Assembly: GCA_903904655.1 (NCBI GenBank)
Contig: CAIVDK010000139.1
Coordinates: 3,325 to 67,324, forward strand
Direction of reading: 5' to 3'
Length of the DNA stretch: 64,000 nucleotides
From: an uncultured delta proteobacterium
Lineage (GTDB): Bacteria > Desulfobacterota > Syntrophia > Syntrophales > Smithellaceae
The notes beneath the pieces are model-generated. The model saw nothing but the letters and a program-made list of their open reading frames with translations. It made no database searches and had not been told where the DNA came from. Position 1 is the first letter of the stretch. Each line of letters starts with the position of its first letter. This document shows, one piece after another, positions 1 to 64,000 of the stretch. Both the position numbers and the translations under genes were made by a program.

Positions 1-585
1 AACAAGCTCCAGACCAAGCTTTTTTGTTGCTTCTTTCATTTCCTTGATATGCACGACCGAGTTTGCCTCGCCGGCATTATAGATGGTGCCCCACTGTTTT
101 GCCTTGGGAATGAATTTTACGTACATCTCCATCTGGCGAAACACGGGCCAGCGATCACTGACGCCCGTCACATTGGTGCCCGTCTTCTTGCCCGGGGCGC
201 TGTCCTTCGGGACAATTCCGGCATTGATAGGATCGGTTATAGACGAGAAAATAACGGGGATGTTCTTCGTAATCTTCACCACGGCCTGGGTCGTCGGGGT
301 AGCAATGGCATGAATCAGGTCCACCTTATCATCCATGAACTTTTGGGCGATGGCGTTGGCTTTGTTCATATCACCCTGCGCATTCTGGCGGTCATAGATG
401 ACATTGACGCCTTCCTTGAATCCGCTGCTGCTCAAGGCATTTTCAAAGCCCTTCTGGTCGGCGTCCAGCGCCTGATGGGAAATGATCTGGGTAACCCCTA
501 TCCGTATCATTTTCTTGTCCTCAGCAAACGAAAATACAGAGACGAAAACAATTACTATGGATAGCAGAGCAATCAACTTTTTCAC
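1..585 (-). CDS. ABC-transporter substrate-binding protein (PF04392/BMP-like family), 3' end cut by window edge
   Basis: Not in the ORF track because it runs off the edge. Reverse-strand reading from GTG at 585 (AAGGAG 9 nt upstream) gives VKKLIALLSIVIVFVSVFSFAEDKKMIRIGVTQIISHQALDADQKGFENALSSSGFKEGVNVIYDRQNAQGD... This is a signal peptide plus the IG-x-Q-x-x-H-x-ALD core typical of this SBP family. The frame stays open to position 1. The + ORF 49..564 is its antisense shadow. Confidence 0.7.
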   Translation of the reverse strand, partial: MKKLIALLSIVIVFVSVFSFAEDKKMIRIGVTQIISHQALDADQKGFENALSSSGFKEGVNVIYDRQNAQGDMNKANAIAQKFMDDKVDLIHAIATPTTQAVVKITKNIPVIFSSITDPINAGIVPKDSAPGKKTGTNVTGVSDRWPVFRQMEMYVKFIPKAKQWGTIYNAGEANSVVHIKEMKEATKKLGLELV

Positions 586-606
586 GGCCGATATCTCCTT
601 TTCACT

Positions 607-2001
607 TTAAAAGAAATTGTACTGAATCATTGTGTTGATGCGATGCTGAACCCCTTCCTCGTCGCCGAAGGTAACGCGCCTGCCCCAACTGTATTCTATG
701 CCGGCCTCCACGTTCTTGGTGATGCTCCATAAGAGATTGATGCTGGCCTGGTCGATTCGTTTGTTGGGCACAAACTCATCCGCCTTTCCCGCCCAGAAGC
801 GTCCGTAAGCGTTGGCTATTTCATCCATACCAAAATAGGTCTGGCCGGCGATGAAATTGGAACGTAAAGCAGAACTCCAGGGAAAGGTATATCCTAAATG
901 CCAACCCATTGCACGCCAGAGACGCAGATCCGAGCCTGTTTCTGTTGCGCCCTGCATGATGGAATTAAACATGTAGCGACCGATACCGTCCCCTCCCTGG
1001 ATGCCGGCCACCAGGGTTCCCGGCCCCAGCCTGCTGCTGCCGCTCAAACCCAGGGCATAACCGCGTTGGCTGTGAAGATCATTGCGATATTCCATCGTCA
1101 CTGCGCGGGCGGAAATATGCGCTTTTTCGCCGTGCAACGACCAGTTGACCACAAAATCGGGAACGCGGTCGAAATCGATACGACCCGCATTGGATCTGGT
1201 TTGATATGGAGGTAAACTGGACAGGCTTTCCGGATTCTCGACGGAAAACGCCAACGAGGAGCTGCCCAGCGGCAGCGTGTAGCGCAATTGGGTCTGGCGG
1301 ATCAGTGTCACGTCGCCAAGGGGGTTGAAATCCACCGTCTCGGGGTAGGATCGGAGGTCGATGAAGTTCGACCACGTCTGCCCCACCAGGAGATTGCCCC
1401 AGCGGCCGTAGGCATGACGCAGGCGGAATTGGGTGCCATTGGAGCCCAATTCACTCATGTAATCATTGGGCGCATTGAAATCCCCCTCCAGCTTGACTTC
1501 TAAATCACCCCACGGGGAGGGGGTGTTGGTCACGATGCCGAGGCGGCTGGCGCGGGCGGTTGCGTAAAACTGTCCTTTGCGCTCCCGGTTTGCGCTATTC
1601 GTATCCAGCGGTTGGGCAAAGACAGCGGAAGACCAGTCATTGTTGTTAATATCGTTGTTGCGGCCGGCAAAATCGTAGGTGGCATCAACGCGCACATTGC
1701 CGTATATCTTGAGAGAGGTATTCGTGCCGGGTATCAGGAAGGAACCCGGGCTGGTCCCCGCGGTCACCGGCTTTGCGGCTGCCGCCACTTGTTCCGGCTG
1801 ACGAGCAGGCGTTTGTCCGGGCTGTGTGACCGGCGCCTTCTCCGGTTGACAAGCCTCCGCTTTCTGGCGTTTTTCCAACTCCTCGATGCGTTGCTGCAAC
1901 AGGCGCACTGCTGCCTTCAAATCATCCAGCTCACTGCCGTATGCAGGAAAACTAGCGGTTCCTAAAATCATGAAAGCAAGTACAATCACCCAGCGTCTCA
2001 T
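607..2001 (-). CDS. Outer-membrane porin, DcaP-like (N-terminal coiled coil + beta-barrel)
   Basis: 464 aa. Signal peptide MRRWVIVLAFMILGTASFPAYG, then a coiled coil (LDDLKAAVRLLQQRIEELEKRQK) and a Pro/Gln/Ala linker. The body is rich in alternating beta-strand-like segments and ends in the aromatic terminus ...MIQYNFF. Confidence 0.65.
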   Translation of the reverse strand: MRRWVIVLAFMILGTASFPAYGSELDDLKAAVRLLQQRIEELEKRQKAEACQPEKAPVTQPGQTPARQPEQVAAAAKPVTAGTSPGSFLIPGTNTSLKIYGNVRVDATYDFAGRNNDINNNDWSSAVFAQPLDTNSANRERKGQFYATARASRLGIVTNTPSPWGDLEVKLEGDFNAPNDYMSELGSNGTQFRLRHAYGRWGNLLVGQTWSNFIDLRSYPETVDFNPLGDVTLIRQTQLRYTLPLGSSSLAFSVENPESLSSLPPYQTRSNAGRIDFDRVPDFVVNWSLHGEKAHISARAVTMEYRNDLHSQRGYALGLSGSSRLGPGTLVAGIQGGDGIGRYMFNSIMQGATETGSDLRLWRAMGWHLGYTFPWSSALRSNFIAGQTYFGMDEIANAYGRFWAGKADEFVPNKRIDQASINLLWSITKNVEAGIEYSWGRRVTFGDEEGVQHRINTMIQYNFF

Positions 2002-2120
2002 CAGACTTCTCCTTTAAAAAAATGTGACAAGTATGCGTCAAAGTTCGATACCGCACTTTTTCGCCTGTTCCCTGAGGCGTTTCAGGGCTTTTTCTAAGGT
2101 GTGCACGGATATCAGAATGA

Positions 2121-3563
2121 TTATCTGCCTTGCCCAAGCAGCATGGCCGGAATCGTCTTCAGGATCAGAACCATATCGAGCCGCAAAGACCAGTGGTCAA
2201 TATAATCCATGTCCATATCCATCCACTGATTAAATGTGATATCGTTTCTTCCGGGCTGGATCTGCCAGATACAGGTAATGCCGGGCTTCATGGAGAGACG
2301 GCGACGTTGCCACAGCTCATACTTGTCCACTTCAGCAGGAGTAGGGGGTCTGGGCCCTACAATGCTCATCTCACCCCGGATCACATTAAGAAACTGGGGG
2401 AGCTCATCCAAGCCGAATTTTCTTAAGAATTTCCCAATATAAGGAATAATACGGGGATCCTTTTTTATTTTGAATGCCGGGCCATCGGCCTCATTCAATT
2501 CTATAAGAGTGTACTGCTGTTCTTCAGCGCCTATAACCATGGAGCGAAACTTGTAGAGTGGAAATTTTCTTCCGTCCTGACCACTGCGGATCTGTTTGTA
2601 AAAAACAGGACCGGGGGAAAACAATTTGATCAGACAGGGGACAATCACGAACAGCGGGAAGGTGATAATGAGCGCGAAAAGGGCCAAAACATAGTCCATA
2701 ATAGATTTGATGGCCATGGCGTCCTGATTTTTCTGACCTCGGCTGATGACAAGCGCGGGTTCCGACAAAAATTGCTCTACCTTGACGAAGTGAAATGTAT
2801 GGCTCGTCATGAATTTCCGAATATACCAGTAGGGAATAATTCGGACGGTGATTCCAAAAGTGTTGATGAAGGACAGATACCACTCAGAATTTTTTATTTC
2901 ATTTAACGGCATCGTGATCAGAACTTCATCGATGACCCGGTTAAGCATAATATCTCTAAGATCATCCAGCGTCCCAATCACTTTGACATCGCAGGCTACG
3001 GTTTTTCCAACATCCTCCCGGCTTAATTCGATACAACCAACGACTTGAATGATGCTTTCCTTTTGATTTTTGATTATTTGGATGAGTTCCTGGGCGGCGT
3101 CCCGGCTTCCCAGGATGAGGATCTGACGGTGGAAATAGTGGTCTTTGCGTTTTGAAACGATAAGCCGATCGATCAGCCAGCGGGCGAGAATCAAAACGAT
3201 CAGATCCATGAGATAAAATAGAAAGATCAGCAGGCGACTGACATCGGTGAATTTAAAAATATACATGCACACCACCAAAATAGCGGTGCTGAGGGTAACC
3301 CCTTTCAATAGGTTCATCACCAGCGGGAATGTCATTATGGCGCCGTAGCGGTACTCGACGTGTAAAAAATCCAGGGTTACATACCAGATGATGATGATGA
3401 GCAGCAGCAATAAATAATAGTTGGGAATCGTGGTCAGTCCTTCAAAAGGACCCACCAACCAGCTTCGTTTGACGGCATATACGACAACAAACACCATTGA
3501 TGTCAGAAAAACATCCACCGCCAATTCAATTCTTCTTACCATCTCTCTGTCCTGGTTCATCAT
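2121..3563 (-). CDS. Polyprenyl-phosphate sugar-1-phosphate transferase (WbaP/EpsB-type priming glycosyltransferase)
   Basis: 480 aa with N-terminal TM helices. The C-terminal bacterial sugar-transferase motifs are present: PGPVFYKQIRSGQDGRKFPLYKFRSM and DELPQFLNVIRGEMSIVGPRPP. Confidence 0.9.
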   Translation of the reverse strand: MMNQDREMVRRIELAVDVFLTSMVFVVVYAVKRSWLVGPFEGLTTIPNYYLLLLLIIIIWYVTLDFLHVEYRYGAIMTFPLVMNLLKGVTLSTAILVVCMYIFKFTDVSRLLIFLFYLMDLIVLILARWLIDRLIVSKRKDHYFHRQILILGSRDAAQELIQIIKNQKESIIQVVGCIELSREDVGKTVACDVKVIGTLDDLRDIMLNRVIDEVLITMPLNEIKNSEWYLSFINTFGITVRIIPYWYIRKFMTSHTFHFVKVEQFLSEPALVISRGQKNQDAMAIKSIMDYVLALFALIITFPLFVIVPCLIKLFSPGPVFYKQIRSGQDGRKFPLYKFRSMVIGAEEQQYTLIELNEADGPAFKIKKDPRIIPYIGKFLRKFGLDELPQFLNVIRGEMSIVGPRPPTPAEVDKYELWQRRRLSMKPGITCIWQIQPGRNDITFNQWMDMDMDYIDHWSLRLDMVLILKTIPAMLLGQGR

Positions 3564-3573
3564 AGAATGATTA

Positions 3574-4704
3574 TCAATAGTTCAGACTCTTTCTGTACAG
3601 TCTGTCATGCTCTCTGCAAGCCGTATCCCAGCTAAACTGTGTGGAAATCATCGATATGGCCTTTCGCTTGAACTCATCATACTGGTTTTCGGATATAGTT
3701 TCAATATAATTCATGTGCTTTGCGATAGCGGGAATATCCCCTACCGGAAAAGTCAAACCCGGAAGGGTTTCCACAAGTTCCCTATGCGGACCGATATCGC
3801 TTGTAACACTCATTATACCATAAGACAAGGCTTCCAGAAGAGTAATCGGAAGCCCCTCTAATTCGGATGCAGTGATAAAGGCGCGGGCATTGGAAAACAG
3901 CTCTTCCAGAACCGTTCCAAACTGATAGCCGGTAAAAATGACCGAGGGGGCATTCTCGGCCAACTTTATCAAATTGTTCATGTATTGTCCCGCAGCGGCA
4001 TTGTCGCCCACAATCACCAGGCTGTAATCTCTCGGGTTCAATACATAGGCTTTAATAATATCTTCCATGCGCTTTTCAGGAACCAGGCGACCGACGCATA
4101 GAAAATAGCGCCGGGCTGACAGGCCCCATTTTTTGATCAGGTTTGGCTCTTTTGGCGGAATCGGCGTCATACCGTTGGGAACATAGAAAGTGATCATTCC
4201 ATGCACGGAATCAAAATATTGTTGAAGTTCCTTGGAAACCACAATTCGGTATTGTGCAAACAGCATTGCGGCAAGCTCGCCAAGGTAGATCAGTTTCGAC
4301 GCCCACCATGGCCATTTTTTACGCTGCCAGTCGAGTCCGTGACAAGTAAAAAAAACCTTCATCCTCGGTCTGAAAACGCGGGGCATCCAGCTGAAGAAAC
4401 AGGGACCAATCCCATGAATGTGAACGATGTCCGGATTTGAAAATAGAACGTGAATCATCGAAAACAGCGTATGTAATAATGCGTCTGTGTACTTAAGGTT
4501 CAGAGTCGGCAGCCGCTTGATCTTCATCCCTTTATACGAATGGATGCCCTTCGGAACATAATAGCTGCGGGCATAGATGGTAATATCGTATCCCCTTTCG
4601 GCCAGGCGTGAGTAGAGGTTTTCACAATGATGTTCGACGCCGCCCCACGTTGCGGGTACGCCACGGACACCGATTACTGCGATTTTTATCATTTTTATCC
4701 CCAA
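3574..4704 (-). CDS. Glycosyltransferase family 4 (DUF1972-type N-domain)
   Basis: N-terminus IAVIGVRGVPATWGGVEHHCENLYSRL. C-terminal GT-B motif FITASELEGLPITLLEALSYG. Overlaps the upstream gene by 10 nt, consistent with an operon. Confidence 0.8.
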   Translation of the reverse strand: MGIKMIKIAVIGVRGVPATWGGVEHHCENLYSRLAERGYDITIYARSYYVPKGIHSYKGMKIKRLPTLNLKYTDALLHTLFSMIHVLFSNPDIVHIHGIGPCFFSWMPRVFRPRMKVFFTCHGLDWQRKKWPWWASKLIYLGELAAMLFAQYRIVVSKELQQYFDSVHGMITFYVPNGMTPIPPKEPNLIKKWGLSARRYFLCVGRLVPEKRMEDIIKAYVLNPRDYSLVIVGDNAAAGQYMNNLIKLAENAPSVIFTGYQFGTVLEELFSNARAFITASELEGLPITLLEALSYGIMSVTSDIGPHRELVETLPGLTFPVGDIPAIAKHMNYIETISENQYDEFKRKAISMISTQFSWDTACREHDRLYRKSLNY

Positions 4705-5861
4705 ATGGTCATGAGCTTTGCCACGGTCTGTTCAATGTTGAACTGTCTATATACGTCCCCATAGGCATTCTTGCCGTAATCAGCGGCGATCACGGGATGG
4801 TTTAATAAAAAAGCAATGGCTTCGGCGAGTTTTTCAGAATTGCCCGGGGGAACCAGGAGACAATTGTATTCGTGCTTTAAGATGTCGCGGTTTCCGGGGA
4901 TATCGGTTGCAACAATCGGTTTTCCGGCAGCCATGGCTTCAAGAAGCGCCATCGAAGTTCCTTCAGAAGTGGATGGAAGGACAAATACCTCCGTTAAAGC
5001 AAGAATCTCACGAACATCGTTTCGGCTTCCGAGAAAGGAAACCACATCCCGAACCCCAAGACTCTGGCTTTGTTTTTCAAGAGATTCTCTGAGGTCGCCG
5101 TCGCCGGCCAGAAGCAATTTAAGGTTGCCAAACCGACTTGTCAGATACGGCATGGCCTCAACTAAATAGCGATGTCCCTTGGGTGGCATGAGGCGTCCGA
5201 CCGACGTTATAAGTCGTTGCCCCGGTAAGGCGCCAACAGAGGGCAGCCATTCCGGGTTCGCCAGGGTGCCGCGAATCGCTTCAACGTCAATCCCATTGAT
5301 GATGATTCGGATTTTTGACGAAGCCAGATGAAAGACGCTCTTCAGTTGTTCCGCCACATCATCGGATACCGCTACCACTGAATCCGTCAGATGATAAAGC
5401 ATCCAGGTCACGCCTACTCGAAAATGATTGCGAAAATCGCCGGCTTTTCGCTCCGGCAGCAAAGCTGGATAATGTACGGTAGAAATCACCCGATCGGCTC
5501 GACTCAGCCACCCCGCCGGAATGCCCGTAAATTCCGCATCCGACAGGTGGCAATGCACCACATCCACTTTATGTTGCCTGCAAAGAGCAATGATGTCTCT
5601 GACGTTTTTATAAAAATAGAGAATAAAATCGTATGGCTTATAAATGCTGGGCCTGGGCCTGTTGAAACAATAGACCGTCACCCCTTTCGATTCGATTCGG
5701 GCCTTGATGGTTGTATCCGGTTGAATCACGCAGACAAGGGTTTGATATGCGGACTTTGGTGTTTTTTCGGCCAGCAGCACCAGCAATTCCTGAGCGCCGC
5801 CAACATTAAGCGCATCAATCACATGCAGGATTGTTCTTTTTCTGCCCAGCATTTTATCCAC
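4695..5861 (-). CDS. Glycosyltransferase family 4
   Basis: ILHVIDALNVGGAQELL N-terminal motif and VLPSTSEGTSMALLEAMAAGKPIVATDIPG C-terminal GT1/GT4 motif. Confidence 0.85.
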   Translation of the reverse strand: MDKMLGRKRTILHVIDALNVGGAQELLVLLAEKTPKSAYQTLVCVIQPDTTIKARIESKGVTVYCFNRPRPSIYKPYDFILYFYKNVRDIIALCRQHKVDVVHCHLSDAEFTGIPAGWLSRADRVISTVHYPALLPERKAGDFRNHFRVGVTWMLYHLTDSVVAVSDDVAEQLKSVFHLASSKIRIIINGIDVEAIRGTLANPEWLPSVGALPGQRLITSVGRLMPPKGHRYLVEAMPYLTSRFGNLKLLLAGDGDLRESLEKQSQSLGVRDVVSFLGSRNDVREILALTEVFVLPSTSEGTSMALLEAMAAGKPIVATDIPGNRDILKHEYNCLLVPPGNSEKLAEAIAFLLNHPVIAADYGKNAYGDVYRQFNIEQTVAKLMTIWG

Positions 5862-5863
5862 CG

Positions 5864-6772
5864 TTATCCCAATATTTTATAGATTTTCTGGGGCACGGGG
5901 AACTTACGATCATTCAAAATAACTCCGATCGAATCAATCCCGAATTTTTGAAGTTTATCGATAACCACTTTGCTGACTTCATAGCGGGAGACGCCATATC
6001 GACAAACCAAAAGCGCCATGTCAACAGCTTTAGCAAATTCAATCATGACGGGGCTGCTGACCAGGGGTTGGCCGTCTATGATCGTTACGTCGAAATTGGT
6101 TCTGCAAAATTTCAGCAGGTGTTCGATGGGTTCGCGCGAGAGCATGCTGCTGCCGATATTTTTTCCGACTGTTCCGGCTCCGGAAGGCAGCAAATAAAGT
6201 CCCGGGTACTCGGTTTGAACAACCATCGGTGCAAGGTCTTTTTTCTCAGCAACAAATGAATAAACCCCTGGAAGGTTTTTAATTTTGGGAATGGGCGCAT
6301 GTCTCAGATTCGTATCGACATAGAGAACCTTCATGCTGTACTCTTTGGACAAAAACATCGCCAAATGGAAGGAAATCAGTGTGACTCCCTCTTTCCCGGA
6401 TGATCCGCAAATCATGAGAGCCTGGATATTTTGTCTTGTTTCAAGCATGATGTTGGCCCAGCAATCCGAGAGGCTATAGTTCATTTTGGAAAGCAGTGCC
6501 GGATAGGGAATGGTCAGCTTACCCGGAATCCGCGGAATGAATCGGGCTTTTAGCGGTTTTGTCGGGGCCTGGGGTTCCGGTTCCGGTTCCGGTTCCCGAG
6601 CCGGAGCGCTCTGGTTGACGACAAACTGCGGCTTGCTGTTCTTGTCATGCGCATCCTCCAGAAAATCGGAAGCTGCAGGCTTCGGTGGATAGCCGTGCGA
6701 TTCAGATTGCGGATCAACAGAAATCCTGCCGTTGTTCTTATGTTTGGAATATACATCTTCCCATATATTCAT
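5864..6772 (-). CDS. BY-kinase/MinD-like P-loop ATPase homologue with degenerate Walker A (EpsG-like position in the locus)
   Basis: The C-terminal 220 aa align by eye with the CpsD/Wzc ATPase core: VLYVDTNLR (Walker A'), DVTIIDGQP (Walker B), ILND. The P-loop reads SGKEGVTLIS instead of SGKGGVGKTT or GEGKST. N-terminal disordered region with (EP)4. No C-terminal Tyr cluster. Confidence 0.65.
   Translation of the reverse strand: MNIWEDVYSKHKNNGRISVDPQSESHGYPPKPAASDFLEDAHDKNSKPQFVVNQSAPAREPEPEPEPQAPTKPLKARFIPRIPGKLTIPYPALLSKMNYSLSDCWANIMLETRQNIQALMICGSSGKEGVTLISFHLAMFLSKEYSMKVLYVDTNLRHAPIPKIKNLPGVYSFVAEKKDLAPMVVQTEYPGLYLLPSGAGTVGKNIGSSMLSREPIEHLLKFCRTNFDVTIIDGQPLVSSPVMIEFAKAVDMALLVCRYGVSRYEVSKVVIDKLQKFGIDSIGVILNDRKFPVPQKIYKILG
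6573..6596. repeat. Hexanucleotide microsatellite (GGTTCC)x4, encodes (EP)4 on the minus strand
   Basis: Four perfect tandem GGTTCC units read directly from the sequence, in frame inside the 5864..6772 CDS (REPEPEPEPQ). Confidence 0.9.
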
Positions 6773-6783
6773 GACGGACCCCT

Positions 6784-8622
6784 TTATCTTTTCACAACCT
6801 GACTTTTAATTCCTTTTTCTTGAAGTCTCTGCTTCAGGGCCTCTGCCTCGGATTTTTTTTCATAAGCGCCCAGATACAATCGAAAGAGGTTCCTTCCCTT
6901 CTGGATTGCATATGGAAAATATCCAGATTGTTTTAACTTTTCGAACAGATTTATTCCGTCCATTTCGCTCGAAAATTCAGCCACCTGGCAGGCGTAATCG
7001 GTTTTTTGAACAGAGGCGTTGGCCAGTTTGTAAGTCGCTTTTATTTTTTTCGCCTCTTCTTCGGTTGAATAAAACCCGATATAAATACGCCACAACGCCC
7101 CCATATCGCCCAAATCCACTTTCACGAGATAGGGGGTCAGCCCCAGTTGTTTTATTTCAGATATTTCTTGAAAAGCCTTTTCCTGCTGCTGATAGCTTGA
7201 AGACCGGAGTGAAAAAGGATGAAATGGAAACGATTCACGCGTTCCTGCGGAAGCGGTTTCGCTACTGGAAGGTGGCTGGGTTTGCTGACCACCGGCCTGC
7301 TTCGAAGGCGTATCGGTTGGCGCAGAGGTCGCAGCCTCCATGTGGGTCGCGGTCGACGGCTTTTCATTGGACGGTTTATCGGTCATCTCTTCGCGCAGGG
7401 TTGGAATGACTACGGCGCCCTTTTCCGCGGGAATGACGACCGCGGCTTTTTCAGATTGTTCAGGGGTATTTTGCTGCGTTTCCGAGGTCGTCGGCGAAAA
7501 GAAATTGATGATCTTGTTACCATCCATGAAATTCTGGTATAGCCAGGAACCGGCCAGTATCAGTAGGAGAATAACAACAGCCCATATCACCGCTTTTCTG
7601 AGCTTGTTACCAGAAACCGAAATTTTAAGAGGAGCCATTTCCTGCTGGTACGCCCCTGCATCGGTTGCCGAAGAAACGGGAACCTGCTTAGCGGCATTGT
7701 CTGCTGGGAGATCTTCTGAAAAGGTGATGGCGGTTTGTGCTTTATCCTTCGAATCAGTAGCTGTTTCAGTTTTATCCACAACAGCATCCGTTCCGGCCTC
7801 TGCTTTGGTTCCTGCCAGGGTGCCCTCAACCAATATTTTGGCATCATCCACAACGTCCGGAGGGATTTGAATCATTCGCTTTGAGGCGCCAATCAGCAAA
7901 CAGGTATCGCTGATGTTGTTGATCAGGCGCGGAACGCCTCCGCTGTATTCAAAGATCTTTTTAATCGTTTCGTCAGGAAAAGCAGCGCCGGTGGCGCCAG
8001 ATTTCATCAGACGAAAATAGATATAATTCTTTGTATCATCCAGGCTGAATTTGGCCAGATGGCATCGTCTTTTAATTCGTTGATTGAGTGAGCTTAAGGC
8101 CGGCGTTCTCAGGTCCTGCAGAAATGACGGGTGGCCCACAAAAATCATGATCATCGGAAAAAATTCGTTATGATTAAAAGTAGACAGATACTTCAACTTG
8201 GTCAGGATGGTCGCGTCCAGCTCATGGGCGTCATCAATAATCAGATAAAACCGGGAATGATCGGCATCACCTCGGAAGCGATCATAAATCATATCCTGAA
8301 GAATCTCTTCATCTTCAGGGGTCGTAGAAATGCCCAGACTGGAGGCCATCCGCCTCAAGATTCCGCCATAGCCTTCATTGGACGTGGGAATATATAATAC
8401 CCGGGGCACCCCTTTTTCCTTTAAAACCTTAATCAGCCTGAGGCACAGCAGGGTCTTGCCCATGCCGTATTCGCCTGTCAGCAAGAGAAAGGGCTCCTGG
8501 GTATCGATGCCGAAGAGCAGATAATACCAGGCTTCCTTATGCGTATCAGAGATAAAAAAAGTATCCGTGTTGGGGTGTGTGTTGAAAGGGTCTGTTTGTA
8601 AATGATAATAATCTTTATACAT
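6784..8622 (-). CDS. ExeA-like AAA+ ATPase with TM segment and C-terminal SPOR-type peptidoglycan-binding repeats
   Basis: N-terminus YYHLQTDPFNTHPNTDTFFISDTHKEAWYYLLFGIDTQEPFLLLTGEYGMGKT (Walker A) and YLIIDDAHEL (Walker B), typical of ExeA/GspA and PEP-CTERM-locus secretion ATPases. Central TM helix (AVIWAVVILLLILAG). The C-terminus carries two RNP-like SPOR repeats: WRIYIGFYSTEEEAKKIK and FRLYLGAYEKKSEAEALKQRLQ. Confidence 0.75.
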   Translation of the reverse strand: MYKDYYHLQTDPFNTHPNTDTFFISDTHKEAWYYLLFGIDTQEPFLLLTGEYGMGKTLLCLRLIKVLKEKGVPRVLYIPTSNEGYGGILRRMASSLGISTTPEDEEILQDMIYDRFRGDADHSRFYLIIDDAHELDATILTKLKYLSTFNHNEFFPMIMIFVGHPSFLQDLRTPALSSLNQRIKRRCHLAKFSLDDTKNYIYFRLMKSGATGAAFPDETIKKIFEYSGGVPRLINNISDTCLLIGASKRMIQIPPDVVDDAKILVEGTLAGTKAEAGTDAVVDKTETATDSKDKAQTAITFSEDLPADNAAKQVPVSSATDAGAYQQEMAPLKISVSGNKLRKAVIWAVVILLLILAGSWLYQNFMDGNKIINFFSPTTSETQQNTPEQSEKAAVVIPAEKGAVVIPTLREEMTDKPSNEKPSTATHMEAATSAPTDTPSKQAGGQQTQPPSSSETASAGTRESFPFHPFSLRSSSYQQQEKAFQEISEIKQLGLTPYLVKVDLGDMGALWRIYIGFYSTEEEAKKIKATYKLANASVQKTDYACQVAEFSSEMDGINLFEKLKQSGYFPYAIQKGRNLFRLYLGAYEKKSEAEALKQRLQEKGIKSQVVKR

Positions 8623-10069
8623 GGCTTTTTATCATCCTCATTCGTGACTGGGGCCTTCTTACTGGCGATGGAGAGAGTAGGCCCGATTCCACAGAACGTT
8701 TATACAGACCATCCGCAATTCCTGCAAATAAAAAAGGGACGGCATTGACAAAAATATTGTTTGAGGGCTCGACAAACAGGTTATTGTTCAGATAAACACA
8801 CCAGATCGCAAAGATGGTGATGCGCAGGTTGTTCCCCATGATCCCTGTATCGGGTAATTTCCCGGCCAGTTGCATCAATCGACGCAAGGTCAGAAAAATA
8901 AGTGTCAGATAGGCCAGAATGCCTGGGATTCCCAGTTCCGTCGCGATTCCCAGTAAATGATTGTGTTGAAACGTGCCTCTCGATTCTTCAAGAATAAACG
9001 GGACAGGTCCCTTGTACGTTTGTGAAGAGGAGGCTGCGGGAATGAACTGGGCCAGCCCGACGCCCGTTAACGGGCGTTCTGAAAACAAAAAATAAGATTG
9101 CTTCAACAAGGCCATACGGATACTCACTTCTGTCCCCTGGGCAACGCCGCCCTCCCGTCTGTCTGTGGATAACAATCGGGGAGAATTTACAATTCCAACG
9201 ATCAGGATGACCGCCAGCGGCAGTGAAATCAATTTCCATTTTGAGAACGATGTCTTGTACCATCCCAGAAAAATAAACAGCGTAATGAGCAGACCCAGAT
9301 AGGCGGACCGGGTCAGGGTAAAAAATACAGCCGGAAAGAAAAGCAATAGCGCTGCTTGATAAAAGACCTTGGCAAAGCCAGTCTTTTTTTGCAGGAGATG
9401 AAGTCCACTGATAAACCCGATCAGAATCCCTACCCCATTGAAGGCCGCATTCAGAAATGGCCCTCTGGCGCGTTCCAGATGCAGCGGCGATATCAACGGG
9501 TCGTTGATATAAGCCGGAAAAACAAACTGCCTGAGATTGGCGTATTCGAAAAAGGCCGTAATGGAAAGATACACTCCAAGATAGAACAGGGCCTGCAAGA
9601 TGAGCGTCACATCCTTTTCACTGGCGATATAATGTTTGGCAAATATAAATATGATAAAGGGAAAAAGATAACCGGTGATAAACACGAACCATGGTGATAC
9701 AAACACCTCTGACACAGAAACAAAACCTATTCGTATCATCGAAAGAATACAGATAAGTATAAAAATACCCATGGTTATCTCGATGGTTTTGTTGGCTTGG
9801 AAACGAACTTGCCCGGTAAACAGACCTGCCACCAAGAAGAAGATGAGCATTGAAAAGAGCAGCCGCTCTATGGTGATATCAAAAAGGCCTGCCCCCCGAA
9901 AAACAAAAAAATTAACGCCAAATACCGCGCCGGCAATGATCCATGCTACCAGAAGGATTGCCGGCAAACTGAACCGGCCATCTTTTGCCTGAGCTTGTTT
10001 ATACCCACTCCCGAACCACAGAATTATGGCTATCAGAGAGATGATGATGAGCGCAATTTGTATGTACAC
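8615..10069 (-). CDS. O-antigen ligase/polymerase-like (Wzy_C family) polytopic membrane protein
   Basis: 484 aa with 10 or more hydrophobic helices and a larger loop after LTRSAYLGLLITLFIF. It sits between the PCP and the ATPase genes. 8-nt overlap with the next gene. Confidence 0.6.
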   Translation of the reverse strand: MYIQIALIIISLIAIILWFGSGYKQAQAKDGRFSLPAILLVAWIIAGAVFGVNFFVFRGAGLFDITIERLLFSMLIFFLVAGLFTGQVRFQANKTIEITMGIFILICILSMIRIGFVSVSEVFVSPWFVFITGYLFPFIIFIFAKHYIASEKDVTLILQALFYLGVYLSITAFFEYANLRQFVFPAYINDPLISPLHLERARGPFLNAAFNGVGILIGFISGLHLLQKKTGFAKVFYQAALLLFFPAVFFTLTRSAYLGLLITLFIFLGWYKTSFSKWKLISLPLAVILIVGIVNSPRLLSTDRREGGVAQGTEVSIRMALLKQSYFLFSERPLTGVGLAQFIPAASSSQTYKGPVPFILEESRGTFQHNHLLGIATELGIPGILAYLTLIFLTLRRLMQLAGKLPDTGIMGNNLRITIFAIWCVYLNNNLFVEPSNNIFVNAVPFLFAGIADGLYKRSVESGLLSPSPVRRPQSRMRMIKSHV

Positions 10070-10094
10070 GGAGTCTGCCTTTGCATTACTAAGA

Positions 10095-11483
10095 TTACAA
10101 GTTCGGTATGGACCCCAATACCGGCACGTTCAACTGCTTTTCAATGCCATAAATGGTCTTTGTGTGATGATCAAACTGATCAACGCTTAAAGCGGCGGCG
10201 ATTCCCAGGAAGATTCCCGCCAAAAGGCCACCAAATGCCAGCAGGACGCGATTGGGTTTAAACGGTTTAACCGGAACTGAAGGCCTGTCAATCAAAGTCA
10301 GAAACTGTTTGTCTTGCGTTAGCGATTGCGCCATTCTGGCCTGTTCCATTTGGGCCTGGGTCCGGGTAAAAGCCTCTTTGGCAATGTTGAATTCTTGCAA
10401 CAGAGCCTGATAGGTTACCTTTTCCCGAGCTACAATCTGAATCCGATCTCTAAGGCTCTCGATCGTTTTTTCGAGTTGACCGATTCTGGCCCTGATACTG
10501 TTAGCCGATATTTTTTGAGCACTGATGACTCTTTTCATTTCTGTTTTCAGGGAATCCACGCTCAGTTTCAACTCCTGTTCGATCTGCTTCATCGGCTCAA
10601 AATTTTCCCGGAACTGGGGCTTCATTTCGTTCAATTGAATCTGAAGTTGCGCCACCTTGTTTTTAAAAACGGTGATGGCACGTCCCGTCACTTCCATTTC
10701 CGGCAATACCGCCGGAACGCCACTCTGGTTGCTCTCCCGTTCGAGGGATACAATGGAGGCCTGAAGACCGGCCAATTCGGCCTGAAGTTCATGGTAATTT
10801 CGTAAAAACTGCGTTAGCAGCGCGTTGGGGCCGACTTCAGTATTTGATTTGTTATCGCCCAGGTTCAGGATTTCAAGCAGGGCCAATGCCTGTTTGGTTT
10901 CGAAGTCACGGACCTTGCTTTCCTTCTCCTGCATGTCTTTTTGTAGTTTCTCGGTCTGTTCCTGAAAAAATGAATGCGAGTAAGTCGTTTTGCCTTGAGA
11001 GATCTCCCGATATATTGCCAGATAGTTATCGGTGACCGATGTCGTAACCTTGGCCGCAAATGTCGGACTATTATCTGAAAATTCAACAATAAAAACACTG
11101 GAGCCTTCAAACGATTCTCCCCCTGGCGGGACCACATCCAAATTCTCCCGGAGCTCATTTATCTTTCTGGTGATTGCAGGCTGCTGCTTGATCCCGGGAT
11201 ATATCTCCTGAACAACCCTGGTCAGCACCCGGTTAGAGGTAATCAGCTCCTTCTGATCCTGAAGAAATCGGCGCACCCTGTTCCGGTAATCCATGGAACT
11301 TTCCTGCTGCAGCGGATCAAAACTTTGCGGAATAACCAGTGAAAACTTAGCCGTTGACCGATATACGGACGGGAGCGTTACGGCCAGGACTAATGAAACG
11401 AGAAAAACAATGAGAAAGATGGCGATGATTAATCGCGACCGATAAAAAAGGATGAAAATAAACTCTCGAAATACATTTTGCAT
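10095..11483 (-). CDS. Polysaccharide co-polymerase / chain-length determinant (Wzz/GumC/EpsF type)
   Basis: N-terminal TM (IIAIFLIVFLVSLVLAV), a long coiled-coil periplasmic region and a C-terminal TM (LLAFGGLLAGIFLGIAAAL). This is the PCP architecture. Confidence 0.75.
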   Translation of the reverse strand: MQNVFREFIFILFYRSRLIIAIFLIVFLVSLVLAVTLPSVYRSTAKFSLVIPQSFDPLQQESSMDYRNRVRRFLQDQKELITSNRVLTRVVQEIYPGIKQQPAITRKINELRENLDVVPPGGESFEGSSVFIVEFSDNSPTFAAKVTTSVTDNYLAIYREISQGKTTYSHSFFQEQTEKLQKDMQEKESKVRDFETKQALALLEILNLGDNKSNTEVGPNALLTQFLRNYHELQAELAGLQASIVSLERESNQSGVPAVLPEMEVTGRAITVFKNKVAQLQIQLNEMKPQFRENFEPMKQIEQELKLSVDSLKTEMKRVISAQKISANSIRARIGQLEKTIESLRDRIQIVAREKVTYQALLQEFNIAKEAFTRTQAQMEQARMAQSLTQDKQFLTLIDRPSVPVKPFKPNRVLLAFGGLLAGIFLGIAAALSVDQFDHHTKTIYGIEKQLNVPVLGSIPNL

Positions 11484-11495
11484 AACAATATCAGC

Positions 11496-12644
11496 CTATT
11501 TAATAAGAGTGGTTCCACCTATCGAGTAAGAGGCGCCCAAACTGGTCGTAAAAGGCAGCACGGCATAAATGCCCTTGGTGAAGATTTTCTCAATTTCATC
11601 ATTGATCTCATCAAGCCGGGTTTTGGGGACATAAATAATGTCCCCGGGTTTTAATTTGATATTGCTCAAGGCAACGCCTGATCTTAGAGCTCTTCTGATA
11701 TCCACTCTAAAGGCAATGGGTCTTTCCAGTCCTTCATTGCGGAAAATGGCAATTTCTTCCAGTTCACCGCTTTTCTTAAAGCCCCCTGCAAGTGTCAGAG
11801 CATTCAAAACATTGGGGACAGAACCAATGTCGTAGGCCCCTGGTTTTTCCACTTCGCCAAGGACATAGAGTTTTGGGTTATGAATTTCCAGAAGGATAAG
11901 CGTGCAGTTAAGATTGCGAACCTGTTTGGCGTAGCTTTCATTGATCCTTTTTTCCACTTGAGCTACTGTAAACCCCTGCACCTGCATGCTGCCGATCACC
12001 GGGAAGGAGATGCGGCCATCCGGAGAAATCGGCGCGATTTTGCTCTGTCCTCTGGCGGCAGTGGTGATCGCTTTTTTCAACTCGTCGATTTTGACATTAA
12101 ATGCTTCAAGCGCAACGGTAATGTTGGGGGCTACAAAATATTTTTTGTATTCGCGGTTCAGCTCCGTCGCAAGCTCCATGGGTGTTTTGGATTCTACAGC
12201 CACGTCGCCGATGAGCGGCATGGTAATTTTTCCATCGGATCGAACCAGGACGGAGGAGCTGTACTGCGGTTGAAAGGGGAAATTAATGCTGATCCTATCC
12301 TGGACTTCCAGGCGATAATCATCTTCGGTTTTTTCATATTTGAGGTGATAGACGATTTCCAGCACATCTCCCGGCCCCATCCGATATTCCGGCACATAAG
12401 GAACCGCGATATTGTTCATAATCTGGTAGTCCGGATGCAGCGCCGCCTTTTCCGGAGTAACCGTCAACTGCGTCTCCAGTCTCTTCAATTGGTCGACATC
12501 CTCAGCGGTTTTGACGTCGGTTTCGAACTGGGAAGGAACGTCTGGAGAATGCAAGCAGGATGTAAAAAATAGTAGTGATGTCAAGGTCAGGATCACAACA
12601 TGACAACAAGTCTTCCGAAAGAAGTGCGGAAGAAACGACGCCAT
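11496..12644 (-). CDS. Outer-membrane polysaccharide export protein (Wza/OPX family: Poly_export + SLBB)
   Basis: YRMGPGDVLEIV motif, repeated SLBB-like segments, and PGDIIYVP near the C-terminus. I prefer the ATG at 12644 (GAGAGGATAGAGG upstream). It yields a lipoprotein-type signal ...LTLTSLLFFTSC and removes the overlap with the HTH gene that the track start 12788 would create. Confidence 0.8.
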   Translation of the reverse strand: MASFLPHFFRKTCCHVVILTLTSLLFFTSCLHSPDVPSQFETDVKTAEDVDQLKRLETQLTVTPEKAALHPDYQIMNNIAVPYVPEYRMGPGDVLEIVYHLKYEKTEDDYRLEVQDRISINFPFQPQYSSSVLVRSDGKITMPLIGDVAVESKTPMELATELNREYKKYFVAPNITVALEAFNVKIDELKKAITTAARGQSKIAPISPDGRISFPVIGSMQVQGFTVAQVEKRINESYAKQVRNLNCTLILLEIHNPKLYVLGEVEKPGAYDIGSVPNVLNALTLAGGFKKSGELEEIAIFRNEGLERPIAFRVDIRRALRSGVALSNIKLKPGDIIYVPKTRLDEINDEIEKIFTKGIYAVLPFTTSLGASYSIGGTTLIK

Positions 12645-12702
12645 GGCCTCTATCCTCTCGCGGAAACCAAGAATGGGATCCAGTGGTCCTGATTCAGGAG
12701 CT

Positions 12703-12978
12703 TTATCGCGCATACGATCCATCACCATCCGTTTTTGGGAAAATATATTCAAAGTCATAGGGTTTTTCCTTCGGCTTCTTCGCCGCATTCAGCCCATTGA
12801 GTATTTTTCTCTTGGTTACCTCTGTTGGCTCTCGCAAAAGCCGTTCGGTCTGGCTGATCACCTTGGTGCTGATGTTGGAAAGGCGGGCCAGCTCCGTTAT
12901 CGTAAGCCCCTCGGCAGTACGCCGATCCTTCAATCTATTCCCTTTCATATAGACACCTTTCATATAGACACCTTTCAT
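12703..12978 (-). CDS. XRE-family helix-turn-helix transcriptional regulator (small)
   Basis: LKDRRTAEGLTITELARLSNISTKVISQTE is a classic HTH_3 pattern. It is the first gene of the leftward arm. Three alternative in-frame ATGs (12978, 12963, 12948) are created by a 15-bp tandem repeat. Confidence 0.7.
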   Translation of the reverse strand: MKGVYMKGVYMKGNRLKDRRTAEGLTITELARLSNISTKVISQTERLLREPTEVTKRKILNGLNAAKKPKEKPYDFEYIFPKTDGDGSYAR

Positions 12979-12986
12979 ATAGACAC
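12942..12986. repeat. Perfect 15-bp tandem repeat x3 (CTTTCATATAGACAC)
   Basis: Read directly: 12942-12956, 12957-12971 and 12972-12986 are identical. Each unit carries CAT (ATG on the minus strand), giving MKGVY-MKGVY-MKG at the regulator N-terminus. Confidence 0.95.
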
Positions 12987-13072
12987 ATTCCTGAAAGACA
13001 CTGACTGTTCAGTCTATTCCGATGCATATCTAATACTCTCTTGACAATTCCGGAATATTCCAATCCATCTGT

Positions 13073-13100
13073 AAAATATACGAAAATAAAGATTTGTCAA
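13073..13100 (-). promoter_or_regulatory. Candidate sigma70-type promoter for the leftward arm
   Basis: On the minus strand: TTGACA (13100..13095), a 16-nt spacer, then TATTTT (13078..13073). The -35 box lies in the left arm of the 13-bp inverted repeat. Confidence 0.35.
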
Positions 13101-13136
13101 GCATTTTTTGAGTGTGGTCATTTTGCTTGACAAATC
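13091..13136. promoter_or_regulatory. Perfect 13-bp inverted repeat (GATTTGTCAAGCA / TGCTTGACAAATC) spanning both divergent -35 boxes
   Basis: 13091-13103 is the exact reverse complement of 13124-13136, with a 20-nt spacer. Each arm contains TTGACA on one strand. Confidence 0.9.
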
Positions 13137-13156
13137 ATTGTCTTTATTTATATATT
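13127..13156 (+). promoter_or_regulatory. Candidate sigma70-type promoter for the galE-led rightward arm
   Basis: TTGACA at 13127-13132, a 16-18 nt spacer, then TATATA/TATATT at 13149-13156, about 70 nt upstream of the galE ATG. Confidence 0.5.
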
Positions 13157-13223
13157 AGTCCTGAAAGACGCAAGTTTTTCATAAAACGTACTGACGGATT
13201 GACGGAGATAAAGGATTTTTGCT

Positions 13224-14249
13224 ATGACCGAGTCAGTTCTGATTACCGGAGGTGCCGGCTATGTTGGCAGTCACACCTGCAAGGCCCTTGCCGCCATGGG
13301 TTACCTGCCCATTGCTCTCGATAATCTGATATACGGCCATCCATGGGCCGTCCAATGGGGGCCGTTAATTAAAGGAGATATTGCCGATGCTTTGGTGCTG
13401 GATCAGATTTTTTCCGACTATCAGCCCAAAGCGATTATCCATTTTGCTGCCTATGCGTATGTCGGCGAATCGGTTGAACACCCGGCAAAATATTATCAGA
13501 ACAATGTTGCCGGTTCGATTTCACTTTTGGAGGCCATGCGACGACATGACTGTAAAAATATAATATTTTCAAGCAGTTGTTCAACTTATGGCCTGCCGTT
13601 GCAGATTCCTATCCCCGAAAACCACCCACAGACCCCGATCAACCCTTATGGCCGCACCAAACTCATGATGGAGCAGATCATCCAGGACTATGGGAGCGCT
13701 TACGGCATCCGGTACGCCATTCTGCGTTATTTTAACGCGGCAGGCGCCGACCCCGAAGGGCAAATCGGCGAAGACCATGATCCCGAAACCCATTTGATTC
13801 CTCTCCTTCTGCAAACGGTACAAGGTCGGCGTGATTACACGGAGGTCTATGGGACCGATTATGATACCCCGGACGGCACAGCGATTCGGGATTATATCCA
13901 TGTAGCGGATTTAGCCGGTGCCCATCTCCTTGCGCTGCAATATCTGACCCAATCCGCTCAAAGCCTATGTGTTAATTTGGGGACAGGACATGGGAACTCT
14001 GTGATGGAAGTCATCCGGGCCGTCGAGCAGGTTACCGGAAAACAGGTGGCCTACCGAACTGTCGGCAGACGCCCCGGCGACCCCCCCGCGCTGGTAGCCA
14101 AAGCGGATCACGCCGCTTCGCTTTTGGGCTGGAATCCGGATTTCATCGACATCCGGGAAACCATTTCAACGGCATGGAACTGGCACCAATCCCAATCAAA
14201 AAAGCAGGGTGATAATCCAGGTAGATCGACCGAAGGTGAAAGGCTTTAA
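13224..14249 (+). CDS. galE: UDP-glucose 4-epimerase
   Basis: VLITGGAGYVGSH Rossmann motif, YGRTK catalytic Y-x3-K, RYFNAAGADPEG, DGTAIRDYIHVADLA. Length 341 aa. Confidence 0.92.
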   Translation: MTESVLITGGAGYVGSHTCKALAAMGYLPIALDNLIYGHPWAVQWGPLIKGDIADALVLDQIFSDYQPKAIIHFAAYAYVGESVEHPAKYYQNNVAGSISLLEAMRRHDCKNIIFSSSCSTYGLPLQIPIPENHPQTPINPYGRTKLMMEQIIQDYGSAYGIRYAILRYFNAAGADPEGQIGEDHDPETHLIPLLLQTVQGRRDYTEVYGTDYDTPDGTAIRDYIHVADLAGAHLLALQYLTQSAQSLCVNLGTGHGNSVMEVIRAVEQVTGKQVAYRTVGRRPGDPPALVAKADHAASLLGWNPDFIDIRETISTAWNWHQSQSKKQGDNPGRSTEGERL

Positions 14250-14259
14250 GGGGTCAAAC

Positions 14260-15018
14260 ATGCTCGATCATAAAAAACTTCCAGGCATTGAGGAAGTGGT
14301 TTTATCAAGAAGGTTGAAAGATCCTTCAGTCTTCAGCCTTCAGCCTAAACACCGGCGTCGTTACACAATAAGATTGTCACGCTTGTTTGTCATCGGAGTG
14401 CTGCTGATCCTCTGTTCAGGTTTATTGCCCACTTTCTCCGTGGCGCAAGATCTCCTGGAAGGAACACAATTTTCAAAGCAGTATCTGCTTCAGATTTCCG
14501 GTACGGTGATGAATGAAACGTTCTCAGAGGCTCAGGCCTTGTTGATCCTGATGCCACCGGTCCCGGGAAGCAACAACCCTTACCAGTTTACTATTCAAGG
14601 GTTCCCTAAGCGAAATTCCCGAAACAGTTTCTTCTGGAATTCCGAGAATTCAGAAATGACGGCAATTGCAAACGAGATCACCTGCGATATCAAACGAACA
14701 TTCATCAAACCAGTACCGATGCACTTTGTTTTTTTAAGTCCGGAGCTGTTGAGATACACAGGCGCTTTGGCCGTGAAGGCGGGAGATGAAGGAAAGAAAC
14801 TTGCTGAAAGCACAGCCCTTCCAACCCTGATCAATGCCAGAGCCGGCAAGTTGAAGCTTCGCATCCAGTCCAATTCGGTTTCAGGTACCGTTTGGATGAA
14901 AGGCTATGATCCGGTTGAAAAGGCATTTGTTCTATACAGTGCGAGGCTATACGGACAAAAATCGAATCACCTGCAGCCAAAGCAGGAAATAAAAAAGGGT
15001 ACAACCGTGGCAGAATAA
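14260..15018 (+). CDS. Membrane-anchored periplasmic protein, unknown function
   Basis: I prefer the ATG at 14260 (AAGGGG upstream; no overlap with galE). One TM helix (LFVIGVLLILCSGLL) followed by about 190 aa with no motif I recognise. Stop overlaps the next start (TAATG). Confidence 0.55.
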   Translation: MLDHKKLPGIEEVVLSRRLKDPSVFSLQPKHRRRYTIRLSRLFVIGVLLILCSGLLPTFSVAQDLLEGTQFSKQYLLQISGTVMNETFSEAQALLILMPPVPGSNNPYQFTIQGFPKRNSRNSFFWNSENSEMTAIANEITCDIKRTFIKPVPMHFVFLSPELLRYTGALAVKAGDEGKKLAESTALPTLINARAGKLKLRIQSNSVSGTVWMKGYDPVEKAFVLYSARLYGQKSNHLQPKQEIKKGTTVAE

Positions 15019-17066
15019 TGGGGCGTCACCTGAACCTAATCATTTCAGCAGTCGTTCTTTCGATGCTGCTTGCAATCAGCGCAGGCGCGGAAAACCTCCG
15101 CCTGTCATGGCATCCGTCAGGGTATGGCGGGGGTGGGCGGTTTACAAACATTGCGATAGATCCATCGAATCCCAAAACCGTTTACGTCGGATCGGATGTT
15201 GCCGGAATTTACAGAAGCCGGGACGGCGGCAACCACTTTGAGCTGATCGGAAAAGGGCTGGAGGGTTTTGGCGTCGCGGATATCGCCATCAATCCGGCAG
15301 CCCCCCATCAGATTGTTGCCCTGACCGACGACGGTCTGTATTACAGCATCAATCAGGGCGACGGCTGGATTCGGATCTCCGGCGAAATCCGCTATCCTTC
15401 ACGGTTTTTTGGAAGCAGGCTGCTGCTCTTTACCCGAAACTCGCTGTGGATTGGGACCGACACAAAAGGGGTTTTCAAGATTCCTCTGAACAACCTGAAA
15501 GTCCCTCCGCAGCCGGTTCAGGGGCTGGAGCGTTTCAAGGTCAATGGGCTTACGGTGTATGAGGGATACTTGTACGCCGGAACGTCCCGCGGCGTTTATC
15601 GGATGGAGGGACAAGCCTGGAAGCCGCAGCATCAAGGACTTTTGCAGGGTTCAGTCGAGATTACCGATATCGCTTCTTCACGCAATTCCCTCTACCTGGT
15701 TGAAAAACAGGGCGGCCTGTTCCGATGGAATGCAACAACCCTCGCCTGGGAAAGCCGCCCAGTTTCACTGGAACCAAAAGCCAAGAGCTATAGAGCCCTT
15801 CTCGTTCATCCGAACAATCCGGACCTGGTATTCATCGGCTCGCATCCTGAAAACTGGCCGCATCTGCTTTACAAAACCCGGGATGGCGGAACCACCTGGA
15901 AATCCGTCCTCTCGTTTCAGGTCGATCCGGAAGCGCCTCCCAATTGGACCAACACCTTTTCAGGCCTCGAAGAAATGGCTTTTGTCCCGGGAACGCCCCA
16001 ATCCCTCTTTTTGGCGGACTGGTGGAATCTCTGGCAAACGGCTGACCATGGAGATCACTGGTATCAAAAGCATCATGGACTTCAGAACACGGTCATCAAT
16101 GACCTGAAGATGCATCCCCGGAACCCCAAAACCCTGTATCTGTGCGCCGCAGACAATGGCCTGATGATCTCGGATGATTCGGGAAAAAAGTGGAGACGGG
16201 CGATGAATGGCGTCGCCGACGGCCATGCCCAGGAAATTGAAATATTCCCAAGCGATCCTTCCCGGCTGGTCTTACTGATGAATCCCTGGGGCAAAAAGGG
16301 AAGAATCCATCTGTATGAATCCCGGAACGCCGGAGCAACCTGGAAGGATATCGGGTTTCCTGTGCCACTGGAAACCCTTCCCAAGCGGGGATATGTCGAT
16401 GGGCTCGCAACCAATGTGGAACTGGACCCTCTCTCTGATGACACGATTTATGTGGGAACCAATGGACATGGAGTATATAAAACCGTCAATGCCGGGAAAA
16501 ACTGGGCTCCGATGAATCAGGGACTGACAACACCCTATATCAAGGGACCGGGAGCATTGCTGGTTCATCCCCGACTCCCCGGCGTACTATTTGCCAGCAC
16601 GCAGGCGGGCGGTATTTACAAATCTACAAATGGCGCAAGCTCCTGGCAGCGCGTTACAACAGGAGGAGAACGATTTACGTTTGGCATGGCGATAGATCCT
16701 TCAACGCCCTCCCGAATTGTGGCAGGATGCGCCGGAAATACGATCCTGATCTCAAACAATGATGGGAAAAGCTGGCAGGAAATCCACCTTCCCGTGACCG
16801 CATCTCCTCAAATGGCCGTATACAGCGTAGCCTTCCACCTCCGGCGCCCGGGGCTGGTTTTGGCCGGAACGACTCGCTATGATGTCAGGGCGACCGAAGG
16901 GCTCTTTATCAGCACAGACAGCGCAAAAACGTTTCGGCAGGTTCCGATGGATCTTCCAAAGGTGAACATGACGGTCATCACCTCCACGGCGGACGAGCCG
17001 GCCGCAGCATATATCGGATTCAATGGGACCGGACTTTTTCGAATAGAGTTGGGAGAAAAACCTTAA
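15018..17066 (+). CDS. Secreted BNR/Asp-box repeat beta-propeller protein (sialidase/GH74/Ycf48-like fold)
   Basis: Signal peptide, then at least 8 S-x-D-x-G-x-T-W-like boxes: SRDGGNHF, TRDGGTTWKS, SDDSGKKWRR, SRNAGATWKD, VNAGKNWAP, STNGASSWQR, NNDGKSWQE, STDSAKTFRQ. Confidence 0.75.
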   Translation: MGRHLNLIISAVVLSMLLAISAGAENLRLSWHPSGYGGGGRFTNIAIDPSNPKTVYVGSDVAGIYRSRDGGNHFELIGKGLEGFGVADIAINPAAPHQIVALTDDGLYYSINQGDGWIRISGEIRYPSRFFGSRLLLFTRNSLWIGTDTKGVFKIPLNNLKVPPQPVQGLERFKVNGLTVYEGYLYAGTSRGVYRMEGQAWKPQHQGLLQGSVEITDIASSRNSLYLVEKQGGLFRWNATTLAWESRPVSLEPKAKSYRALLVHPNNPDLVFIGSHPENWPHLLYKTRDGGTTWKSVLSFQVDPEAPPNWTNTFSGLEEMAFVPGTPQSLFLADWWNLWQTADHGDHWYQKHHGLQNTVINDLKMHPRNPKTLYLCAADNGLMISDDSGKKWRRAMNGVADGHAQEIEIFPSDPSRLVLLMNPWGKKGRIHLYESRNAGATWKDIGFPVPLETLPKRGYVDGLATNVELDPLSDDTIYVGTNGHGVYKTVNAGKNWAPMNQGLTTPYIKGPGALLVHPRLPGVLFASTQAGGIYKSTNGASSWQRVTTGGERFTFGMAIDPSTPSRIVAGCAGNTILISNNDGKSWQEIHLPVTASPQMAVYSVAFHLRRPGLVLAGTTRYDVRATEGLFISTDSAKTFRQVPMDLPKVNMTVITSTADEPAAAYIGFNGTGLFRIELGEKP

Positions 17067-18458
17067 ATGCAGATCGTCTTTTGTAATAAATATTTTTTTT
17101 TAAACGGCGGTGTCGAAAAATATCTTTATGATGTTATGACTTACCTCTCGGCCAGGGGGCATACGACCATTCCTTTCAGCGTCCGTTATGCCGGAACCTG
17201 GCCTTCTCCCTATCAGGACTATTTTCTGGCGCCTCCCGGAGACCCTGAACAGGCGCTTTGGGCAAACATCCGGTTTTCCCCTGCCAATATTCTGAGATTT
17301 CTGGACAGAAGTACCTACTCCTTTGAAGCCAGAATAAAATTGAGCCGGCTACTGACAGCGTTTCCCGGAACGGACATCGCCTATATCCTGAACATCTATA
17401 ACTACATGTCTCCAAGCATCATCCACACGCTCAGGCGTCATCACATCCCCGTGGTGATGCAGATCGGCGATTATAATCTGCTTTGTCCCAGCTATTCACT
17501 GCTGCGGGATGGCAGGCCTTGTACGCTCTGCGTTCGGGGACAATATTATCATGGACTCCAGCACCGGTGTGTGAAGAATAATCTGGCCGCTTCCGCGGTT
17601 CGGGTTGCAGCCATGTATATCCAGCGCTTGCTCGGATTGTATGAACTGGTGGATGCCTTTGTCGTACCTTGTGAGTTCATGAAAGACAAACTGCTCGAAG
17701 GCGGTGTTTCCAAACACAAGACGCATGTGTTGTATTATCCGATTGAAAGAAGACAGGGAAAGAGAAAAAGAAAAGGGGAGAGAGCAGGAGAGGGTAGGAG
17801 AGCAGGAGAGAGAAAGAGCGAAGCAGACGCGCGTGAAGATCGGTTTCATGTGCTGAAGTATCCCATTGAAAGAACCGTTGATCCGGATAAGGACTGGCAT
17901 AAAAAAGACTATATTCTCTATTTTGGTAGATTATCTTATGAAAAAGGAATAGACACCTTGATCGGCGCATTTCAGAAGCTGAATCCGCCGATAGACCTTT
18001 ATATCATCGGCCGAAGTTACGATGGAGAAGAGGAACGCCTGAAACGGCTTATTTTGCCTCATGTGCAAAACCGCATCCATTTTCTGGGATTTCAGTCTGG
18101 GCAAACCCTGATGCGCTGGATTGCGGAAGCTCTGTTCAGTGTGGTACCCAGCCGCTGGTATGACAATGCGCCGATCAGCACATATGAGAGCTTCATGAAT
18201 GGAACACCGGTTCTGGCGTCCCGCATCGGCGGAATTCCCGAGCAGATCGAGGAAGGGGTGACCGGGCGATTGTTTGAACCGGACTCCTGTGAGGACCTGG
18301 CGCAGAAAATGGACGAGATGCTCGCGAACAGGGATCAACTGCTGCAAATGGGAATCGCAGGTCAGGCCTATGTCAAAAAAACGCTGCTTATCAATGATCA
18401 AATGGACAGCCTGATGAACTTGTTTGAAACCGTTATTGCTGATTACAAACGGAGATAG
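17067..18458 (+). CDS. Glycosyltransferase family 4 carrying an in-frame charged insertion
   Basis: N-terminal GT4-like domain. C-terminal motifs YILYFGRLSYEKGIDTL and VVPSRWYDNAPISTYESFMNGTPVLASRIGGIPE. The 41-aa insert RRQGKRKRKGERAGEGRRAGERKSEADAREDRF... lies between the duplicated HVLYYPIER and HVLKYPIER. Confidence 0.8.
   Translation: MQIVFCNKYFFLNGGVEKYLYDVMTYLSARGHTTIPFSVRYAGTWPSPYQDYFLAPPGDPEQALWANIRFSPANILRFLDRSTYSFEARIKLSRLLTAFPGTDIAYILNIYNYMSPSIIHTLRRHHIPVVMQIGDYNLLCPSYSLLRDGRPCTLCVRGQYYHGLQHRCVKNNLAASAVRVAAMYIQRLLGLYELVDAFVVPCEFMKDKLLEGGVSKHKTHVLYYPIERRQGKRKRKGERAGEGRRAGERKSEADAREDRFHVLKYPIERTVDPDKDWHKKDYILYFGRLSYEKGIDTLIGAFQKLNPPIDLYIIGRSYDGEEERLKRLILPHVQNRIHFLGFQSGQTLMRWIAEALFSVVPSRWYDNAPISTYESFMNGTPVLASRIGGIPEQIEEGVTGRLFEPDSCEDLAQKMDEMLANRDQLLQMGIAGQAYVKKTLLINDQMDSLMNLFETVIADYKRR
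17724..17874. repeat. 28-bp imperfect direct repeats (period 123 bp) flanking a polypurine tract of about 85 nt
   Basis: catgtgttgtattatccgattgaaagaa (17724-17751) versus catgtgctgaagtatcccattgaaagaa (17847-17874). The intervening + strand is almost entirely G/A (agggaaagagaaaaagaaaaggggagagagcaggagagggtaggagagcaggagagagaaagagcgaag). Confidence 0.85.
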
Positions 18459-18462
18459 CGCT

Positions 18463-19584
18463 ATGGTCAATCCCCAGAAAACCCGCGTTGCCGTTCTGGT
18501 ATCCTTACTGACCATCGGCGGCGCCGAGCAGTTGCTGCTGGAGCTGCTGCGTCATATTGACCGGCAGCGCTTTGAACTGCACATTTTCTTTTTAAGAGAA
18601 CCGGGACTTGTGGGGAAAGAGGTGCTGCAATTGGGGTTTCCGGTAACCACTGAAATCATTCGATCCAAATTTGACCTGTCCGGAATTTTCAGGCTGGCAA
18701 GGCTTCTGAAAGAGAATAAAACGGATGTTATTTTTCTGATCAATCACCTCAACACCCTCTTCTTTGGCGTTCTGGCGGCCAAGCTGGCAGGTGTCCGGTC
18801 CTGCATCAACTGGGAGAACGAAACGTATAAGAAATACCCCTTTCACAAGCTGACCATGCTGGGGCGACGCATCCTGCACCTGGGCATTGATTATGTTGTG
18901 GCTGCGGCAAAGGGGCATGGCGACTATATTGCCGCCGAAGAGAAAATACCTTACGCCAAGATCCGGGTTATTTATAACGGTGTGGATCCGGAGCGGTTTC
19001 AATCATCGCTAAGTCCGGGGGAGGCCCGTAAACGCCTGGGAATACCGCCGGAAAGCCCCGTGGTCAGTATCGTAGCGGCGCTCAGGCCGGACAAGGCCCA
19101 TCATGTGTTCCTGCAGGCCGCCCGATTGGTTGTGGATGCCATCCCCGAATCCCATTTTCTGGTGATTGGCGACGGTCCCCAAATGCCCTTTCTGAAAACC
19201 CTTGCCCTGGAGTTGCATATCGAAAAGCAGGTCCATTTTATGGGATTCCAGCGCCAGCTCGGGGATATTTTTGCAGCGATCGACATTAACTGCCTGTCGT
19301 CCTATCCCCAGCAGGAAACGCTTTCTGTCGCTGCGATCGAAGCCATGTCCGCCGGCATTCCCATGATCTGCACGGATGTCGGCTTTATGAATGAAATCGT
19401 GATTCCCGATGAAACCGGCTTTCTGGTTCCTGTGGACGACCCGGTCGGCCTGGCAGAAAAATTAATCCATGTGCTGAAAAACCCCGAACAGCAAAAATAT
19501 ATGGGCAATCAGGCCCGGAAACTGGTGAACGAAACCCTCAGCGTTCACCAGATGGCGAGAGCCTTTGAGCAGTTGATGACATGA
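18463..19584 (+). CDS. Glycosyltransferase family 4
   Basis: ATG at 18463 (GGAGA upstream, 4 nt after the previous stop). VAVLVSLLTIGGAEQLLLEL N-terminal motif. CLSSYPQQETLSVAAIEAMSAGIPMICTDVG C-terminal motif. Confidence 0.85.
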   Translation: MVNPQKTRVAVLVSLLTIGGAEQLLLELLRHIDRQRFELHIFFLREPGLVGKEVLQLGFPVTTEIIRSKFDLSGIFRLARLLKENKTDVIFLINHLNTLFFGVLAAKLAGVRSCINWENETYKKYPFHKLTMLGRRILHLGIDYVVAAAKGHGDYIAAEEKIPYAKIRVIYNGVDPERFQSSLSPGEARKRLGIPPESPVVSIVAALRPDKAHHVFLQAARLVVDAIPESHFLVIGDGPQMPFLKTLALELHIEKQVHFMGFQRQLGDIFAAIDINCLSSYPQQETLSVAAIEAMSAGIPMICTDVGFMNEIVIPDETGFLVPVDDPVGLAEKLIHVLKNPEQQKYMGNQARKLVNETLSVHQMARAFEQLMT

Positions 19585-20630
19585 TGAAAAATTCTCTTCG
19601 AGCGTTGCTGCTGGTGGACTGGATACCAGAGAAGGATGCGTTACTTCTCGATTCCTTGCGAAAAACCGGTCTCGACTGCGACATTATGGGGATCGACTTT
19701 CACCAATCCAGATGGACGCCCATCAATAAAATTTTCTCCCATTGGCCCAAGTGCCTCTGGGTTAGTATAAAAGCATATCGAAAGCGTCACGACTATGATT
19801 ATATGCTTGCCTGGTCGCAAATCATCGGGACTTTCCTGGGAATGATCAAATTCATAACGCGTTCAAATATTCCAAAAGTATTTATATTGGAAGCCGTCGT
19901 TGTTGAACGTGACAATCCGATACTGGAAAAATTTCGCAGGTGGTTTATTGCGACATCCTGGATAAGGGTCAATCATATCGGTTTGATGTCCAATGCCTAT
20001 AAGTGTTTAATTCAGGAGCGATTCAAGCTTCAAGAATGTCAATGCGTGCATCTGAAATCGCCGCTGATCATTGAAAAAAATAATGATTTTATCGGGTTTA
20101 AGGCTGGAAGTTATCTGTATTCCGCAGGCAGAAGCTATCGAGATTACCGGACCCTCATGGAGGCAGCCAAGAAAAGCAAATATCACTTCGTTGTGGCCAC
20201 ATCGGATGATGCCCTTCAGGGATTGATCATACCGGATAATGTGACGGTATATCGAAACACGTTTGGTCAGGAAGCGGACAAGTTGCTAAAAGAGGCTGCA
20301 GCGGTGATCATTCCGTTGGACAGAACAACGTCCCCGGCAGGCGATCTGACATTAACGGAAGCCATGTATTACGGAAAGCCAGCCATCATCACGGAAACTC
20401 TCATCACCCAGGAATATATTGTGCATGGGAAAAACGGCTTTCTGGTTCCCTGGAAAAATCCCGATGCTATTGTCGATGCCGTGAATGTCATTTTCTCTGA
20501 TCCGGAAAAAGCCGATTTCATCGGACGCATGGCCAGACAGACGGTGGTGGAAAATCATACCCTTGATATTTTTTCACGTCATATAGCGGATGTCATTAAA
20601 AATGATATTTATGGAGAAGAATCTATATGA
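19581..20630 (+). CDS. Glycosyltransferase (GT-B, GT1/GT4-like C-domain)
   Basis: ATGA overlap with the upstream gene. C-terminal half GDLTLTEAMYYGKPAIITETLITQEYIVHGKNGFLVP resembles the GT1 donor-binding domain. Same length (349 aa) and architecture as the next gene. Confidence 0.6.
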   Translation: MMKNSLRALLLVDWIPEKDALLLDSLRKTGLDCDIMGIDFHQSRWTPINKIFSHWPKCLWVSIKAYRKRHDYDYMLAWSQIIGTFLGMIKFITRSNIPKVFILEAVVVERDNPILEKFRRWFIATSWIRVNHIGLMSNAYKCLIQERFKLQECQCVHLKSPLIIEKNNDFIGFKAGSYLYSAGRSYRDYRTLMEAAKKSKYHFVVATSDDALQGLIIPDNVTVYRNTFGQEADKLLKEAAAVIIPLDRTTSPAGDLTLTEAMYYGKPAIITETLITQEYIVHGKNGFLVPWKNPDAIVDAVNVIFSDPEKADFIGRMARQTVVENHTLDIFSRHIADVIKNDIYGEESI

Positions 20631-21676
20631 TATCCAAATTGAAACTGGTGATATTGGTCAACTGGAAGGAAGACGGAAACTGGTCTTTTCTCCATCTGCT
20701 TAAAAACAAGATTCAAAATGTTGATATTCTTCAGCCGGTTTCTTTCACACATCCGGTTGGCAGCCAATTGACCCGTCTCTCAAACTATTTATCAGAATTC
20801 TACGGGCCGCTCCTGGCATTGATCCGAAGAAAACGTTTTGATGTTGTTCTCTCCTGGCAAATGCGCATTGGCATCTGCTACGGCATCCTGAAACGAATCG
20901 TTCATTTCCAAAAGCCGCCTGTTCATATCATTCAGGATTTTCATATTGATTTAACACAGACGCGATGGCTGTATCGGATTCAAATCGAGCTGATGAAAAT
21001 GGCAATCCCTGGAATTGACTATTTTTTATGCACATCTACGGAAGAAGAGAAGATTTACAGTCAAATGTTTGGCATTCCCCGAAGTCAGATTGTATTTTTA
21101 CCCTTAATGGCGCCGCGGTCCCATTTCGAGGAACCGGACCACCCCAAAAAGGATTATATTTTTTCTTATGGGAAAAGCGACAGAGACTTTGACACGTTGG
21201 TTCGGGCGGTTACCCCGTTGAGTATTAAAACTTATATTCTATCTCAAAAATATAAACCGACGGTTCCGGTGCCGGAAAATGTCTGCATCCTCCGGGGGTA
21301 TGTTTCCGGCAAGGATATGATCCAATGGATTGCATCCAGCCGGATGGTGGTTCTTTTACTGAAAGACTATCGCGTTTCAGCCGGTCAGCTCAGTATGCTG
21401 GAGGTGATGGCCCTGGCAAGGCCGCTGATCATCACGGAGAATATGGCCACGAAAGAATATGCGGTTCACAAGCAGACCACACTGTTTTTTGAAGCAGGTC
21501 ATGATAAGGAGTTAGCTGGCCATATTCAGTATTTGTGGAATAACCGGGAAGCCGCAGAACATATCGGGCAGCAGGCCCGGCAGGCCGCCTTGAAATTTGA
21601 TGATCGCCGCATGGAGGTCTTCAACAAGCTGCTGGAAAGTTGTGCAATGGATATTCAGAAAGGAGAACGCCAATGA
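20627..21676 (+). CDS. Glycosyltransferase (GT-B, GT1/GT4-like C-domain), distant paralogue of the preceding gene
   Basis: ATGA overlap. GQLSMLEVMALARPLIITENMATKEYAVHKQTTLFFE is the equivalent C-terminal motif. Confidence 0.6.
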   Translation: MISKLKLVILVNWKEDGNWSFLHLLKNKIQNVDILQPVSFTHPVGSQLTRLSNYLSEFYGPLLALIRRKRFDVVLSWQMRIGICYGILKRIVHFQKPPVHIIQDFHIDLTQTRWLYRIQIELMKMAIPGIDYFLCTSTEEEKIYSQMFGIPRSQIVFLPLMAPRSHFEEPDHPKKDYIFSYGKSDRDFDTLVRAVTPLSIKTYILSQKYKPTVPVPENVCILRGYVSGKDMIQWIASSRMVVLLLKDYRVSAGQLSMLEVMALARPLIITENMATKEYAVHKQTTLFFEAGHDKELAGHIQYLWNNREAAEHIGQQARQAALKFDDRRMEVFNKLLESCAMDIQKGERQ

Positions 21677-22692
21677 AAACCCGTCAAACACTGATCGCCG
21701 TATTGTTAGGGATGATTATTCTGGTATTGCCCATGAAGGGACACACTATTACAACCATGAGCATTCAATTTGAGGAAACCCTGCGCCTGATCAGTTTGGA
21801 CATGCCGCGCAAAGAGGTTATTGAAACACTGGGAACTCCGGACATCATCAAGAGCGACGGGCTGTGTCTGCAATATGAATCGATGGGGTTGAGCATTTTT
21901 CTCAATGGGAAGGACCAGGTTGAACAGATCTATCTGTCCAGAAGCTTTAAAGGATCTGTAGGCAATAAACAGCCATCCAAGGCCATACAACTTGCTGATA
22001 TTGAAAAAGAGTTCGGTGCATCCGTGGATGTTGCGACACTCAATTACCAGCCCTCCCCGATCATTCAAAGCAAGGCGACGGCTGAAACCGAGAATAAAAC
22101 AGACCCCACCGGCAAGGAAAAAGAGGAATTCCCGCTTCAATACGAAGGCAATAAAAAACTTTATGTGTTTTACACCGGCGGAAAGCCTATGAAATACAAA
22201 TACGTTTTGGATAATGAAGGGATCGCCTTCTGGCTGGATCAGGACAAGCAACTTTATGCAACTGTCCTTTACACATCTCGAACAAAAAATGCCGGTATCC
22301 AGTTACCGATCATAGAAAAAGAACCGGCTGCAATAAAAAAGGCCGCGGAAAAACTCCGTCTGCCGATTGTTCATTTTGATTTTGACAAGTACAATATTAA
22401 GAAGCTCTACGTTCCGGATCTGGAGCAACATGTGGCCTATTTAAGTACAAATCCCTCATCGCCCGTCACCGTTGAAGGGCATACCGATTATATAGGCTCG
22501 GACCAATACAACCAGAAGCTGTCGGAAAGAAGGGCAAATGCCGTTCGTAAATATCTCATCGAAAAGGGAATCGCCTCTTCGCGGATCCGGGTGGTGGGAT
22601 ATGGTGAGCAACGGCCCATTGCAGACAACAAGACCAAGGAAGGCCGCGCCATAAACCGACGAGCGGAATTTGAAGTAACGGTTGAAAAATGA
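21673..22692 (+). CDS. OmpA-like peptidoglycan-binding protein with unknown N-terminal domain
   Basis: ATG at 21673 (ATGA overlap) gives the signal peptide MKTRQTLIAVLLGMIILVLP. C-terminal OmpA_C motif: VTVEGHTDYIGSDQYNQKLSERRANAVRKYLIEKGI...VVGYGEQRPIADNKTKEGRAINRRAEFEV. Confidence 0.8.
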   Translation: MKTRQTLIAVLLGMIILVLPMKGHTITTMSIQFEETLRLISLDMPRKEVIETLGTPDIIKSDGLCLQYESMGLSIFLNGKDQVEQIYLSRSFKGSVGNKQPSKAIQLADIEKEFGASVDVATLNYQPSPIIQSKATAETENKTDPTGKEKEEFPLQYEGNKKLYVFYTGGKPMKYKYVLDNEGIAFWLDQDKQLYATVLYTSRTKNAGIQLPIIEKEPAAIKKAAEKLRLPIVHFDFDKYNIKKLYVPDLEQHVAYLSTNPSSPVTVEGHTDYIGSDQYNQKLSERRANAVRKYLIEKGIASSRIRVVGYGEQRPIADNKTKEGRAINRRAEFEVTVEK

Positions 22693-22754
22693 TGATGACT
22701 GCGTCGGGTAGAGAATTTTGACCTGCTGATTCTGGCAGGAGGAGATAACGAACA

Positions 22755-23969
22755 TTGAATGTAACGATGATCACTTCGATGGACGATTTTTTGTCGTTGC
22801 GCCAGGATTGGGAGAAAATTCGATCCGATAACCGGGAAGAAAATTTCTATTATAGCTTTGACTGGTATGAAGCCATCTGTCGTTTTGGCGCCGAACCCTA
22901 TTGCTCCTTGTTCGTTCTCTTAATCAGAGACGATGACCGCATTGTTGCCATTCTTCCCTGCTGGATCATCAAAAAGCGGCCTCGGTTTATTACTCACAGA
23001 AGCGTTGAATTCATTGGAAATATCTATTCTCCCTACCGTGGAGGCATGGTCCTGAAAGGAAAAGAGGCGGATGTCGCCGATGCGATAGTCGATTTTATGC
23101 TGTCCAAACGAAAACTCTGGGACATTGCCTATCTTGAATTCATGCCGTCGAAGGATCCTTTTCTTTTGGCACTGGAGCGGTCATTTGAGAAAAAGCCCAT
23201 GATTACGCGAAAAGTAGAACAGTACGCCAACCTCATCGTCGATGTCGATCCCGGGCAAAACGCTGAAGATTACTGGAACAGCAGAACGAAGAGCTTCAGG
23301 CAACATATCCGAAGGTGTCTTAATCGATTGAGGCGCGATGGGAAAGCAAAGATTCTTCTGACCTGTAATCCTGAACAGTCGGTACGTGTCGCGATGGATC
23401 ATTATGAAGACATTTATCGATGCAGCTGGAAAGAGGCTGAAGGTGATCCGATTTTTCACCGTAATCTTGCGGAATATTTGCTGTCCAAAGGCAAATTGCG
23501 CCTGTTTACTCTCTATTTTAAACAAGGCGGATCGGAAAAATCGAGCGATGGATTCCTGCCCATCAGTATAGGCACCGCCACCCAATGCATTTCTGAAGGG
23601 TACGTACCGATTGCCACAGCCTATTTTGTGGCCGACGGCGCTTATGCCGGTATGTTGAAAACCGCGTATCGACAGGATTATGACAAGTATTCATCCGGAA
23701 CGCTTTTGACTTGGCATGTAATCCAATGGCTGCTGGATCGGGATAAGACCAAGGTCATCGATTTTCAGCGGGAAGGAGATGCCTATAAATACAAGTGGGG
23801 CCGGTTCCGGGATATGCACATGCTCCTGAAGGTGGCCAGCCCTTCGAGTCCGCTGGCGATGATCGAGACACTGGGCGAGAAATACCTGATCCCTGCGATG
23901 AGAAGAATCGGCTGGATGAAAACCCCGGATTTTTCCGTGATCCCCAAACCGAATTCATCGGAGATGTAA
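22755..23969 (+). CDS. FemAB/CelD/BioF2-like GNAT-fold acyltransferase (Acetyltransf_6 type), copy 1
   Basis: 404 aa. W-x-x-L N-terminal pattern (FLSLRQDWEKI...FYYSFDWYEA) and C-terminal DFQREGDAYKYKWG motif typical of CelD/BioF2-like proteins in EPS loci. TTG start 9 nt after GGAGGAG. Confidence 0.75.
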   Translation: MNVTMITSMDDFLSLRQDWEKIRSDNREENFYYSFDWYEAICRFGAEPYCSLFVLLIRDDDRIVAILPCWIIKKRPRFITHRSVEFIGNIYSPYRGGMVLKGKEADVADAIVDFMLSKRKLWDIAYLEFMPSKDPFLLALERSFEKKPMITRKVEQYANLIVDVDPGQNAEDYWNSRTKSFRQHIRRCLNRLRRDGKAKILLTCNPEQSVRVAMDHYEDIYRCSWKEAEGDPIFHRNLAEYLLSKGKLRLFTLYFKQGGSEKSSDGFLPISIGTATQCISEGYVPIATAYFVADGAYAGMLKTAYRQDYDKYSSGTLLTWHVIQWLLDRDKTKVIDFQREGDAYKYKWGRFRDMHMLLKVASPSSPLAMIETLGEKYLIPAMRRIGWMKTPDFSVIPKPNSSEM

Positions 23970-24005
23970 GGGACGCATCCCATAGGTGTGAGGAGATAAC
24001 GAACA

Positions 24006-25220
24006 TTGAATGTAACGATGATCACTTCGATGGACGATTTTTTGTCGTTGCGCCAGGATTGGGAGAAAATTCGATCCGATAACCGGGAAGAAAATTTCTA
24101 TTATAGCTTTGACTGGTATGAATCCGTCTGTCGCTTTTGTGCCGAACCCTACTGTGCCTTGTTCGTTCTCTTAATCAGAGACGATGACCGCATTGTTGCC
24201 ATTCTTCCCTGCTGGATCATTAAAAAAAAACCGCGGTTTATTACTCACAACAGCCTTGAATTCATTGGAAATATCTATTCCCCCTGCCGGGGAGGCCTTG
24301 TCCTGAAAGGAAAAGAAGCGGATGTCGCCGATGCGGCGGTCGATTTTATGCTGTCCAAACGAAAACTCTGGGACATTGCCTATCTTGAGGGCATACCCTC
24401 AAGGGATCCCCTGCTTTTGGCCTTGGAGCAGTCATTTGAAAAAAAGCCCGTGCTTACAAGAAAAGTCGAACAGTATGCCAACATCATCGTCGATGTCGAT
24501 CCCGGACAATGTGCCGATGATTACTGGAAAAGCCGCAAAGGAAAGTTCAGACATGAGATTCGAAGATATTTGAACCGTCTGAAACGTGATGGAAAAGCCA
24601 GAATCCTGCTGACTTGCAATCCTGAGCAGCCCATATGTACCGCGATGGATCATTATGAAGACATTTATCGATGCAGTTGGAAGGAGGCTGAATGTGATCC
24701 GCTTTTTCACCGTAATCTTGCAGAATATTTGCTGTCCAAAGGCAAACTACGTCTGTTCACCCTCTATTTTAAACAAGGCGAATCAGAAAAATCGGGCGAT
24801 GGATTCCTGCCCGTCTCTGAAGGCGATGCCGCCCAATGCATTTCGGAAGGGTACATACCGATTGCCACGGCTTATTGTGTGGTCGACGGTGCTTATGCCG
24901 GTATGTTGAAAACCGCGTATCGACAGGATTATGACAAGTATTCATCCGGAACACTTTTGAACTGGCATGTTATCCAATGGCTGCTGGATCGGGATAAGAC
25001 CAAGGTCATCGATTTTCAGAAAGAAGGGGATGCCTATAAATACAAGTGGGGAAGGTTCCAGGACATGCATTTGCTCCTGAAGGTGGCCAGCCCTTCGAGT
25101 CTCCTGGCGATGATCGAGACCTTGTGCGAAAAATACCTGATCCCTGCAATGAGAAGAATCGGATGGATGAAAACCCCGGATTTTTCCGTGATTCCCAAAT
25201 CGGATTCATCGGAGGTGTAG
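24006..25220 (+). CDS. FemAB/CelD/BioF2-like GNAT-fold acyltransferase, copy 2
   Basis: Same length as copy 1 and roughly nine residues in ten identical by eye. Contains an A9 run at 24222-24230. Confidence 0.75.
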   Translation: MNVTMITSMDDFLSLRQDWEKIRSDNREENFYYSFDWYESVCRFCAEPYCALFVLLIRDDDRIVAILPCWIIKKKPRFITHNSLEFIGNIYSPCRGGLVLKGKEADVADAAVDFMLSKRKLWDIAYLEGIPSRDPLLLALEQSFEKKPVLTRKVEQYANIIVDVDPGQCADDYWKSRKGKFRHEIRRYLNRLKRDGKARILLTCNPEQPICTAMDHYEDIYRCSWKEAECDPLFHRNLAEYLLSKGKLRLFTLYFKQGESEKSGDGFLPVSEGDAAQCISEGYIPIATAYCVVDGAYAGMLKTAYRQDYDKYSSGTLLNWHVIQWLLDRDKTKVIDFQKEGDAYKYKWGRFQDMHLLLKVASPSSLLAMIETLCEKYLIPAMRRIGWMKTPDFSVIPKSDSSEV

Positions 25221-25223
25221 GAA

Positions 25224-26468
25224 ATGAATCACAATAAACGCCGATATTCTTGGACGGAACGAATGATCATCTCCGTCGGCTTGATCGCCGTCGGATTTTT
25301 CTATGCGGGGTTTTATTACCCGGATCCCTATGCCTCAAGGGCCATGGGGCGGATCTCTTTTGCGGTCATTTTCTGGGGGACGCGCATTTTAATCCCCGTT
25401 GCGGTCATCGGCTTATTACTTCTGTATCATGGGGTGAAAACCGGACGGATTTCCCCCGCCAACATTTTATTGATGGGCATTTCAACCATTGTGTGTATAG
25501 GGCTTGCCTATCCGGTAGCTTCATTTTTTTATTACCGCTCGTCCAGCATGGGGAGCAAGATTTCCGAATATCACCCCTATCTGCAGCTCTCGCCGCGGGA
25601 TGTGAATTTTCGCACCAACCCCGGGGAAAAGGTGATCACGATCCTGTGCCTGGGGGGCTCTACGACAGAATTCAAAGACAGCAAGGGGAAAGGTTGGCCG
25701 GATCAGCTTGAGGAAAAATTAAAGGAGCGGTATCCGACCGGAAATTTCCGTGTTTTAAATGCGGGCCGTCAGTGGTACACGACCCTTCACATGTTGATCC
25801 ATTATGAGACGAACCTCAGGCAGCATCGACCCGATATCCTCATCGTCATGGAAGCAATCAATGATTTGTTGCACAATGCCGATTTCAGTTATCTCAGTTT
25901 CAAACCTTTCCGCGGGGACTACGGCCATTTCTATGGCCCGATGCAAGGGATCATGGCCCGGAAAACATTTGAGGAATCCCTTTATGCCAAGTTTCGCAGC
26001 TTTTGGTATCATCATCCACGAGAACAAATCAATCAACAGCAATTTCAAGGCATTGTTCCTTATGAGCGAAATCTGCATACCCTGCTTGATCTGGCCCAAC
26101 TGGATAAGACGGATATCGTGCTGATGACTCAGCCCAATCTTTTCAAAAAGCAGATGAGCGCTCCTGAAATCGCAGCGCTCGATATGGTCCATTTTGAAGC
26201 GATAGGCGCGCGCTATCAGTGGAGCTTGGAGAGTGCCCGTCTGGGCATGGAAGCATACAATGAGGTGATGCGAAACATTTCAGGTAAGCGTCGTACCCAT
26301 CTGATCGATCTGGAAAGCAAAGTCCCAAAAACACTGGAATATTTTTTTGATGATGTTCATTATCGGGATATCGGTTTTGACCTCGTTGCCACTGCGGTTT
26401 TTAAAGAACTGACGCAAAGCGGCATTCTCGATAAAAAAATAAAATCAGCGGGAAATAAACACGACTGA
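25224..26468 (+). CDS. Membrane-anchored SGNH/GDSL-type hydrolase (probable O-acyl esterase/transferase)
   Basis: Four N-terminal TM helices. Then ITILCLGGSTTE (block I Ser), ILIVMEAINDL (block III) and FDDVHYRD (block V D-x-x-H). Confidence 0.6.
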   Translation: MNHNKRRYSWTERMIISVGLIAVGFFYAGFYYPDPYASRAMGRISFAVIFWGTRILIPVAVIGLLLLYHGVKTGRISPANILLMGISTIVCIGLAYPVASFFYYRSSSMGSKISEYHPYLQLSPRDVNFRTNPGEKVITILCLGGSTTEFKDSKGKGWPDQLEEKLKERYPTGNFRVLNAGRQWYTTLHMLIHYETNLRQHRPDILIVMEAINDLLHNADFSYLSFKPFRGDYGHFYGPMQGIMARKTFEESLYAKFRSFWYHHPREQINQQQFQGIVPYERNLHTLLDLAQLDKTDIVLMTQPNLFKKQMSAPEIAALDMVHFEAIGARYQWSLESARLGMEAYNEVMRNISGKRRTHLIDLESKVPKTLEYFFDDVHYRDIGFDLVATAVFKELTQSGILDKKIKSAGNKHD

Positions 26469-26533
26469 GGCCGAAATGAATTCAACGGCCGTTACATGAT
26501 GCGGATAATATTTCTATCGAAAGACGACAGCCT

Positions 26534-28090
26534 ATGAGTGAATCCCCAAGTCTCGCCGGACAGATTGGCAGGGCCAGCGCCATCATCATGATCTGGGCGA
26601 TGGTGGATAAAATCCTGGCCATCGGCAAGGAAATGATGACGGCCCAGCGTTTCGGCGTTTCGACGTCCCTGGATGTCTTCAATCTCGCCTATTCATTTCC
26701 GGGCACCGTTGTCCTGCTGTTTTCGGGTGCATTGGTTTCAGCGTTTGTTCCCCTGTATCTGGAATGGCGCAAACGTTCCCCCCTGGAAGCGGATTCCCAT
26801 ACTACCTGGCTGATTTATGTAACGATCCTGCTTTTTGCGGCACTCACCCTGATTTTCTTCGTCTTTGCTCCGGAAATTATTCAGTTGATCGGTTATGGAT
26901 TTCAGCCGGAGCAGAAGGCCTTGGCCGTTATCCTGGAGCGGTTGCTGATCCTGCTGATTTTCATTGATGGGGCGGGAATTCTGTTCCGAGGCATATTGCA
27001 CGCGAGAAAGCTATTTTTTCATCTGTATGTCGCCCCGATATTCGTGAACATAACCCTTATTGTTTTTCTGTTTTTTGATATGGGGCTGGATATTTATGCT
27101 CTGGTATGGGGGTTCCTGATCGGAACAACGATGAAAACCGTGTATATGGGTATAGCGCTTCGTCGGGAGAAATTTCAATACGGTACCCCGTTGCCGTTTG
27201 ACCGTCAAAAAATGAAAGCCCTCTGGCTGCTGGCCATCCCAATGCTGGGAAGCCAATTGATTGCAAACGCCAATCTGATGGTAGATCAGGTGATGGCCAC
27301 CCAGCTTCCGGCCGGATCTGTTTCAACCCTGCGGTATGCTTTTCGGATCAACGACCTGCCCATCCAGGTGGTCATCGCCGCCATTTCAAGGGCGATTTTC
27401 CCGTTTATCAGCGAAGAGGTGGCTGCCGGCCGGAACGATAACCTCCAGAATATATTCAAATATTCCCTGATTTTTCTGGGCTTTTTAACTATCCCCATCA
27501 CCTGCCTGATGGTGTTGTTTTCTGAGGACCTGGTCATTCTCTTGCTGAAACGAGGCGCATTTGATCTGGACGCAGCACGACAAACCTCGCAAGTACTGGT
27601 TTGCTATAGTCTGGGTCTATTTTTTTTAGCCTACACATTTATCAACGGTACATTCTTTGCCGCCCTGAAAAAAACTAAGATGCTTCTGTATATGGGGATC
27701 GTTTCCATCTTTCTGAATGTGCTGTTTAACTTCCTGTTTATGCATTTCTTTGGCGTCAAGGGCATTGCCCTGTCCACCAGTGTTACCATGGGAATCATTT
27801 CGATCTGGTTTATTTTCCTGCTGAAAAAACATCTGGGCATTACAAACTTATCCCAGACATTTTCCAGCTTTTACCGGTTGATTCTTGCGGCCGCAGGCAT
27901 GTTAGGAACCGGATGGATCATCGTAAAGTTCTTTGAATTTACCGCCATATCGCGATTGATTTCCGTTCCGATTGCCGCTTTAGCCGCGTCCCTGTGTTAT
28001 CTGGGCATCATCTGGGTGTTCCGGACAAAAGATCTGGATACCTGCATCACCGTATTAACCAGCAAATTTGCCATATGGAAAAAGGGATGA
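26534..28090 (+). CDS. MurJ/MviN-family (MOP superfamily) lipid-linked oligosaccharide flippase
   Basis: 518 aa with about 14 TM helices. The N-terminus RASAIIMIWAMVDKILAIGKEMMTAQRFGVSTSLDVFNLAYSFPG matches the MurJ signature region. Confidence 0.8.
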   Translation: MSESPSLAGQIGRASAIIMIWAMVDKILAIGKEMMTAQRFGVSTSLDVFNLAYSFPGTVVLLFSGALVSAFVPLYLEWRKRSPLEADSHTTWLIYVTILLFAALTLIFFVFAPEIIQLIGYGFQPEQKALAVILERLLILLIFIDGAGILFRGILHARKLFFHLYVAPIFVNITLIVFLFFDMGLDIYALVWGFLIGTTMKTVYMGIALRREKFQYGTPLPFDRQKMKALWLLAIPMLGSQLIANANLMVDQVMATQLPAGSVSTLRYAFRINDLPIQVVIAAISRAIFPFISEEVAAGRNDNLQNIFKYSLIFLGFLTIPITCLMVLFSEDLVILLLKRGAFDLDAARQTSQVLVCYSLGLFFLAYTFINGTFFAALKKTKMLLYMGIVSIFLNVLFNFLFMHFFGVKGIALSTSVTMGIISIWFIFLLKKHLGITNLSQTFSSFYRLILAAAGMLGTGWIIVKFFEFTAISRLISVPIAALAASLCYLGIIWVFRTKDLDTCITVLTSKFAIWKKG

Positions 28091-28092
28091 TT

Positions 28093-29118
28093 CTAAGATG
28101 GCCGTTTATAAACTATTTTCTGAGACAGATAGATGGAAGAACATTCGATCATCCGATAAAACCCATACGACGCGATAAGCGTGACGATAACGGCCAACAG
28201 AATCACCAAATAGTCATGATCACGGAAGAATGGAGTTACGGAAAGTAAACGGACCACGCGCACTCCGACAGGTATATGAATGAGATAAATGGAGTAGGAA
28301 ATCTTTCCTAAAAAAATCAAAATATCGTTTTTGACAAACCAGAACAGAATCAAGAGCGAAGCCAGTGCACTGGCCATGGCGCTGGCCAATCCCATCTTAT
28401 GATATATCGCAAGAAAATCAAGGCACAGCAATAAAAAAAGTAATGTGTTGTTAAGCTTTCCCTGGATTTTAAGATAGCATAAAAACCCACATGTAAACAG
28501 GGGGGCGTAATAGAACAAAAGACGTGAATAGGGCGTTAACAACCCTGTAAGTAAAAATAGCAGGCAAAAAACCAATGATATTTTATGATTAGGCAGGGAT
28601 AACAACGGGAAACAAATCGCAATAAATAGATAATATTGAAATTCAATGGCCAGCGTCCAAAAAATCGGGATCACCCAGGGAAGTCCCAGAAAGTCATTCA
28701 AATAGCCGATATGCGCCAGTAGTGCGGCCGGTTGGACTGAAAACGGCGTCCCTTTATAGATGGATGCCAACCAGAACAACAGAAGGGATAGACCTGCGGC
28801 GGCAAAATAAGGGGGATCGATCCGAATCACGCGTTTCGCCAGAAACTTGGGGAAATTGCCAACCCGATATCCGGATTTTGAAAGTGCAACCGGAATAATA
28901 AATCCGGAAATAATGAAAAACACGTTGACGCCCAGATAGCCGAAGTTGCAGACAGATTTGAGAAACGACTCGTCAGCGGGAAAACCGGCTTGGGCTAATG
29001 CTAAATGAAACAAGCACACGCTTAGAGCAGCCAAGCCGCGGAGGGCATCAACATGGTGAAGACGATTGGAAACGCTGGTCGAAGATAAAATCATGGCCGC
29101 ACGATAAATTAACCTCAT
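28093..29118 (-). CDS. Acyltransferase family 3 (AT3, OafA/WecH-like O-acetyltransferase)
   Basis: RLHHVDALRGLAALSVCLFH N-terminal AT3 motif and about 10 TM helices, 341 aa. No fused SGNH domain. Confidence 0.85.
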   Translation of the reverse strand: MRLIYRAAMILSSTSVSNRLHHVDALRGLAALSVCLFHLALAQAGFPADESFLKSVCNFGYLGVNVFFIISGFIIPVALSKSGYRVGNFPKFLAKRVIRIDPPYFAAAGLSLLLFWLASIYKGTPFSVQPAALLAHIGYLNDFLGLPWVIPIFWTLAIEFQYYLFIAICFPLLSLPNHKISLVFCLLFLLTGLLTPYSRLLFYYAPLFTCGFLCYLKIQGKLNNTLLFLLLCLDFLAIYHKMGLASAMASALASLLILFWFVKNDILIFLGKISYSIYLIHIPVGVRVVRLLSVTPFFRDHDYLVILLAVIVTLIASYGFYRMIECSSIYLSQKIVYKRPS

Positions 29119-29162
29119 TGCAAAATCAACATCAAAATGTTCGTTTTTTATCGCCTTCTCTG

Positions 29163-29190
29163 TTGCAAGATCAACTTTTGATGATATACT
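29163..29190 (+). promoter_or_regulatory. Candidate extended -10 sigma70 promoter
   Basis: TTGCAA (29163-29168), a 16-nt spacer, then TGaTATACT (29182-29190). It would give a leader of about 270 nt before the CelD-like gene at 29464. Confidence 0.4.
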
Positions 29191-29463
29191 GATGCATATT
29201 CGTTACATCAGACACCATACAATACTACGAGGCATGCATGATAGGGATACGAAAAACAATATGGCAGCTCCTGAGTATTCTGAAGAGCATTGTTCTTTCG
29301 CGTCATGTCGATGTTTCCGAAAAACGAATTCCGATGTCCATAAAACGATACTGCCGCCGAACTATCTGGGCGGCGGTAATCCATTCAGTCCCCTTAAAGT
29401 CATTAAAACGTGGAAACGGGATGTTGACTAGAAATCAATAATCAATGCGTTATAGGAGATGCG

Positions 29464-30588
29464 TTGGGAAATCTAATGAACGTTAAAATCACGACCCAAC
29501 CGGATGATTTTTCCGCTCTGGAAAATGAGTGGAAGGCGTTGTCGCAAAACAGTAACTCCGACAATGTGTTTTTAACATGGGAATGGATATCTACATGGTG
29601 GGAGTGTTTTTCAACCGGTCGTCAACTATGCATTTTAACAGCTCGCAGAATTAATGATGGAAAATTGCTTGGACTGGCGCCACTCAATATTCAAAGACGT
29701 GTTTATAAAAACATCATTCCTTATCGCGAGTTATCATTTATGGAAAACCAGGAGGCAGCGCCTGACCATCTTGACATCATCAGCGGGGCAGACTCTGAAG
29801 AAGAGGTTGCAAAAGCTTTTGTGAACTACATTTTCGAGAACAGGTCCATGTGGGATGTGATAAAATTGGATAATGCAGCATCGGGATCTTTGTTCTTACG
29901 CCTCATGCTTGAGAAAAAAGCTGCTTCTGCCATGATCTCTTATCAGCCGTGCCCTTATATTCAACTGACTGAGACTTGGGAGAATTATCTCTCCGGATTG
30001 AGCAAGAACGCACGCCACAATATACTACGTTATGGTAACCGATTGAGCAAGGAATACCCGGATCAGGTAAAATACTGGAGAGTAGAAAAGAAAGATGATT
30101 TATTGAGGATGACCGACATATTCTTTTCCCTACATCTAGACAGGAAATCGGAACAACAGCAAGACAGTACGTTTAATGATCAGCGGTTATTGAAATTTAT
30201 TCAGAAGATCGTTCATAAATTTCATGAAAACGGGTGGCTGCATTTTTATATATTAACCGTTAAGCAGGAGCCCATTGCCGCCATCCTTTGTTTTTGCTAT
30301 AAAGCGATATTTTCTTGTTATCAACAAGGACACCATCCTTCATGGGCGGTCTTTGGCCCAGGACGTCAAATTATCGCATACACCATCAAACAGGCAATAC
30401 TGAATGGAGCGCTTGAATGTGATTTTTTAAGAGGGGATGAGTCATATAAATATGTATGGACAAAAAAAACACATAACGATATCTATTTTTCCATGCCCAT
30501 AAGCAGTTGGGGCCAGTTTTTATTCAAAATGCGAAACATCAATCAAAGCATCAAAAATAAATATCAAAAAAATGCACTCAAGGCTTAG
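29464..30588 (+). CDS. FemAB/CelD/BioF2-like GNAT-fold acyltransferase, third diverged paralogue
   Basis: DDFSALENEWKALSQNSNSDNVFLTWEWISTWWECF N-terminal pattern and CDFLRGDESYKYVWT C-terminal motif, parallel to the tandem pair. The start could instead be the ATG at 29476. Confidence 0.7.
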   Translation: MGNLMNVKITTQPDDFSALENEWKALSQNSNSDNVFLTWEWISTWWECFSTGRQLCILTARRINDGKLLGLAPLNIQRRVYKNIIPYRELSFMENQEAAPDHLDIISGADSEEEVAKAFVNYIFENRSMWDVIKLDNAASGSLFLRLMLEKKAASAMISYQPCPYIQLTETWENYLSGLSKNARHNILRYGNRLSKEYPDQVKYWRVEKKDDLLRMTDIFFSLHLDRKSEQQQDSTFNDQRLLKFIQKIVHKFHENGWLHFYILTVKQEPIAAILCFCYKAIFSCYQQGHHPSWAVFGPGRQIIAYTIKQAILNGALECDFLRGDESYKYVWTKKTHNDIYFSMPISSWGQFLFKMRNINQSIKNKYQKNALKA

Positions 30589-30692
30589 TAATGATGGGAA
30601 AATCGAAGACGCCGACCGGGAAGTTCGAAATAGGGTAGAGACTATGTTCGGAATGATTTTTTGCCGATACTGTTGAGCGAGGCCAAGCGATT

Positions 30693-31907
30693 ATGAAACA
30701 CGATCGAAATCATTTTGGAGCGGAAAGCGTTGTTCTCAGTGGAATACACAACGTCAATGCTTTGGGCGTACTCCGGGGACTGAGGAAAAAGGGAATTCCC
30801 GTTATGCTGCTGGATGTCGACTCCCACAGCATGGTGCGCTATTCCCGTTTTGTCTCCCGGCGCGTCCCCTGCCCCAATCCCAATGATTCCGAGGCGGGAT
30901 TTGTGGATGCGCTGGTTGAACTGGGGCGCTCTCTGGACCATCAACCGGTTTTTATTCCAACCGGTGATGCGGAAGTCATGGCCCTTTCAAGGCACAAGGA
31001 TGCACTTTTGCCCTATTACAAAATGCCGGTGGCTTCCTTTGACACCATCGATCTTCTGGTAAACAAAAAACGGTTTTTCGAGGACGTGATTCGCCGGAAC
31101 ATTCCCTGTCCCAGAACCTGTTTCCCTGAAACGGTTGACGAAATGCGGGAAATGGCCGCCGATATTGGTTATCCCCTGATCATTAAATCTGCCTATTCTC
31201 ATCGATTCATACGGGAATTTCATAAAAAGGTCTTTGTGATTCATTCGCCTTCAGATCTGGAAACTGCTATCAGGTTGCTAGATGGTGCGCATCAGGACTA
31301 TTTTCTGCAGGAAATTATTCCCGGAAACACGCTGTATCTGTTTTATTCCTATTTCAATCACCAGTCTGTTCCCCTCGGCATTTGCGGATATGATAAGGTC
31401 CGGCAGTTTCCCAAAGATTTCGGCATTGGAACCATCTGCCGCAGTATGAATCGTTCTCAGCCGATCCACGCAGCCGTAGAATATCTTCAGAATATCGGTT
31501 ACTATGGGCTTGCAGAGCCCGAATTCAAGCTGGATCCACGGGATGGTCAGTACAAGCTGATCGAGATCAACACCCGTGCCGTTACAATGACCCTGCTGGC
31601 CAAAGCCTGCGGGGTTCATGTGGAATACCTGGCCTATCTGGATTTGCTCCATGAAAACGTTGAACCGCTGGGACCTGCGACGGAAGGCATTGTATGGATC
31701 GATGAAATCAATGAACTACATTATCAGCTTTCCAGGATCCGCAGAGGGCTTTTTTCTTTTTCGGATCTGTCCGTAATCTTAAAAGGGAAAAGAGTATTTG
31801 CATGCGCAGCGGCAGATGATCCTGTTCCGCTTCTGATCGGGTTGGCTCGCTTTTTCAAAGAACGATTGACGTCTCCACGAACCGAGGACACCATGTTAAA
31901 TCTCTAA
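30693..31907 (+). CDS. ATP-grasp family carboxylate-amine ligase (COG3919-like)
   Basis: GIHNVNALGVLRGLRKKGIPVMLLD pre-ATP-grasp region, IGYPLIIKSAYSH, FLQEIIPG and YKLIEINTRA (Mg/ATP-binding E-x-N). Confidence 0.7.
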   Translation: MKHDRNHFGAESVVLSGIHNVNALGVLRGLRKKGIPVMLLDVDSHSMVRYSRFVSRRVPCPNPNDSEAGFVDALVELGRSLDHQPVFIPTGDAEVMALSRHKDALLPYYKMPVASFDTIDLLVNKKRFFEDVIRRNIPCPRTCFPETVDEMREMAADIGYPLIIKSAYSHRFIREFHKKVFVIHSPSDLETAIRLLDGAHQDYFLQEIIPGNTLYLFYSYFNHQSVPLGICGYDKVRQFPKDFGIGTICRSMNRSQPIHAAVEYLQNIGYYGLAEPEFKLDPRDGQYKLIEINTRAVTMTLLAKACGVHVEYLAYLDLLHENVEPLGPATEGIVWIDEINELHYQLSRIRRGLFSFSDLSVILKGKRVFACAAADDPVPLLIGLARFFKERLTSPRTEDTMLNL

Positions 31908-32034
31908 CAATCGAAGGGTATGATCAGCAGATGGTGGCCGATAACAAGCAATGGCTGTTGGTTTAGTCAACGCACAAAGACGCAAGCGGCTGTGAGATAG
32001 CCAACTACCTTTATCCCGAAAAATGTCACAATGA

Positions 32035-34503
32035 CTAACGTGCCCTGATGAGGCGAAACCCCACGCGATAGGTGCGGTGGTCGAACGAGATAAAAGGGCT
32101 GAGGCGAGACGCCGATCGGCAGTGCATGGCGCAGTAACCCCAGGAACCGCCGCGAGCCACGTGGTAGAAACCCGAGGAGGGGCCTTCCGGATCGGTAACT
32201 CTGCCGGAGGGATAAACCCCATACCAGTCAAGGACCCACTCCCAGACATTCCCGTGCATGTCATACAAGCCCCAGGCGTTGGGTGCAAAACTCCCCACCC
32301 TGATAGTCTTCTGGCGATACTCCCCTCTGGCACATCCCGATAAAGGATTATTGCCGTCGTAATTTGCCTGATCTGTCGCAAGGCAATTGCCGGCATTAAA
32401 GGGCGTCGTCGTACCTGCTCTTGCCGCATACTCCCACTGAGCCTCCGTGGGCAGCCGGTATTGGTTTGTCCCTTCCATGCTATTGAGTCTCCGGATGAAA
32501 TCCTGGACTTCGCTCCAGGAAACCTGCTCTACCGGACAGTCATCACCGCAATTCTTAAAATAAGAGGGGTTATTTTTCACCACCCTTTTCCACTGCTCCT
32601 GCGTTACTTCCGTCGTCTGCATGTAAAAGGGTTGGCTGATCGTCACCTGGCGCTGGGGACCTTCATCATCGTCCCGCCCTGGCTCGCCAGGGGGAGATCC
32701 CATTGTATACGTTCCGGAAGGGATAAGGGCAAACTTGGCTCCCAATATTGGGCTCGTAAAGGTCCGGCTGTCTTCCGGTGGGCCGGTAGGTCGGGGAAGC
32801 ATGGCATTGCCCTGATGCAAAGGGTCAGGTTTCTCCACAGTCGCTACAGAAGGTTGTGTCTCACAACTACTTTTGAGAATGACGCTAAAATCCTTTGGCA
32901 TGTGCTTTTCCAAGTGGAAGACATTATACTCTTTGTCTTGGAAAACAAGCCGTAGATAGGGAAGGTTAAACAAATGACCTGCCTCGGGGGGTGCGACAAT
33001 GTGAGTAATCGAAGCGTGGTTTTGGATATGACGCAACGCATTGCCGGCGTCAGCGGCATTTCCGGCCCCGTAGAACGCTTTTGCCAATTGTACCCGCATA
33101 TACCATTCCAGAATTTCCGAGTCTTTGATGGCGTGAGATTTCCAGTCAACGAATACGGGAACCCCTGAAGCCAGCCGAAACTTCTCAAACATTAAAGGAA
33201 TAAGGTATGTTTCATCTTTTTTTGCGTGTTTCTTTGCGTAAGAGATAACGGTCTCTCGATCCCCGTCAGCGCGGGCTCCTGCAATTGTCTTGTTTACACC
33301 CGTAAAAAACATTCCAACAAGAAACACTAAAAACAGGCAGATAACTGTTGTGCTGACCCATCGCCTGATTCGCTCTGCCGGAATGGTAGAAATTATATGG
33401 GTTGCCATAAATGAGAAAAGACCAACAGTAAGTGCCATAGATACGGGAATAAGCCAGGTAAATACCCGCCATGGAGAAAGCAACGCCAGAAAATGGCTTC
33501 CGGATATGGCCTGTATTGATGTAAGCCCGATGCTGCCGATAGTGCAAAGAACGAAGATAAAGAATAGACGTTTATGCCGATACGAAAGCAAGAGTCCAAC
33601 GACCATGATCAGCAATTGTATGTATACACGGTGCGAAAACCAAACGGATATTTTCAAATGATGAGGAGTGCGCTCTTCAAAGAGAATCGTTTGAGCCATT
33701 GACGTAGTTGCAGAGTTGGTCGGGTAAAAGGTGAATAGGACGTACAAGACAATGGGCATGATCAACAGAAGGGCAAGCCCCCCGACCTTGGCGGCGCTTT
33801 TTACATTTTTTCGGGAAAGCATGAGCGCCATATAGGCGCCCGTTAGCAGTGCTGTATGGAGAATATAAGGAGTCTGAACGGTGGCGGCAAAGACGGCACA
33901 CACAACAGCCGGCATTTCTTTCTTGTATACGAATAAGGCAAGGCTTGCGATGAGCAGTACGCCAAAGGCTGACGGCTGTAAGAATGGTCCAAGAATATAC
34001 TGTCCAGCCATACCATTGGTAGATAAAAATGCTAACGTCTGGAGCCTTGAGGGCACCCAAGTCCAGTCGGGAGTGTAATTAACGTAGGGGTTCGCAATCC
34101 AAGGAGAATGGAGAAGCGTAAGCATGGCAAAGAAAAACGACACTGGGAGCATCCCCAATATGCCAGGAAATACACGATGTGCAATAGCAAACAAAGACAA
34201 AGCATATACAGCTGCAAGGACACCATGCAGGGCATAAAAGATCCAATGACTGTCGAGCAATTGAACCAAAGATACGAAAGCGGAGAACACAGGGATATGC
34301 TCGGTCTGCTGTGCATACCAGTCCGATGAAAGGTAGCCGAAACCGGCGTTCGCAAGTCCCCTTTCGAAGTGAGTGTTCTGATTATTGTAGAAGAGCGGCA
34401 ATTGGCTGTATGCCCCGGCAAACAGCAGACATGCCATCACGAGAAGAATGGCTTTGAGTTGAAAATGGGATTCTTTATTGATTGTCTTCGTCTGAAAATG
34501 CAC
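32035..34503 (-). CDS. Fusion protein: polytopic GT-C-like membrane domain + C-terminal FGE-sulfatase (SUMF1/C-type-lectin-fold) domain
   Basis: Residues 1 to about 545 hold 11 or more TM helices plus a soluble alpha/beta region ending ...YNVFHLEK. A P/S/T linker follows. The last 233 aa (about 32038..32736) carry YRLPTEAQWEYAARAG, YDMHGNVWEWV, ARGGSW and RVGFRL. Confidence 0.8.
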   Translation of the reverse strand: MHFQTKTINKESHFQLKAILLVMACLLFAGAYSQLPLFYNNQNTHFERGLANAGFGYLSSDWYAQQTEHIPVFSAFVSLVQLLDSHWIFYALHGVLAAVYALSLFAIAHRVFPGILGMLPVSFFFAMLTLLHSPWIANPYVNYTPDWTWVPSRLQTLAFLSTNGMAGQYILGPFLQPSAFGVLLIASLALFVYKKEMPAVVCAVFAATVQTPYILHTALLTGAYMALMLSRKNVKSAAKVGGLALLLIMPIVLYVLFTFYPTNSATTSMAQTILFEERTPHHLKISVWFSHRVYIQLLIMVVGLLLSYRHKRLFFIFVLCTIGSIGLTSIQAISGSHFLALLSPWRVFTWLIPVSMALTVGLFSFMATHIISTIPAERIRRWVSTTVICLFLVFLVGMFFTGVNKTIAGARADGDRETVISYAKKHAKKDETYLIPLMFEKFRLASGVPVFVDWKSHAIKDSEILEWYMRVQLAKAFYGAGNAADAGNALRHIQNHASITHIVAPPEAGHLFNLPYLRLVFQDKEYNVFHLEKHMPKDFSVILKSSCETQPSVATVEKPDPLHQGNAMLPRPTGPPEDSRTFTSPILGAKFALIPSGTYTMGSPPGEPGRDDDEGPQRQVTISQPFYMQTTEVTQEQWKRVVKNNPSYFKNCGDDCPVEQVSWSEVQDFIRRLNSMEGTNQYRLPTEAQWEYAARAGTTTPFNAGNCLATDQANYDGNNPLSGCARGEYRQKTIRVGSFAPNAWGLYDMHGNVWEWVLDWYGVYPSGRVTDPEGPSSGFYHVARGGSWGYCAMHCRSASRLSPFISFDHRTYRVGFRLIRAR

Positions 34504-34675
34504 CCCTTAATTTCTCCTCATGTTAATTGAACCGATAAGGGCTTGCCTGTCTGTGCGCGAAGAATACGAGCGCGGGCTTTACATGTCAAGGATATTTTAT
34601 GGTTCCTCACCCTTTTCTGTGGGTAAAGTCCTTGAATTGATAGGCGGGTAATGTTATCTTCTTAAAAAGGATAAT

Positions 34676-34948
34676 ATGACTATGAACGATGCAATGATCA
34701 AAGCGGAAATAGAATTCTTCATAGAAAATAATGCCTCGTCCGGCGCGAACCTGTCTAAACTGCATGACGACGATTCGTTTTTTGAAAATGGTATCATCGA
34801 TTCCGCCGGTGTGCTTGAACTGGTCGCTTTCATGGAAGAAACGTTCAATATCATCGTAGAAGATGAAGAGTTGACGCTGGAAAACCTGGACTCATTCAAC
34901 AGGCTTGTCCGATTCATACGATTGAAGATGTTAAGCCAAAATCATTAA
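34676..34948 (+). CDS. Acyl/peptidyl carrier protein (DltC-like size)
   Basis: 90 aa with phosphopantetheine attachment motif GIIDSAGVLELVAFMEETF. Confidence 0.8.
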   Translation: MTMNDAMIKAEIEFFIENNASSGANLSKLHDDDSFFENGIIDSAGVLELVAFMEETFNIIVEDEELTLENLDSFNRLVRFIRLKMLSQNH

Positions 34949-34956
34949 GGAAGAGT

Positions 34957-36501
34957 ATGCTGCTGCACGATTTTCTCAAGATGAGCACTGAACGGTATCC
35001 TGAAAACGAGGCGGTGGTCCATCTGGCACGCCGAATGACCTTCGCCGAGCTCGATATTCTCTCTGATCACATTGCCGTGCACCTGACCACTGCCGGAGTA
35101 AGGCTTGGTGATCGTGTTATTCTGTATATCGAGAATTCCTGCGACTATGTGACCGCTTATTTCGGCGCTCTTAAGGCGGGCGCCATCGTCGTCCCCCTAA
35201 ACGTTGCCATGGTCGCCTCCGAGATACTGGTGATGATCGGGGATTGTCTTCCGGCCGCCGTGTTGACCGTGAAACGCCGTTTACCTGCGGTGGCGAATAT
35301 TTTTCAGGTCTTCGGGAAGATATGTCCTGTCATTCCAGTCGATGATGTTTCTCCCGAGGATTTCAGTGAGGTAGGGCGAAGCCTCCCGCAAATTAGTAAT
35401 AACAACCTCGCAGCCATACTCTACACATCGGGGACAACCGGCAGGCCGAAAGGGGTGATGCTCACGCATGAAAACCTCTGCGCCAATGCATTGTCCATCG
35501 TAGGGTACCTTGAACTTAACCCTGCCGACCGTGTCGCGGCCATTCTTCCTTTTTACTATTCCTATGGGAATTCCCTGATCACCACGCATGTGATGGTCGG
35601 CGGAACGCTGGTCATTGATAATCGCTTCATGTATCCCAATACCGTGCTCGAAACAATGCGTCGCGAAGCTGTTACAGGTTTTGCAGGCGTTCCGTCTCAC
35701 TTTGCGATCCTGCTGCACAAATCTTCTCTGCGGAATACCCTCCTGCCTGCCCTGCGCTATGTTACCCAGGCAGGCGGTCATCTTGCGCCGGATATGGTCC
35801 GGGAATTCCGTCGGATACTGCCCCAGGTAAAGTTCTATATCATGTATGGACAGACGGAGGCTTCGGCCCGGCTTACCTATCTGCATCCTGAATTTCTGGA
35901 CAGCAAGCCGGGTTCTATCGGCAAGGCAATCCCGGATGTCGAGATCCGGGTTGTCGATGAGACCGTTGCACGTATCGCTCCCGGCCAGGTGGGTGAGATT
36001 GTCGCAAAGGGGAAGAACATTATGGCGGGGTATTGGAACGACCCAGAAGGTACCGCACAGGTCTTGAAAGATGGTTGGCTTCATACCGGCGATCTGGCAA
36101 GAACGGATGAAGAAGGGTTTCTATATATCGTTGACAGGAAAAAGGATATCATAAAAACCGGTGGCACCCGGATCAGTCCAAGCGAAATAGAAGATATCGT
36201 ACGCGGCATGCCCGGCATTCACGAGTGCGCCGTCGTAGGGATTCCGGACCGGATACTGGGCGAAGCACTCAAACTTTTCGTGGTCCCCGATGAGAAAGGA
36301 GTGACCCAGAAAGAAGTGCTGAATTTCTGCCGGCAGCATTTATCACCATTTAAAATTCCCAAATACATAGAACTGGTTCGTGCTTTGCCATATACCCCAT
36401 CCGGAAAAATCAAACGGGAGTTGCTGCGCAGAGGAATGTCCGCAGGAAAAACGGCAGACGGTTGCCAGGTACCGGAACAAGAAGAAGGAGATCCACGGTG
36501 A
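34957..36501 (+). CDS. AMP-forming adenylating enzyme (acyl-CoA/acyl-carrier-protein ligase family)
   Basis: ILYTSGTTGRPKGVMLTHENL (A3 core), YGQTE, GWLHTGDLA, PSGKIKR (A10 Lys). 514 aa, 8 nt after the ACP gene. Confidence 0.9.
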   Translation: MLLHDFLKMSTERYPENEAVVHLARRMTFAELDILSDHIAVHLTTAGVRLGDRVILYIENSCDYVTAYFGALKAGAIVVPLNVAMVASEILVMIGDCLPAAVLTVKRRLPAVANIFQVFGKICPVIPVDDVSPEDFSEVGRSLPQISNNNLAAILYTSGTTGRPKGVMLTHENLCANALSIVGYLELNPADRVAAILPFYYSYGNSLITTHVMVGGTLVIDNRFMYPNTVLETMRREAVTGFAGVPSHFAILLHKSSLRNTLLPALRYVTQAGGHLAPDMVREFRRILPQVKFYIMYGQTEASARLTYLHPEFLDSKPGSIGKAIPDVEIRVVDETVARIAPGQVGEIVAKGKNIMAGYWNDPEGTAQVLKDGWLHTGDLARTDEEGFLYIVDRKKDIIKTGGTRISPSEIEDIVRGMPGIHECAVVGIPDRILGEALKLFVVPDEKGVTQKEVLNFCRQHLSPFKIPKYIELVRALPYTPSGKIKRELLRRGMSAGKTADGCQVPEQEEGDPR

Positions 36502-37211
36502 GTTGGCAGTCAGTCTCTTTATCCCATGTATTTCAAGGTGGATACTTCTTAGAGCTCATCGAAAAGCTTTTGATGAAAGTAGTTTGGCGCACACCCGCAT
36601 TTTTGCTGCATTACGACCGCTTTTTTATCCTGAGCTACGAATTCGATACACCGGCTGCTTGCGCCCGTCGATTAAAAAACATCCTGACCCGGGTAGCGGG
36701 AAGTGCCGACATCCCCGCTCTCAAACAATTCCTGGACAAAGGAGAAAGGTATAACAACCGGTTCAGGAAAGGAGATCTTGCCATCGTGGCTGAATTGGAC
36801 GATAAAATCGTCGGCATGGAGTGGATTGAAGTCAGCAAGGAGCATTATGAGGAAGAGGACGAATATCGATTCCCCCTTCCGGATGGGTCTGCCTGGACCT
36901 ACGACGGCTATGTTTCCCCGGCCCATCAGGTCAAGGGTGTCTGGGCAAGCATTACAGACGAAGTGGTACGTCATCAGAAACAGTGTTCTTTTCATGCGGT
37001 GTATTGTCTAGTGCAAGGATTGAACCGGCACGCAATCAACAGTCATATGCGCTACGGTTACCGGGCAAGGAGGCAGGTCGTCTTTGTAAGGTTTTTGTTC
37101 TTGCGAATCCATCTCGAAAAAAACCTGGACCAGACGGTGAAAAATAATGCCTGGCAGGCTACATTTGCATTTCGAAACCTGCGGTGGTACAAAGGCAGCC
37201 TGAATACTTGA
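36498..37211 (+). CDS. GNAT-like acyltransferase (weak assignment)
   Basis: I prefer the GTG at 36498 (GTGA overlap with the ligase stop, GAAGGAG 8 nt upstream). GYVSPAHQVKGVWASI resembles GNAT motif A. Otherwise no strong motif. Confidence 0.45.
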   Translation: MSWQSVSLSHVFQGGYFLELIEKLLMKVVWRTPAFLLHYDRFFILSYEFDTPAACARRLKNILTRVAGSADIPALKQFLDKGERYNNRFRKGDLAIVAELDDKIVGMEWIEVSKEHYEEEDEYRFPLPDGSAWTYDGYVSPAHQVKGVWASITDEVVRHQKQCSFHAVYCLVQGLNRHAINSHMRYGYRARRQVVFVRFLFLRIHLEKNLDQTVKNNAWQATFAFRNLRWYKGSLNT

Positions 37212-37356
37212 CGAGGCTCTCATGAATATTCATCAATCCATCGGTATTGTCAGCCGTTCTCTCCCTGTAACGAGTAGAAATTACTGGTTTGGCCAGCGTC
37301 CAATGGAAAACGCTATGCCGGCGAAACACAGATTCTCTCACGCAAGAGGCATGTAG

Positions 37357-38373
37357 ATGGAAGTGCTTGACTCCGAAAATGGCGTTGCAATCATAGAAGA
37401 GCAATCAAACGGCATCCGACACGTCCGCGTCGACATGAAGGACCCTTCGTCGTTTGTTTCGCTCCGGCATTGCACGACTATGTACGATCTGCGGCTGATC
37501 AAGCTCATATTCGATGTCAAAGGTCCGGCTTGGTTATGCGAAGAGATCATACGTGACGAGGACCCTGGGTACGTACAGCGATCTCTGAAGGCTGGCGTTC
37601 TCGGCTACGTCCCCCGTGCTCAATTCAACGGGAGTCGAGTCCTCGACTTCGGCTGTGGCGGTGGGGCGTCGACAGTCGTTCTAGGCAGAATGCTTGGTGC
37701 GAGAGAGATTGTTGGGATTGATCTCGAACCGGACCTCCTGCGCATAGCCCAAGCACGCCTTGAGTTCTATGACATGACGAATGTGCGGCTGCGCCTATCG
37801 ACGTCTCCGCTCGACCTACCGCCCGACATCGGTACGTTTGACTTCATCGTACTCAGCGGTGTTCTCGAGCACCTTTTACCCAATGAGAGGCGGTTTCTCC
37901 TGCCGGCGCTGTGGCGCGCCCTTAACCCCGGCGGCGTTACCTTCATTTGCGAAACACCCTCTCGCTGGTTACCGATTGAGATGCACACAACGGGACTGCC
38001 ACTCCTGAACTATTTGCCGAAGCGCATCGCCCTCGAATACGCACGCCGAATCTCAAAAACCGTCGATCGAGGTGATTCCTGGGAAGATCTGCTCAGGCGG
38101 GGCATTCGGGGTGCTTCCCTTCAAGAAGTCCTGCGGCTTATCCGTGCTGAAACCGCGGAACATCAGCTTGTGCTCACGCCAACCGCGGAGCGGTTGCGCG
38201 GCCCAATCGGCGTCTGGCTAGCCGGCCACCATGATAAGCCGCGCCGGACGTGGCAAAAGGCGGCGCTGCAGGCACTGCGGGTGCTAGCCGCCATGCCGCC
38301 CAGGCTGCAGTGGCGGTTAGCTCCCGCGCTGCTCCCGACTCTTCGAATAGCCCTGCGACGCCCGTCAGAGTGA
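37357..38373 (+). CDS. Class I SAM-dependent methyltransferase (visibly GC-richer than its neighbours)
   Basis: VLDFGCGGGASTVVL (motif I), IVGIDLEP (motif II), FDFIVLSGVLEHL, LNPGGV. Third codon positions are strongly G/C, unlike the flanking genes. Confidence 0.8.
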   Translation: MEVLDSENGVAIIEEQSNGIRHVRVDMKDPSSFVSLRHCTTMYDLRLIKLIFDVKGPAWLCEEIIRDEDPGYVQRSLKAGVLGYVPRAQFNGSRVLDFGCGGGASTVVLGRMLGAREIVGIDLEPDLLRIAQARLEFYDMTNVRLRLSTSPLDLPPDIGTFDFIVLSGVLEHLLPNERRFLLPALWRALNPGGVTFICETPSRWLPIEMHTTGLPLLNYLPKRIALEYARRISKTVDRGDSWEDLLRRGIRGASLQEVLRLIRAETAEHQLVLTPTAERLRGPIGVWLAGHHDKPRRTWQKAALQALRVLAAMPPRLQWRLAPALLPTLRIALRRPSE

Positions 38374-38505
38374 TGCGCCTGTGATCGGGCCGGAGAGACA
38401 AAGGAGTCCCAGGGCTGATGAGTGCACAGAGCTCCAGTGCATGTGCCACCAGAATCGCATCCCGCGCAAGGTGCGTGAGTTCTCTCATGTGTTTAAATAG
38501 AAACG

Positions 38506-38784
38506 ATGAGGATGGCATTTTTTATCAACAGAAGCAAAATTCAAAGCCAGGGCATTGTCCTGCAGAAGAAAGCCGGCTATTGCGTGGAAAAAGCGCTGCT
38601 GCTGCCAACCGTGGCCCGCTCCCTTGGCGTTTCAGGCCGGCTGCGATTTTCCGACGTCCGGAATCACCTCACGACGCAGCAGCTCAAGGAGATCTTCATC
38701 TGGAGCAATTCGTTTCGACAAAATCTCCTTGACATAAAAGACCCGCCTTCGTATGCTCCCTGTATAAAAAGCAAGTACTTATAA
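38506..38784 (+). pseudogene. Transglutaminase-like cysteine-protease core fragment (truncated remnant)
   Basis: KKAGYCVEKALLLPTVARSLGVSGRLRFSDVRNHL resembles the Cys-containing core of PF01841 proteins. The ORF is only 92 aa and lacks the downstream His/Asp region. Confidence 0.4.
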
Positions 38785-38801
38785 AAATCTTATCCACAAA
38801 G

Positions 38802-39512
38802 ATGTGGGGCGCTATCATGAAAGGAAAGTGGTGTGCATGGTTTTGGGGATGCTTTTTCCTGCTATTGTGCAGCGGCTACGTTTGTGCCGGATCTTCCCCG
38901 GATGCCCGCCAAAAGAAATGTTACAATAAAAGGGGGGATGAAGTCCCCTGCTCACCACGGAGTCGCGCGTTTTACGGACCGGATGCAACTTATAACGTTA
39001 CCCAATTATATGCCAAACTGGACAGAAAGGGTAGCCCTCTGCCGGATTCCGCAAAATCCTGGCCAATGGTAAAGGACAATGTAACAGGTCTGATCTGGGA
39101 GGTAAAACAGAATAAAGATGGTGTAATGAACTATGCCGACCCTCATGATGCAGACAATACTTACACCTGGTATGACAGCAACCCTAACACCAATGGCGGA
39201 AAAGCCGGGTCTGAAAATGCCGAGAGGGACACGGAAAGCTTCTTGTCTGCATTGAATACGGATCATTTTGGCGGCTATTCGGACTGGCGGTTGCCCACCA
39301 TCAAAGAACTTATTTTTTTAGTGAATCACAATTTTTTTGCCCCATCCATCAATTCGCATTATTTCCCTCGCACCAAAGCGGCCTTTTACTGGTCTTCTAC
39401 CAATGCCAGCATTCCCTATGGCGCGTGGGGCGTGGATTTTTCCTTTGGCTTTGACGGCAGCTACTATAAGGGTTATTATTTTTATGCCCTTGCAGTGCGT
39501 GGTAAAAAGTGA
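38802..39512 (+). CDS. DUF1566 (Lcl C-terminal, C-type-lectin-fold) lipoprotein/secreted protein
   Basis: Signal/lipobox FFLLLCSGYVCAG. GLIWEVKQN, YSDWRLPTIKELIFLV and FYWSSTN...AWGVDF are DUF1566 hallmarks. Confidence 0.7.
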   Translation: MWGAIMKGKWCAWFWGCFFLLLCSGYVCAGSSPDARQKKCYNKRGDEVPCSPRSRAFYGPDATYNVTQLYAKLDRKGSPLPDSAKSWPMVKDNVTGLIWEVKQNKDGVMNYADPHDADNTYTWYDSNPNTNGGKAGSENAERDTESFLSALNTDHFGGYSDWRLPTIKELIFLVNHNFFAPSINSHYFPRTKAAFYWSSTNASIPYGAWGVDFSFGFDGSYYKGYYFYALAVRGKK

Positions 39513-39563
39513 TCGTGACCGGCATCTGAGGGCAGCGGTAACGGAACGGTTGAGGATATTCAG

Positions 39564-40793
39564 TTGACCAAATTCATTTCAAACGACAAATGGCTCGTGA
39601 GTATCACCATCATTGGTCTTGCGTTCTATGTGGGGATGACGGGATTTATCGTTCTCAATGATAAACCTCTCGATTACTATATGTATCTCATTTCTTCTTA
39701 CGCCTTAGGTCATGGTGAAAACATATACGCAATGCCGGCAAGTACATATGAACGAATAGCGCAACACTTGGGAATTGTTACCAAGACGACACCCTATGGA
39801 TATCCGACCTTCACCGCTTTGTTGATCTATCCATTGTCCTTTTTGCCTCTACGACTGGGCGCAACAATCTGGGTTGGTTTAAGCGGTTTGGCCGCTTTGG
39901 CTTCGGGGCTTATCCTATGCTCGTTCACTGTTGAAAAATGGAAGCAACGGGTGATCCTGGTGTCCACCATTGCCTTTGTCCCAGTTATAACGACAATGAA
40001 TGCCGGCCAGGTCAATCTGTTTGTTTTATTGACAACTGTGCTTTCACTCTATTGTCTGCGCCAAGACAGAAATATTTTGAGCGGGGTTATTCTTGCAATA
40101 AGTATCTGGTTGAAGCCATTTGCAATTGCGCTTGTCCCGCTGATGATATGGCGCAGAAAGTGGAAAGCCCTCGGTGGTTTTTTACTTGGCAGTTTAATCA
40201 TTAACTTGATCAGCTTGGCTGTATTTGGCGTTGCCTCCACAATCTCTCAATTTACACGGGTTATGAGTATGGTAACGCCTTCCGGTTTATATATCGCCCT
40301 GACTGTACAGAATTTAAACGGGTTGCTGGGACGCTTTACAACCGGTATTTCAGCTCCGACCGGCTCTATGATATATCTTGTCGTTGCCGGTTTGATTGGG
40401 GTGATCACGGTTGCAGCAATTATTTTTAAACCTGATCGGCGGAATTTCGAGATGGAAGCTGCACTGTTGATTGCTGCAACGCACTTAATCGTGCCTCTGA
40501 CCTGGTACCATCATCTGACAATGCTGATATTGGTTCTTGCCTTTGTTGTGGTGTCTTGGAATAATCTTAAAGTTAGCATGGCTGTGGTACTTTTATTATT
40601 AGGGTTTGTTCTCACGGATATTCATGGGCTTTTATGGAAGCAGCTATCAAACTTACACCCGATTTTATCGAATTTCCCGGTCCTGACGACATTATTTTTA
40701 TGGGGGTTGGCGCTTGCACGAGTGTACCACAGCCAGGATTCATCGAAAATCTCTATAGGCTCCGGAGGGAATCTTAATGCTGAACCTTCATAA
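39564..40793 (+). CDS. GT87/DUF2029-family polyprenyl-phosphate-sugar-dependent glycosyltransferase (PimE-like)
   Basis: 409 aa polytopic, TTG start. YGYPTFTALLIYPLSFLP and WLKPFAIALVPLMIWRRKW resemble the DUF2029 core. Confidence 0.65.
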   Translation: MTKFISNDKWLVSITIIGLAFYVGMTGFIVLNDKPLDYYMYLISSYALGHGENIYAMPASTYERIAQHLGIVTKTTPYGYPTFTALLIYPLSFLPLRLGATIWVGLSGLAALASGLILCSFTVEKWKQRVILVSTIAFVPVITTMNAGQVNLFVLLTTVLSLYCLRQDRNILSGVILAISIWLKPFAIALVPLMIWRRKWKALGGFLLGSLIINLISLAVFGVASTISQFTRVMSMVTPSGLYIALTVQNLNGLLGRFTTGISAPTGSMIYLVVAGLIGVITVAAIIFKPDRRNFEMEAALLIAATHLIVPLTWYHHLTMLILVLAFVVVSWNNLKVSMAVVLLLLGFVLTDIHGLLWKQLSNLHPILSNFPVLTTLFLWGLALARVYHSQDSSKISIGSGGNLNAEPS

Positions 40794-41559
40794 AATCATT
40801 GTGGTCATGCCTGCCTACAATGCAGCTCAAACACTTCGCGCAACTTATGACGAAGTTATGGCGCAAAACATTGTCGACAGGATTATCCTGGTAGATGATG
40901 GCAGCACCGATGCAACTCTATCCATTGCCCAAACCCTGCCTAACACACTTGTCTATCAGCACAAACAAAATATGGGTTATGGCGCCAATCAAAAATCCTG
41001 TTACGATCTGGCGCTTAAAGAAGGCGCAGACATTGTCATCATGGTTCATCCGGATTCCCAGTATACGCCAAAACTGATACCGGCCATGGCTTCATTAATC
41101 GCCAGCGGCCTTTATGAATGTGTGTTGGGTTCCAGAATACTAGGCGGATATGCACTAAAAGGCGGAATGCCGGTGTGGCGATATATTGCCAATCGATTTC
41201 TTACGTTTATTGAAAATATTTTTTTGGGGGCAAAACTTTCCGAATATCACAGCGGCTACAGGGCATTTTCCAGAAGCCTTCTGGAGAAGCTTCCGATGAA
41301 AGAAAATTCAGATGATTTTGTGTTCGACAATCAGATGCTGGCTCAGATCATATGGCTAGGCTATACCGTGGCAGAAGTGAGCTGCCCGACTAAATATTTT
41401 CCAGAAGCCTCTTCTATCAATTTCTTCCGGTCCATTCAGTATGGCTGGGGATGCTTGCAGGTATCTTTATCGTATCGCCTTTCTAAACTAAACCTAATTT
41501 CAACGCCGCGATTTCCCAAGCTTTCTAACAAAAAGGAAACCTCCAATAAAGACTTATGA
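40777..41559 (+). CDS. GT2 polyprenyl-phosphate sugar synthase (Dpm1/Ppm1-like, soluble)
   Basis: IIVVMPAYNAAQTL...IILVDDGSTDAT...VMVHPDSQY. 260 aa without C-terminal TM helices. 17-nt overlap with the GT87 gene and 4-nt overlap with the next gene. Confidence 0.85.
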   Translation: MLNLHKIIVVMPAYNAAQTLRATYDEVMAQNIVDRIILVDDGSTDATLSIAQTLPNTLVYQHKQNMGYGANQKSCYDLALKEGADIVIMVHPDSQYTPKLIPAMASLIASGLYECVLGSRILGGYALKGGMPVWRYIANRFLTFIENIFLGAKLSEYHSGYRAFSRSLLEKLPMKENSDDFVFDNQMLAQIIWLGYTVAEVSCPTKYFPEASSINFFRSIQYGWGCLQVSLSYRLSKLNLISTPRFPKLSNKKETSNKDL

Positions 41560-43856
41560 GGCTGAAGCATTTCATTCCGCAGATTGAGAGAAACAATCCG
41601 TTGTTCTGGACAGTGTTATTGGGATTCGCCCCATGGCTGTTGGTGCCGCTGGCCTATGGCAAATGGGGTGTGGCTGCATCAATCGTTTTTATGTCCGTTT
41701 CTATCGCCGGACTTGGCTTTTTAACCTTATTTTGCTTCGGATTTTTTGATGACCGTCCCTCCTTGAGAATTGTTTTTTCATTGGGCACGGGGGTGATTGT
41801 CCAGAGTGGGTTTTTCTACTTTGCCGTTCGCTTTGGATTTAATAGTTTTCTGCTATATTGGAGCATCTGCGCGTTGGGCGGAATGGGGGCAGTCCTTCTG
41901 ATCCGATCATTGTGGCAAAAACCAAAAGGCGTATTAGACAGTCGGCGTCTGTGGTACTTGGTACTTATTTCAATCGTTGTTTGCCTATCCTATTTTATGA
42001 CAGATATTCGGAAAAACCATGTGAATACTCAAGATAATGGTTATTCATTTTTGCATCCGGACTCAACCTTCAATATGACTGTTGCCGCTGCTATCAAGAA
42101 CGGTGTTACACCCTGGAACCCTCTATCAGGTGAAGTCCCTCTCGCGTATCACTATGGTTCCCATAGCATTGCCGGGTCCCATGCAAAAGTCACGGGGACA
42201 AGCCTTGGTGATGGATTGTTGGCTTTGGCAGGTGTCGGGCTGATAGCCCTTTTGAGTGCATCCGTGGGTTTGGCAGCGCTTGTGACGCGGATGTACGGCG
42301 GAGATCCCATAATAGGTCCCATTGTAGGTGGAGCTTCAGTATTTCTTTACGATATAGCGAAAATCTTACGGGTAGGTTTCCGTTTTGTGGTCAAAGTCTC
42401 AGGCTTCAGTGTATCGGATTTTGGTGATATTACTTTTTGGTCGGGTTCTGCAGGTCATTTTCTTTACACCCCGTTTTGGTCGGGCTCTACAGGGCATTTT
42501 TTTTACGGCCATTCGACTGTCTGGGGATCGATAGGATTGATCGTCATCTTGAGTTTGGCGCTTTGGCATTGGGACAAAAAGGAGGAGGGGTCTAGCTGGT
42601 GCGATGCATCGGCTTTGTCATTTCTTTCAGTGCTCGTTTTCCCACTCAACGTGTTTGCCGGCATTGCTGTTAGCGGAACCCTGGCAGCGGTCGCGCTCAT
42701 TCGCAGCATAAAACATTGGGAAAGCTGGTTTTTTGCTACCATCATCGTAAGCACTTCGATTGGAATTCTTTGGGCCATGGGTGTGACCGAAGGCCAAGCT
42801 TTGAGCGATGCCGCGGCAGTTTTGCAGAACAATAGTCCGCTGATCAGCTTATTAGCTTCATCTGCGGAACGTACGGCAACTCTTTTCTGGGTATTTCTTG
42901 GATTTGGTGTGGGATTAGTGCCGATGGGAATGATTTTTTCTAAGCATCGGTGTCTTTTGGCGCAGATATCGCTGGTACTTGCGACAGGCGGATTTATTTT
43001 TCCATCTCTTTTCGATATGGATATTTATGCAAATAATCTTTATTTTCTCCGTTTCTTTTTCCATTTTTCAGTTGTATGTGCCATGGCGATTTTGAGCAGA
43101 GGATTCCGCGAATGGATAGAAAGCCAGGGGGCAGTCATTTTCATTGAACAACCCATAAGGGTATGGCGCGTTATTGCTTTTGTCTCACTCATCTTTCTGG
43201 CCAGTCAAATGTGCGGATGGGCTATTTCGCTGGAGGGGGTTCATCCATTTTATGATGGGATCGTAAGAATTTCTACACCTCTTTTAATGGCAATCCTCAG
43301 TTTTTGGCTATGGAAAAATATCAAATGGTCTGTAGCTGCACGCACCGTTTCACTGATGATTCTGGCATTCATCATTTTACTCCAAATAGCAGGCACAGCC
43401 AGGCAAATTTATATATATGCGTTCAAGATGCCTTTGATAAGCAACAATCCTCTTCTGGTACTCGATTCGAATGAACTGAAAGGATTAAATCGCCTTCGCT
43501 CCGTTTCAGACCCAGGTGACTTATGTGCGACAAATCGTAATTTAAACGGAGATCGAAACTTAATAGGCATTGGTGCAACATTTCAGCTTTTGTATTCACC
43601 GCTCTCAGAGCGACGCTTCCTTATTGAAACGCCATTTCCTTTTGCCAAGATTGGCTCAGAAGAGGTTCGATCAGACAATAAACTCCTGTTTGAAAGCAGC
43701 GATGCAGAAGCTATGCGTTATGTCACCAATAAGTACAGGATACGGTACCTCGTCTGCGCACCGGGAACAGATCTTGCCTTGACAATAAACCTGCCGCCGT
43801 GGTTATATCGAGTTCCAGATACTGGATCGTTGAAAATCTATGAGGTTCGCACTTGA
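41556..43856 (+). CDS. Large polytopic membrane protein, putative GT-C-type glycosyltransferase (function unknown)
   Basis: 766 aa with 15 or more hydrophobic helices. FFDDRPS acidic pair follows an early TM helix. Soluble C-terminal region ends ...GSLKIYEVRT, as in many ArnT/PMT-like proteins. The CDS is secure; the function is inferred. Confidence 0.5.
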   Translation: MRLKHFIPQIERNNPLFWTVLLGFAPWLLVPLAYGKWGVAASIVFMSVSIAGLGFLTLFCFGFFDDRPSLRIVFSLGTGVIVQSGFFYFAVRFGFNSFLLYWSICALGGMGAVLLIRSLWQKPKGVLDSRRLWYLVLISIVVCLSYFMTDIRKNHVNTQDNGYSFLHPDSTFNMTVAAAIKNGVTPWNPLSGEVPLAYHYGSHSIAGSHAKVTGTSLGDGLLALAGVGLIALLSASVGLAALVTRMYGGDPIIGPIVGGASVFLYDIAKILRVGFRFVVKVSGFSVSDFGDITFWSGSAGHFLYTPFWSGSTGHFFYGHSTVWGSIGLIVILSLALWHWDKKEEGSSWCDASALSFLSVLVFPLNVFAGIAVSGTLAAVALIRSIKHWESWFFATIIVSTSIGILWAMGVTEGQALSDAAAVLQNNSPLISLLASSAERTATLFWVFLGFGVGLVPMGMIFSKHRCLLAQISLVLATGGFIFPSLFDMDIYANNLYFLRFFFHFSVVCAMAILSRGFREWIESQGAVIFIEQPIRVWRVIAFVSLIFLASQMCGWAISLEGVHPFYDGIVRISTPLLMAILSFWLWKNIKWSVAARTVSLMILAFIILLQIAGTARQIYIYAFKMPLISNNPLLVLDSNELKGLNRLRSVSDPGDLCATNRNLNGDRNLIGIGATFQLLYSPLSERRFLIETPFPFAKIGSEEVRSDNKLLFESSDAEAMRYVTNKYRIRYLVCAPGTDLALTINLPPWLYRVPDTGSLKIYEVRT
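42435..42512 (+). repeat. 39-bp in-frame tandem duplication (FWSGSAGHFLYTP / FWSGSTGHFFYGH)
   Basis: ttttggtcgggttctgcaggtcattttctttacaccccg is followed by ttttggtcgggctctacagggcatttttttacggccat. Confidence 0.9.
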
Positions 43857-43919
43857 GGGTTTGCGATAGACGGATATTTGTATTCATGCTCTATACTTTA
43901 TTTCAAAACATTGCGATGA

Positions 43920-44933
43920 ATGAGAGTTGAGAAAATGGATTCTATTGAGCTGAAAAGTGATTTTATATCAGACATGTCGATATCCGTTATTATTCCTGTT
44001 TATAACAGCGAGCAATCCCTGCCCGTTCTCATAGACCGACTCGAATCAGTGCTGAACGGTTCCTGCCAGACTTTCGAGGTGATCCTTGTCAACGACAGCA
44101 GTTGCGATGGAAGCTGGGAAACAATTGTTTCTTTGGCCGAACGTTTCCCCTGGCTCCAAGGCATTAACCTTATGCGTAACTACGGCCAGCATAACGCCCT
44201 TCTGTGCGGCATACGCCAGGCAAAGCACGAGTATATCGTCACGATAGACGACGACCTCCAGAATCCACCGGAGGAAATCCCTCATCTGCTTTCCCGTCTC
44301 GAAGAGGGATACGATGTCGTCTATGGAACGCCGCAGGAGCAGCAGCACGGCCTGTGGCGAAATCTGGCCTCCACGTTAACCAAGATGGCCCTCCAAGGTT
44401 TCATGGGCGCAGAGAACGCCCAGCAGGTCAGCGCTTTCCGGGCGTTCCGAACCGACTTGCGCGAGGCCTTCAGCAAATACGAGGGATCCTTCGTTTCTAT
44501 TGACGTCCTGCTGACCTGGGGGACGACAAGGTTCTCATCCGTACCTGTACGCCATGAACCAAGAACAATCGGCCAGTCCAATTACACCTTCTCACGCTTG
44601 CTCATACATGCGGTCAATATGATGACAGGATTTTCAATCCTGCCTCTGCAGGTAGCGAGTTTTCTTGGTTTTGCCTGTACGATTTTCGGCCTTTGCATTC
44701 TGATTTACATCCTGGCCATTGTCCTCGTATACGGCAGCGTGGTTCCGGGATTCCCTTTTCTTGCCTCCATCATCGCGATCTTCTCTGGCGCTCAACTTCT
44801 CGCGCTGGGTATCATCGGCGAGTACTTGGCTCGTATGCACTTCAAATCGCTGGGACGTCCAATATGTGTTATACGAGAGCACATCAATACAGAACCAACA
44901 ATTCAAATGAAAGGCGTATCTGATGATAAATAG
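43920..44933 (+). CDS. ArnC/GtrB-family undecaprenyl-phosphate glycosyltransferase (GT2 with two C-terminal TM helices)
   Basis: ISVIIPVYNSEQSLPVLIDRL, RNYGQHNALLCG, TIDDDLQNPPEEIPHLLSRLEEGYDVVYG, and the C-terminal GAQLLALGIIGEYLARM. This parallels E. coli ArnC closely. The start may be an internal ATG (MDSIE... or MSISV...). Confidence 0.85.
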   Translation: MRVEKMDSIELKSDFISDMSISVIIPVYNSEQSLPVLIDRLESVLNGSCQTFEVILVNDSSCDGSWETIVSLAERFPWLQGINLMRNYGQHNALLCGIRQAKHEYIVTIDDDLQNPPEEIPHLLSRLEEGYDVVYGTPQEQQHGLWRNLASTLTKMALQGFMGAENAQQVSAFRAFRTDLREAFSKYEGSFVSIDVLLTWGTTRFSSVPVRHEPRTIGQSNYTFSRLLIHAVNMMTGFSILPLQVASFLGFACTIFGLCILIYILAIVLVYGSVVPGFPFLASIIAIFSGAQLLALGIIGEYLARMHFKSLGRPICVIREHINTEPTIQMKGVSDDK

Positions 44934-45723
44934 TTTTGATCTACAGGCGGTTCGTAACCATTGGATTCAACAGGCGATAGAACATGGCTTGTCATCGGCA
45001 GCTTCCTGGTCGGACCGTAGGGTAATCGAAATGGAAGTAAGGGAAATCACCTCACATTTATCAAGCGGAGACCGAGTCCTAGATATCGGCTGTGCGAATG
45101 GTTTCTCAACCGCTCAATATGCAGCGCAAAAAAAAATAAAAATTCGCGGGATTGACTATATCCCTGAAATGATTGAATTAGCAAATCATCGGTTAAAATC
45201 CCTACCACTTCACTTGTCAGGGGTGGTTGATTTTTGTATTGGCGATATAACAAATTTGAATGAACCAAATTCAAGCTATGATAAAGTTATTTGCACAAGG
45301 GTTCTTATTAATTTAGGAGATTGGGACAATCAACGTGATGGCTTGAGTGAGTCTATCCGTGTTCTTAAACCAGGTGGCACACTTATTCTATCAGAAGCAA
45401 CATTGCAGGGCTGGAATCAAATCAATAAACTTAGGCGCGAATGGAAATTGCCAGATATTCCCATGCCGCCATTCAATAAATATCTGGACGAAGATCAATT
45501 AATATCAGAGGCAACTAAAAATTGTAATCTCATTGATGTAATCAATTTTGCCAGCACATATTTTGTTGGTACGCGTGTTCTTAAACCACTTTTAGCAAAG
45601 GCTTTAAATGTTGACGTTGATGTGGCAGATCCAAACATGGAATTCAATAAATGGTTTGCGAATTTACCTGCATGGGGCGATTTTGGCACACAAAAACTTT
45701 TTATATTTAATAAAAAAACATAA
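44923..45723 (+). CDS. Class I SAM-dependent methyltransferase (AT-rich gene)
   Basis: VLDIGCANGFSTAQYA (motif I), IRGIDYIPEM, LKPGGTLILSE. 11-nt overlap with the ArnC-like gene. Confidence 0.75.
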   Translation: MINSFDLQAVRNHWIQQAIEHGLSSAASWSDRRVIEMEVREITSHLSSGDRVLDIGCANGFSTAQYAAQKKIKIRGIDYIPEMIELANHRLKSLPLHLSGVVDFCIGDITNLNEPNSSYDKVICTRVLINLGDWDNQRDGLSESIRVLKPGGTLILSEATLQGWNQINKLRREWKLPDIPMPPFNKYLDEDQLISEATKNCNLIDVINFASTYFVGTRVLKPLLAKALNVDVDVADPNMEFNKWFANLPAWGDFGTQKLFIFNKKT

Positions 45724-46610
45724 TGCTCATCATGAAACAATGCCTGAAATGTAAAAGGACATTCAATGAAAACGGCTGGACATGTTCCAGTTGCGGATGG
45801 AGCCCCGTCGAAGTCTCAGACTTTCCGGCTTTCGCACCAGAAGTAACGGCGGAACTGGATCATTACCCGAAAGACGCTTACGCCAAGCTCTATGAACTTG
45901 AAACCGATTCGTTCTGGTTCAGAAACCGGAACAAACTGATTCTAAAAACATTGGCAAATGATTTTCCGGACGCCTCTAGCCTGCTTGATATTGGCTGTGG
46001 GACCGGTTTTGTGCTCGCAGGTATTGCGGCCGCCAACCCCGGGTTACGTCTGGTGGGCTCTGACCTGCATCATGAAGCCTTGGATTACGCGCAAATAAAG
46101 TTGCCCGGTGCTGTCCTGTTGCAGATGGATGCGGGGAACATACCATATGCCGAGGAATTCGACGTGATCTGCTCCTTCGACGTCCTTGAACATATCAACC
46201 GGGACGATGAGGCGCTGAAGCAGATCCATCAAGCACTGAAACCGGGCGGCGGTTTGATGATTACGGTTCCTCAGCATCCATGGCTTTGGAGCCGGGCCGA
46301 TGATGATGCCCGACACCTGCGCCGCTACACCCGCCAAGACCTTTGCAATAAGTTGATAGAAAAAGGATTCCGGATCATCAGGACCAGTTCCTTCATCTCG
46401 TTTCTCCTCCCTCTCCTGATCATCTCACGGCTATCGACCTTTTTAAAATCCGGAAAAAAGCCGATCAATTCAAAGCAACGTGAGCTTCATTTGCCTCACT
46501 CAATTGACGTTCTATTTGAAACAATATGCTCATGGGAAAATTCACTGATCAATCGTAATCTTTCTTTTCCTTTAGGCGGATCGCTCTTTTGCGTAGCCGT
46601 CAGGAGGTAG
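45723..46610 (+). CDS. SAM-dependent methyltransferase with N-terminal zinc ribbon
   Basis: CLKCKRTFNENGWTCSSCGW (C-x2-C...C-x2-C), LLDIGCGTGFVLAGIA (motif I), LKPGGGLMITVP. Confidence 0.8.
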   Translation: MLIMKQCLKCKRTFNENGWTCSSCGWSPVEVSDFPAFAPEVTAELDHYPKDAYAKLYELETDSFWFRNRNKLILKTLANDFPDASSLLDIGCGTGFVLAGIAAANPGLRLVGSDLHHEALDYAQIKLPGAVLLQMDAGNIPYAEEFDVICSFDVLEHINRDDEALKQIHQALKPGGGLMITVPQHPWLWSRADDDARHLRRYTRQDLCNKLIEKGFRIIRTSSFISFLLPLLIISRLSTFLKSGKKPINSKQRELHLPHSIDVLFETICSWENSLINRNLSFPLGGSLFCVAVRR

Positions 46611-46613
46611 GTA

Positions 46614-47774
46614 ATGAAACCCTTTAAAATTCCATTCAGCAAGCCCTTCATCGTCGGGAAGGAACTCTTCTACATTGCCCAAGCCGTTATTGAAAACCGC
46701 CATACTGCCGGCGACGGCCCCTTCACGAAAAAAGGCCAGTTCTGGCTGGAGGAACGACTCGGTTGCCGAAAGGCTCTCCTAGCTCATTCGTGTACCGCAG
46801 CCTTGGAGATGGCGGCTATTCTGGCTGGCATTCGGCCCGGTGATGAGATCATCATGCCCTCCTTTACCTTTGTATCCACGGCTAACGCCTTTGTTCTCCG
46901 CGGAGGCATTCCGGTTTTCGTAGATATCCGTCCGGACATACTGAACATCAATGAAGCGCTCATTGAAGAAGCCATCACATCCAAGACGCGGGCCATCGTT
47001 CCCGTCCACTACGCCGGCGTTCCCTGTCAGATGGATGCCATCATGGAGATCGCCCAACGAAAGCAGCTTTTGGTTATCGAAGATGCCGCTCAAGCGCTCT
47101 TATCACGATCCCAGAGCAGATACATGGGGACGATCGGCCAGATGGCATGTCTAAGTTTTCACGAGACAAAGAATATTATCAGCGGAGAGGGTGGCGCCCT
47201 TCTCATAAACGACCCGTCATTGATTGAACGGGCAGAGATCATTCGAGAGAAAGGCACCAACCGAAGCCAGTTTTTTCGCGGGCAAGTGGACAAATACACC
47301 TGGGTTGACATTGGCTCATCATACCTTCCCAGCGATATTCTCGCCGCATTCCTGTATGCCCAGATGGAGAACGCCGATCAGATCATCGCCAAGCGGAATC
47401 TGATCTATGATCTATACATGGAGGGCCTGCAACCGCTTGCTGAAAAAGGTTGCATCCAACTCCCGTTCATTCCCAATGATTGTCATTGTAACGGTCATAT
47501 TTTCTACATCATAACCCGATCTTTGGAAGAAAGAACAGAGCTTATTAAATTTCTGAAAGAGCATGGCATCTTGGCTATCTTTCATTACGTACCACTCCAT
47601 AGCTCCCCGGCCGGTCAATTGTACGGCAGGATAGGCGGTCCTTTAGAGGTTACACAGCGGGTCAGCGACTGCTTGTTGCGGCTACCGCTGTATTATGAGA
47701 TGACGACTGAAAATGTTCAGGATGTGATCGAGAAAATAACTCGATTCTATAGTAAAAATATTGCCAAGACGTGA
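46614..47774 (+). CDS. wecE: dTDP-4-amino-4,6-dideoxy-hexose (Fuc4N-type) aminotransferase, WecE/RffA orthologue (DegT family)
   Basis: Near-colinear with E. coli WecE as I recall it: SCTAALEMAA, IIMPSFTFVSTANAFVLRGG.PVFVDIRPD, VPVHYAGV, FHETKN (PLP Lys), ERAEIIREKGTNRSQFFRGQVDKYTWVDIGSSY. Confidence 0.88.
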   Translation: MKPFKIPFSKPFIVGKELFYIAQAVIENRHTAGDGPFTKKGQFWLEERLGCRKALLAHSCTAALEMAAILAGIRPGDEIIMPSFTFVSTANAFVLRGGIPVFVDIRPDILNINEALIEEAITSKTRAIVPVHYAGVPCQMDAIMEIAQRKQLLVIEDAAQALLSRSQSRYMGTIGQMACLSFHETKNIISGEGGALLINDPSLIERAEIIREKGTNRSQFFRGQVDKYTWVDIGSSYLPSDILAAFLYAQMENADQIIAKRNLIYDLYMEGLQPLAEKGCIQLPFIPNDCHCNGHIFYIITRSLEERTELIKFLKEHGILAIFHYVPLHSSPAGQLYGRIGGPLEVTQRVSDCLLRLPLYYEMTTENVQDVIEKITRFYSKNIAKT

Positions 47775-47913
47775 TGGAATATCAACGATTAATTAAGAAT
47801 ATTAAATATTTATAAAATTTGCCATTCACCCATGCAAAACATTAATTCACTAAATATGTGAGGTTTCCGTCCGTTCGCCCCACCACTGTCAGTGGTTTTG
47901 AGAGAATAAATAA

Positions 47914-48996
47914 ATGAATAAGAGAATGTTTAGTGTGAATTCAACAAAGGCTTGCAAAGGGGTGGCGTTAATATTTCTCCTTTGGCACCACTTGTTTTAC
48001 CAGCACCCCGAATTTGGTTTTTTTATTCACAGTACCGCTGTGCTTGCAAAGGTATGTGTGGCAATCTTTGTTATTCTGAGTGGTTATGGTTATTCTGAGT
48101 CGGTCAAATTTAAAAATGTTGGCCTATTTGAATTCTATAAAAATCGGTTTATTGTCATCTATTCCAACTACTGGTTCATAGCGCTTATATTTGTCTCTAT
48201 TGGTGTTTTATTTATGGATAGAACTCTACAGAGCGCATTCAGTAGTCATGCCTATGCTAAATTTATAATTCAAATGACTGGGCTGCATAGATTCGCGTAT
48301 AGTGAATTAGGATATAATGAGACATGGTGGTACATGAGCGTAATAATACCTTTGATAGTTCTCTTTCCATTTATTTATGATCTAATTAGAAAATATAGTC
48401 TTTTTCTATTGTTTCTGTTATTGGTTCTCCTTATTCCTAACAAAGCAGGTATTCCTGTGATTAATGAATGGATTCTTCCATTCGCATTAGGTGTATTTTT
48501 GTCGCAAAGAGACTATATTTCAGCAATCAGCAGGCATTTAAGCACTTTTGGATGGTGGCGTTTTTTTATCCTTTTCATGGCGATTACGTTGATAGCCGCT
48601 TTCAGGTCATACAGCCCGCTATTGAGCGGAACAAAGATTGATTGGCTCTTTGGTTTTTTGATTATTCTATTTGTTTTTGAACTAACTATGAAGTCAAAAA
48701 TAATTGAGAAATTACTCTCTATGTTGGGCGGTCATCTTTTTAATGTGTTTCTCTTTCATACCTTCATTTTCTATTACTACTGGGAAAGTTTTGTTTATTC
48801 ATTCAGTCAGCCCGTCTTAATATTAATTGTTTTATTATCTCTATGCGTTACCATCTCTATAGCTTTAGAGTACTTGAAGAAGTTGTTAGGTTTCTATTGG
48901 GTCATTGAAAAAGTCAAAAGTCTGAAAATGCCTTTCTCAATGGAAATTCCGTTCCAAAAAGACGCTCCAGCTGACGTTCGGACCTCACGTCGCTGA
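47914..48996 (+). CDS. Acyltransferase-3-like polytopic membrane protein (AT-rich, probably acquired)
   Basis: 360 aa with about 10 TM helices and N-terminal KGVALIFLLWHHLF. Strongly AT-rich codon usage relative to the rest of the island. Confidence 0.5.
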   Translation: MNKRMFSVNSTKACKGVALIFLLWHHLFYQHPEFGFFIHSTAVLAKVCVAIFVILSGYGYSESVKFKNVGLFEFYKNRFIVIYSNYWFIALIFVSIGVLFMDRTLQSAFSSHAYAKFIIQMTGLHRFAYSELGYNETWWYMSVIIPLIVLFPFIYDLIRKYSLFLLFLLLVLLIPNKAGIPVINEWILPFALGVFLSQRDYISAISRHLSTFGWWRFFILFMAITLIAAFRSYSPLLSGTKIDWLFGFLIILFVFELTMKSKIIEKLLSMLGGHLFNVFLFHTFIFYYYWESFVYSFSQPVLILIVLLSLCVTISIALEYLKKLLGFYWVIEKVKSLKMPFSMEIPFQKDAPADVRTSRR

Positions 48997-49085
48997 GCTA
49001 TGCGATAGGCAATTGCGCAGAGACGGCAATTACTTGAAGAAAAATGTGTGGCGGTGGTTCGCATTATTTTATAAAAAGGAGAACG

Positions 49086-50093
49086 ATGATGGTGTCTAGT
49101 AAATACATTATAATTACTTCAATTAATGCTCCTGGTGAGGCGATGTCAGGATTTTGTAAGTGGGCCGGGTGGCAGGTTGTCGTTGTCGGCGACCGAAAGA
49201 CACCGGAAAACTGGCATTATGATGGCGTAACCTATTTGGGAATAGAAAAGCAGTTTGAAGAATATGGTGAATTTGCCAGAGCCATCCCGGAGAACACATA
49301 TCTTCGCAAGATGATGGGATATGTGTATGCCATAAGACGCGGTGCCACCGCCATTTTTGAAAGCGATGATGACAACATCCCTTATCCGGATGCGGCAAAA
49401 ACCATTGATGGGATCATCCAAGCAGCAGATCGTATGGATGGGGAACGACGTCGAAGCAGCAACAACTGGTTGAACGCATACGAACTGTTCGGTGCCCTTA
49501 AATGCTGGCCGCGAGGGTTTCCTTTGGAGTTCGTAAAGCATTCATCCGGCAACGCAGAAACGGGGACTGACAATAAACCATGGGCGATCAAACAGTTTCT
49601 GGCGGATGAAGATCCCGATGTTGATGCAGTTTATCGCATGATCGATGGTCAATCCGTGTACTTTGCGCGCGCGCGCAAGTTTATTCTTGACGAAGGGACA
49701 TACTGCCCTATCAATTCCCAGGCAACGCTATGGATGCCGGAAGCATTCCCTTTACTTTTTCTTCCCACAGGCGTTTCGGACCGTGTTACCGACATTCTGC
49801 GGGGCTATATCGCTTCGGCCTGCCTTTGGAAGGCGGGTCATGCCGTCGCATTTGCCAGCCCCGTCGTTTTTCAAAAGCGCAACTTTCATGACCTGCACAA
49901 AGACTTCCTTCAGGAGATGCCACTGTACGTAAATTCAAATACATGGTGTCAGTGCCTGCTTGACATTAAGGAATCTAATATGATTGATGGCTATCGTTCG
50001 GCCATTAAGAAACTTTCCGATCTGCAGGCTATTCCGGAAAATAATTTATCCATCTATGATATGTTTCTATCCGCTGCCGGCCTCACCTCGTGA
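49086..50093 (+). CDS. STELLO/DUF288-like putative glycosyltransferase
   Basis: ATG at 49086 (AAGGAG upstream). IIITSINAPGEAM, WQVVVVGDRKTPENW, YLRKMMGYVYAIRRGATAIFESDDDNIPY resemble the DUF288 (STELLO) signature as I recall it. Confidence 0.5.
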   Translation: MMVSSKYIIITSINAPGEAMSGFCKWAGWQVVVVGDRKTPENWHYDGVTYLGIEKQFEEYGEFARAIPENTYLRKMMGYVYAIRRGATAIFESDDDNIPYPDAAKTIDGIIQAADRMDGERRRSSNNWLNAYELFGALKCWPRGFPLEFVKHSSGNAETGTDNKPWAIKQFLADEDPDVDAVYRMIDGQSVYFARARKFILDEGTYCPINSQATLWMPEAFPLLFLPTGVSDRVTDILRGYIASACLWKAGHAVAFASPVVFQKRNFHDLHKDFLQEMPLYVNSNTWCQCLLDIKESNMIDGYRSAIKKLSDLQAIPENNLSIYDMFLSAAGLTS

Positions 50094-50124
50094 CACCGGA
50101 TTAAAGAGTAAAAGGAGGTACCCA

Positions 50125-51159
50125 TTGGTAGGGAAAAGGGAACGGCTGGCAGACCTGCTTTTTAAAACCCGCCTGATAGCGATACTCAGTCGTTTTGCTG
50201 GTCATAACAAGTTGGTTATTTTGAATTACCATCGAATCCGTCCAGCCTCGGCGACAGCATCAACGCCATTTGATGACGGCGTCTTGACTGTGAGTGAAGA
50301 TCAATTTTTTCGACAGATGACTTGGCTGAAACGGCATACCCGGGTTTTATCGGAGAAAGAGCTGATTGACAAAATTCTGACCAACAACTATCAAAAATCA
50401 AACCGCCCTTCCGTGGTCATCACCTTCGACGACGGGTATCACGATAACTACTCCATCGCCTATCCTATCCTGAAATCGTTACAGATACCGGCTATTTTTT
50501 TCATTAGCACCGAGATGATCTGGGAGCGAAAACTGTGTTGGTGGGATGTTCTGGCGTATTTGATCAAACAATGCCGGAAGCCATCCATTGTCATCGATAA
50601 TCACGAATATACGCTACAAAATAATCGCATGCAGATGATTGAAGATTTCCAACTACCGATGAAGGAATACCCATGCGGGCGCATCCGCGAGGAGCTACGA
50701 TTGATTTCAGAGGCCACAGAAATCGATCTTCCTTCCGACGAAATTCAGGATAGAGAACTGATGACCCGGGATCAAATTCGCGAGATGGCGGCACATCAAA
50801 TGACAATTGGCTCACATGCCCATACCCATCAGGCGCTGTCATGCTTGGATGAATGTGAACATGAAGCGGAGCTGATGGTTTCAAAACAGCTTTTAGAGCA
50901 GACGACAGGTGAAGCCGTTAGATCCGTCTCGTATCCTTTTGGACGTTATCAATATATACCGTCTTCGATTCAGGATGTAGCCAGAAAATGTGGATACCAA
51001 CTAGGCTTTACGTCCAACTTTGGTGTAAATTATATGAGTAATATTGGTAATATGGCACTAAAGCGCTTCTCCGGCGAGCTTGAAAAAGTTTCTACGGTAT
51101 CCTTGATAACGGTTTGGCCGGAACTATTTGCCAGCAAGGAAGATAGCTTTCTGATCTGA
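50125..51159 (+). CDS. Polysaccharide deacetylase (NodB homology domain; ArnD/PgdA superfamily)
   Basis: I prefer the TTG at 50125 (AAGGAGG 7 nt upstream). NYHRI, VVITFDDGYHDNY (metal-binding D-D), IPAIFFIST, IGSHAHTH. Confidence 0.85.
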   Translation: MVGKRERLADLLFKTRLIAILSRFAGHNKLVILNYHRIRPASATASTPFDDGVLTVSEDQFFRQMTWLKRHTRVLSEKELIDKILTNNYQKSNRPSVVITFDDGYHDNYSIAYPILKSLQIPAIFFISTEMIWERKLCWWDVLAYLIKQCRKPSIVIDNHEYTLQNNRMQMIEDFQLPMKEYPCGRIREELRLISEATEIDLPSDEIQDRELMTRDQIREMAAHQMTIGSHAHTHQALSCLDECEHEAELMVSKQLLEQTTGEAVRSVSYPFGRYQYIPSSIQDVARKCGYQLGFTSNFGVNYMSNIGNMALKRFSGELEKVSTVSLITVWPELFASKEDSFLI

Positions 51160-51221
51160 TCAAAGTAGCTAAAGAAAAGGTGGGCTTGACAGACTAAAAC
51201 TAAATTGTTCGCCAAGGATGG

Positions 51222-51971
51222 TTGATGATGAGGGAAACTTTTAAACAATCCATTATAGCATTTTTGAAGCCTCAGGTTACTGCTTGGGGTTTCGCATCGG
51301 TTGATCGTTTTGCAGATGCGCCTGAAGCACATCACCCAAAACGAATTTGCCGGGACGCTGAAACTGTAATTGTTTTCGGCATTACCGTTCCCCGTGGCAT
51401 GCTCAAATCACCGGATTACAATCTTTACGCTCTGCACCGGACCTACCACAGCGCTTATATGCGCATCGACGATATATCCCTCGCCCTTTGCAATTATATT
51501 GAATCCCTAGGAAAATGTCTGGCCGTCCCTATTCCCAGCTATGCCCCGATGGTTTTTCATCAATTTGAACCCTGGGGCATCATGTCGCTGAAACACGCCG
51601 CCGTCAATGCAGGCCTGGGAAGTTTCGGACGGAGCGGCCTGACCTATCATCCGCAATACGGCGCGCTTTTGCGATTGGGTGCAGTCGTGACAAACACGGT
51701 GATCGAAGCAGACGCACTGCTTCCTCCTGATCCTTGTCCCCCCAACTGCACGGCCTGCTTAAAGATCTGTCCGGCCAAAGCCTTTGACGCGGACGGAAAA
51801 TTCAATAAAATGACCTGCCTTAGTCGTACAATCAAGCATGCCATTTATCCCCTCGCCCTGAATAGTGAAGCGGGTTTGAAAAATATTGAGCGTGTCATCA
51901 ACACGGCCGGACACAATTACTGGATCGATTGTGATGAATGCCTGAAGGTTTGCCCGTTAAATAAAGGGTGA
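51222..51971 (+). CDS. 4Fe-4S dicluster protein, QueG/reductive-dehalogenase-superfamily-like
   Basis: SLKHAAVNAGLGSFGRSGL resembles the QueG core. Two Cys clusters: CPPNCTACLKICP and CDECLKVCP. At 249 aa it is shorter than canonical QueG. Confidence 0.55.
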   Translation: MMMRETFKQSIIAFLKPQVTAWGFASVDRFADAPEAHHPKRICRDAETVIVFGITVPRGMLKSPDYNLYALHRTYHSAYMRIDDISLALCNYIESLGKCLAVPIPSYAPMVFHQFEPWGIMSLKHAAVNAGLGSFGRSGLTYHPQYGALLRLGAVVTNTVIEADALLPPDPCPPNCTACLKICPAKAFDADGKFNKMTCLSRTIKHAIYPLALNSEAGLKNIERVINTAGHNYWIDCDECLKVCPLNKG

Positions 51972-52298
51972 CTATTTTAAGGGTTTACCGCACTCCTTGC
52001 ACTTGCCGTCCGGGCCGATAATACCGATGCAGGCGCTGTCGCTGCATAATACTCTTTTGTCCCAATCGTCATCAGAATCTGTGTCTTCCGGCGAAACAGA
52101 CTTTGCTTCTTCAGTGGCGGCAGGTTGAACAGCCTCTCTACCGTGGCCTTCCGGAAGAACCCCTTCGTAAGGCTTGCCGCACTCTTTGCATTTTCCGTCC
52201 GGACCGATAGTGCCGATGCAGGACTCATCACTGCACAAAACCCGCGCATCCCAATCTACGTTCTCGTCAAAGATGATTTCACTCATGCTGTTCTCCAA
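51972..52298 (-). CDS. Small acidic protein with two identical-pattern zinc ribbons
   Basis: WDARVLCSDESCIGTIGPDGKCKECGKP and WDKRVLCSDSACIGIIGPDGKCKECGKP (C-x4-C-x9-C-x2-C twice) joined by an acidic linker. Its stop abuts the stop of the convergent gene. Confidence 0.6.
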   Translation of the reverse strand: MENSMSEIIFDENVDWDARVLCSDESCIGTIGPDGKCKECGKPYEGVLPEGHGREAVQPAATEEAKSVSPEDTDSDDDWDKRVLCSDSACIGIIGPDGKCKECGKPLK

Positions 52299-52361
52299 AT
52301 TTTATTGATACAGCTTCTTATGCTGACTTGGTAAAAAAGTCAAATCAGACAGACATCGGTT

Positions 52362-52411
52362 GAGAACAAGGGGTCTTGCCACCAGCATGTGTGGTTGCAA
52401 CCCCTTGTTCT
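52362..52411 (-). terminator. Stem-loop downstream of rtcB (possible terminator, no adjacent U-tract)
   Basis: gagaacaagggg (52362-52373) pairs with ccccttgttct (52401-52411) across a partially self-pairing loop. It lies 13 nt after the rtcB stop. Confidence 0.45.
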
Positions 52412-52423
52412 ATTATTCGAATA

Positions 52424-53866
52424 TCACCCTTTGATACAAGCAACTGCCTTCAGTTTAGCAACTTTACGGGCAATTCCCGCATCGTGAACCACCTGAACCA
52501 CGTCATTCAAGTTTTTATACGCTTCGGGCATTTCTTCATTGAGCGTGCCCTTGCTGCCGGCCATCACCAAAACACCCTGATCGGCCAGTTCGCGGCTGAT
52601 CGAGCGCCCCCGACTGGTTTTGATGGCCTGGGTACGGCTCATCACACGGCCTGCGCCGTGGCAGGCGCTGCCGAAAGTTTCCTCCATGGCTTTTTCCTGG
52701 CCAACCAGCACAAAAGAGCCGGCTCCCATGTCTCCGGGAATCAGGACCGGCTGACCAACGCTTCGATAGCGTGCAGGGACTGCTTCATGGCCTGCGGGAT
52801 AGGCTCGTGTCGCACCTTTACGATGCACACAGAGTTTTTTCTCAACACCCGCGATATTAAAAGATTCGATTTTGGCGATGTTATGACAGACGTCATAGAC
52901 CAAACGCGCCCCCAACTCGCGGGGAGCTATATGTAAGGTTTTCTCCAAAACATCGCGCGTCAGATGCATCAGGACTTGCCGGTTGGCCCAGGCGTAATTG
53001 GCGCCGCAGGCCATGGCAGCCAGATAATTACGTCCCCGCCCGGAGGCCAGATACGTGCACGCCAGTTGCCGATCTGGAAGCGTTATCCCTGTTTCATGCT
53101 GGTGCTTGACCATCAACGCCAGGTAATCATCGCAAATCTGATAGCCCAACCCCCGTGAGCCGGTGTGGATCATGACAACGATCTGGCCTTTGCGCAAACC
53201 AAAAGCCTCGGCCGCTTTTTCATCAAAGATGTCCTGAACGACTTCTATTTCCAGAAAGTGATTGCCGGAACCGAGGGTGCCCAGCTGCTGTTTGCCGCGT
53301 TCGAGCGCGCGCTTTGATACCTGCTCCGGATCGGCACCGCTCATGCAACCATCGTCTTCGGTTGTTTCCAGATCCTGTGCCGATCCGAAACCGGCTTTGA
53401 CTGCCCATCTCGCACCGTCTTCGAGAACTTTCTTCTGGTCTTTGCCGGACAGTTTGACATAGCCTGTGGTACCGACACCAGACGGAATACGCTGATATAA
53501 CGAGGTGGTTAAGTCTTTAACTTTATCTTTGATGTCGTGAAGGGTAAGCTCCGTGGCCATCAGGCGGCAACCGCAGTTAATGTCGTAGCCCACGCCGCCC
53601 GGCGATATCACGCCCGTGTCCATATCAAAGGCCGCCACGCCGCCGATAGGGAAACCATAGCCCCAGTGGATATCCGGCATGGCCAGCGAATAATTGACAA
53701 TGCCCGGCAGATGAGCCACATTGGCCACCTGCTTGGCGCTCTCATCGTTTTTGAGCAGATCAAATATTTTTTCATTGGCATAAATAATCCCCGGCACACG
53801 CATCTGGCCTGTCTGAGGCAGCAGCCACCGATTGCTATCTATCTTTTCCAGTTTAATATCAGACAT
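52424..53866 (-). CDS. rtcB: RNA 3'-phosphate/2',3'-cyclic-phosphate ligase RtcB
   Basis: AMPDIHWGYGFPIGGV, GGVGYDINCGCRL, GSGNHFLEIE, HTGSRGLGYQ, HRKGATRA, SACHGAGR. These are the full set of RtcB metal/GMP-His motifs. 480 aa. Confidence 0.95.
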   Translation of the reverse strand: MSDIKLEKIDSNRWLLPQTGQMRVPGIIYANEKIFDLLKNDESAKQVANVAHLPGIVNYSLAMPDIHWGYGFPIGGVAAFDMDTGVISPGGVGYDINCGCRLMATELTLHDIKDKVKDLTTSLYQRIPSGVGTTGYVKLSGKDQKKVLEDGARWAVKAGFGSAQDLETTEDDGCMSGADPEQVSKRALERGKQQLGTLGSGNHFLEIEVVQDIFDEKAAEAFGLRKGQIVVMIHTGSRGLGYQICDDYLALMVKHQHETGITLPDRQLACTYLASGRGRNYLAAMACGANYAWANRQVLMHLTRDVLEKTLHIAPRELGARLVYDVCHNIAKIESFNIAGVEKKLCVHRKGATRAYPAGHEAVPARYRSVGQPVLIPGDMGAGSFVLVGQEKAMEETFGSACHGAGRVMSRTQAIKTSRGRSISRELADQGVLVMAGSKGTLNEEMPEAYKNLNDVVQVVHDAGIARKVAKLKAVACIKG

Positions 53867-53903
53867 GATGAACTCTCTTCAAATATTCGCACCTGGTGTA
53901 CTT

Positions 53904-53986
53904 CCCCGCCCCTGGTGGGCGGGGATTGAGGGGAGGGGGCAATTCTTGTTTTCACCCTCCCCCTGCCCCTCCCATTAAGGGAGGGG
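53904..53986. repeat. G/C-tract cluster: three overlapping GC hairpins and a G-quadruplex-type motif
   Basis: ccccgccc/gggcgggg (53904-53924). ggggaggg/ccctcccc (53930-53962). cccctccc/gggagggg (53966-53986). On the + strand GGG-c-GGGG-attga-GGGG-a-GGGGG spans 53917-53939. Confidence 0.8.
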
Positions 53987-54046
53987 AAATTATAGTTTTT
54001 TCTTTAACAACCAGTTCTGCCGGCATGACATCCGCCAATGTATTTT

Positions 54047-54185
54047 ACGGCCTCTTAAAATGCGCCAGAGACAAGGCGCGCGAATCCTCGAGGAGTGAGG
54101 CGTACTTTTCGGGTACGCCGCAACGACGAGGGATGAAGCGCAACGATCAGGTGGTTAGGTGGTCAGGAATATTTTAAGAGGCCGT
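54047..54185. other. 139-bp structured element bounded by perfect 15-bp inverted repeats (MITE-like or structured RNA)
   Basis: acggcctcttaaaat (54047-54061) is the exact reverse complement of attttaagaggccgt (54171-54185). Nested internal stems: gcgcc/ggcgc, cctcg/cgagg, ggcgtac/gtacgcc. It ends 2 nt from the archease stop codon. Confidence 0.8.
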
Positions 54186-54187
54186 GC

Positions 54188-54607
54188 TCAGACATCAAAA
54201 ATCACCCTCGCCTTCCAGCCTGATTTCGTCTTTTCAACAGCCAGCCCATGATACGTAACGGCTTTTATCTCTGTCTTCATCACATGCTTCTTTTTATTGT
54301 AGGGCTCAAGCCATAATCTTGCGTCTAATGTCTTATTACCGCACTTTGTAATTTCGCACGTCCCGATGATCAACGCCTCACCGTTGACAAGATACAAAAT
54401 CTCCCGCAAAAAATTAATCAGCAAATCCGCGGGACCTGCACCTTCCACGGTGAGCGCTTTTTCTTGCAGGCCGGACGGCGTTCCTTTTCTTTCAACCACG
54501 ATGTCCATCAAAGACAATGCGGCTTTTGTAAACAACTCCCTCTTCGTCCGCCCTGTGACTTCCATGCCCAGATCGGCGGTATGGTCTATCAGTTTGTATA
54601 ACGTCAT
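54188..54607 (-). CDS. Archease (RtcB activator)
   Basis: 139 aa. N-terminal LIDHTADLGMEV signature and C-terminal IKAVTYHGLAV. Located upstream of rtcB on the same strand. Confidence 0.9.
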   Translation of the reverse strand: MTLYKLIDHTADLGMEVTGRTKRELFTKAALSLMDIVVERKGTPSGLQEKALTVEGAGPADLLINFLREILYLVNGEALIIGTCEITKCGNKTLDARLWLEPYNKKKHVMKTEIKAVTYHGLAVEKTKSGWKARVIFDV

Positions 54608-54716
54608 GAGGGAAGTATAGCTGAATGTTACAAGATGAACAAGTAAGGAAAGCCGGTGTTACCACCCGGACTATTGCAAAGACCGGTTGATATTATTCAT
54701 GGAAGAAACAAAGCCC

Positions 54717-54807
54717 GTCATTGCGAGCAGACCCTCGGTCTGCGTGGCAATCTAACAACTCGAAATTGCTTCGCTTTGCTACCCTAAAGGGCACGCGTAG
54801 CAATGAC
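54717..54807. repeat. REP/MITE-like 91-bp element with 8-bp terminal inverted repeats (GTCATTGC...GCAATGAC)
   Basis: Two internal imperfect hairpins, each of the form attgc...gcaat (54720-54751 and 54765-54804). Intergenic between gyrA and archease. Confidence 0.6.
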
Positions 54808-54830
54808 CCGTTTATGTTTCTTAGGAGTTG

Positions 54831-54877
54831 TAGGGAACGGTCGCGACCATCCATACGGGTGGCAAGACCGTTCCCTA
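54831..54877 (-). terminator. Perfect 12-bp stem-loop just downstream of gyrA (possible terminator, no U-tract)
   Basis: tagggaacggtc (54831-54842) pairs with gaccgttcccta (54866-54877). It begins 9 nt after the gyrA stop at 54886. Confidence 0.4.
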
Positions 54878-54885
54878 TAAATTTT

Positions 54886-57393
54886 CTATTCTTCCGGCGT
54901 GCCGTTGTCTTCTGTTATCAGATCCGTCTCATCGTCACCATTAGTGCCTTCATCCGGGCCTTCGGCTTCCTGCGTTGTGCGGGCAACGCCGACGAGTTTT
55001 TCTTCCGGTTCCAGGTCGATCAGCTTGACGCCTTGAGTTACACGATGATTAATCGGGACTTCCTGCACCTTGAGGCGGATCACTTTGCCGGCATTGCTGA
55101 TGAGCATGATGTTCTCTTCGCCCTGCACCTGCAAGACGCCGGAGACATTGCCGATCTTGGCCACGGTTTTCAGGTTGATGGTGCCTTTGCCACCGCGCGT
55201 CTGCACGCGGTATTCATCAATCGGTGTGCATTTGCCGAATCCGTTTTCAGAAATCGTCAGCATGAACGTGTTCTGAGCGGGAATATCCACACCGATAACA
55301 TCATCGCCTTCGTCCAGATTGATGCCGCGCACGCCGCGCGCTGTTCTGCCCGTGTCGCGCACATCGTCTTCCTTGAATCGAATCGCCATGCCCAACCTTG
55401 TGGCTAAAAAGATATCCTGATTGCCCATGGTCAACTGCACATCGACCAGTTCATCGCCCTCGTCAATGGAAATGGCAATGATTCCGCCAACGCGTGGATT
55501 GGAATAAGCGGCCAGATCGGTCTTTTTGATAATACCCTTCTTGGTCACCATCACGATAAATTTGTCCGCGACAAATTCCTTCACCGGCAGTGTCGCACTG
55601 ACCTTTTCACCGGGGGCCAGGTTCACCAGATTGACCATGGCCTTGCCTTTGGCGGCGCGTCCGGCCTGCGGAATCTGGTATACTTTTAACCAATACACCT
55701 TTCCCATGTTGGTGAAGACCAGCAGGTAATGATGGGTGGAAGCAATAAATATTTTTTCAACAAAATCTTCTTCCTTGGTGCCCATACCGACCTTGCCGCG
55801 CCCGCCTCGGTGTTGGCTCTTGTAGAGACTGACCGCGTTGCGTTTGATGTATCCGGTATGGGATATGGTGACGACCACGTCCTCTTCCACAATCATGTCT
55901 TCGATATTGATATCTTCGGTGCTGGCGACAATTTCCGTCCGGCGCTCGTCGCCGTATTTCTCCCTGATTTCTGTTAGTTCCTCGATAATGACCTGTAAGA
56001 CTTTCTGTGGATCGGCTAGGATACCGGCAAGATGAGTAATCAATGCAGTTACTTCCACATATTCCGCATCAATCTTGTCTCTTTCCAGGCCAGTCAGGCG
56101 TTGCAGCCTCATCTCCAGAATGGCCTTGGCCTGAATCTCCGACAGGCTGAACTTTGCGCATAACGCTACCGCCGCTTCGCTGGCATTTTTCGACGCCTTG
56201 ATAACTTTGATGATTTCATCAATGTTATTTAAGGCAATGATATAGCCTTCCAAAATGTGCGCGCGTTCTTTGGCGCGCGCCAGTTCAAACTTTGTGCGGC
56301 GGACCACGATTTCCTGCCGGAAGGCAACGAATTTCTCCAGGACCTCTTTGAGATTGAAAACATACGGACGGTTTTCAGAAATCGCCAGCATAATGATGCC
56401 GAACGATGTTTCCATTTGCGTGTATTTATAGAGCTGATTGAGAATAATGGCGGAATTTTCGTCACGCTTGAGGTCGATAACCACGCGGATGCCTTCGCGG
56501 TCTGATTCATCACGTAAATCCGAGATGCCGGCAACTTTCTTGTCGCGCACCAGTTCGGCTATTTTTTCAATCAGGGTGGCTTTGTTGACCTGATAGGGCA
56601 GTTCCGTAACAACAATGCTTTCCCGATCATTACGGGCATTTTTTTCAATCAGTGCCCGCGCCCTGAGCCGGATGACGCCGCGTCCTGTCTTGTATGCCGA
56701 TAAAATGCCTTCCCGGCCATTGATGAATCCGGCGGTCGGGAAATCCGGCCCGTGAATGTGCTTCATCAGTTCTTCAATGATAATTTTGGGATTGTTGATA
56801 AGCGCGATGGTGCCATTGATGATTTCCGTCAAATTGTGGGGCGGAATATTGGTCGCCATACCGACGGCGATACCCGATGACCCGTTGAGCAACAAGAGCG
56901 GAAGGCGCGTAGCCAGAAGCGACGGCTCCATCAGGGATTCATCATAGTTGGGCACGTAATCGACCGTGTCTTTTTCCAGATCGGCCATCACTTCTTCGGA
57001 AATACGCGCCAGGCGGCTTTCCGTATAACGCATGGCGGCCGGAGGATCGCCGTCAATCGAACCGAAGTTGCCCTGCCCATCGACCAGCATGTAACGCAGA
57101 GAAAAATCCTGCGCCATACGCACCAGCGTGTCATAAATCGCCGTATCGCCGTGCGGATGATATTTACCCATGATATCACCGACGATGCGGGCGCATTTTT
57201 TATAGGGTTTATTATGGCGGTAGCCCGTTTCATACATGGAATATAAAATGCGGCGATGCACGGGCTTGAGGCCGTCGCGCACATCGGGGAGTGCCCGGCC
57301 GATGATGACGCTCATGGCGTAATCCATGTAGGATTTTTTCATTTCATCTTCTATATTCACCAAGGTTTGCTTGTGGTGGATATCACGTTCCAT
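54886..57393 (-). CDS. gyrA: DNA gyrase subunit A
   Basis: [44 protein letters not shown] (QRDR), and C-terminal beta-pinwheel repeats. I prefer the ATG at 57393 (AGGAAGGA upstream) over the track start 57432. Confidence 0.97.
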
Positions 57394-57471
57394 TTTGTTC
57401 CTTCCTCTCTTCTTGTTCCACAAACCGGCCAAAACTAAAAACCGGTGTAATTGTTTTATTTCAGATTGCTG

Positions 57472-59898
<2,427 letters not shown>

Positions 59899-59940
59899 TT
59901 AAACCCATTCCACTTTCTAATTTTTCATCCAATAATTTTT

Positions 59941-61056
59941 TTATATTTTTAACGGCATCACAATACACAAATAATTATCGCCTTCTGCCGGTTTGATTAA
60001 GGTTGGTTTTAATCCAGCCCCAACTTCCATAATTATATTTTCCATAGATATAACTGAAACGGCATCAATAACATAATTCACATTGAACCCAACATCCATA
60101 TCTTCCCCAGTATAACCAATGTCGATTTCTTCTGTCGCTTCACCAACATCCAAGTTTGTTGAATTAAGAGTCATTTTTCCGGAGGTAAAAGATATAATCA
60201 CGCCACTGTAACGTTCTGAAGAAACAACATTCATTCTTTTTAAAGCATGAAGAAATAATTCTTTATCCAAGGTCACGCTCACACCTTTTTCTGCGGGAAT
60301 TACTCTTTTATAATCAGGATAATCAGCATCCACCAGATTGACTTTTAGAATAGTATTCTCTGTTTTCACCACAAACATATTCTTATGAATACCAACACTG
60401 ACATTTTCATGAACATCTGTTAATTTTTTTACTTCCATTAATCCTTTACGAGGAATAATAATCCCTTTGGTCATCTCAGGACAGGGTTCCGCAGTATTGA
60501 CTTTGGCAACCGCCAGCCTGTGCCCATCCGTCGCCACCATCCGCCAGATATGAGTCGTTCCATCAGAAGTTGTTTCCAGTAAAACACCATTTAGATTCTT
60601 TCTACTTTCATCAAAAGCCATCGCAAAAGATGTTTTATTAATTAAATCCTTAATGGCTGATCCGGGAATGTTAAAAAATTGTACATTCTCACTGTCCGCA
60701 ACACTGGGAAAATCATCCGCGGAAAGCCCTGGTATTTTATAAACAGCCCTTTGACACGTTACCTTCACGATATTATTAGCGCTTTTTGTAAAATGAATAA
60801 TATCCCCCTGAATTTCTCTAACCATCTCGTAAAGTTTTTTAGCAGATAAGGTAATTTCACCTTTTTCCACTATATCCGCGTCATAATCAGAAATAAGGCT
60901 AATCTCACGATCCGTGGCAATGATTTTTAGCTTATTGTGCTCTGTTTTTAAAAGCACGTTATTTAAAATGGGTGTTGTTGTTTTTTTCTCGACAATACCT
61001 AATGTTTTTTGAATACCATCCAAAAAGGTATTTCTATTGATTTTAAATTCCATCAT
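59941..61056 (-). CDS. dnaN: DNA polymerase III beta sliding clamp
   Basis: 371 aa. N-terminus FKINRNTFLDGIQKTLGIVEKKTTTPILNNVLL, C-terminus ...YLCIVMPLKI. Located between dnaA and gyrB. Confidence 0.95.
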   Translation of the reverse strand: MMEFKINRNTFLDGIQKTLGIVEKKTTTPILNNVLLKTEHNKLKIIATDREISLISDYDADIVEKGEITLSAKKLYEMVREIQGDIIHFTKSANNIVKVTCQRAVYKIPGLSADDFPSVADSENVQFFNIPGSAIKDLINKTSFAMAFDESRKNLNGVLLETTSDGTTHIWRMVATDGHRLAVAKVNTAEPCPEMTKGIIIPRKGLMEVKKLTDVHENVSVGIHKNMFVVKTENTILKVNLVDADYPDYKRVIPAEKGVSVTLDKELFLHALKRMNVVSSERYSGVIISFTSGKMTLNSTNLDVGEATEEIDIGYTGEDMDVGFNVNYVIDAVSVISMENIIMEVGAGLKPTLIKPAEGDNYLCIVMPLKI

Positions 61057-61210
61057 CGCCTCCCATTATATTATTTCTTTTTTATTTTTTCTCTTTAATA
61101 TAAATAATTAGTATTAGTAATAAGCCTTGTGGATATGTTGATTACTATATTTTTTAGTATTATTTCAACCCTCTTTACTTATAAACCCTGTGGAAGAAAT
61201 GTTTAAATCC
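61057..61210. other. Candidate oriC segment / DNA-unwinding region (dnaA-dnaN intergenic)
   Basis: 154-bp, very AT-rich spacer containing TGTGGATAT (61128-61136, 8/9 to the DnaA-box complement TGTGGATAA) and TGTGGAAGA (61189-61197, 7/9). Confidence 0.45.
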
Positions 61211-62569
61211 CTACGACGTTTTATTGATAACACTGTCTTCAATGTCCTGAACCATCTTTTTAAAATTTGAATCGGTGTCTATTATATTTAAAATTTTATT
61301 ATTAGCGTAAATCACAGTTGAATGATCGCGGCCGCCAATTTTTTGACCAATATCCGGGTAGGAGAAATTTGTCAATTTCCTGGCGAGATACATAGATATT
61401 TGCCTGGCTAAAACGAGATTTTTGTTTTTATTATGGGCTTTAATATCCGCAATTTTTATATTCATTCGACCTGCGACCACTTTAATAATTTCTTCCACAC
61501 TAACTTCTTCTTTATTATTATGTTTAACTAGTTTTTTAAGCACCTCCTTCACTAAATCCAAATCTATTTCTCTATTAGTGAGAGAGGAATAGGCGGAAAT
61601 GCGGATCAAAAAACCTTCCAATTCTCTAATATTAGACTCGACATTGGAAGCGATATAATGAGCAACGGTAGGTGATAATTCAAGTTTACTTTCCTGCATT
61701 TTCTTTTCGATAATCGCAATTTTTGTTTCTATTTCAGGTAGTTGAATATCGGCTATCAATCCCCACTCAAACCGGGATCGCAATCTTCCCTCTAAATTAG
61801 GGATATCTTTTGGAAATTTATCGCTGGTGACGACAATCTGCTTACCGGAATCGTGTAACGTATTAAATGTATGAAAAAATTCTTCCTGGGTTCTGTCCTT
61901 GCCCGCCAAAAACTGAATATCATCAATTAAAAGACAGCCGATATTACGGTATTTTTCACGAAATTTTGGCATCCGGTCATAACGGATCGAATTAATCATT
62001 TCATTCATAAAGGCTTCCGCCGAGACATACATGACATTTAAATCAGGATGAGATGCGTTTGTCATCAGACCAATTGCATTGAGCAGATGAGTTTTTCCTA
62101 AACCTGAACCGCCGTAAATAAAAAGAGGGTTATAATTTTTAGCCGGCTGCTTGGCCACGGCGATGGAGGCGGCATGAGCAAACTGGTTGGATGGGCCGAT
62201 CACAAATCGGTCGAACGTATAATTGCTGTTTAAAAAAGAAATATTTTTGTTCCTGGCAACCGGAGCAGACGAGTGATGATTTTGGCCCTGCTCAAAAGGC
62301 AGTACGGCAGCTTCCTGCTTTTTTTCCTTATCTTTACTCAACATAAAATCAATATCAACACTGATACCGACTACACTGTGCAGAGAGTTTTTAATCAGGG
62401 ATAAATAATTATCCATCAGCCAGTCCTTAAAAAATTTATTGGGGACGCCCAATTGGACACATTTATCTTCCATCGCCACGATTTTGATGGGTTTTATCCA
62501 GGTATCAAAATTCTGTTTTGATACTTTTTCCTGAATGATTTTAGTGGCTTTATCCCAAACAGATTCCAT
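61211..62569 (-). CDS. dnaA: Chromosomal replication initiator DnaA
   Basis: YNPLFIYGGSGLGKTHLL (Walker A), LLIDDIQFL (Walker B), LRSRFEWGL, C-terminal DNA-binding helix GGRDHSTVIYA. Confidence 0.97.
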   Translation of the reverse strand: MESVWDKATKIIQEKVSKQNFDTWIKPIKIVAMEDKCVQLGVPNKFFKDWLMDNYLSLIKNSLHSVVGISVDIDFMLSKDKEKKQEAAVLPFEQGQNHHSSAPVARNKNISFLNSNYTFDRFVIGPSNQFAHAASIAVAKQPAKNYNPLFIYGGSGLGKTHLLNAIGLMTNASHPDLNVMYVSAEAFMNEMINSIRYDRMPKFREKYRNIGCLLIDDIQFLAGKDRTQEEFFHTFNTLHDSGKQIVVTSDKFPKDIPNLEGRLRSRFEWGLIADIQLPEIETKIAIIEKKMQESKLELSPTVAHYIASNVESNIRELEGFLIRISAYSSLTNREIDLDLVKEVLKKLVKHNNKEEVSVEEIIKVVAGRMNIKIADIKAHNKNKNLVLARQISMYLARKLTNFSYPDIGQKIGGRDHSTVIYANNKILNIIDTDSNFKKMVQDIEDSVINKTS

Positions 62570-62592
62570 TATAAACCTTTTATAAACAATGC

Positions 62593-62610
62593 TATCAACA
62601 AGTGTTGATA
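62593..62610. promoter_or_regulatory. Palindromic pair of DnaA-box-like sites upstream of dnaA
   Basis: tatcaaca-ag-tgttgata. TGTTGATAA (62603-62611) is 8/9 to TGTGGATAA and CTATCAACA is 7/9 to TTATCCACA. It lies 24-41 nt upstream of the dnaA ATG. Confidence 0.4.
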
Positions 62611-62686
62611 AGTCTTTTTATGATTTTAATCCCGCTGTTGCGGGACGAGCGTTAATTCTCCGCAGCAAGCTCGCGAGGTGGTTGAT

Positions 62687-63544
62687 TTACAATTCATCCA
62701 GAAGGTAACGCGCCAGACGGTTCAGCTCATCCATTGAGGTGTAGGTAATTTCAATTGCACCTTTTTTGGATGAACCCTTAAGTTGCACCCGGGCCATACA
62801 TTTTGTCGTCAATGACTTTTCCAGATCCGCCATAAAACGATCTTTAACAGTGATCTTTTTTTCCTCAGGTTTTTGTTTTAACTTATTAATTAATTTTTCA
62901 GTTTCCCGGACGTTGAGTCCCCGCTTTAAAATAATATCCAGGGCTGCCATTTGTTCTTCTTGTGACGTCAGCGCCAAAATACCGCGCGCGTGTCCCGATG
63001 TGATTTTTTTTTCCATCAGGGCGGCTTTGGCTTTGGCCGGCAGCTTTAAAAGTCGGACCGTGTTGGCGATTGTTGAACGGTCTTTACCGACTCGGGCGGA
63101 GATTAACTCCTGGGAGAGGTTAAATTTCTCCATCAGCGTGACGTAGGCGTCCGCTTCTTCCAGGGGATTGAGCTCTTCACGCAGCAGATTTTCAACCAGA
63201 GATAATTCGGCAGCTTCTCGATCGGAGGCTTTCCGAATAACAATCGGTACATCCTTCAGGCCTGCCGCCTGCGCGGCGCGCCAGCGTCTTTCTCCGGCGA
63301 TAATTTCATATCCGGAATCAGCCTTGCGGACAACAATCGGCTGAATGATACCGCTTTGCTTGATGGAAGCGACCAGTTTCTTTTGTTCTTCGTCGTTAAA
63401 ATTCTTACGGGGCTGGTATTGATTCGGACGCAACTCCTCAATTCCACAGCTGTTGGCGGTTAATTTCTTGCCGGTATCGCTGTCGAGCAGATCCGAAAAA
63501 ATAGCGCCAAGTCCTTTGCCCAGCGCGTCTTTTTTTTGCGCCAT
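62687..63544 (-). CDS. parB: Chromosome partitioning protein ParB/Spo0J
   Basis: IEELRPNQYQPRKNF, GIIQPIVVRK, YEIIAGERRWRAAQAAGL (ParB box II), with an HTH region after it. Confidence 0.95.
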   Translation of the reverse strand: MAQKKDALGKGLGAIFSDLLDSDTGKKLTANSCGIEELRPNQYQPRKNFNDEEQKKLVASIKQSGIIQPIVVRKADSGYEIIAGERRWRAAQAAGLKDVPIVIRKASDREAAELSLVENLLREELNPLEEADAYVTLMEKFNLSQELISARVGKDRSTIANTVRLLKLPAKAKAALMEKKITSGHARGILALTSQEEQMAALDIILKRGLNVRETEKLINKLKQKPEEKKITVKDRFMADLEKSLTTKCMARVQLKGSSKKGAIEITYTSMDELNRLARYLLDEL

Positions 63545-64000
63545 TTATCTTTCCCCCTGAAGAATTTCCCGTGCCAGTTCCATATAGGCAATCGCTCCGC
63601 GCGATTTGATATCATAAAGAATTATAGGCAAACCGTGGCTGGGGCTTTCCGAAAGCCGCACATTGCGCGGAATGATCGTTTTAAAAACCTTATTGCCCAG
63701 ATGTTTGCGGACATCTTCCATCACGCGATGTGATAATGAATTACGCACATCGAACATTGTCAACAAAATGCCGCCTAAGGCTAATGCCGGATTTAAGTTA
63801 GCTTTTACTAATTTCACGGTGTTGAGTAAGTATCCCAATCCTTCCATGGCAAAATACTCACACTGTAAGGGAACAATCAAAGAATCAGCAGCGACGAGAG
63901 CGTTGACCGTCATGAAGCCAAGTGACGGCGGGCAATCAATTACTATAAAGTCGTAGGCCCTGTCCAGCGATTTTAATATCTGACGCAGGCGGACTTCGCG
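63545..64000 (-). CDS. parA: Chromosome partitioning ATPase ParA/Soj, 5' end beyond the window
   Basis: The frame is open from 64000. It reads ...LDRAYDFIVIDCPPSLGFMTVNALVAADSLIVPLQCEYFAMEGL...ILLTMFD...IPRNVRLSEAP-like. Its stop abuts the parB ATG. The track lists only the internal-Met part (63545..63913). Confidence 0.9.
   Translation of the reverse strand, partial: REVRLRQILKSLDRAYDFIVIDCPPSLGFMTVNALVAADSLIVPLQCEYFAMEGLGYLLNTVKLVKANLNPALALGGILLTMFDVRNSLSHRVMEDVRKHLGNKVFKTIIPRNVRLSESPSHGLPIILYDIKSRGAIAYMELAREILQGER

Follow-up and report, generated by a model that had tools for sequence, protein, structure and literature searches.

The window, a 64-kb stretch of DNA that was analysed as a whole, carries a glycosyltransferase gene of family GT4 (GT-B fold) at 17067..18458 on the plus strand, as assigned from its open reading frame, Pfam, AlphaFold and Foldseek. 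The 463-aa product was matched by the Pfam model Glycos_transf_1 (PF00534) over residues 278-432 with 107.5 bits against a cut-off of 26.4 and by Glyco_transf_4 (PF13439) with 43.9 bits against a cut-off of 28.5. Glyco_trans_4_4 (PF13579) scored 26.6 bits, under its cut-off of 29.7, yet covered residues 14-224. The AlphaFold model of the protein (pTM 0.84) showed the alternation of strands and helices in both halves that makes up the two-Rossmann GT-B fold, and Foldseek returned MshA, PimA, BshA, and PglA as the best matches of this model with a probability of 1.00 and E values of 1e-15 to 1e-17. No NCBIfam model exceeded its cut-off for the 463-aa protein, the best being EpsE with 59 bits against 400, and thus no specific enzyme name is given.

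The N-terminal Rossmann-like domain (residues 1-228; 17067..17750, plus strand), delimited by the Pfam span 14-224 and by the model, ends with the first copy of a duplicated block. Its final strand in the model lies at 219-221, and an additional short strand is present at 226-228. The C-terminal, donor-binding Rossmann-like domain (residues 270-463; 17875..18455, plus strand) holds the PF00534 match, the GRxxxEKG loop and the pair D366-x7-E374. G287, R288, E292, K293, G294, and D366 are invariant in the family and E374 is nearly so; all family-invariant residues are retained in the window protein. The position of the E-x7-E motif reads D366-x7-E374 here, with Asp replacing the first Glu family-wide, and an alignment to 6kih placed D366 and E374 on the E-x7-E motif of that structure.

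The protein resembles the retaining GT-B enzymes of CAZy family GT4 (MshA, 3C48/3C4Q; PimA, 2GEJ; BshA, 3MBO/5D00; PglA, 8DQD; sucrose-phosphate synthase, 6KIH) in its two Rossmann-like domains, in its matches to PF13439 and PF00534, in the GRxxxEKG loop and an acidic-x7-E motif, and in its polysaccharide-locus context. It differs in the Asp (D366) at the first acidic position, in a four-Cys insertion in the N-domain that is invariant in the family alignment, and in an Arg-rich loop of 36-41 residues with a duplicated flank, which occurs neither in the matched structures nor in homologues of 57% identity or less. The neighbouring genes encode a Wza-like exporter, GalE, a BNR protein, three further glycosyltransferases and OmpA, indicating a polysaccharide-biosynthesis locus. 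The gene order GalE, hypothetical, BNR, GT4, GT, GT, OmpA was common to all 19 species-representative loci. A permissive Rfam search of 17000-18600 gave no match.

A duplicated block and the insert between its copies

The original prediction had reported a 28-bp direct repeat within this gene, and the repeat was confirmed. The sequence CATGTGTTGTATTATCCGATTGAAAGAA (17724-17751) recurs as CATGTGCTGAAGTATCCCATTGAAAGAA (17847-17874) with 24 of 28 positions identical, and the two copies start 123 nt, or 41 codons, apart and in frame. They encode HVLYYPIER and HVLKYPIER, respectively, so that the peptide duplication proposed earlier is borne out in spacing and frame, and the DNA in between encodes RQGKRKRKGERAGEGRRAGERKSEADAREDRF. 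Perfect identity between the two copies extends over 11 nt at most. The 64-kb window contained three repeats that match at 24/28 or better inside 200 nt, against none in 30 first-order Markov simulations.

Profile comparison revealed that the duplicated block is longer than nine residues, covering about 13-14 aa (x-E-x-R-I-H-V-L-x-Y-P-I-E-R), and hhalign aligned 14 columns of the copy 1 and copy 2 profiles with an E value of 2e-8. Copy 1 corresponds to residues 216-228 (KHKTHVLYYPIER; 17712..17750, plus strand) and copy 2 to residues 257-269 (EDRFHVLKYPIER; 17835..17873, plus strand), each holding one of the 28-nt repeats. The length of copy 1 was invariant in 67 orthologues, with a pN of 0.17. 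Copy 2 showed the lowest pN of the region (0.12) and forms a short strand at 267-269 in the model; the outgroup motif ERIHLLxYPV is closer to copy 2 than to copy 1. The identity between the two copies was slightly higher within genomes (0.736) than between genomes (0.702; permutation p = 0.0065), which could reflect occasional gene conversion or, equally, lineage-specific codon usage.

The segment between the copies, hereafter X, comprises residues 229-256 (RQGKRKRKGERAGEGRRAGERKSEADAR; 17751..17834, plus strand). It is rich in Arg, Glu, Gly, and Lys, net basic, and predicted to be disordered. A codon alignment showed that its last five codons, encoding EADAR (17820..17834, plus strand), are an addition restricted to the subclade of 463-aa proteins: they are present in the window and in loci L001-L004, L011, and L015, and all other loci have a gap. 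Across the orthologues, X is composed of 30% Arg, 18% Glu, 15% Gly, and 9% Lys, and its net charge is +4.8 on average and never negative. In the AlphaFold model of the 463-aa protein, pLDDT values below 50, which serve as a proxy for disorder only, were confined to residues 229-265. X lies between the Pfam domains (the N-terminal one reaching to about 224 and the C-terminal one starting from about 278) and between the model strands at 219-221 and 282-286. The domain limits and the model strands therefore agree with the earlier placement of the insert at the hinge between the two Rossmann-like halves. The model of P0049, an orthologue that lacks the insert, showed the same order of secondary structures with a pLDDT of 90.7 and a confidently predicted linker. 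These models suggest that X is an intrinsically disordered, net-basic loop that sticks out at the hinge, the GT-B fold being complete in all other respects. The charged disordered loop that had been proposed is thus supported as a prediction.

At the DNA level, X coincides with a polypurine tract (17745..17833, plus strand) of about 89% purine, the longest unbroken purine run of which spans 30 nt (17755-17784). The earlier estimate of about 90% purine over about 85 nt between the copies agrees with the 89% measured across 17748-17835, and the purine content peaked at 92% in any 85-nt window. On both strands of the 64-kb window, the tract is the sole site at which an 85-nt window reaches at least 75% purine. 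A degenerate periodicity of 8-10 nt (GGAGAGAGCA) extends over 17777-17812, reported by TRF as 3.8 copies with 71% match, and homopolymers in the tract do not exceed 5 nt. No inverted repeats were found within the insert. Neither was a stable hairpin, the DNA fold of the insert having -4.4 kcal/mol (z = +0.99).

The purine content of the tract is partly independent of the encoded peptide. Its purine fraction was 0.84, against 0.713 ± 0.030 expected from the peptide and the codon usage of the window (P < 5e-5). Seven of the nine Arg codons in the tract are AGR, compared with 24% AGR window-wide (p = 0.001). At conserved Arg columns in 11 lineages, the ratio of AGR to CGN was 46 : 27 inside X and 83 : 181 outside, related lineages being counted as independent in these codon-bias tests. 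The purine fraction fell to 0.74-0.76 in the most divergent lineages. The excess over the amino-acid expectation suggests an origin of the segment from a purine-only simple sequence.

Distribution, length and selection

Among the best 120 homologue clusters, about 60, with identities of 65-98%, had a homologous insert, including all of those above 75% identity; so did 17 of the 19 syntenic loci from species-level genomes. The insert was missing from the more distant homologues (57% identity or less), all of which had a single HLLxYPV motif. In a neighbor-joining tree, built with the insert masked and carrying no support values, the insert-bearing proteins formed one clade, the basal member of which (P0063) has the insert. 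Insert-less forms were nested inside this clade, and the nearest neighbours of the insert-less P0049 (89%), P0048 (87%), and P0055 (82%) were all insert-bearing. On this tree the insert appears to have been lost at least three times independently, a pattern that recombination between alleles could mimic. The original prediction of a duplication and insertion event thus holds relative to homologues of 57% identity or less, from which the gene differs by an insertion with a duplicated flank, but the event is neither recent nor specific to this genome. The alignment of orthologues that had been proposed to confirm lineage specificity did so only with respect to these distant homologues, the insert being common to a large group of closer ones.

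Length changes were concentrated in X. Six length classes were observed there within 32 residues, compared with essentially none in the about 400 other residues. X was partially deleted in L014/P0058 and in P0059, which represent two events. Proteins of 500 aa, encoded on five contigs with the same synteny, contain two tandem units of 126 nt that are 79% identical. Within clusters of 90% identity, the members of which were drawn from NCBI, JGI, ENA, and Logan assemblies, full-length proteins had nearly uniform lengths: 463 aa in eight members with one of 458 aa, 460 aa in nine, 458 aa in twelve, and 500 aa in three. The constant length across many independent assemblies speaks against both a mis-assembly and a fast switch. 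As read from the aligned sequences, the segment has been deleted precisely in some cases and partly in others, resized by small indels and once tandemly duplicated; its length is stable within species-level clusters. Of the recombination or slippage hotspot suggested earlier, the clustering of indels in the tract was recovered, but not instability within species-level clusters.

The insert segment is translated, and it evolves under constraint. X showed a pS of 0.69, a pN of 0.25 and a pN/pS of 0.37, compared with a pN/pS of 0.17-0.21 and a pN of 0.09-0.11 in both domains. The pS of 0.69 compares with 0.53 elsewhere in the gene; synonymous sites in X have thus diverged no less than those outside it, and conservation does not extend to the DNA. 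Among about 56 distinct sequences, the motif EGRR and the flanking G[DE]R and GE hardly varied, even where the codons had changed synonymously between AGR and CGN or between GAA and GAG. For example, EGRR is encoded by GAG GGT AGG AGA in the window and by GAA GGA CGC CGG in L010. The sequence comparison indicates that purifying selection keeps the X peptide with its core G-[DE]-R-x-x-EGRR-x-GE, less strongly than the domains, and that the DNA of X is not under selection in its own right. The original prediction left it open whether the enzyme is still active. The strong purifying selection on both domains of insert-bearing genes and the retention of every family-invariant residue in the window protein largely answer this question.

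Origin and possible role of the loop

We consider it probable, at roughly 0.78, that X arose by an ancient, single-origin, in-frame duplication plus insertion in the interdomain linker of a GT4 enzyme and is now a translated, disordered basic loop under selection at the peptide level. The host gene would have been part of a conserved polysaccharide-synthesis locus of Smithellaceae/Syntrophales-type bacteria. The duplication would have taken in about 13 codons, from the final strand of the N-domain into the beginning of the linker (..RIHLLxYPVER), and new sequence of about 22-27 codons, consisting at first almost wholly of purines, would have been placed between the copies. The polypurine character may then be partly a matter of peptide composition, the Glu and Lys codons being all-purine, and partly a decaying relic of the purine-only origin, visible as the excess of AGA and AGG codons for Arg. 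For the precise deletions of the segment, recombination or slippage between the two copies would be the simplest route. Outside the duplicated block, profile-profile alignment found nothing in the flanks that resembles the novel 22-27 codons. Tandem duplication as the source of the whole unit of 36-41 codons was also considered and is unsupported, homology being present only in the last 14 columns and the charged part being unlinked to the upstream helix.

If the basic loop has a function, it would probably be exerted through its charge. The loop might hold the enzyme at the inner face of the membrane, which is anionic, on a partner protein, or at the pyrophosphate of a lipid-linked acceptor; alternatively, it might adjust how the hinge opens. 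Folding and, in several lineages, fitness appear not to depend on it. A more specific scenario, which we regard as rather unlikely, is the de novo birth of a peptide module: slippage or template switching would have produced the purine-only sequence together with the duplication of the flank, and the Arg/Lys/Glu/Gly polyampholyte that this sequence encodes by default would have been recruited, with its conserved EGRR core and net basic charge, as an electrostatic tether or hinge regulator, staying modular in evolution with 0, 1, or 2 copies.

The loop might instead be a neutral passenger, a tolerated low-complexity expansion of the linker that looks conserved because of limited time, composition or a need for linker length. 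We regard this as rather unlikely. The at least three losses with locus and gene otherwise intact, the partial deletions in L014/P0058 and P0059, the six length classes and the pN of X, 2-3 times that of the domains, fit it as well, as do the predicted disorder of the loop and the predicted fold of the insert-less orthologue, which is equally good. However, the pN/pS of X is well under 1 with synonymous sites near saturation, EGRR with its flanking residues has persisted through synonymous swaps, the net positive charge has been kept throughout, and homologues as distant as 65% overall identity still carry the insert. It is very unlikely that the tract is instead kept as a DNA-level element, acting through H-DNA or through slippage or recombination and switching enzyme isoforms as a contingency locus would. 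The purine excess beyond the coding need, the clustering of indels in X and a hint of concerted evolution between the repeat copies fit such a role, and so do a metagenome contig that ends inside the tract (L020) and a contig in which an additional A in the tract (A5 to A6) shifts the frame and breaks the gene into ORFs of 239 and 202 aa (L021). With more than 100 assemblies, however, a single frameshift and a single break are no more than error would be expected to produce. H-DNA calls for a homopurine mirror repeat with arms of roughly at least 10 nt, and the tract falls short of this: the best mirror arms are of 8-9 nt with one mismatch, and the 30-nt purine run has no mirror symmetry. With synonymous divergence not reduced in X, the mirror-like triplex DNA that had been suggested is not supported. 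A contingency locus has a long perfect repeat varying in length within populations. Here the tandem repeat is degenerate, the homopolymers are short, and the unit length is constant in the 90%-identity clusters across dozens of independent assemblies. The perfect identity of at most 11 nt makes the repeat copies a poor recombination substrate.

That X is the footprint of a mobile element is highly improbable. A non-autonomous element or foreign cassette would have inserted in frame, leaving the flanking repeats as a target-site duplication, which the original prediction had likened them to; a direct repeat does bracket unrelated sequence, and in-frame mobile repeats are known elsewhere. Target-site duplications of IS elements and MITEs are typically 2-14 bp, whereas the duplicated block here is 27-42 nt (9-14 codons). 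The insert has neither terminal inverted repeats nor a stable fold, and its single phylogenetic origin in the tree also speaks against mobility. Other copies of the segment, for which a search had been proposed, were not found: there was no second DNA copy in the 64-kb window with up to three mismatches, and tblastn detected no second peptide copy in the window and the 19 orthologous loci (about 200 kb). HMMER with the 58-aa insert peptide against 1.84 billion representatives gave no match at E ≤ 0.001 and missed even its own family, the query being too short and biased for this null result to bear on a dispersed cassette. The degenerate 36-nt pattern for G[DE]RxxEGRRxGE matched at least 120 stretches in metagenome contigs. 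Among the matches listed, six were orthologous GT4 genes and the rest chance or out-of-frame hits, many with stops, with no cassette in other genes among them; this is a weak test and weak evidence. The idea that the 123-nt segment is an artefact, a mis-join or a collapsed or expanded repeat, is effectively refuted. Low-complexity purine sequence can pose difficulties in assembly, and one contig does end within it, but the same or a near-identical 463-aa product was present in at least eight independent records from NCBI, JGI, ENA, and Logan, which disposes of the mis-assembly envisaged earlier. In addition, the segment was found in L001-L003 and L015 at 95-98% identity, and the frame is intact with coherent codon-level evolution over 17 loci. 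The insert is best seen as a curiosity of evolution, with a mobile element, an assembly error and a switch in the DNA all improbable.

Accessory basic elements occur in other GT-B enzymes; PimA and WaaG have amphipathic or basic helices in the N-domain. In PglH, according to the published description (PMC5792488), a 'ruler helix' mediates attachment to the membrane, and three basic side chains serve to bind the pyrophosphate group on the lipid-linked substrate. By analogy, such a cluster of positive charge on a GT-B scaffold, as in X, may serve as a model for the electrostatic role proposed above. The elements of PglH, PimA, and WaaG are, however, structured amphipathic helices of the N-domain, whereas X is a Gly-rich polyampholyte at the hinge that has no hydrophobic residues and is predicted to be disordered. 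Should the loop prove functional, it would represent a new kind of accessory element for GT-B enzymes, a disordered Arg-rich hinge insert as opposed to an amphipathic N-domain helix. Should it be a tolerated passenger and nothing more, the finding comes down to an ordinary lineage-specific indel. A natural comparison set is provided by the orthologues that have 0, 1, or 2 copies in the same gene neighbourhood.

X can also be compared with known kinds of insertion. Conserved signature indels are clade-specific conserved insertions in bacterial proteins, and X shares with them the fixed position, conserved flanks, monophyly of its bearers and absence from outgroups. It differs in being unusually long and of low complexity and in its duplicated flank, and since it has been secondarily lost several times and once duplicated inside the clade, it is not a clean clade marker. 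Rickettsia palindromic elements are in-frame mobile repeats which, like X, are in-frame inserts of about 100-150 nt at a tolerated surface or linker site of an otherwise intact enzyme; X is, however, non-palindromic and without predicted structure, and it has a single origin at one locus, dispersed copies not having been found in the window and the orthologous loci. Contingency loci such as the homopolymer or tetranucleotide tracts in the glycosyltransferase genes Neisseria lgt and Haemophilus lic, as well as H-DNA mirror repeats, resemble X as purine-rich simple sequence, here in a surface-polysaccharide glycosyltransferase gene and enriched in indels. X differs from them in the lack of a long perfect repeat and of sufficient mirror arms, in its stable length and in its selection at the peptide level. 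A description of the X insert was not found in full-text literature on charged or disordered GT-B linker insertions and on purine-rich low-complexity bacterial insertions. X is a well-documented example of purine-only simple sequence that may have become a selected bacterial coding segment, with the decaying trail of AGA/AGG bias still visible. It is also a warning that a conspicuous polypurine tract inside a gene, even one flanked by direct repeats, is not necessarily a mobile element, a switch in the DNA or an error of assembly.

As a bolder extension of the peptide-module scenario, a restart at a GTG in copy 2 of the frameshifted variant (L021) might allow the two GT-B halves to work as separate polypeptides too. 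In the window, the in-frame GTG at 17850 lies about 38 nt past the last GGAGAG, beyond the Shine-Dalgarno range, and was rejected as a designed internal start. An ATG at 17848 lies in another frame, which meets a stop after two codons. On the minus strand, two ORFs (17496-17900 and 17677-17970) cross the tract; they are rich in Ser, Leu, and Pro as a mechanical outcome of the polypyrimidine complement.

The repeat, its host gene and the predicted loop

The window contains a 28-nt direct repeat (17724-17751 and 17847-17874, 24 of 28 positions identical, spacing 123 nt) whose copies encode the peptides HVLYYPIER and HVLKYPIER, and the + strand between them is 89% purine over 88 nt, in agreement with the original prediction. 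This is the only tract in the 64-kb window, on either strand, that reaches 75% purine in an 85-nt window. Three repeats this good within 200 nt were found, compared with none in 30 Markov-simulated windows. The repeat lies in a GT4 glycosyltransferase ORF (17067-18458, +; 463 aa) with a Glyco_transf_4-type N-domain and a Glycos_transf_1 C-domain (PF00534, 107.5 bits; PF13439, 43.9 bits). By sequence and by fold the gene product is a GT4 enzyme; for a more specific name, no NCBIfam model matched it at cut-off. The family-invariant residues are all kept, including G287, R288, E292, K293, G294 and D366-x7-E374, the last at the position of the GT4 E-x7-E motif. In lineages that carry the insert, purifying selection on the two domains is strong. 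The enzyme has therefore very probably kept its activity, a point that the original prediction had left open.

An AlphaFold2 model of the protein, built from a 79-sequence alignment (pLDDT 85, pTM 0.84), fell below pLDDT 50 in one segment only, residues 229-265. The last N-domain strand (219-221) and a short strand in repeat copy 1 (226-228) precede this segment, and a short strand in copy 2 (267-269) and the first C-domain strand (282-286) follow it. Foldseek against the PDB returned the GT4 GT-B enzymes MshA, PimA, BshA, PglA and sucrose-phosphate synthase. A natural insert-less orthologue, P0049 (422 aa), was modeled with the same order of secondary-structure elements and a confident linker (pLDDT 90.7). 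Because low confidence is confined to residues 229-265 and P0049 has the same elements without the insert, the models indicate that the insert is an extra loop added at the hinge, with the fold itself complete. In the orthologues its residues include R (30%), E (18%), G (15%) and K (9%), and its net charge averages +4.8 (range 0 to +8), with the positive charge mostly in the first 12 residues. Thus, the charged, disordered loop at the hinge that had been proposed is supported as a structural prediction.

Four cysteines of the N-domain, C140, C152, C155 and C168 (LLCPSYSLLRDGRPCTLCVRGQYYHGLQHRCV; aa 140-168, window 17484-17570), are invariant family-wide, distant insert-less homologues included. 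This segment could be an inserted zinc-binding knuckle, which is not a usual feature of the N-domain in standard GT4 enzymes.

Distribution and selection

A search of 5.8 billion proteins gave 862 homologues, the best 120 of which were aligned. About 60 clusters in this alignment, with 65-98% identity and lengths of 455-463, have a homologous insert, whose consensus is YPVERRQG-x-R-[KR]-[KR]-x-G-[DE]-R-E-x-EGRR-x-GE-x-[KR]-S-x-ER-IHVLQYPIERT. EGRR is nearly invariant, being replaced in four sequences only (HGRR, VGRR, GGRR, DERR). The aligned homologues of 57% identity or less all have a single ..RIHLLxYPV.. motif and none has the insert. It was also present in 17 of 19 species-representative loci from MAGs labelled Smithellaceae, Syntrophaceae, Syntrophales, 'Desulfobacteraceae' or Deltaproteobacteria, the closest of which (97-98%) are Syntrophaceae/Smithellaceae MAGs. 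The insert is therefore not private to this genome: it is shared by the clusters at 65-98% identity, and it is without counterpart in the aligned homologues at 57% or below.

In all 19 loci the genes run GalE, hypothetical, BNR-repeat protein, this GT4, GT4, GT, GT and OmpA, which identifies the genes as orthologues in a polysaccharide-biosynthesis locus; a Wza-like exporter lies upstream in the same locus. Two genes downstream of the GT4 gene, a glycosyltransferase (19581-20630, +) matches its counterpart at only ~60% identity even in the closest relatives (L001-L003), where its neighbours are 88-98% identical. It looks like an allelic replacement, a variable cassette of the locus, which, if true, would lead to strain-level differences in the polymer.

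Codon alignment revealed synonymous replacement throughout the insert; for example, EGRR is encoded by GAG GGT AGG AGA in the window and by GAA GGA CGC CGG in the L010 locus. Nei-Gojobori counts over 16 loci gave a pN/pS of 0.37 in the charged novel part (aa 229-256; pS 0.69, pN 0.25), 0.38 in repeat copy 1 (17712-17750; 0.45, 0.17) and 0.29 in copy 2 (17835-17873; 0.41, 0.12), compared with 0.17 in the N-terminal domain (0.53, 0.09) and 0.21 in the C-terminal domain (0.54, 0.11). These counts indicate that the insert is translated and selected as a peptide, under purifying selection looser than that on the domains. Its synonymous sites are unconstrained, contrary to what a conserved element at the DNA or RNA level would show. 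A permissive Rfam search of 17000-18600 gave no match, and no strand structure was found in the insert (fold z = +0.99).

The two repeat blocks (17712-17750 and 17835-17873) in the window and L001-L019 were 0.736 identical within a genome versus 0.702 between genomes, a slight excess (permutation p = 0.0065 over 11 lineages), and the V/I codon in both copies is GTG, GTT or ATT depending on clade. Gene conversion from time to time could explain this likeness, as could simply the codon usage of each lineage.

Losses, duplications and origin of the insert

When the insert region was masked, a neighbour-joining tree placed the insert-bearing sequences in one clade, in which the most basal member, P0063, has the insert and insert-less sequences are nested. 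The nearest neighbours of insert-less P0049/L009 (89%), P0048 (87%) and P0055 (82%) bear the insert, and other insert-less sequences are more distant. By the nesting and these neighbours, the insert was lost precisely and independently three times or more; P0060-62 and P0064 may be further cases. Partial deletions (L014/P0058 and P0059), a 12-residue expansion (P0054) and five extra codons in the window's own subclade (EADAR, 17820-17834, +) were also found. Among 67 insert-bearing orthologues, the charged part falls into six length classes and each repeat copy into one, and both domains are essentially invariant in length. A 500-aa form (P0012, at L142 2173-2427; P0195, P0196, P0199) occurs with the same synteny on several contigs from different samples. 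It has two 126-nt units (42 codons, VERRW...IERTVA twice) of 79% DNA identity, and the YP motif of the middle copy has decayed (NPVPQHSIER). The junction, TVA|VERR, shows that this form arose by a separate tandem duplication and that the two repeat copies did not exchange.

The 90%-identity clusters, drawn from many independent assemblies in four archives, have constant full lengths (463 in eight members and 458 in one; 460 in nine; 458 in twelve; 500 in three). This constancy excludes mis-assembly, raised at the outset as a refuting case, and argues against a high-frequency switch. One contig identical to the window (L020 1-60, JGI 3300045671) ends inside the polypurine tract, and another, orthologous contig (L021 890-915, Logan SRR27925880) has an A5 to A6 frameshift there. 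Two ORFs result, one of 239 aa for the N-domain and one of 202 aa for the C-domain, the latter restarting at the GTG of copy 2. Both anomalies are within sequencing-error expectation and could be errors of sequencing or assembly, or real variants.

Profile-profile alignment delimited the duplicated flank to 14 residues, x-E-x-R-I-H-V-L-x-Y-P-I-E-R, and detected no similarity of the charged part to upstream sequence beyond it; the outgroup motif ERIHLLxYPV is nearer to copy 2. The purine fraction of the tract (0.84) exceeds that expected from the amino-acid sequence and the codon usage of the window (0.713 +/- 0.030, P < 5e-5), so the bias is greater than the peptide requires. AGR codons account for 7 of 9 Arg in the tract versus 24% window-wide (p = 0.001), and at conserved Arg columns in 11 lineages, which are not independent, the AGR to CGN ratio is 46:27 in the charged part versus 83:181 elsewhere in the same genes. 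In the most divergent lineages (L010/12/13) the purine fraction has relaxed to 0.74-0.76 and Arg codons are mostly CGN. The simplest reading is that the new sequence at first consisted of purines almost throughout: slippage or template switching could have produced the flank duplication and, with it, a simple-sequence or filler insertion, and AGR to CGN transversions would slowly wear away the signature.

A mobile element, suggested by flanks resembling a target-site duplication, is an unlikely source. Typical target-site duplications are far shorter than the 27-42 nt seen here, the insert has no inverted repeats, and neither the window nor the orthologous flanks, ~200 kb in all, yielded a second copy; the flank duplication itself stands. 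Nor does the insert have the features of a MITE or IS footprint, an RPE-like element or a contingency locus. The tract had been thought mirror-like and capable of forming H-DNA, but the best mirror arms are only 8-9 nt, which leaves the insert outside the H-DNA mirror repeats and H-DNA unsupported as a designed feature. The insert fits a clade-specific conserved insertion, unusual for that class in its length, composition, duplicated flank and copy-number history.

A degenerate pattern scan of metagenome contigs repeatedly hit, among the matches listed, one conserved sequence, ..HLHGEGEEGERGPEGRREGEAG.., in a frame with stops (L030, L034, L054, L063, L064, L067, L076, L082, L093, L100, L108, L113, L129, L138). 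This sequence evidently comes from some common gene read out of frame and is unrelated to the GT4 insert.

Possible role of the loop

The insert is a translated, conserved, net-basic and predicted-disordered loop at the GT-B hinge that the fold does not need and that some lineages have lost. The repeated losses would be expected if the loop were a nearly neutral passenger, the main rival to a functional role, but the near-invariance of EGRR under synonymous change and the retained positive charge count against that rival. Most likely, the loop works electrostatically; it could act on the anionic inner leaflet of the membrane, on the pyrophosphate carried by a lipid-linked acceptor, or on a partner in polysaccharide assembly. 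Alternatively, it could tune hinge opening. Precedents for an electrostatic role are the basic accessory elements that some membrane-associated GT-B enzymes have, such as the ruler helix of PglH (PMC5792488), although these are structured N-domain helices, in contrast to the predicted-disordered hinge loop. In the literature on linker insertions in GT-B enzymes and on purine-rich insertions in bacterial proteins, we found no description of the insert. It is not a surprising system; it is a tidy evolutionary case, with a natural series of zero, one and two copies for testing hinge-loop function.

Two other internal repeats were seen in the window. A 39-nt tandem direct repeat (42433-42510, +; 24/28 in the best window) inside a 766-aa ORF (41556-43856) encodes FWSGSAGHFLYTP / FWSGSTGHFFYG. 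In a small minus-strand reading frame (~51950-52290), the Cys-rich motif RVLCSDxxCIGxIGPDGKCKECGKP occurs twice, 189 nt apart: a zinc-ribbon-like module has been duplicated internally.

Follow-up and report, generated by a model that had tools for sequence, protein, structure and literature searches.

The C-terminal patch of a DUF1566 protein corresponds, position by position, to the variable regions (VRs) of verified diversity-generating retroelements (DGRs), and it is not being diversified in this lineage: it is fixed and under purifying selection. The gene lies in a 64-kb stretch of DNA, referred to here as the window. According to these results, we think it likely that the patch forms the ligand-binding face of a Sec-exported, C-type-lectin-like protein, equivalent to a variable region but held to one sequence. 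A sequence-only reading of this DNA had seen in the patch the codon signature of a DGR variable region, and had suggested that this gene and a second, FGE-type domain might be remote or orphaned DGR targets. The positional homology behind that signature stands; current or recent diversification does not, the orthologues being conserved.

The DUF1566 gene and its product

The coordinates of the features discussed here are given in Table 1. The product of the window gene is an unexceptional, conserved member of the known DUF1566 family, which matches PF07603 over residues 89-233 (E 1e-28) with a score of 100.5 bits, above the Pfam gathering cut-off of 34.9. We found 1948 homologues, the named ones belonging to Syntrophales and other Thermodesulfobacteriota, so that the DNA probably comes from this group. 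The structure model contains a hydrophobic N-terminal helix at residues 8-23 and, in the alignment, every homologue begins with a comparable N-terminus, after which comes a conserved motif with Cys. The helix and the conserved cysteines suggest export to the periplasm or the cell surface, with a putative signal-peptide cleavage site near VCA/G. Structure prediction reached a pLDDT of 46.7 with 29 sequences and a moderate 69.5 with 90 sequences; the top Foldseek match of the latter model was the C-terminal domain of Legionella Lcl (8q4e), a weak match (E 0.32, TM 0.40). The same domain matched the window protein by profile, with an E value of 2e-4 over the C-terminal half only. Because the model is moderate and the structural match to the Lcl domain is weak, the assignment of a C-type-lectin-like fold rests mainly on sequence profiles.

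Table 1. Coordinates of the features in the window
Feature	Position	Strand	Basis
822-aa membrane protein, DUF6798 with C-terminal FGE-sulfatase domain (~32044..32730)	32035..34503	-	Pfam E 3e-13, E 9e-45
Promoter-like site TTGACA-17-TATGCT, upstream of DUF1566 gene	38729..38757	+	consensus scan 10/12
DUF1566/Lcl_C protein gene, 236 aa, secreted (predicted)	38802..39512	+	ORF; Pfam PF07603
Probable Sec signal peptide, ~aa 1-29	38802..38888	+	hydrophobic N-terminal helix, homologue N-termini
Lcl_C (DUF1566) domain, C-type-lectin-like	39066..39500	+	Pfam profile positions 2-117/117
NNY patch NASIPYGAWGVDFSFGFDGSYYKGYYFYA, homologue of DGR variable regions, fixed in clade	39402..39488	+	codon counts, template-repeat mapping, conservation
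GT87-family membrane glycosyltransferase, downstream partner	39564..40793	+	Pfam GT87 E 2e-26
GT2 glycosyltransferase, start overlaps GT87 gene	40777..41559	+	Pfam Glycos_transf_2 E 3e-24
766-aa membrane protein, start overlaps GT2 gene	41556..43856	+	ORF; no Pfam match

A 38-nt element precedes both the DUF1566 gene (38720-38757, + strand) and the FGE-domain gene (34561-34598, - strand), the two copies being 79% similar, and the copy on the FGE side contains the promoter-like sequence TTGACA-17-TATTCT. This shared promoter-like element hints that the two lectin-fold genes, which are placed divergently, may be co-regulated. No obvious conservation of the element was found upstream of the DUF1566 orthologues.

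The codon signal of the patch

The codon count on which the sequence-only reading was based proved accurate. All 25 non-anchor codons of the patch end in C or T (NNY codons), and they make up 25 of its 29 codons, the four exceptions being gcg, tgg, gtg and aag. The claim that the remainder of the gene shows NNY endings about half the time held as well (Gly 9/16, Ala 9/17, Pro 6/12), and outside the patch 120 of 207 codons are NNY. However, 13 of the 25 patch codons are obligatorily NNY (Asn, six Tyr, two Asp and four Phe). Given the amino acids and the codon usage of the window, the probability that all 25 codons are NNY is 0.003, for a region that was chosen post hoc. At four-fold degenerate codons, NNY endings account for 9/11 in the patch versus 50/90 in the remaining gene; pooled over five orthologues, the counts are 37/54 versus 245/445 (Fisher p = 0.08). 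Moreover, 29 of about 18,000 29-codon windows in the 64 kb hold at least 25 NNY codons, and the other genes that contain such stretches include 49..564, 607..2001 (27/29) and 22755..23969. Since about half of the run is obligatory, the four-fold bias is not significant and other genes reach 25-27/29, the codon signal is mostly a matter of amino-acid composition: the run is there because the residues used in the face are Tyr, Phe, Asp, Asn, Ser and Gly. This alphabet is the one that DGR mutagenesis of AAY codons yields, and it is consistent with, without proving, descent from a frozen variable region. An NNY run at the C-terminus of a lectin fold is therefore insufficient for calling a DGR target.

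Among the Gly codons of the patch, 23 of 25 are GGY across five orthologues (39402-39488 in the window and the same codons in loci L001, L004, L127 and L138) versus 52 of 92 elsewhere, with p = 0.0008 for data that are not independent. This bias is kept despite near-saturated synonymous divergence, and plain drift leaves it unexplained. Third-base comparison with template repeats (TRs) is uninformative, because synonymous sites are saturated.

Position-by-position homology to verified variable regions

Three loci, L003, L199 and L204, encode DUF1566 proteins about 50% identical to the window protein and carry verified TR/VR pairs of DGRs. In L003, whose protein P0063 is ~51% identical to that of the window, the gene order is target, bAvd, template repeat, reverse transcriptase (RT) and second target, and across the repeat core every mismatch between the TR and either VR lies at an adenine of the TR. 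Mismatches likewise fall at TR adenines in 19/20 cases in L199 and in 17/18 in L204; matches to Avd and RT were found in L003 and L204, and to Avd in L199. The TRs of the three loci encode TTNANNTNNAWNVNFNNGNDNNNNKNNNNYVRAVRGG, with which the window protein aligns as T-NASIPYGAWGVDFSFGFDGSYYKGYYFYALAVRG. In this alignment, the AAY codons of the TRs fall on S203, I204, Y206, G207, G210, D212, S214, F215, F217, G219-Y222 and G224-F227 of the window protein, so that every one of them coincides with a variable-looking NNY codon of the patch. The TR codons without adenine coincide with the anchors AW, V, F, G, D and K of the window protein, and then AVRG. The patch thus lies C-terminally in a C-type-lectin-type domain, at a place equivalent to that of known variable regions. 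The clade to which the window protein belongs is one residue shorter than the verified TRs, just before the first Ala.

Two further observations were made on these relatives. In L003 (5150-8335 and 7039-9003), the DGR is surrounded by a 45-nt element that has the core GTCGCGGCGGGACGCCGCTCACAC and is present in six copies, and the RT product is unusually long, with a MutS_I match besides RVT_1. Many relatives (L128-L205) have, ~200 nt downstream, a second partial DUF1566-like coding stretch (80-105 aa), similar to the C-terminal half. We rejected these stretches as TRs, because their mismatches fall on all four bases; they may be neighbouring or tandem paralogues, or further targets or VRs.

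Conservation in the GT87-linked clade

The orthologues of the window protein are its closest homologues (60-80% identity), and in a neighbour-joining (NJ) tree they are monophyletic in 39 of 40 bootstrap replicates. The twelve clade members in this identity range retain A.IPYGAWGVDFSFG[FY]DGSYYKGYYFYA. At the 18 columns that align with TR AAY codons (TR-AAY columns), the majority residue has a frequency of 0.84 in the clade, versus 0.81 over its remaining domain positions; in 63 other relatives, the same columns give 0.32. The DNA sequences of five orthologues gave dN values of 0.04-0.11 for the patch and of 0.09-0.26 for the rest of the domain; dS of the patch ranges from 0.39 up to saturation. 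The differences between these patches are mainly synonymous changes at third positions; the patches of the orthologues contain TCA, GCA, GGA, AAA and ATG codons, and through changes such as TCA, GCA and GGA the perfect NNY run is lost in them (22-23/29).

The same picture was obtained at shorter distances. We counted at least 23 contigs that encode exactly this protein (P0242); the ten places listed represent ten different samples and share one gene order. Five assemblies agree throughout the gene, 2.3 kb upstream of it and up to 1 kb downstream, save for one upstream difference in L213; these are consensus assemblies, in which low-frequency variants would be hidden. Within the 90% cluster, the only patch differences are F215Y and Y206H. 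Hypervariability confined to the variable region is thus not seen among strains or orthologues, dN being far below dS. The sequence-only reading had itself named conserved orthologue sequence at these positions among the observations that would speak against a DGR target, and this is what the relatives display. Nothing points to the gene being targeted by a DGR, near or remote, at present or recently, and "orphaned" can apply only in an evolutionary sense, to a former variable region that is now frozen, not to a current or recent target.

As a separate observation, the dipeptide that follows the patch (39489-39494, A229-L230) varies among near-identical strains (P0243-P0248), where it reads AL, VR, GR, TC, AI or AM. 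The patch itself hardly changes in these strains, and the equivalent dipeptide in the DGR relatives is the non-variable VR (Val-Arg).

Gene order and the search for retroelement parts

In the window, the DUF1566 gene ends 52 nt before the GT87 gene, and it is also directly upstream of GT87 in L001/L002, L004-L006, L127 and L137/L138, which means every clade locus that is long enough to tell. A GT2 gene is present in the orthologous loci as well. The conserved unit starts with the DUF1566 gene and comprises GT87, GT2 and, in relatives, a methyltransferase; in the window it is embedded in an exopolysaccharide cluster beside the replication origin. The gene for the 766-aa membrane protein, whose start overlaps the GT2 gene, is probably part of the same operon.

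No DGR parts accompany this unit. As the sequence-only reading had stated for a template repeat and a reverse transcriptase, neither of these, nor Avd, could be detected in the 64 kb by repeat, A-tolerant, tblastn or Pfam searches. Repeat finding in the window gave no family touching 39387..39509 or 32038..32160. An ungapped scan of both strands that tolerated mismatches at the adenines of the other copy gave, at best, 33 non-A mismatches over 123 nt, and an anchored A-tolerant pattern of the patch matched only itself in the window. The tblastn search with DGR RT and Avd sequences found no match in the 64 kb, Pfam found neither RVT_1 nor Avd among window ORFs of at least 150 aa, and no RT or Avd family occurs among the genes called on ~7 kb past the right end of the window. 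Similarly, the orthologues in L001, L004, L127 and L138 have no RT or Avd within the 3-10 kb of flanking sequence available on each side. The anchored pattern had no match in metagenome and viral contigs, where the self-match was absent too, so that this set does not cover the source organism.

Comparison with known systems and proposed function

DUF1566 domains account for 14% of the DGRs in a published survey (PMC5758913), and the statement of the sequence-only reading that they are among the commonest DGR scaffolds is overstated. DUF1566-type (CLec2) variable regions form category "d" of Wu et al. 2018, exemplified by Legionella LdtA (PMC5758913). The window protein resembles the variable proteins of this category in its Pfam domain, in its ~50% identity to the targets of L003, L199 and L204, and in a C-terminal patch with the same anchors and the same residue alphabet at the variable positions. 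It differs from them in several respects: its gene has no TR, Avd or RT nearby, its neighbour is a glycosyltransferase operon and not a retroelement, its patch is conserved with dN far below dS, and its length departs by one residue from that of the TRs.

Lcl of Legionella pneumophila offers a second comparison. Its C-terminal domain (PDB 8Q4E), the only relative with a solved structure, is a C-type-lectin-like DUF1566 domain that binds glycosaminoglycans, and mutagenesis assigned this binding to the lysines K369, K380, K385 and K391 (PMC11162425). These are residues 133, 144, 149 and 155 of the 8q4e chain and, in the profile alignment, they fall on S203, S214, G219 and Y225 of the window protein, all of them TR-AAY positions. 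Like the window protein, the Lcl domain is a conserved, non-diversified DUF1566 domain, in its case one known to bind glycans. However, the two are distantly related, and whereas Lcl is trimeric, with a collagen-like stalk and a lysine-rich positive surface, the window protein is a stand-alone polypeptide of 236 aa with an aromatic, Gly/Ser-rich face.

The protein would be exported to the periplasm or the cell surface, where its Tyr/Phe/Gly/Ser-rich face would bind a single, specific ligand. This ligand is probably a glycan that the enzymes encoded next to it synthesise or modify. It may thus act as a glycan-binding accessory of fixed specificity for a glycosylation step at the periplasmic face. 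Glycan binding and a functional link to GT87 are here suggested by gene order only.

Origin of the fixed patch

How did a patch equivalent to a variable region come to be fixed? We tentatively propose, with confidence slightly short of even, that it is a frozen DGR variable region: a variant generated by an ancestral retroelement would have been kept, the link to the DGR lost, and the protein recruited as a lectin of fixed specificity in the GT87 glycan operon. K, E, Q, M and W are beyond the reach of AAY mutagenesis, and at the 18 TR-AAY columns these residues make up 2.5% in the clade, versus 14.8% elsewhere in the domain; the hypervariable relatives have 1.8% at the same columns. The DUF1566 fold does not force this alphabet, since Lcl, which is not a DGR target, has five K/E at the same 17 positions. 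In addition, a second clade of the family (P0030, P0036, P0037, P0049, P0050, P0058, P0061, P0062, P0068, P0070, P0083, P0089, P0104, P0111 and P0112) has a fixed VR-equivalent patch, STSANYPYHAWGVGFRHGYDSYNYKYFYGY, with conservation of 0.90 at the TR-AAY columns and 1.1% of non-NNY residues; no RT was found within 10 kb at the one locus of this clade that was examined, L206. On this reading, at least two freezing events seem to have taken place in the DUF1566 family. Taken together, the NNY-type alphabet, the K/E residues of Lcl, the second fixed clade and the GGY bias favour descent from a diversified ancestor. In the main alternative, the patch of the GT87 clade was never diversified: it would be an ordinary Tyr/Gly/Ser-rich site, DGRs would have been recruited in sister lineages only, and the NNY codons would be a by-product of binding-site chemistry. 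Such Tyr/Ser/Gly-rich binding sites do arise without DGRs. Moreover, the codon bias is weak once conditioned on the amino acids, as the four-fold comparison indicates, no relic of a TR or RT lies beside any orthologue, and the split of the GT87 clade plus outgroup from the rest, on which its placement relative to the DGR-linked lineages depends, appeared in only 1 of 40 NJ bootstrap replicates. This alternative has to account for the near absence of K, E, Q, M and W from the TR-AAY columns, at a level close to that of the hypervariable relatives, for their presence in Lcl and for the residual preference for GGY; we regard it as a serious but rather doubtful account.

Two other explanations appear highly improbable to us. 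In one, the patch is the current variable region of an active DGR located outside the window, more than 25 kb from the gene. Targets that lie over 100 kb from their RT are documented (29 targets of ten DGRs; PMC5758913), and the homology of the patch to VRs would fit. However, none of the twelve clade members has a rewritten patch despite near-saturated synonymous sites, five assemblies share the same DNA and at least 23 contigs the same protein, and the clade differs in length by one residue from the verified TRs. Furthermore, the 3' end of the patch, GTGCGTGGTAAAAAGTGA, is less G+C-rich than the end common to verified VR/TR pairs, and the hairpin downstream of it is not significant (z = 0.26; the verified DGR relatives likewise show none clearly). 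The other explanation, to which we give equally little credence, takes the NNY run as biologically meaningless, the outcome of chance or of local codon usage. Runs of 25-27/29 do occur elsewhere in the window and the region was selected post hoc, but a chance origin is contradicted by the way in which the patch matches three independent TRs, codon by codon, at their AAY as well as their non-A codons.

Within the DUF1566 family there are thus verified DGR targets and hypervariable members, together with at least two fixed-patch clades, one of which is tied to a glycosyltransferase operon. If the patch is indeed a frozen variable region, DGRs would be a source of new, permanently fixed binding proteins beyond ongoing diversification, and the family would be a tractable example of how diversity generated by a retroelement becomes fixed; a ligand class would also be suggested for a domain of largely unknown function. 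We searched the literature for earlier accounts of variable regions that had become frozen or had decayed, and no relevant one came up.

The FGE-sulfatase domain

The second candidate of the sequence-only reading was the FGE-sulfatase domain of the 822-aa protein. DGR targets with this fold exist, for example Treponema TvpA (see also PMC5758913). The likeness to them lies in the domain itself and in its C-terminal loops, which are the variable part of the family. In contrast to these targets, the FGE domain of the 822-aa protein is fused to a DUF6798 membrane domain, has no TR in the window and shows ordinary NNY content. The segment 32068..32139, for which 17/19 NNY codons had been counted, gave 19/24 in our recount, and it is unremarkable, since several other 24-codon stretches of the same gene score 19-20. 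In FGE homologues, the equivalent loops freely use K, E, Q, W and M. With no TR-like copy in the window, ordinary NNY content and non-NNY residues in the homologue loops, we see no support for this domain as a DGR target.

Other features of the window

The window is chromosomal and carries a large exopolysaccharide cluster, with Poly_export, Wzz/GNVR, Wzy_C and priming sugar transferase genes, many GT4 and GT2 glycosyltransferases, a MurJ-type flippase, acyltransferases, FemAB-like acetyltransferases and an AMP-ligase with a carrier protein. A replication-origin set (rtcB, gyrA, gyrB, dnaN, dnaA and parB; 52424-63544) abuts this cluster, with parA and gidB past the window end, and in L004, too, a ParB gene is close to the DUF1566 orthologue. 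The 5' ends of two neighbouring FemAB-like (Acetyltransf_6) genes, of 404 aa each (22755-23969 and 24006-25220), form a direct repeat of 300 nt with 94% identity (22739-23038 and 23990-24289), whose sequence suggests a recent tandem duplication or gene conversion. Between the gene for a 4Fe-4S protein and rtcB, a 108-aa ORF (51972-52298, - strand) contains two copies of a Cys-rich, zinc-ribbon-like motif, DWD.RVLCSD..CIG.IGPDGKCKECGKP, which underlie a direct repeat of 74% identity (D2). Finally, three to four tandem 15-nt units, CCTTTCATATAGACA (12941-13000), separate the Poly_export operon from a divergently transcribed epimerase gene; they may be a regulator binding array.
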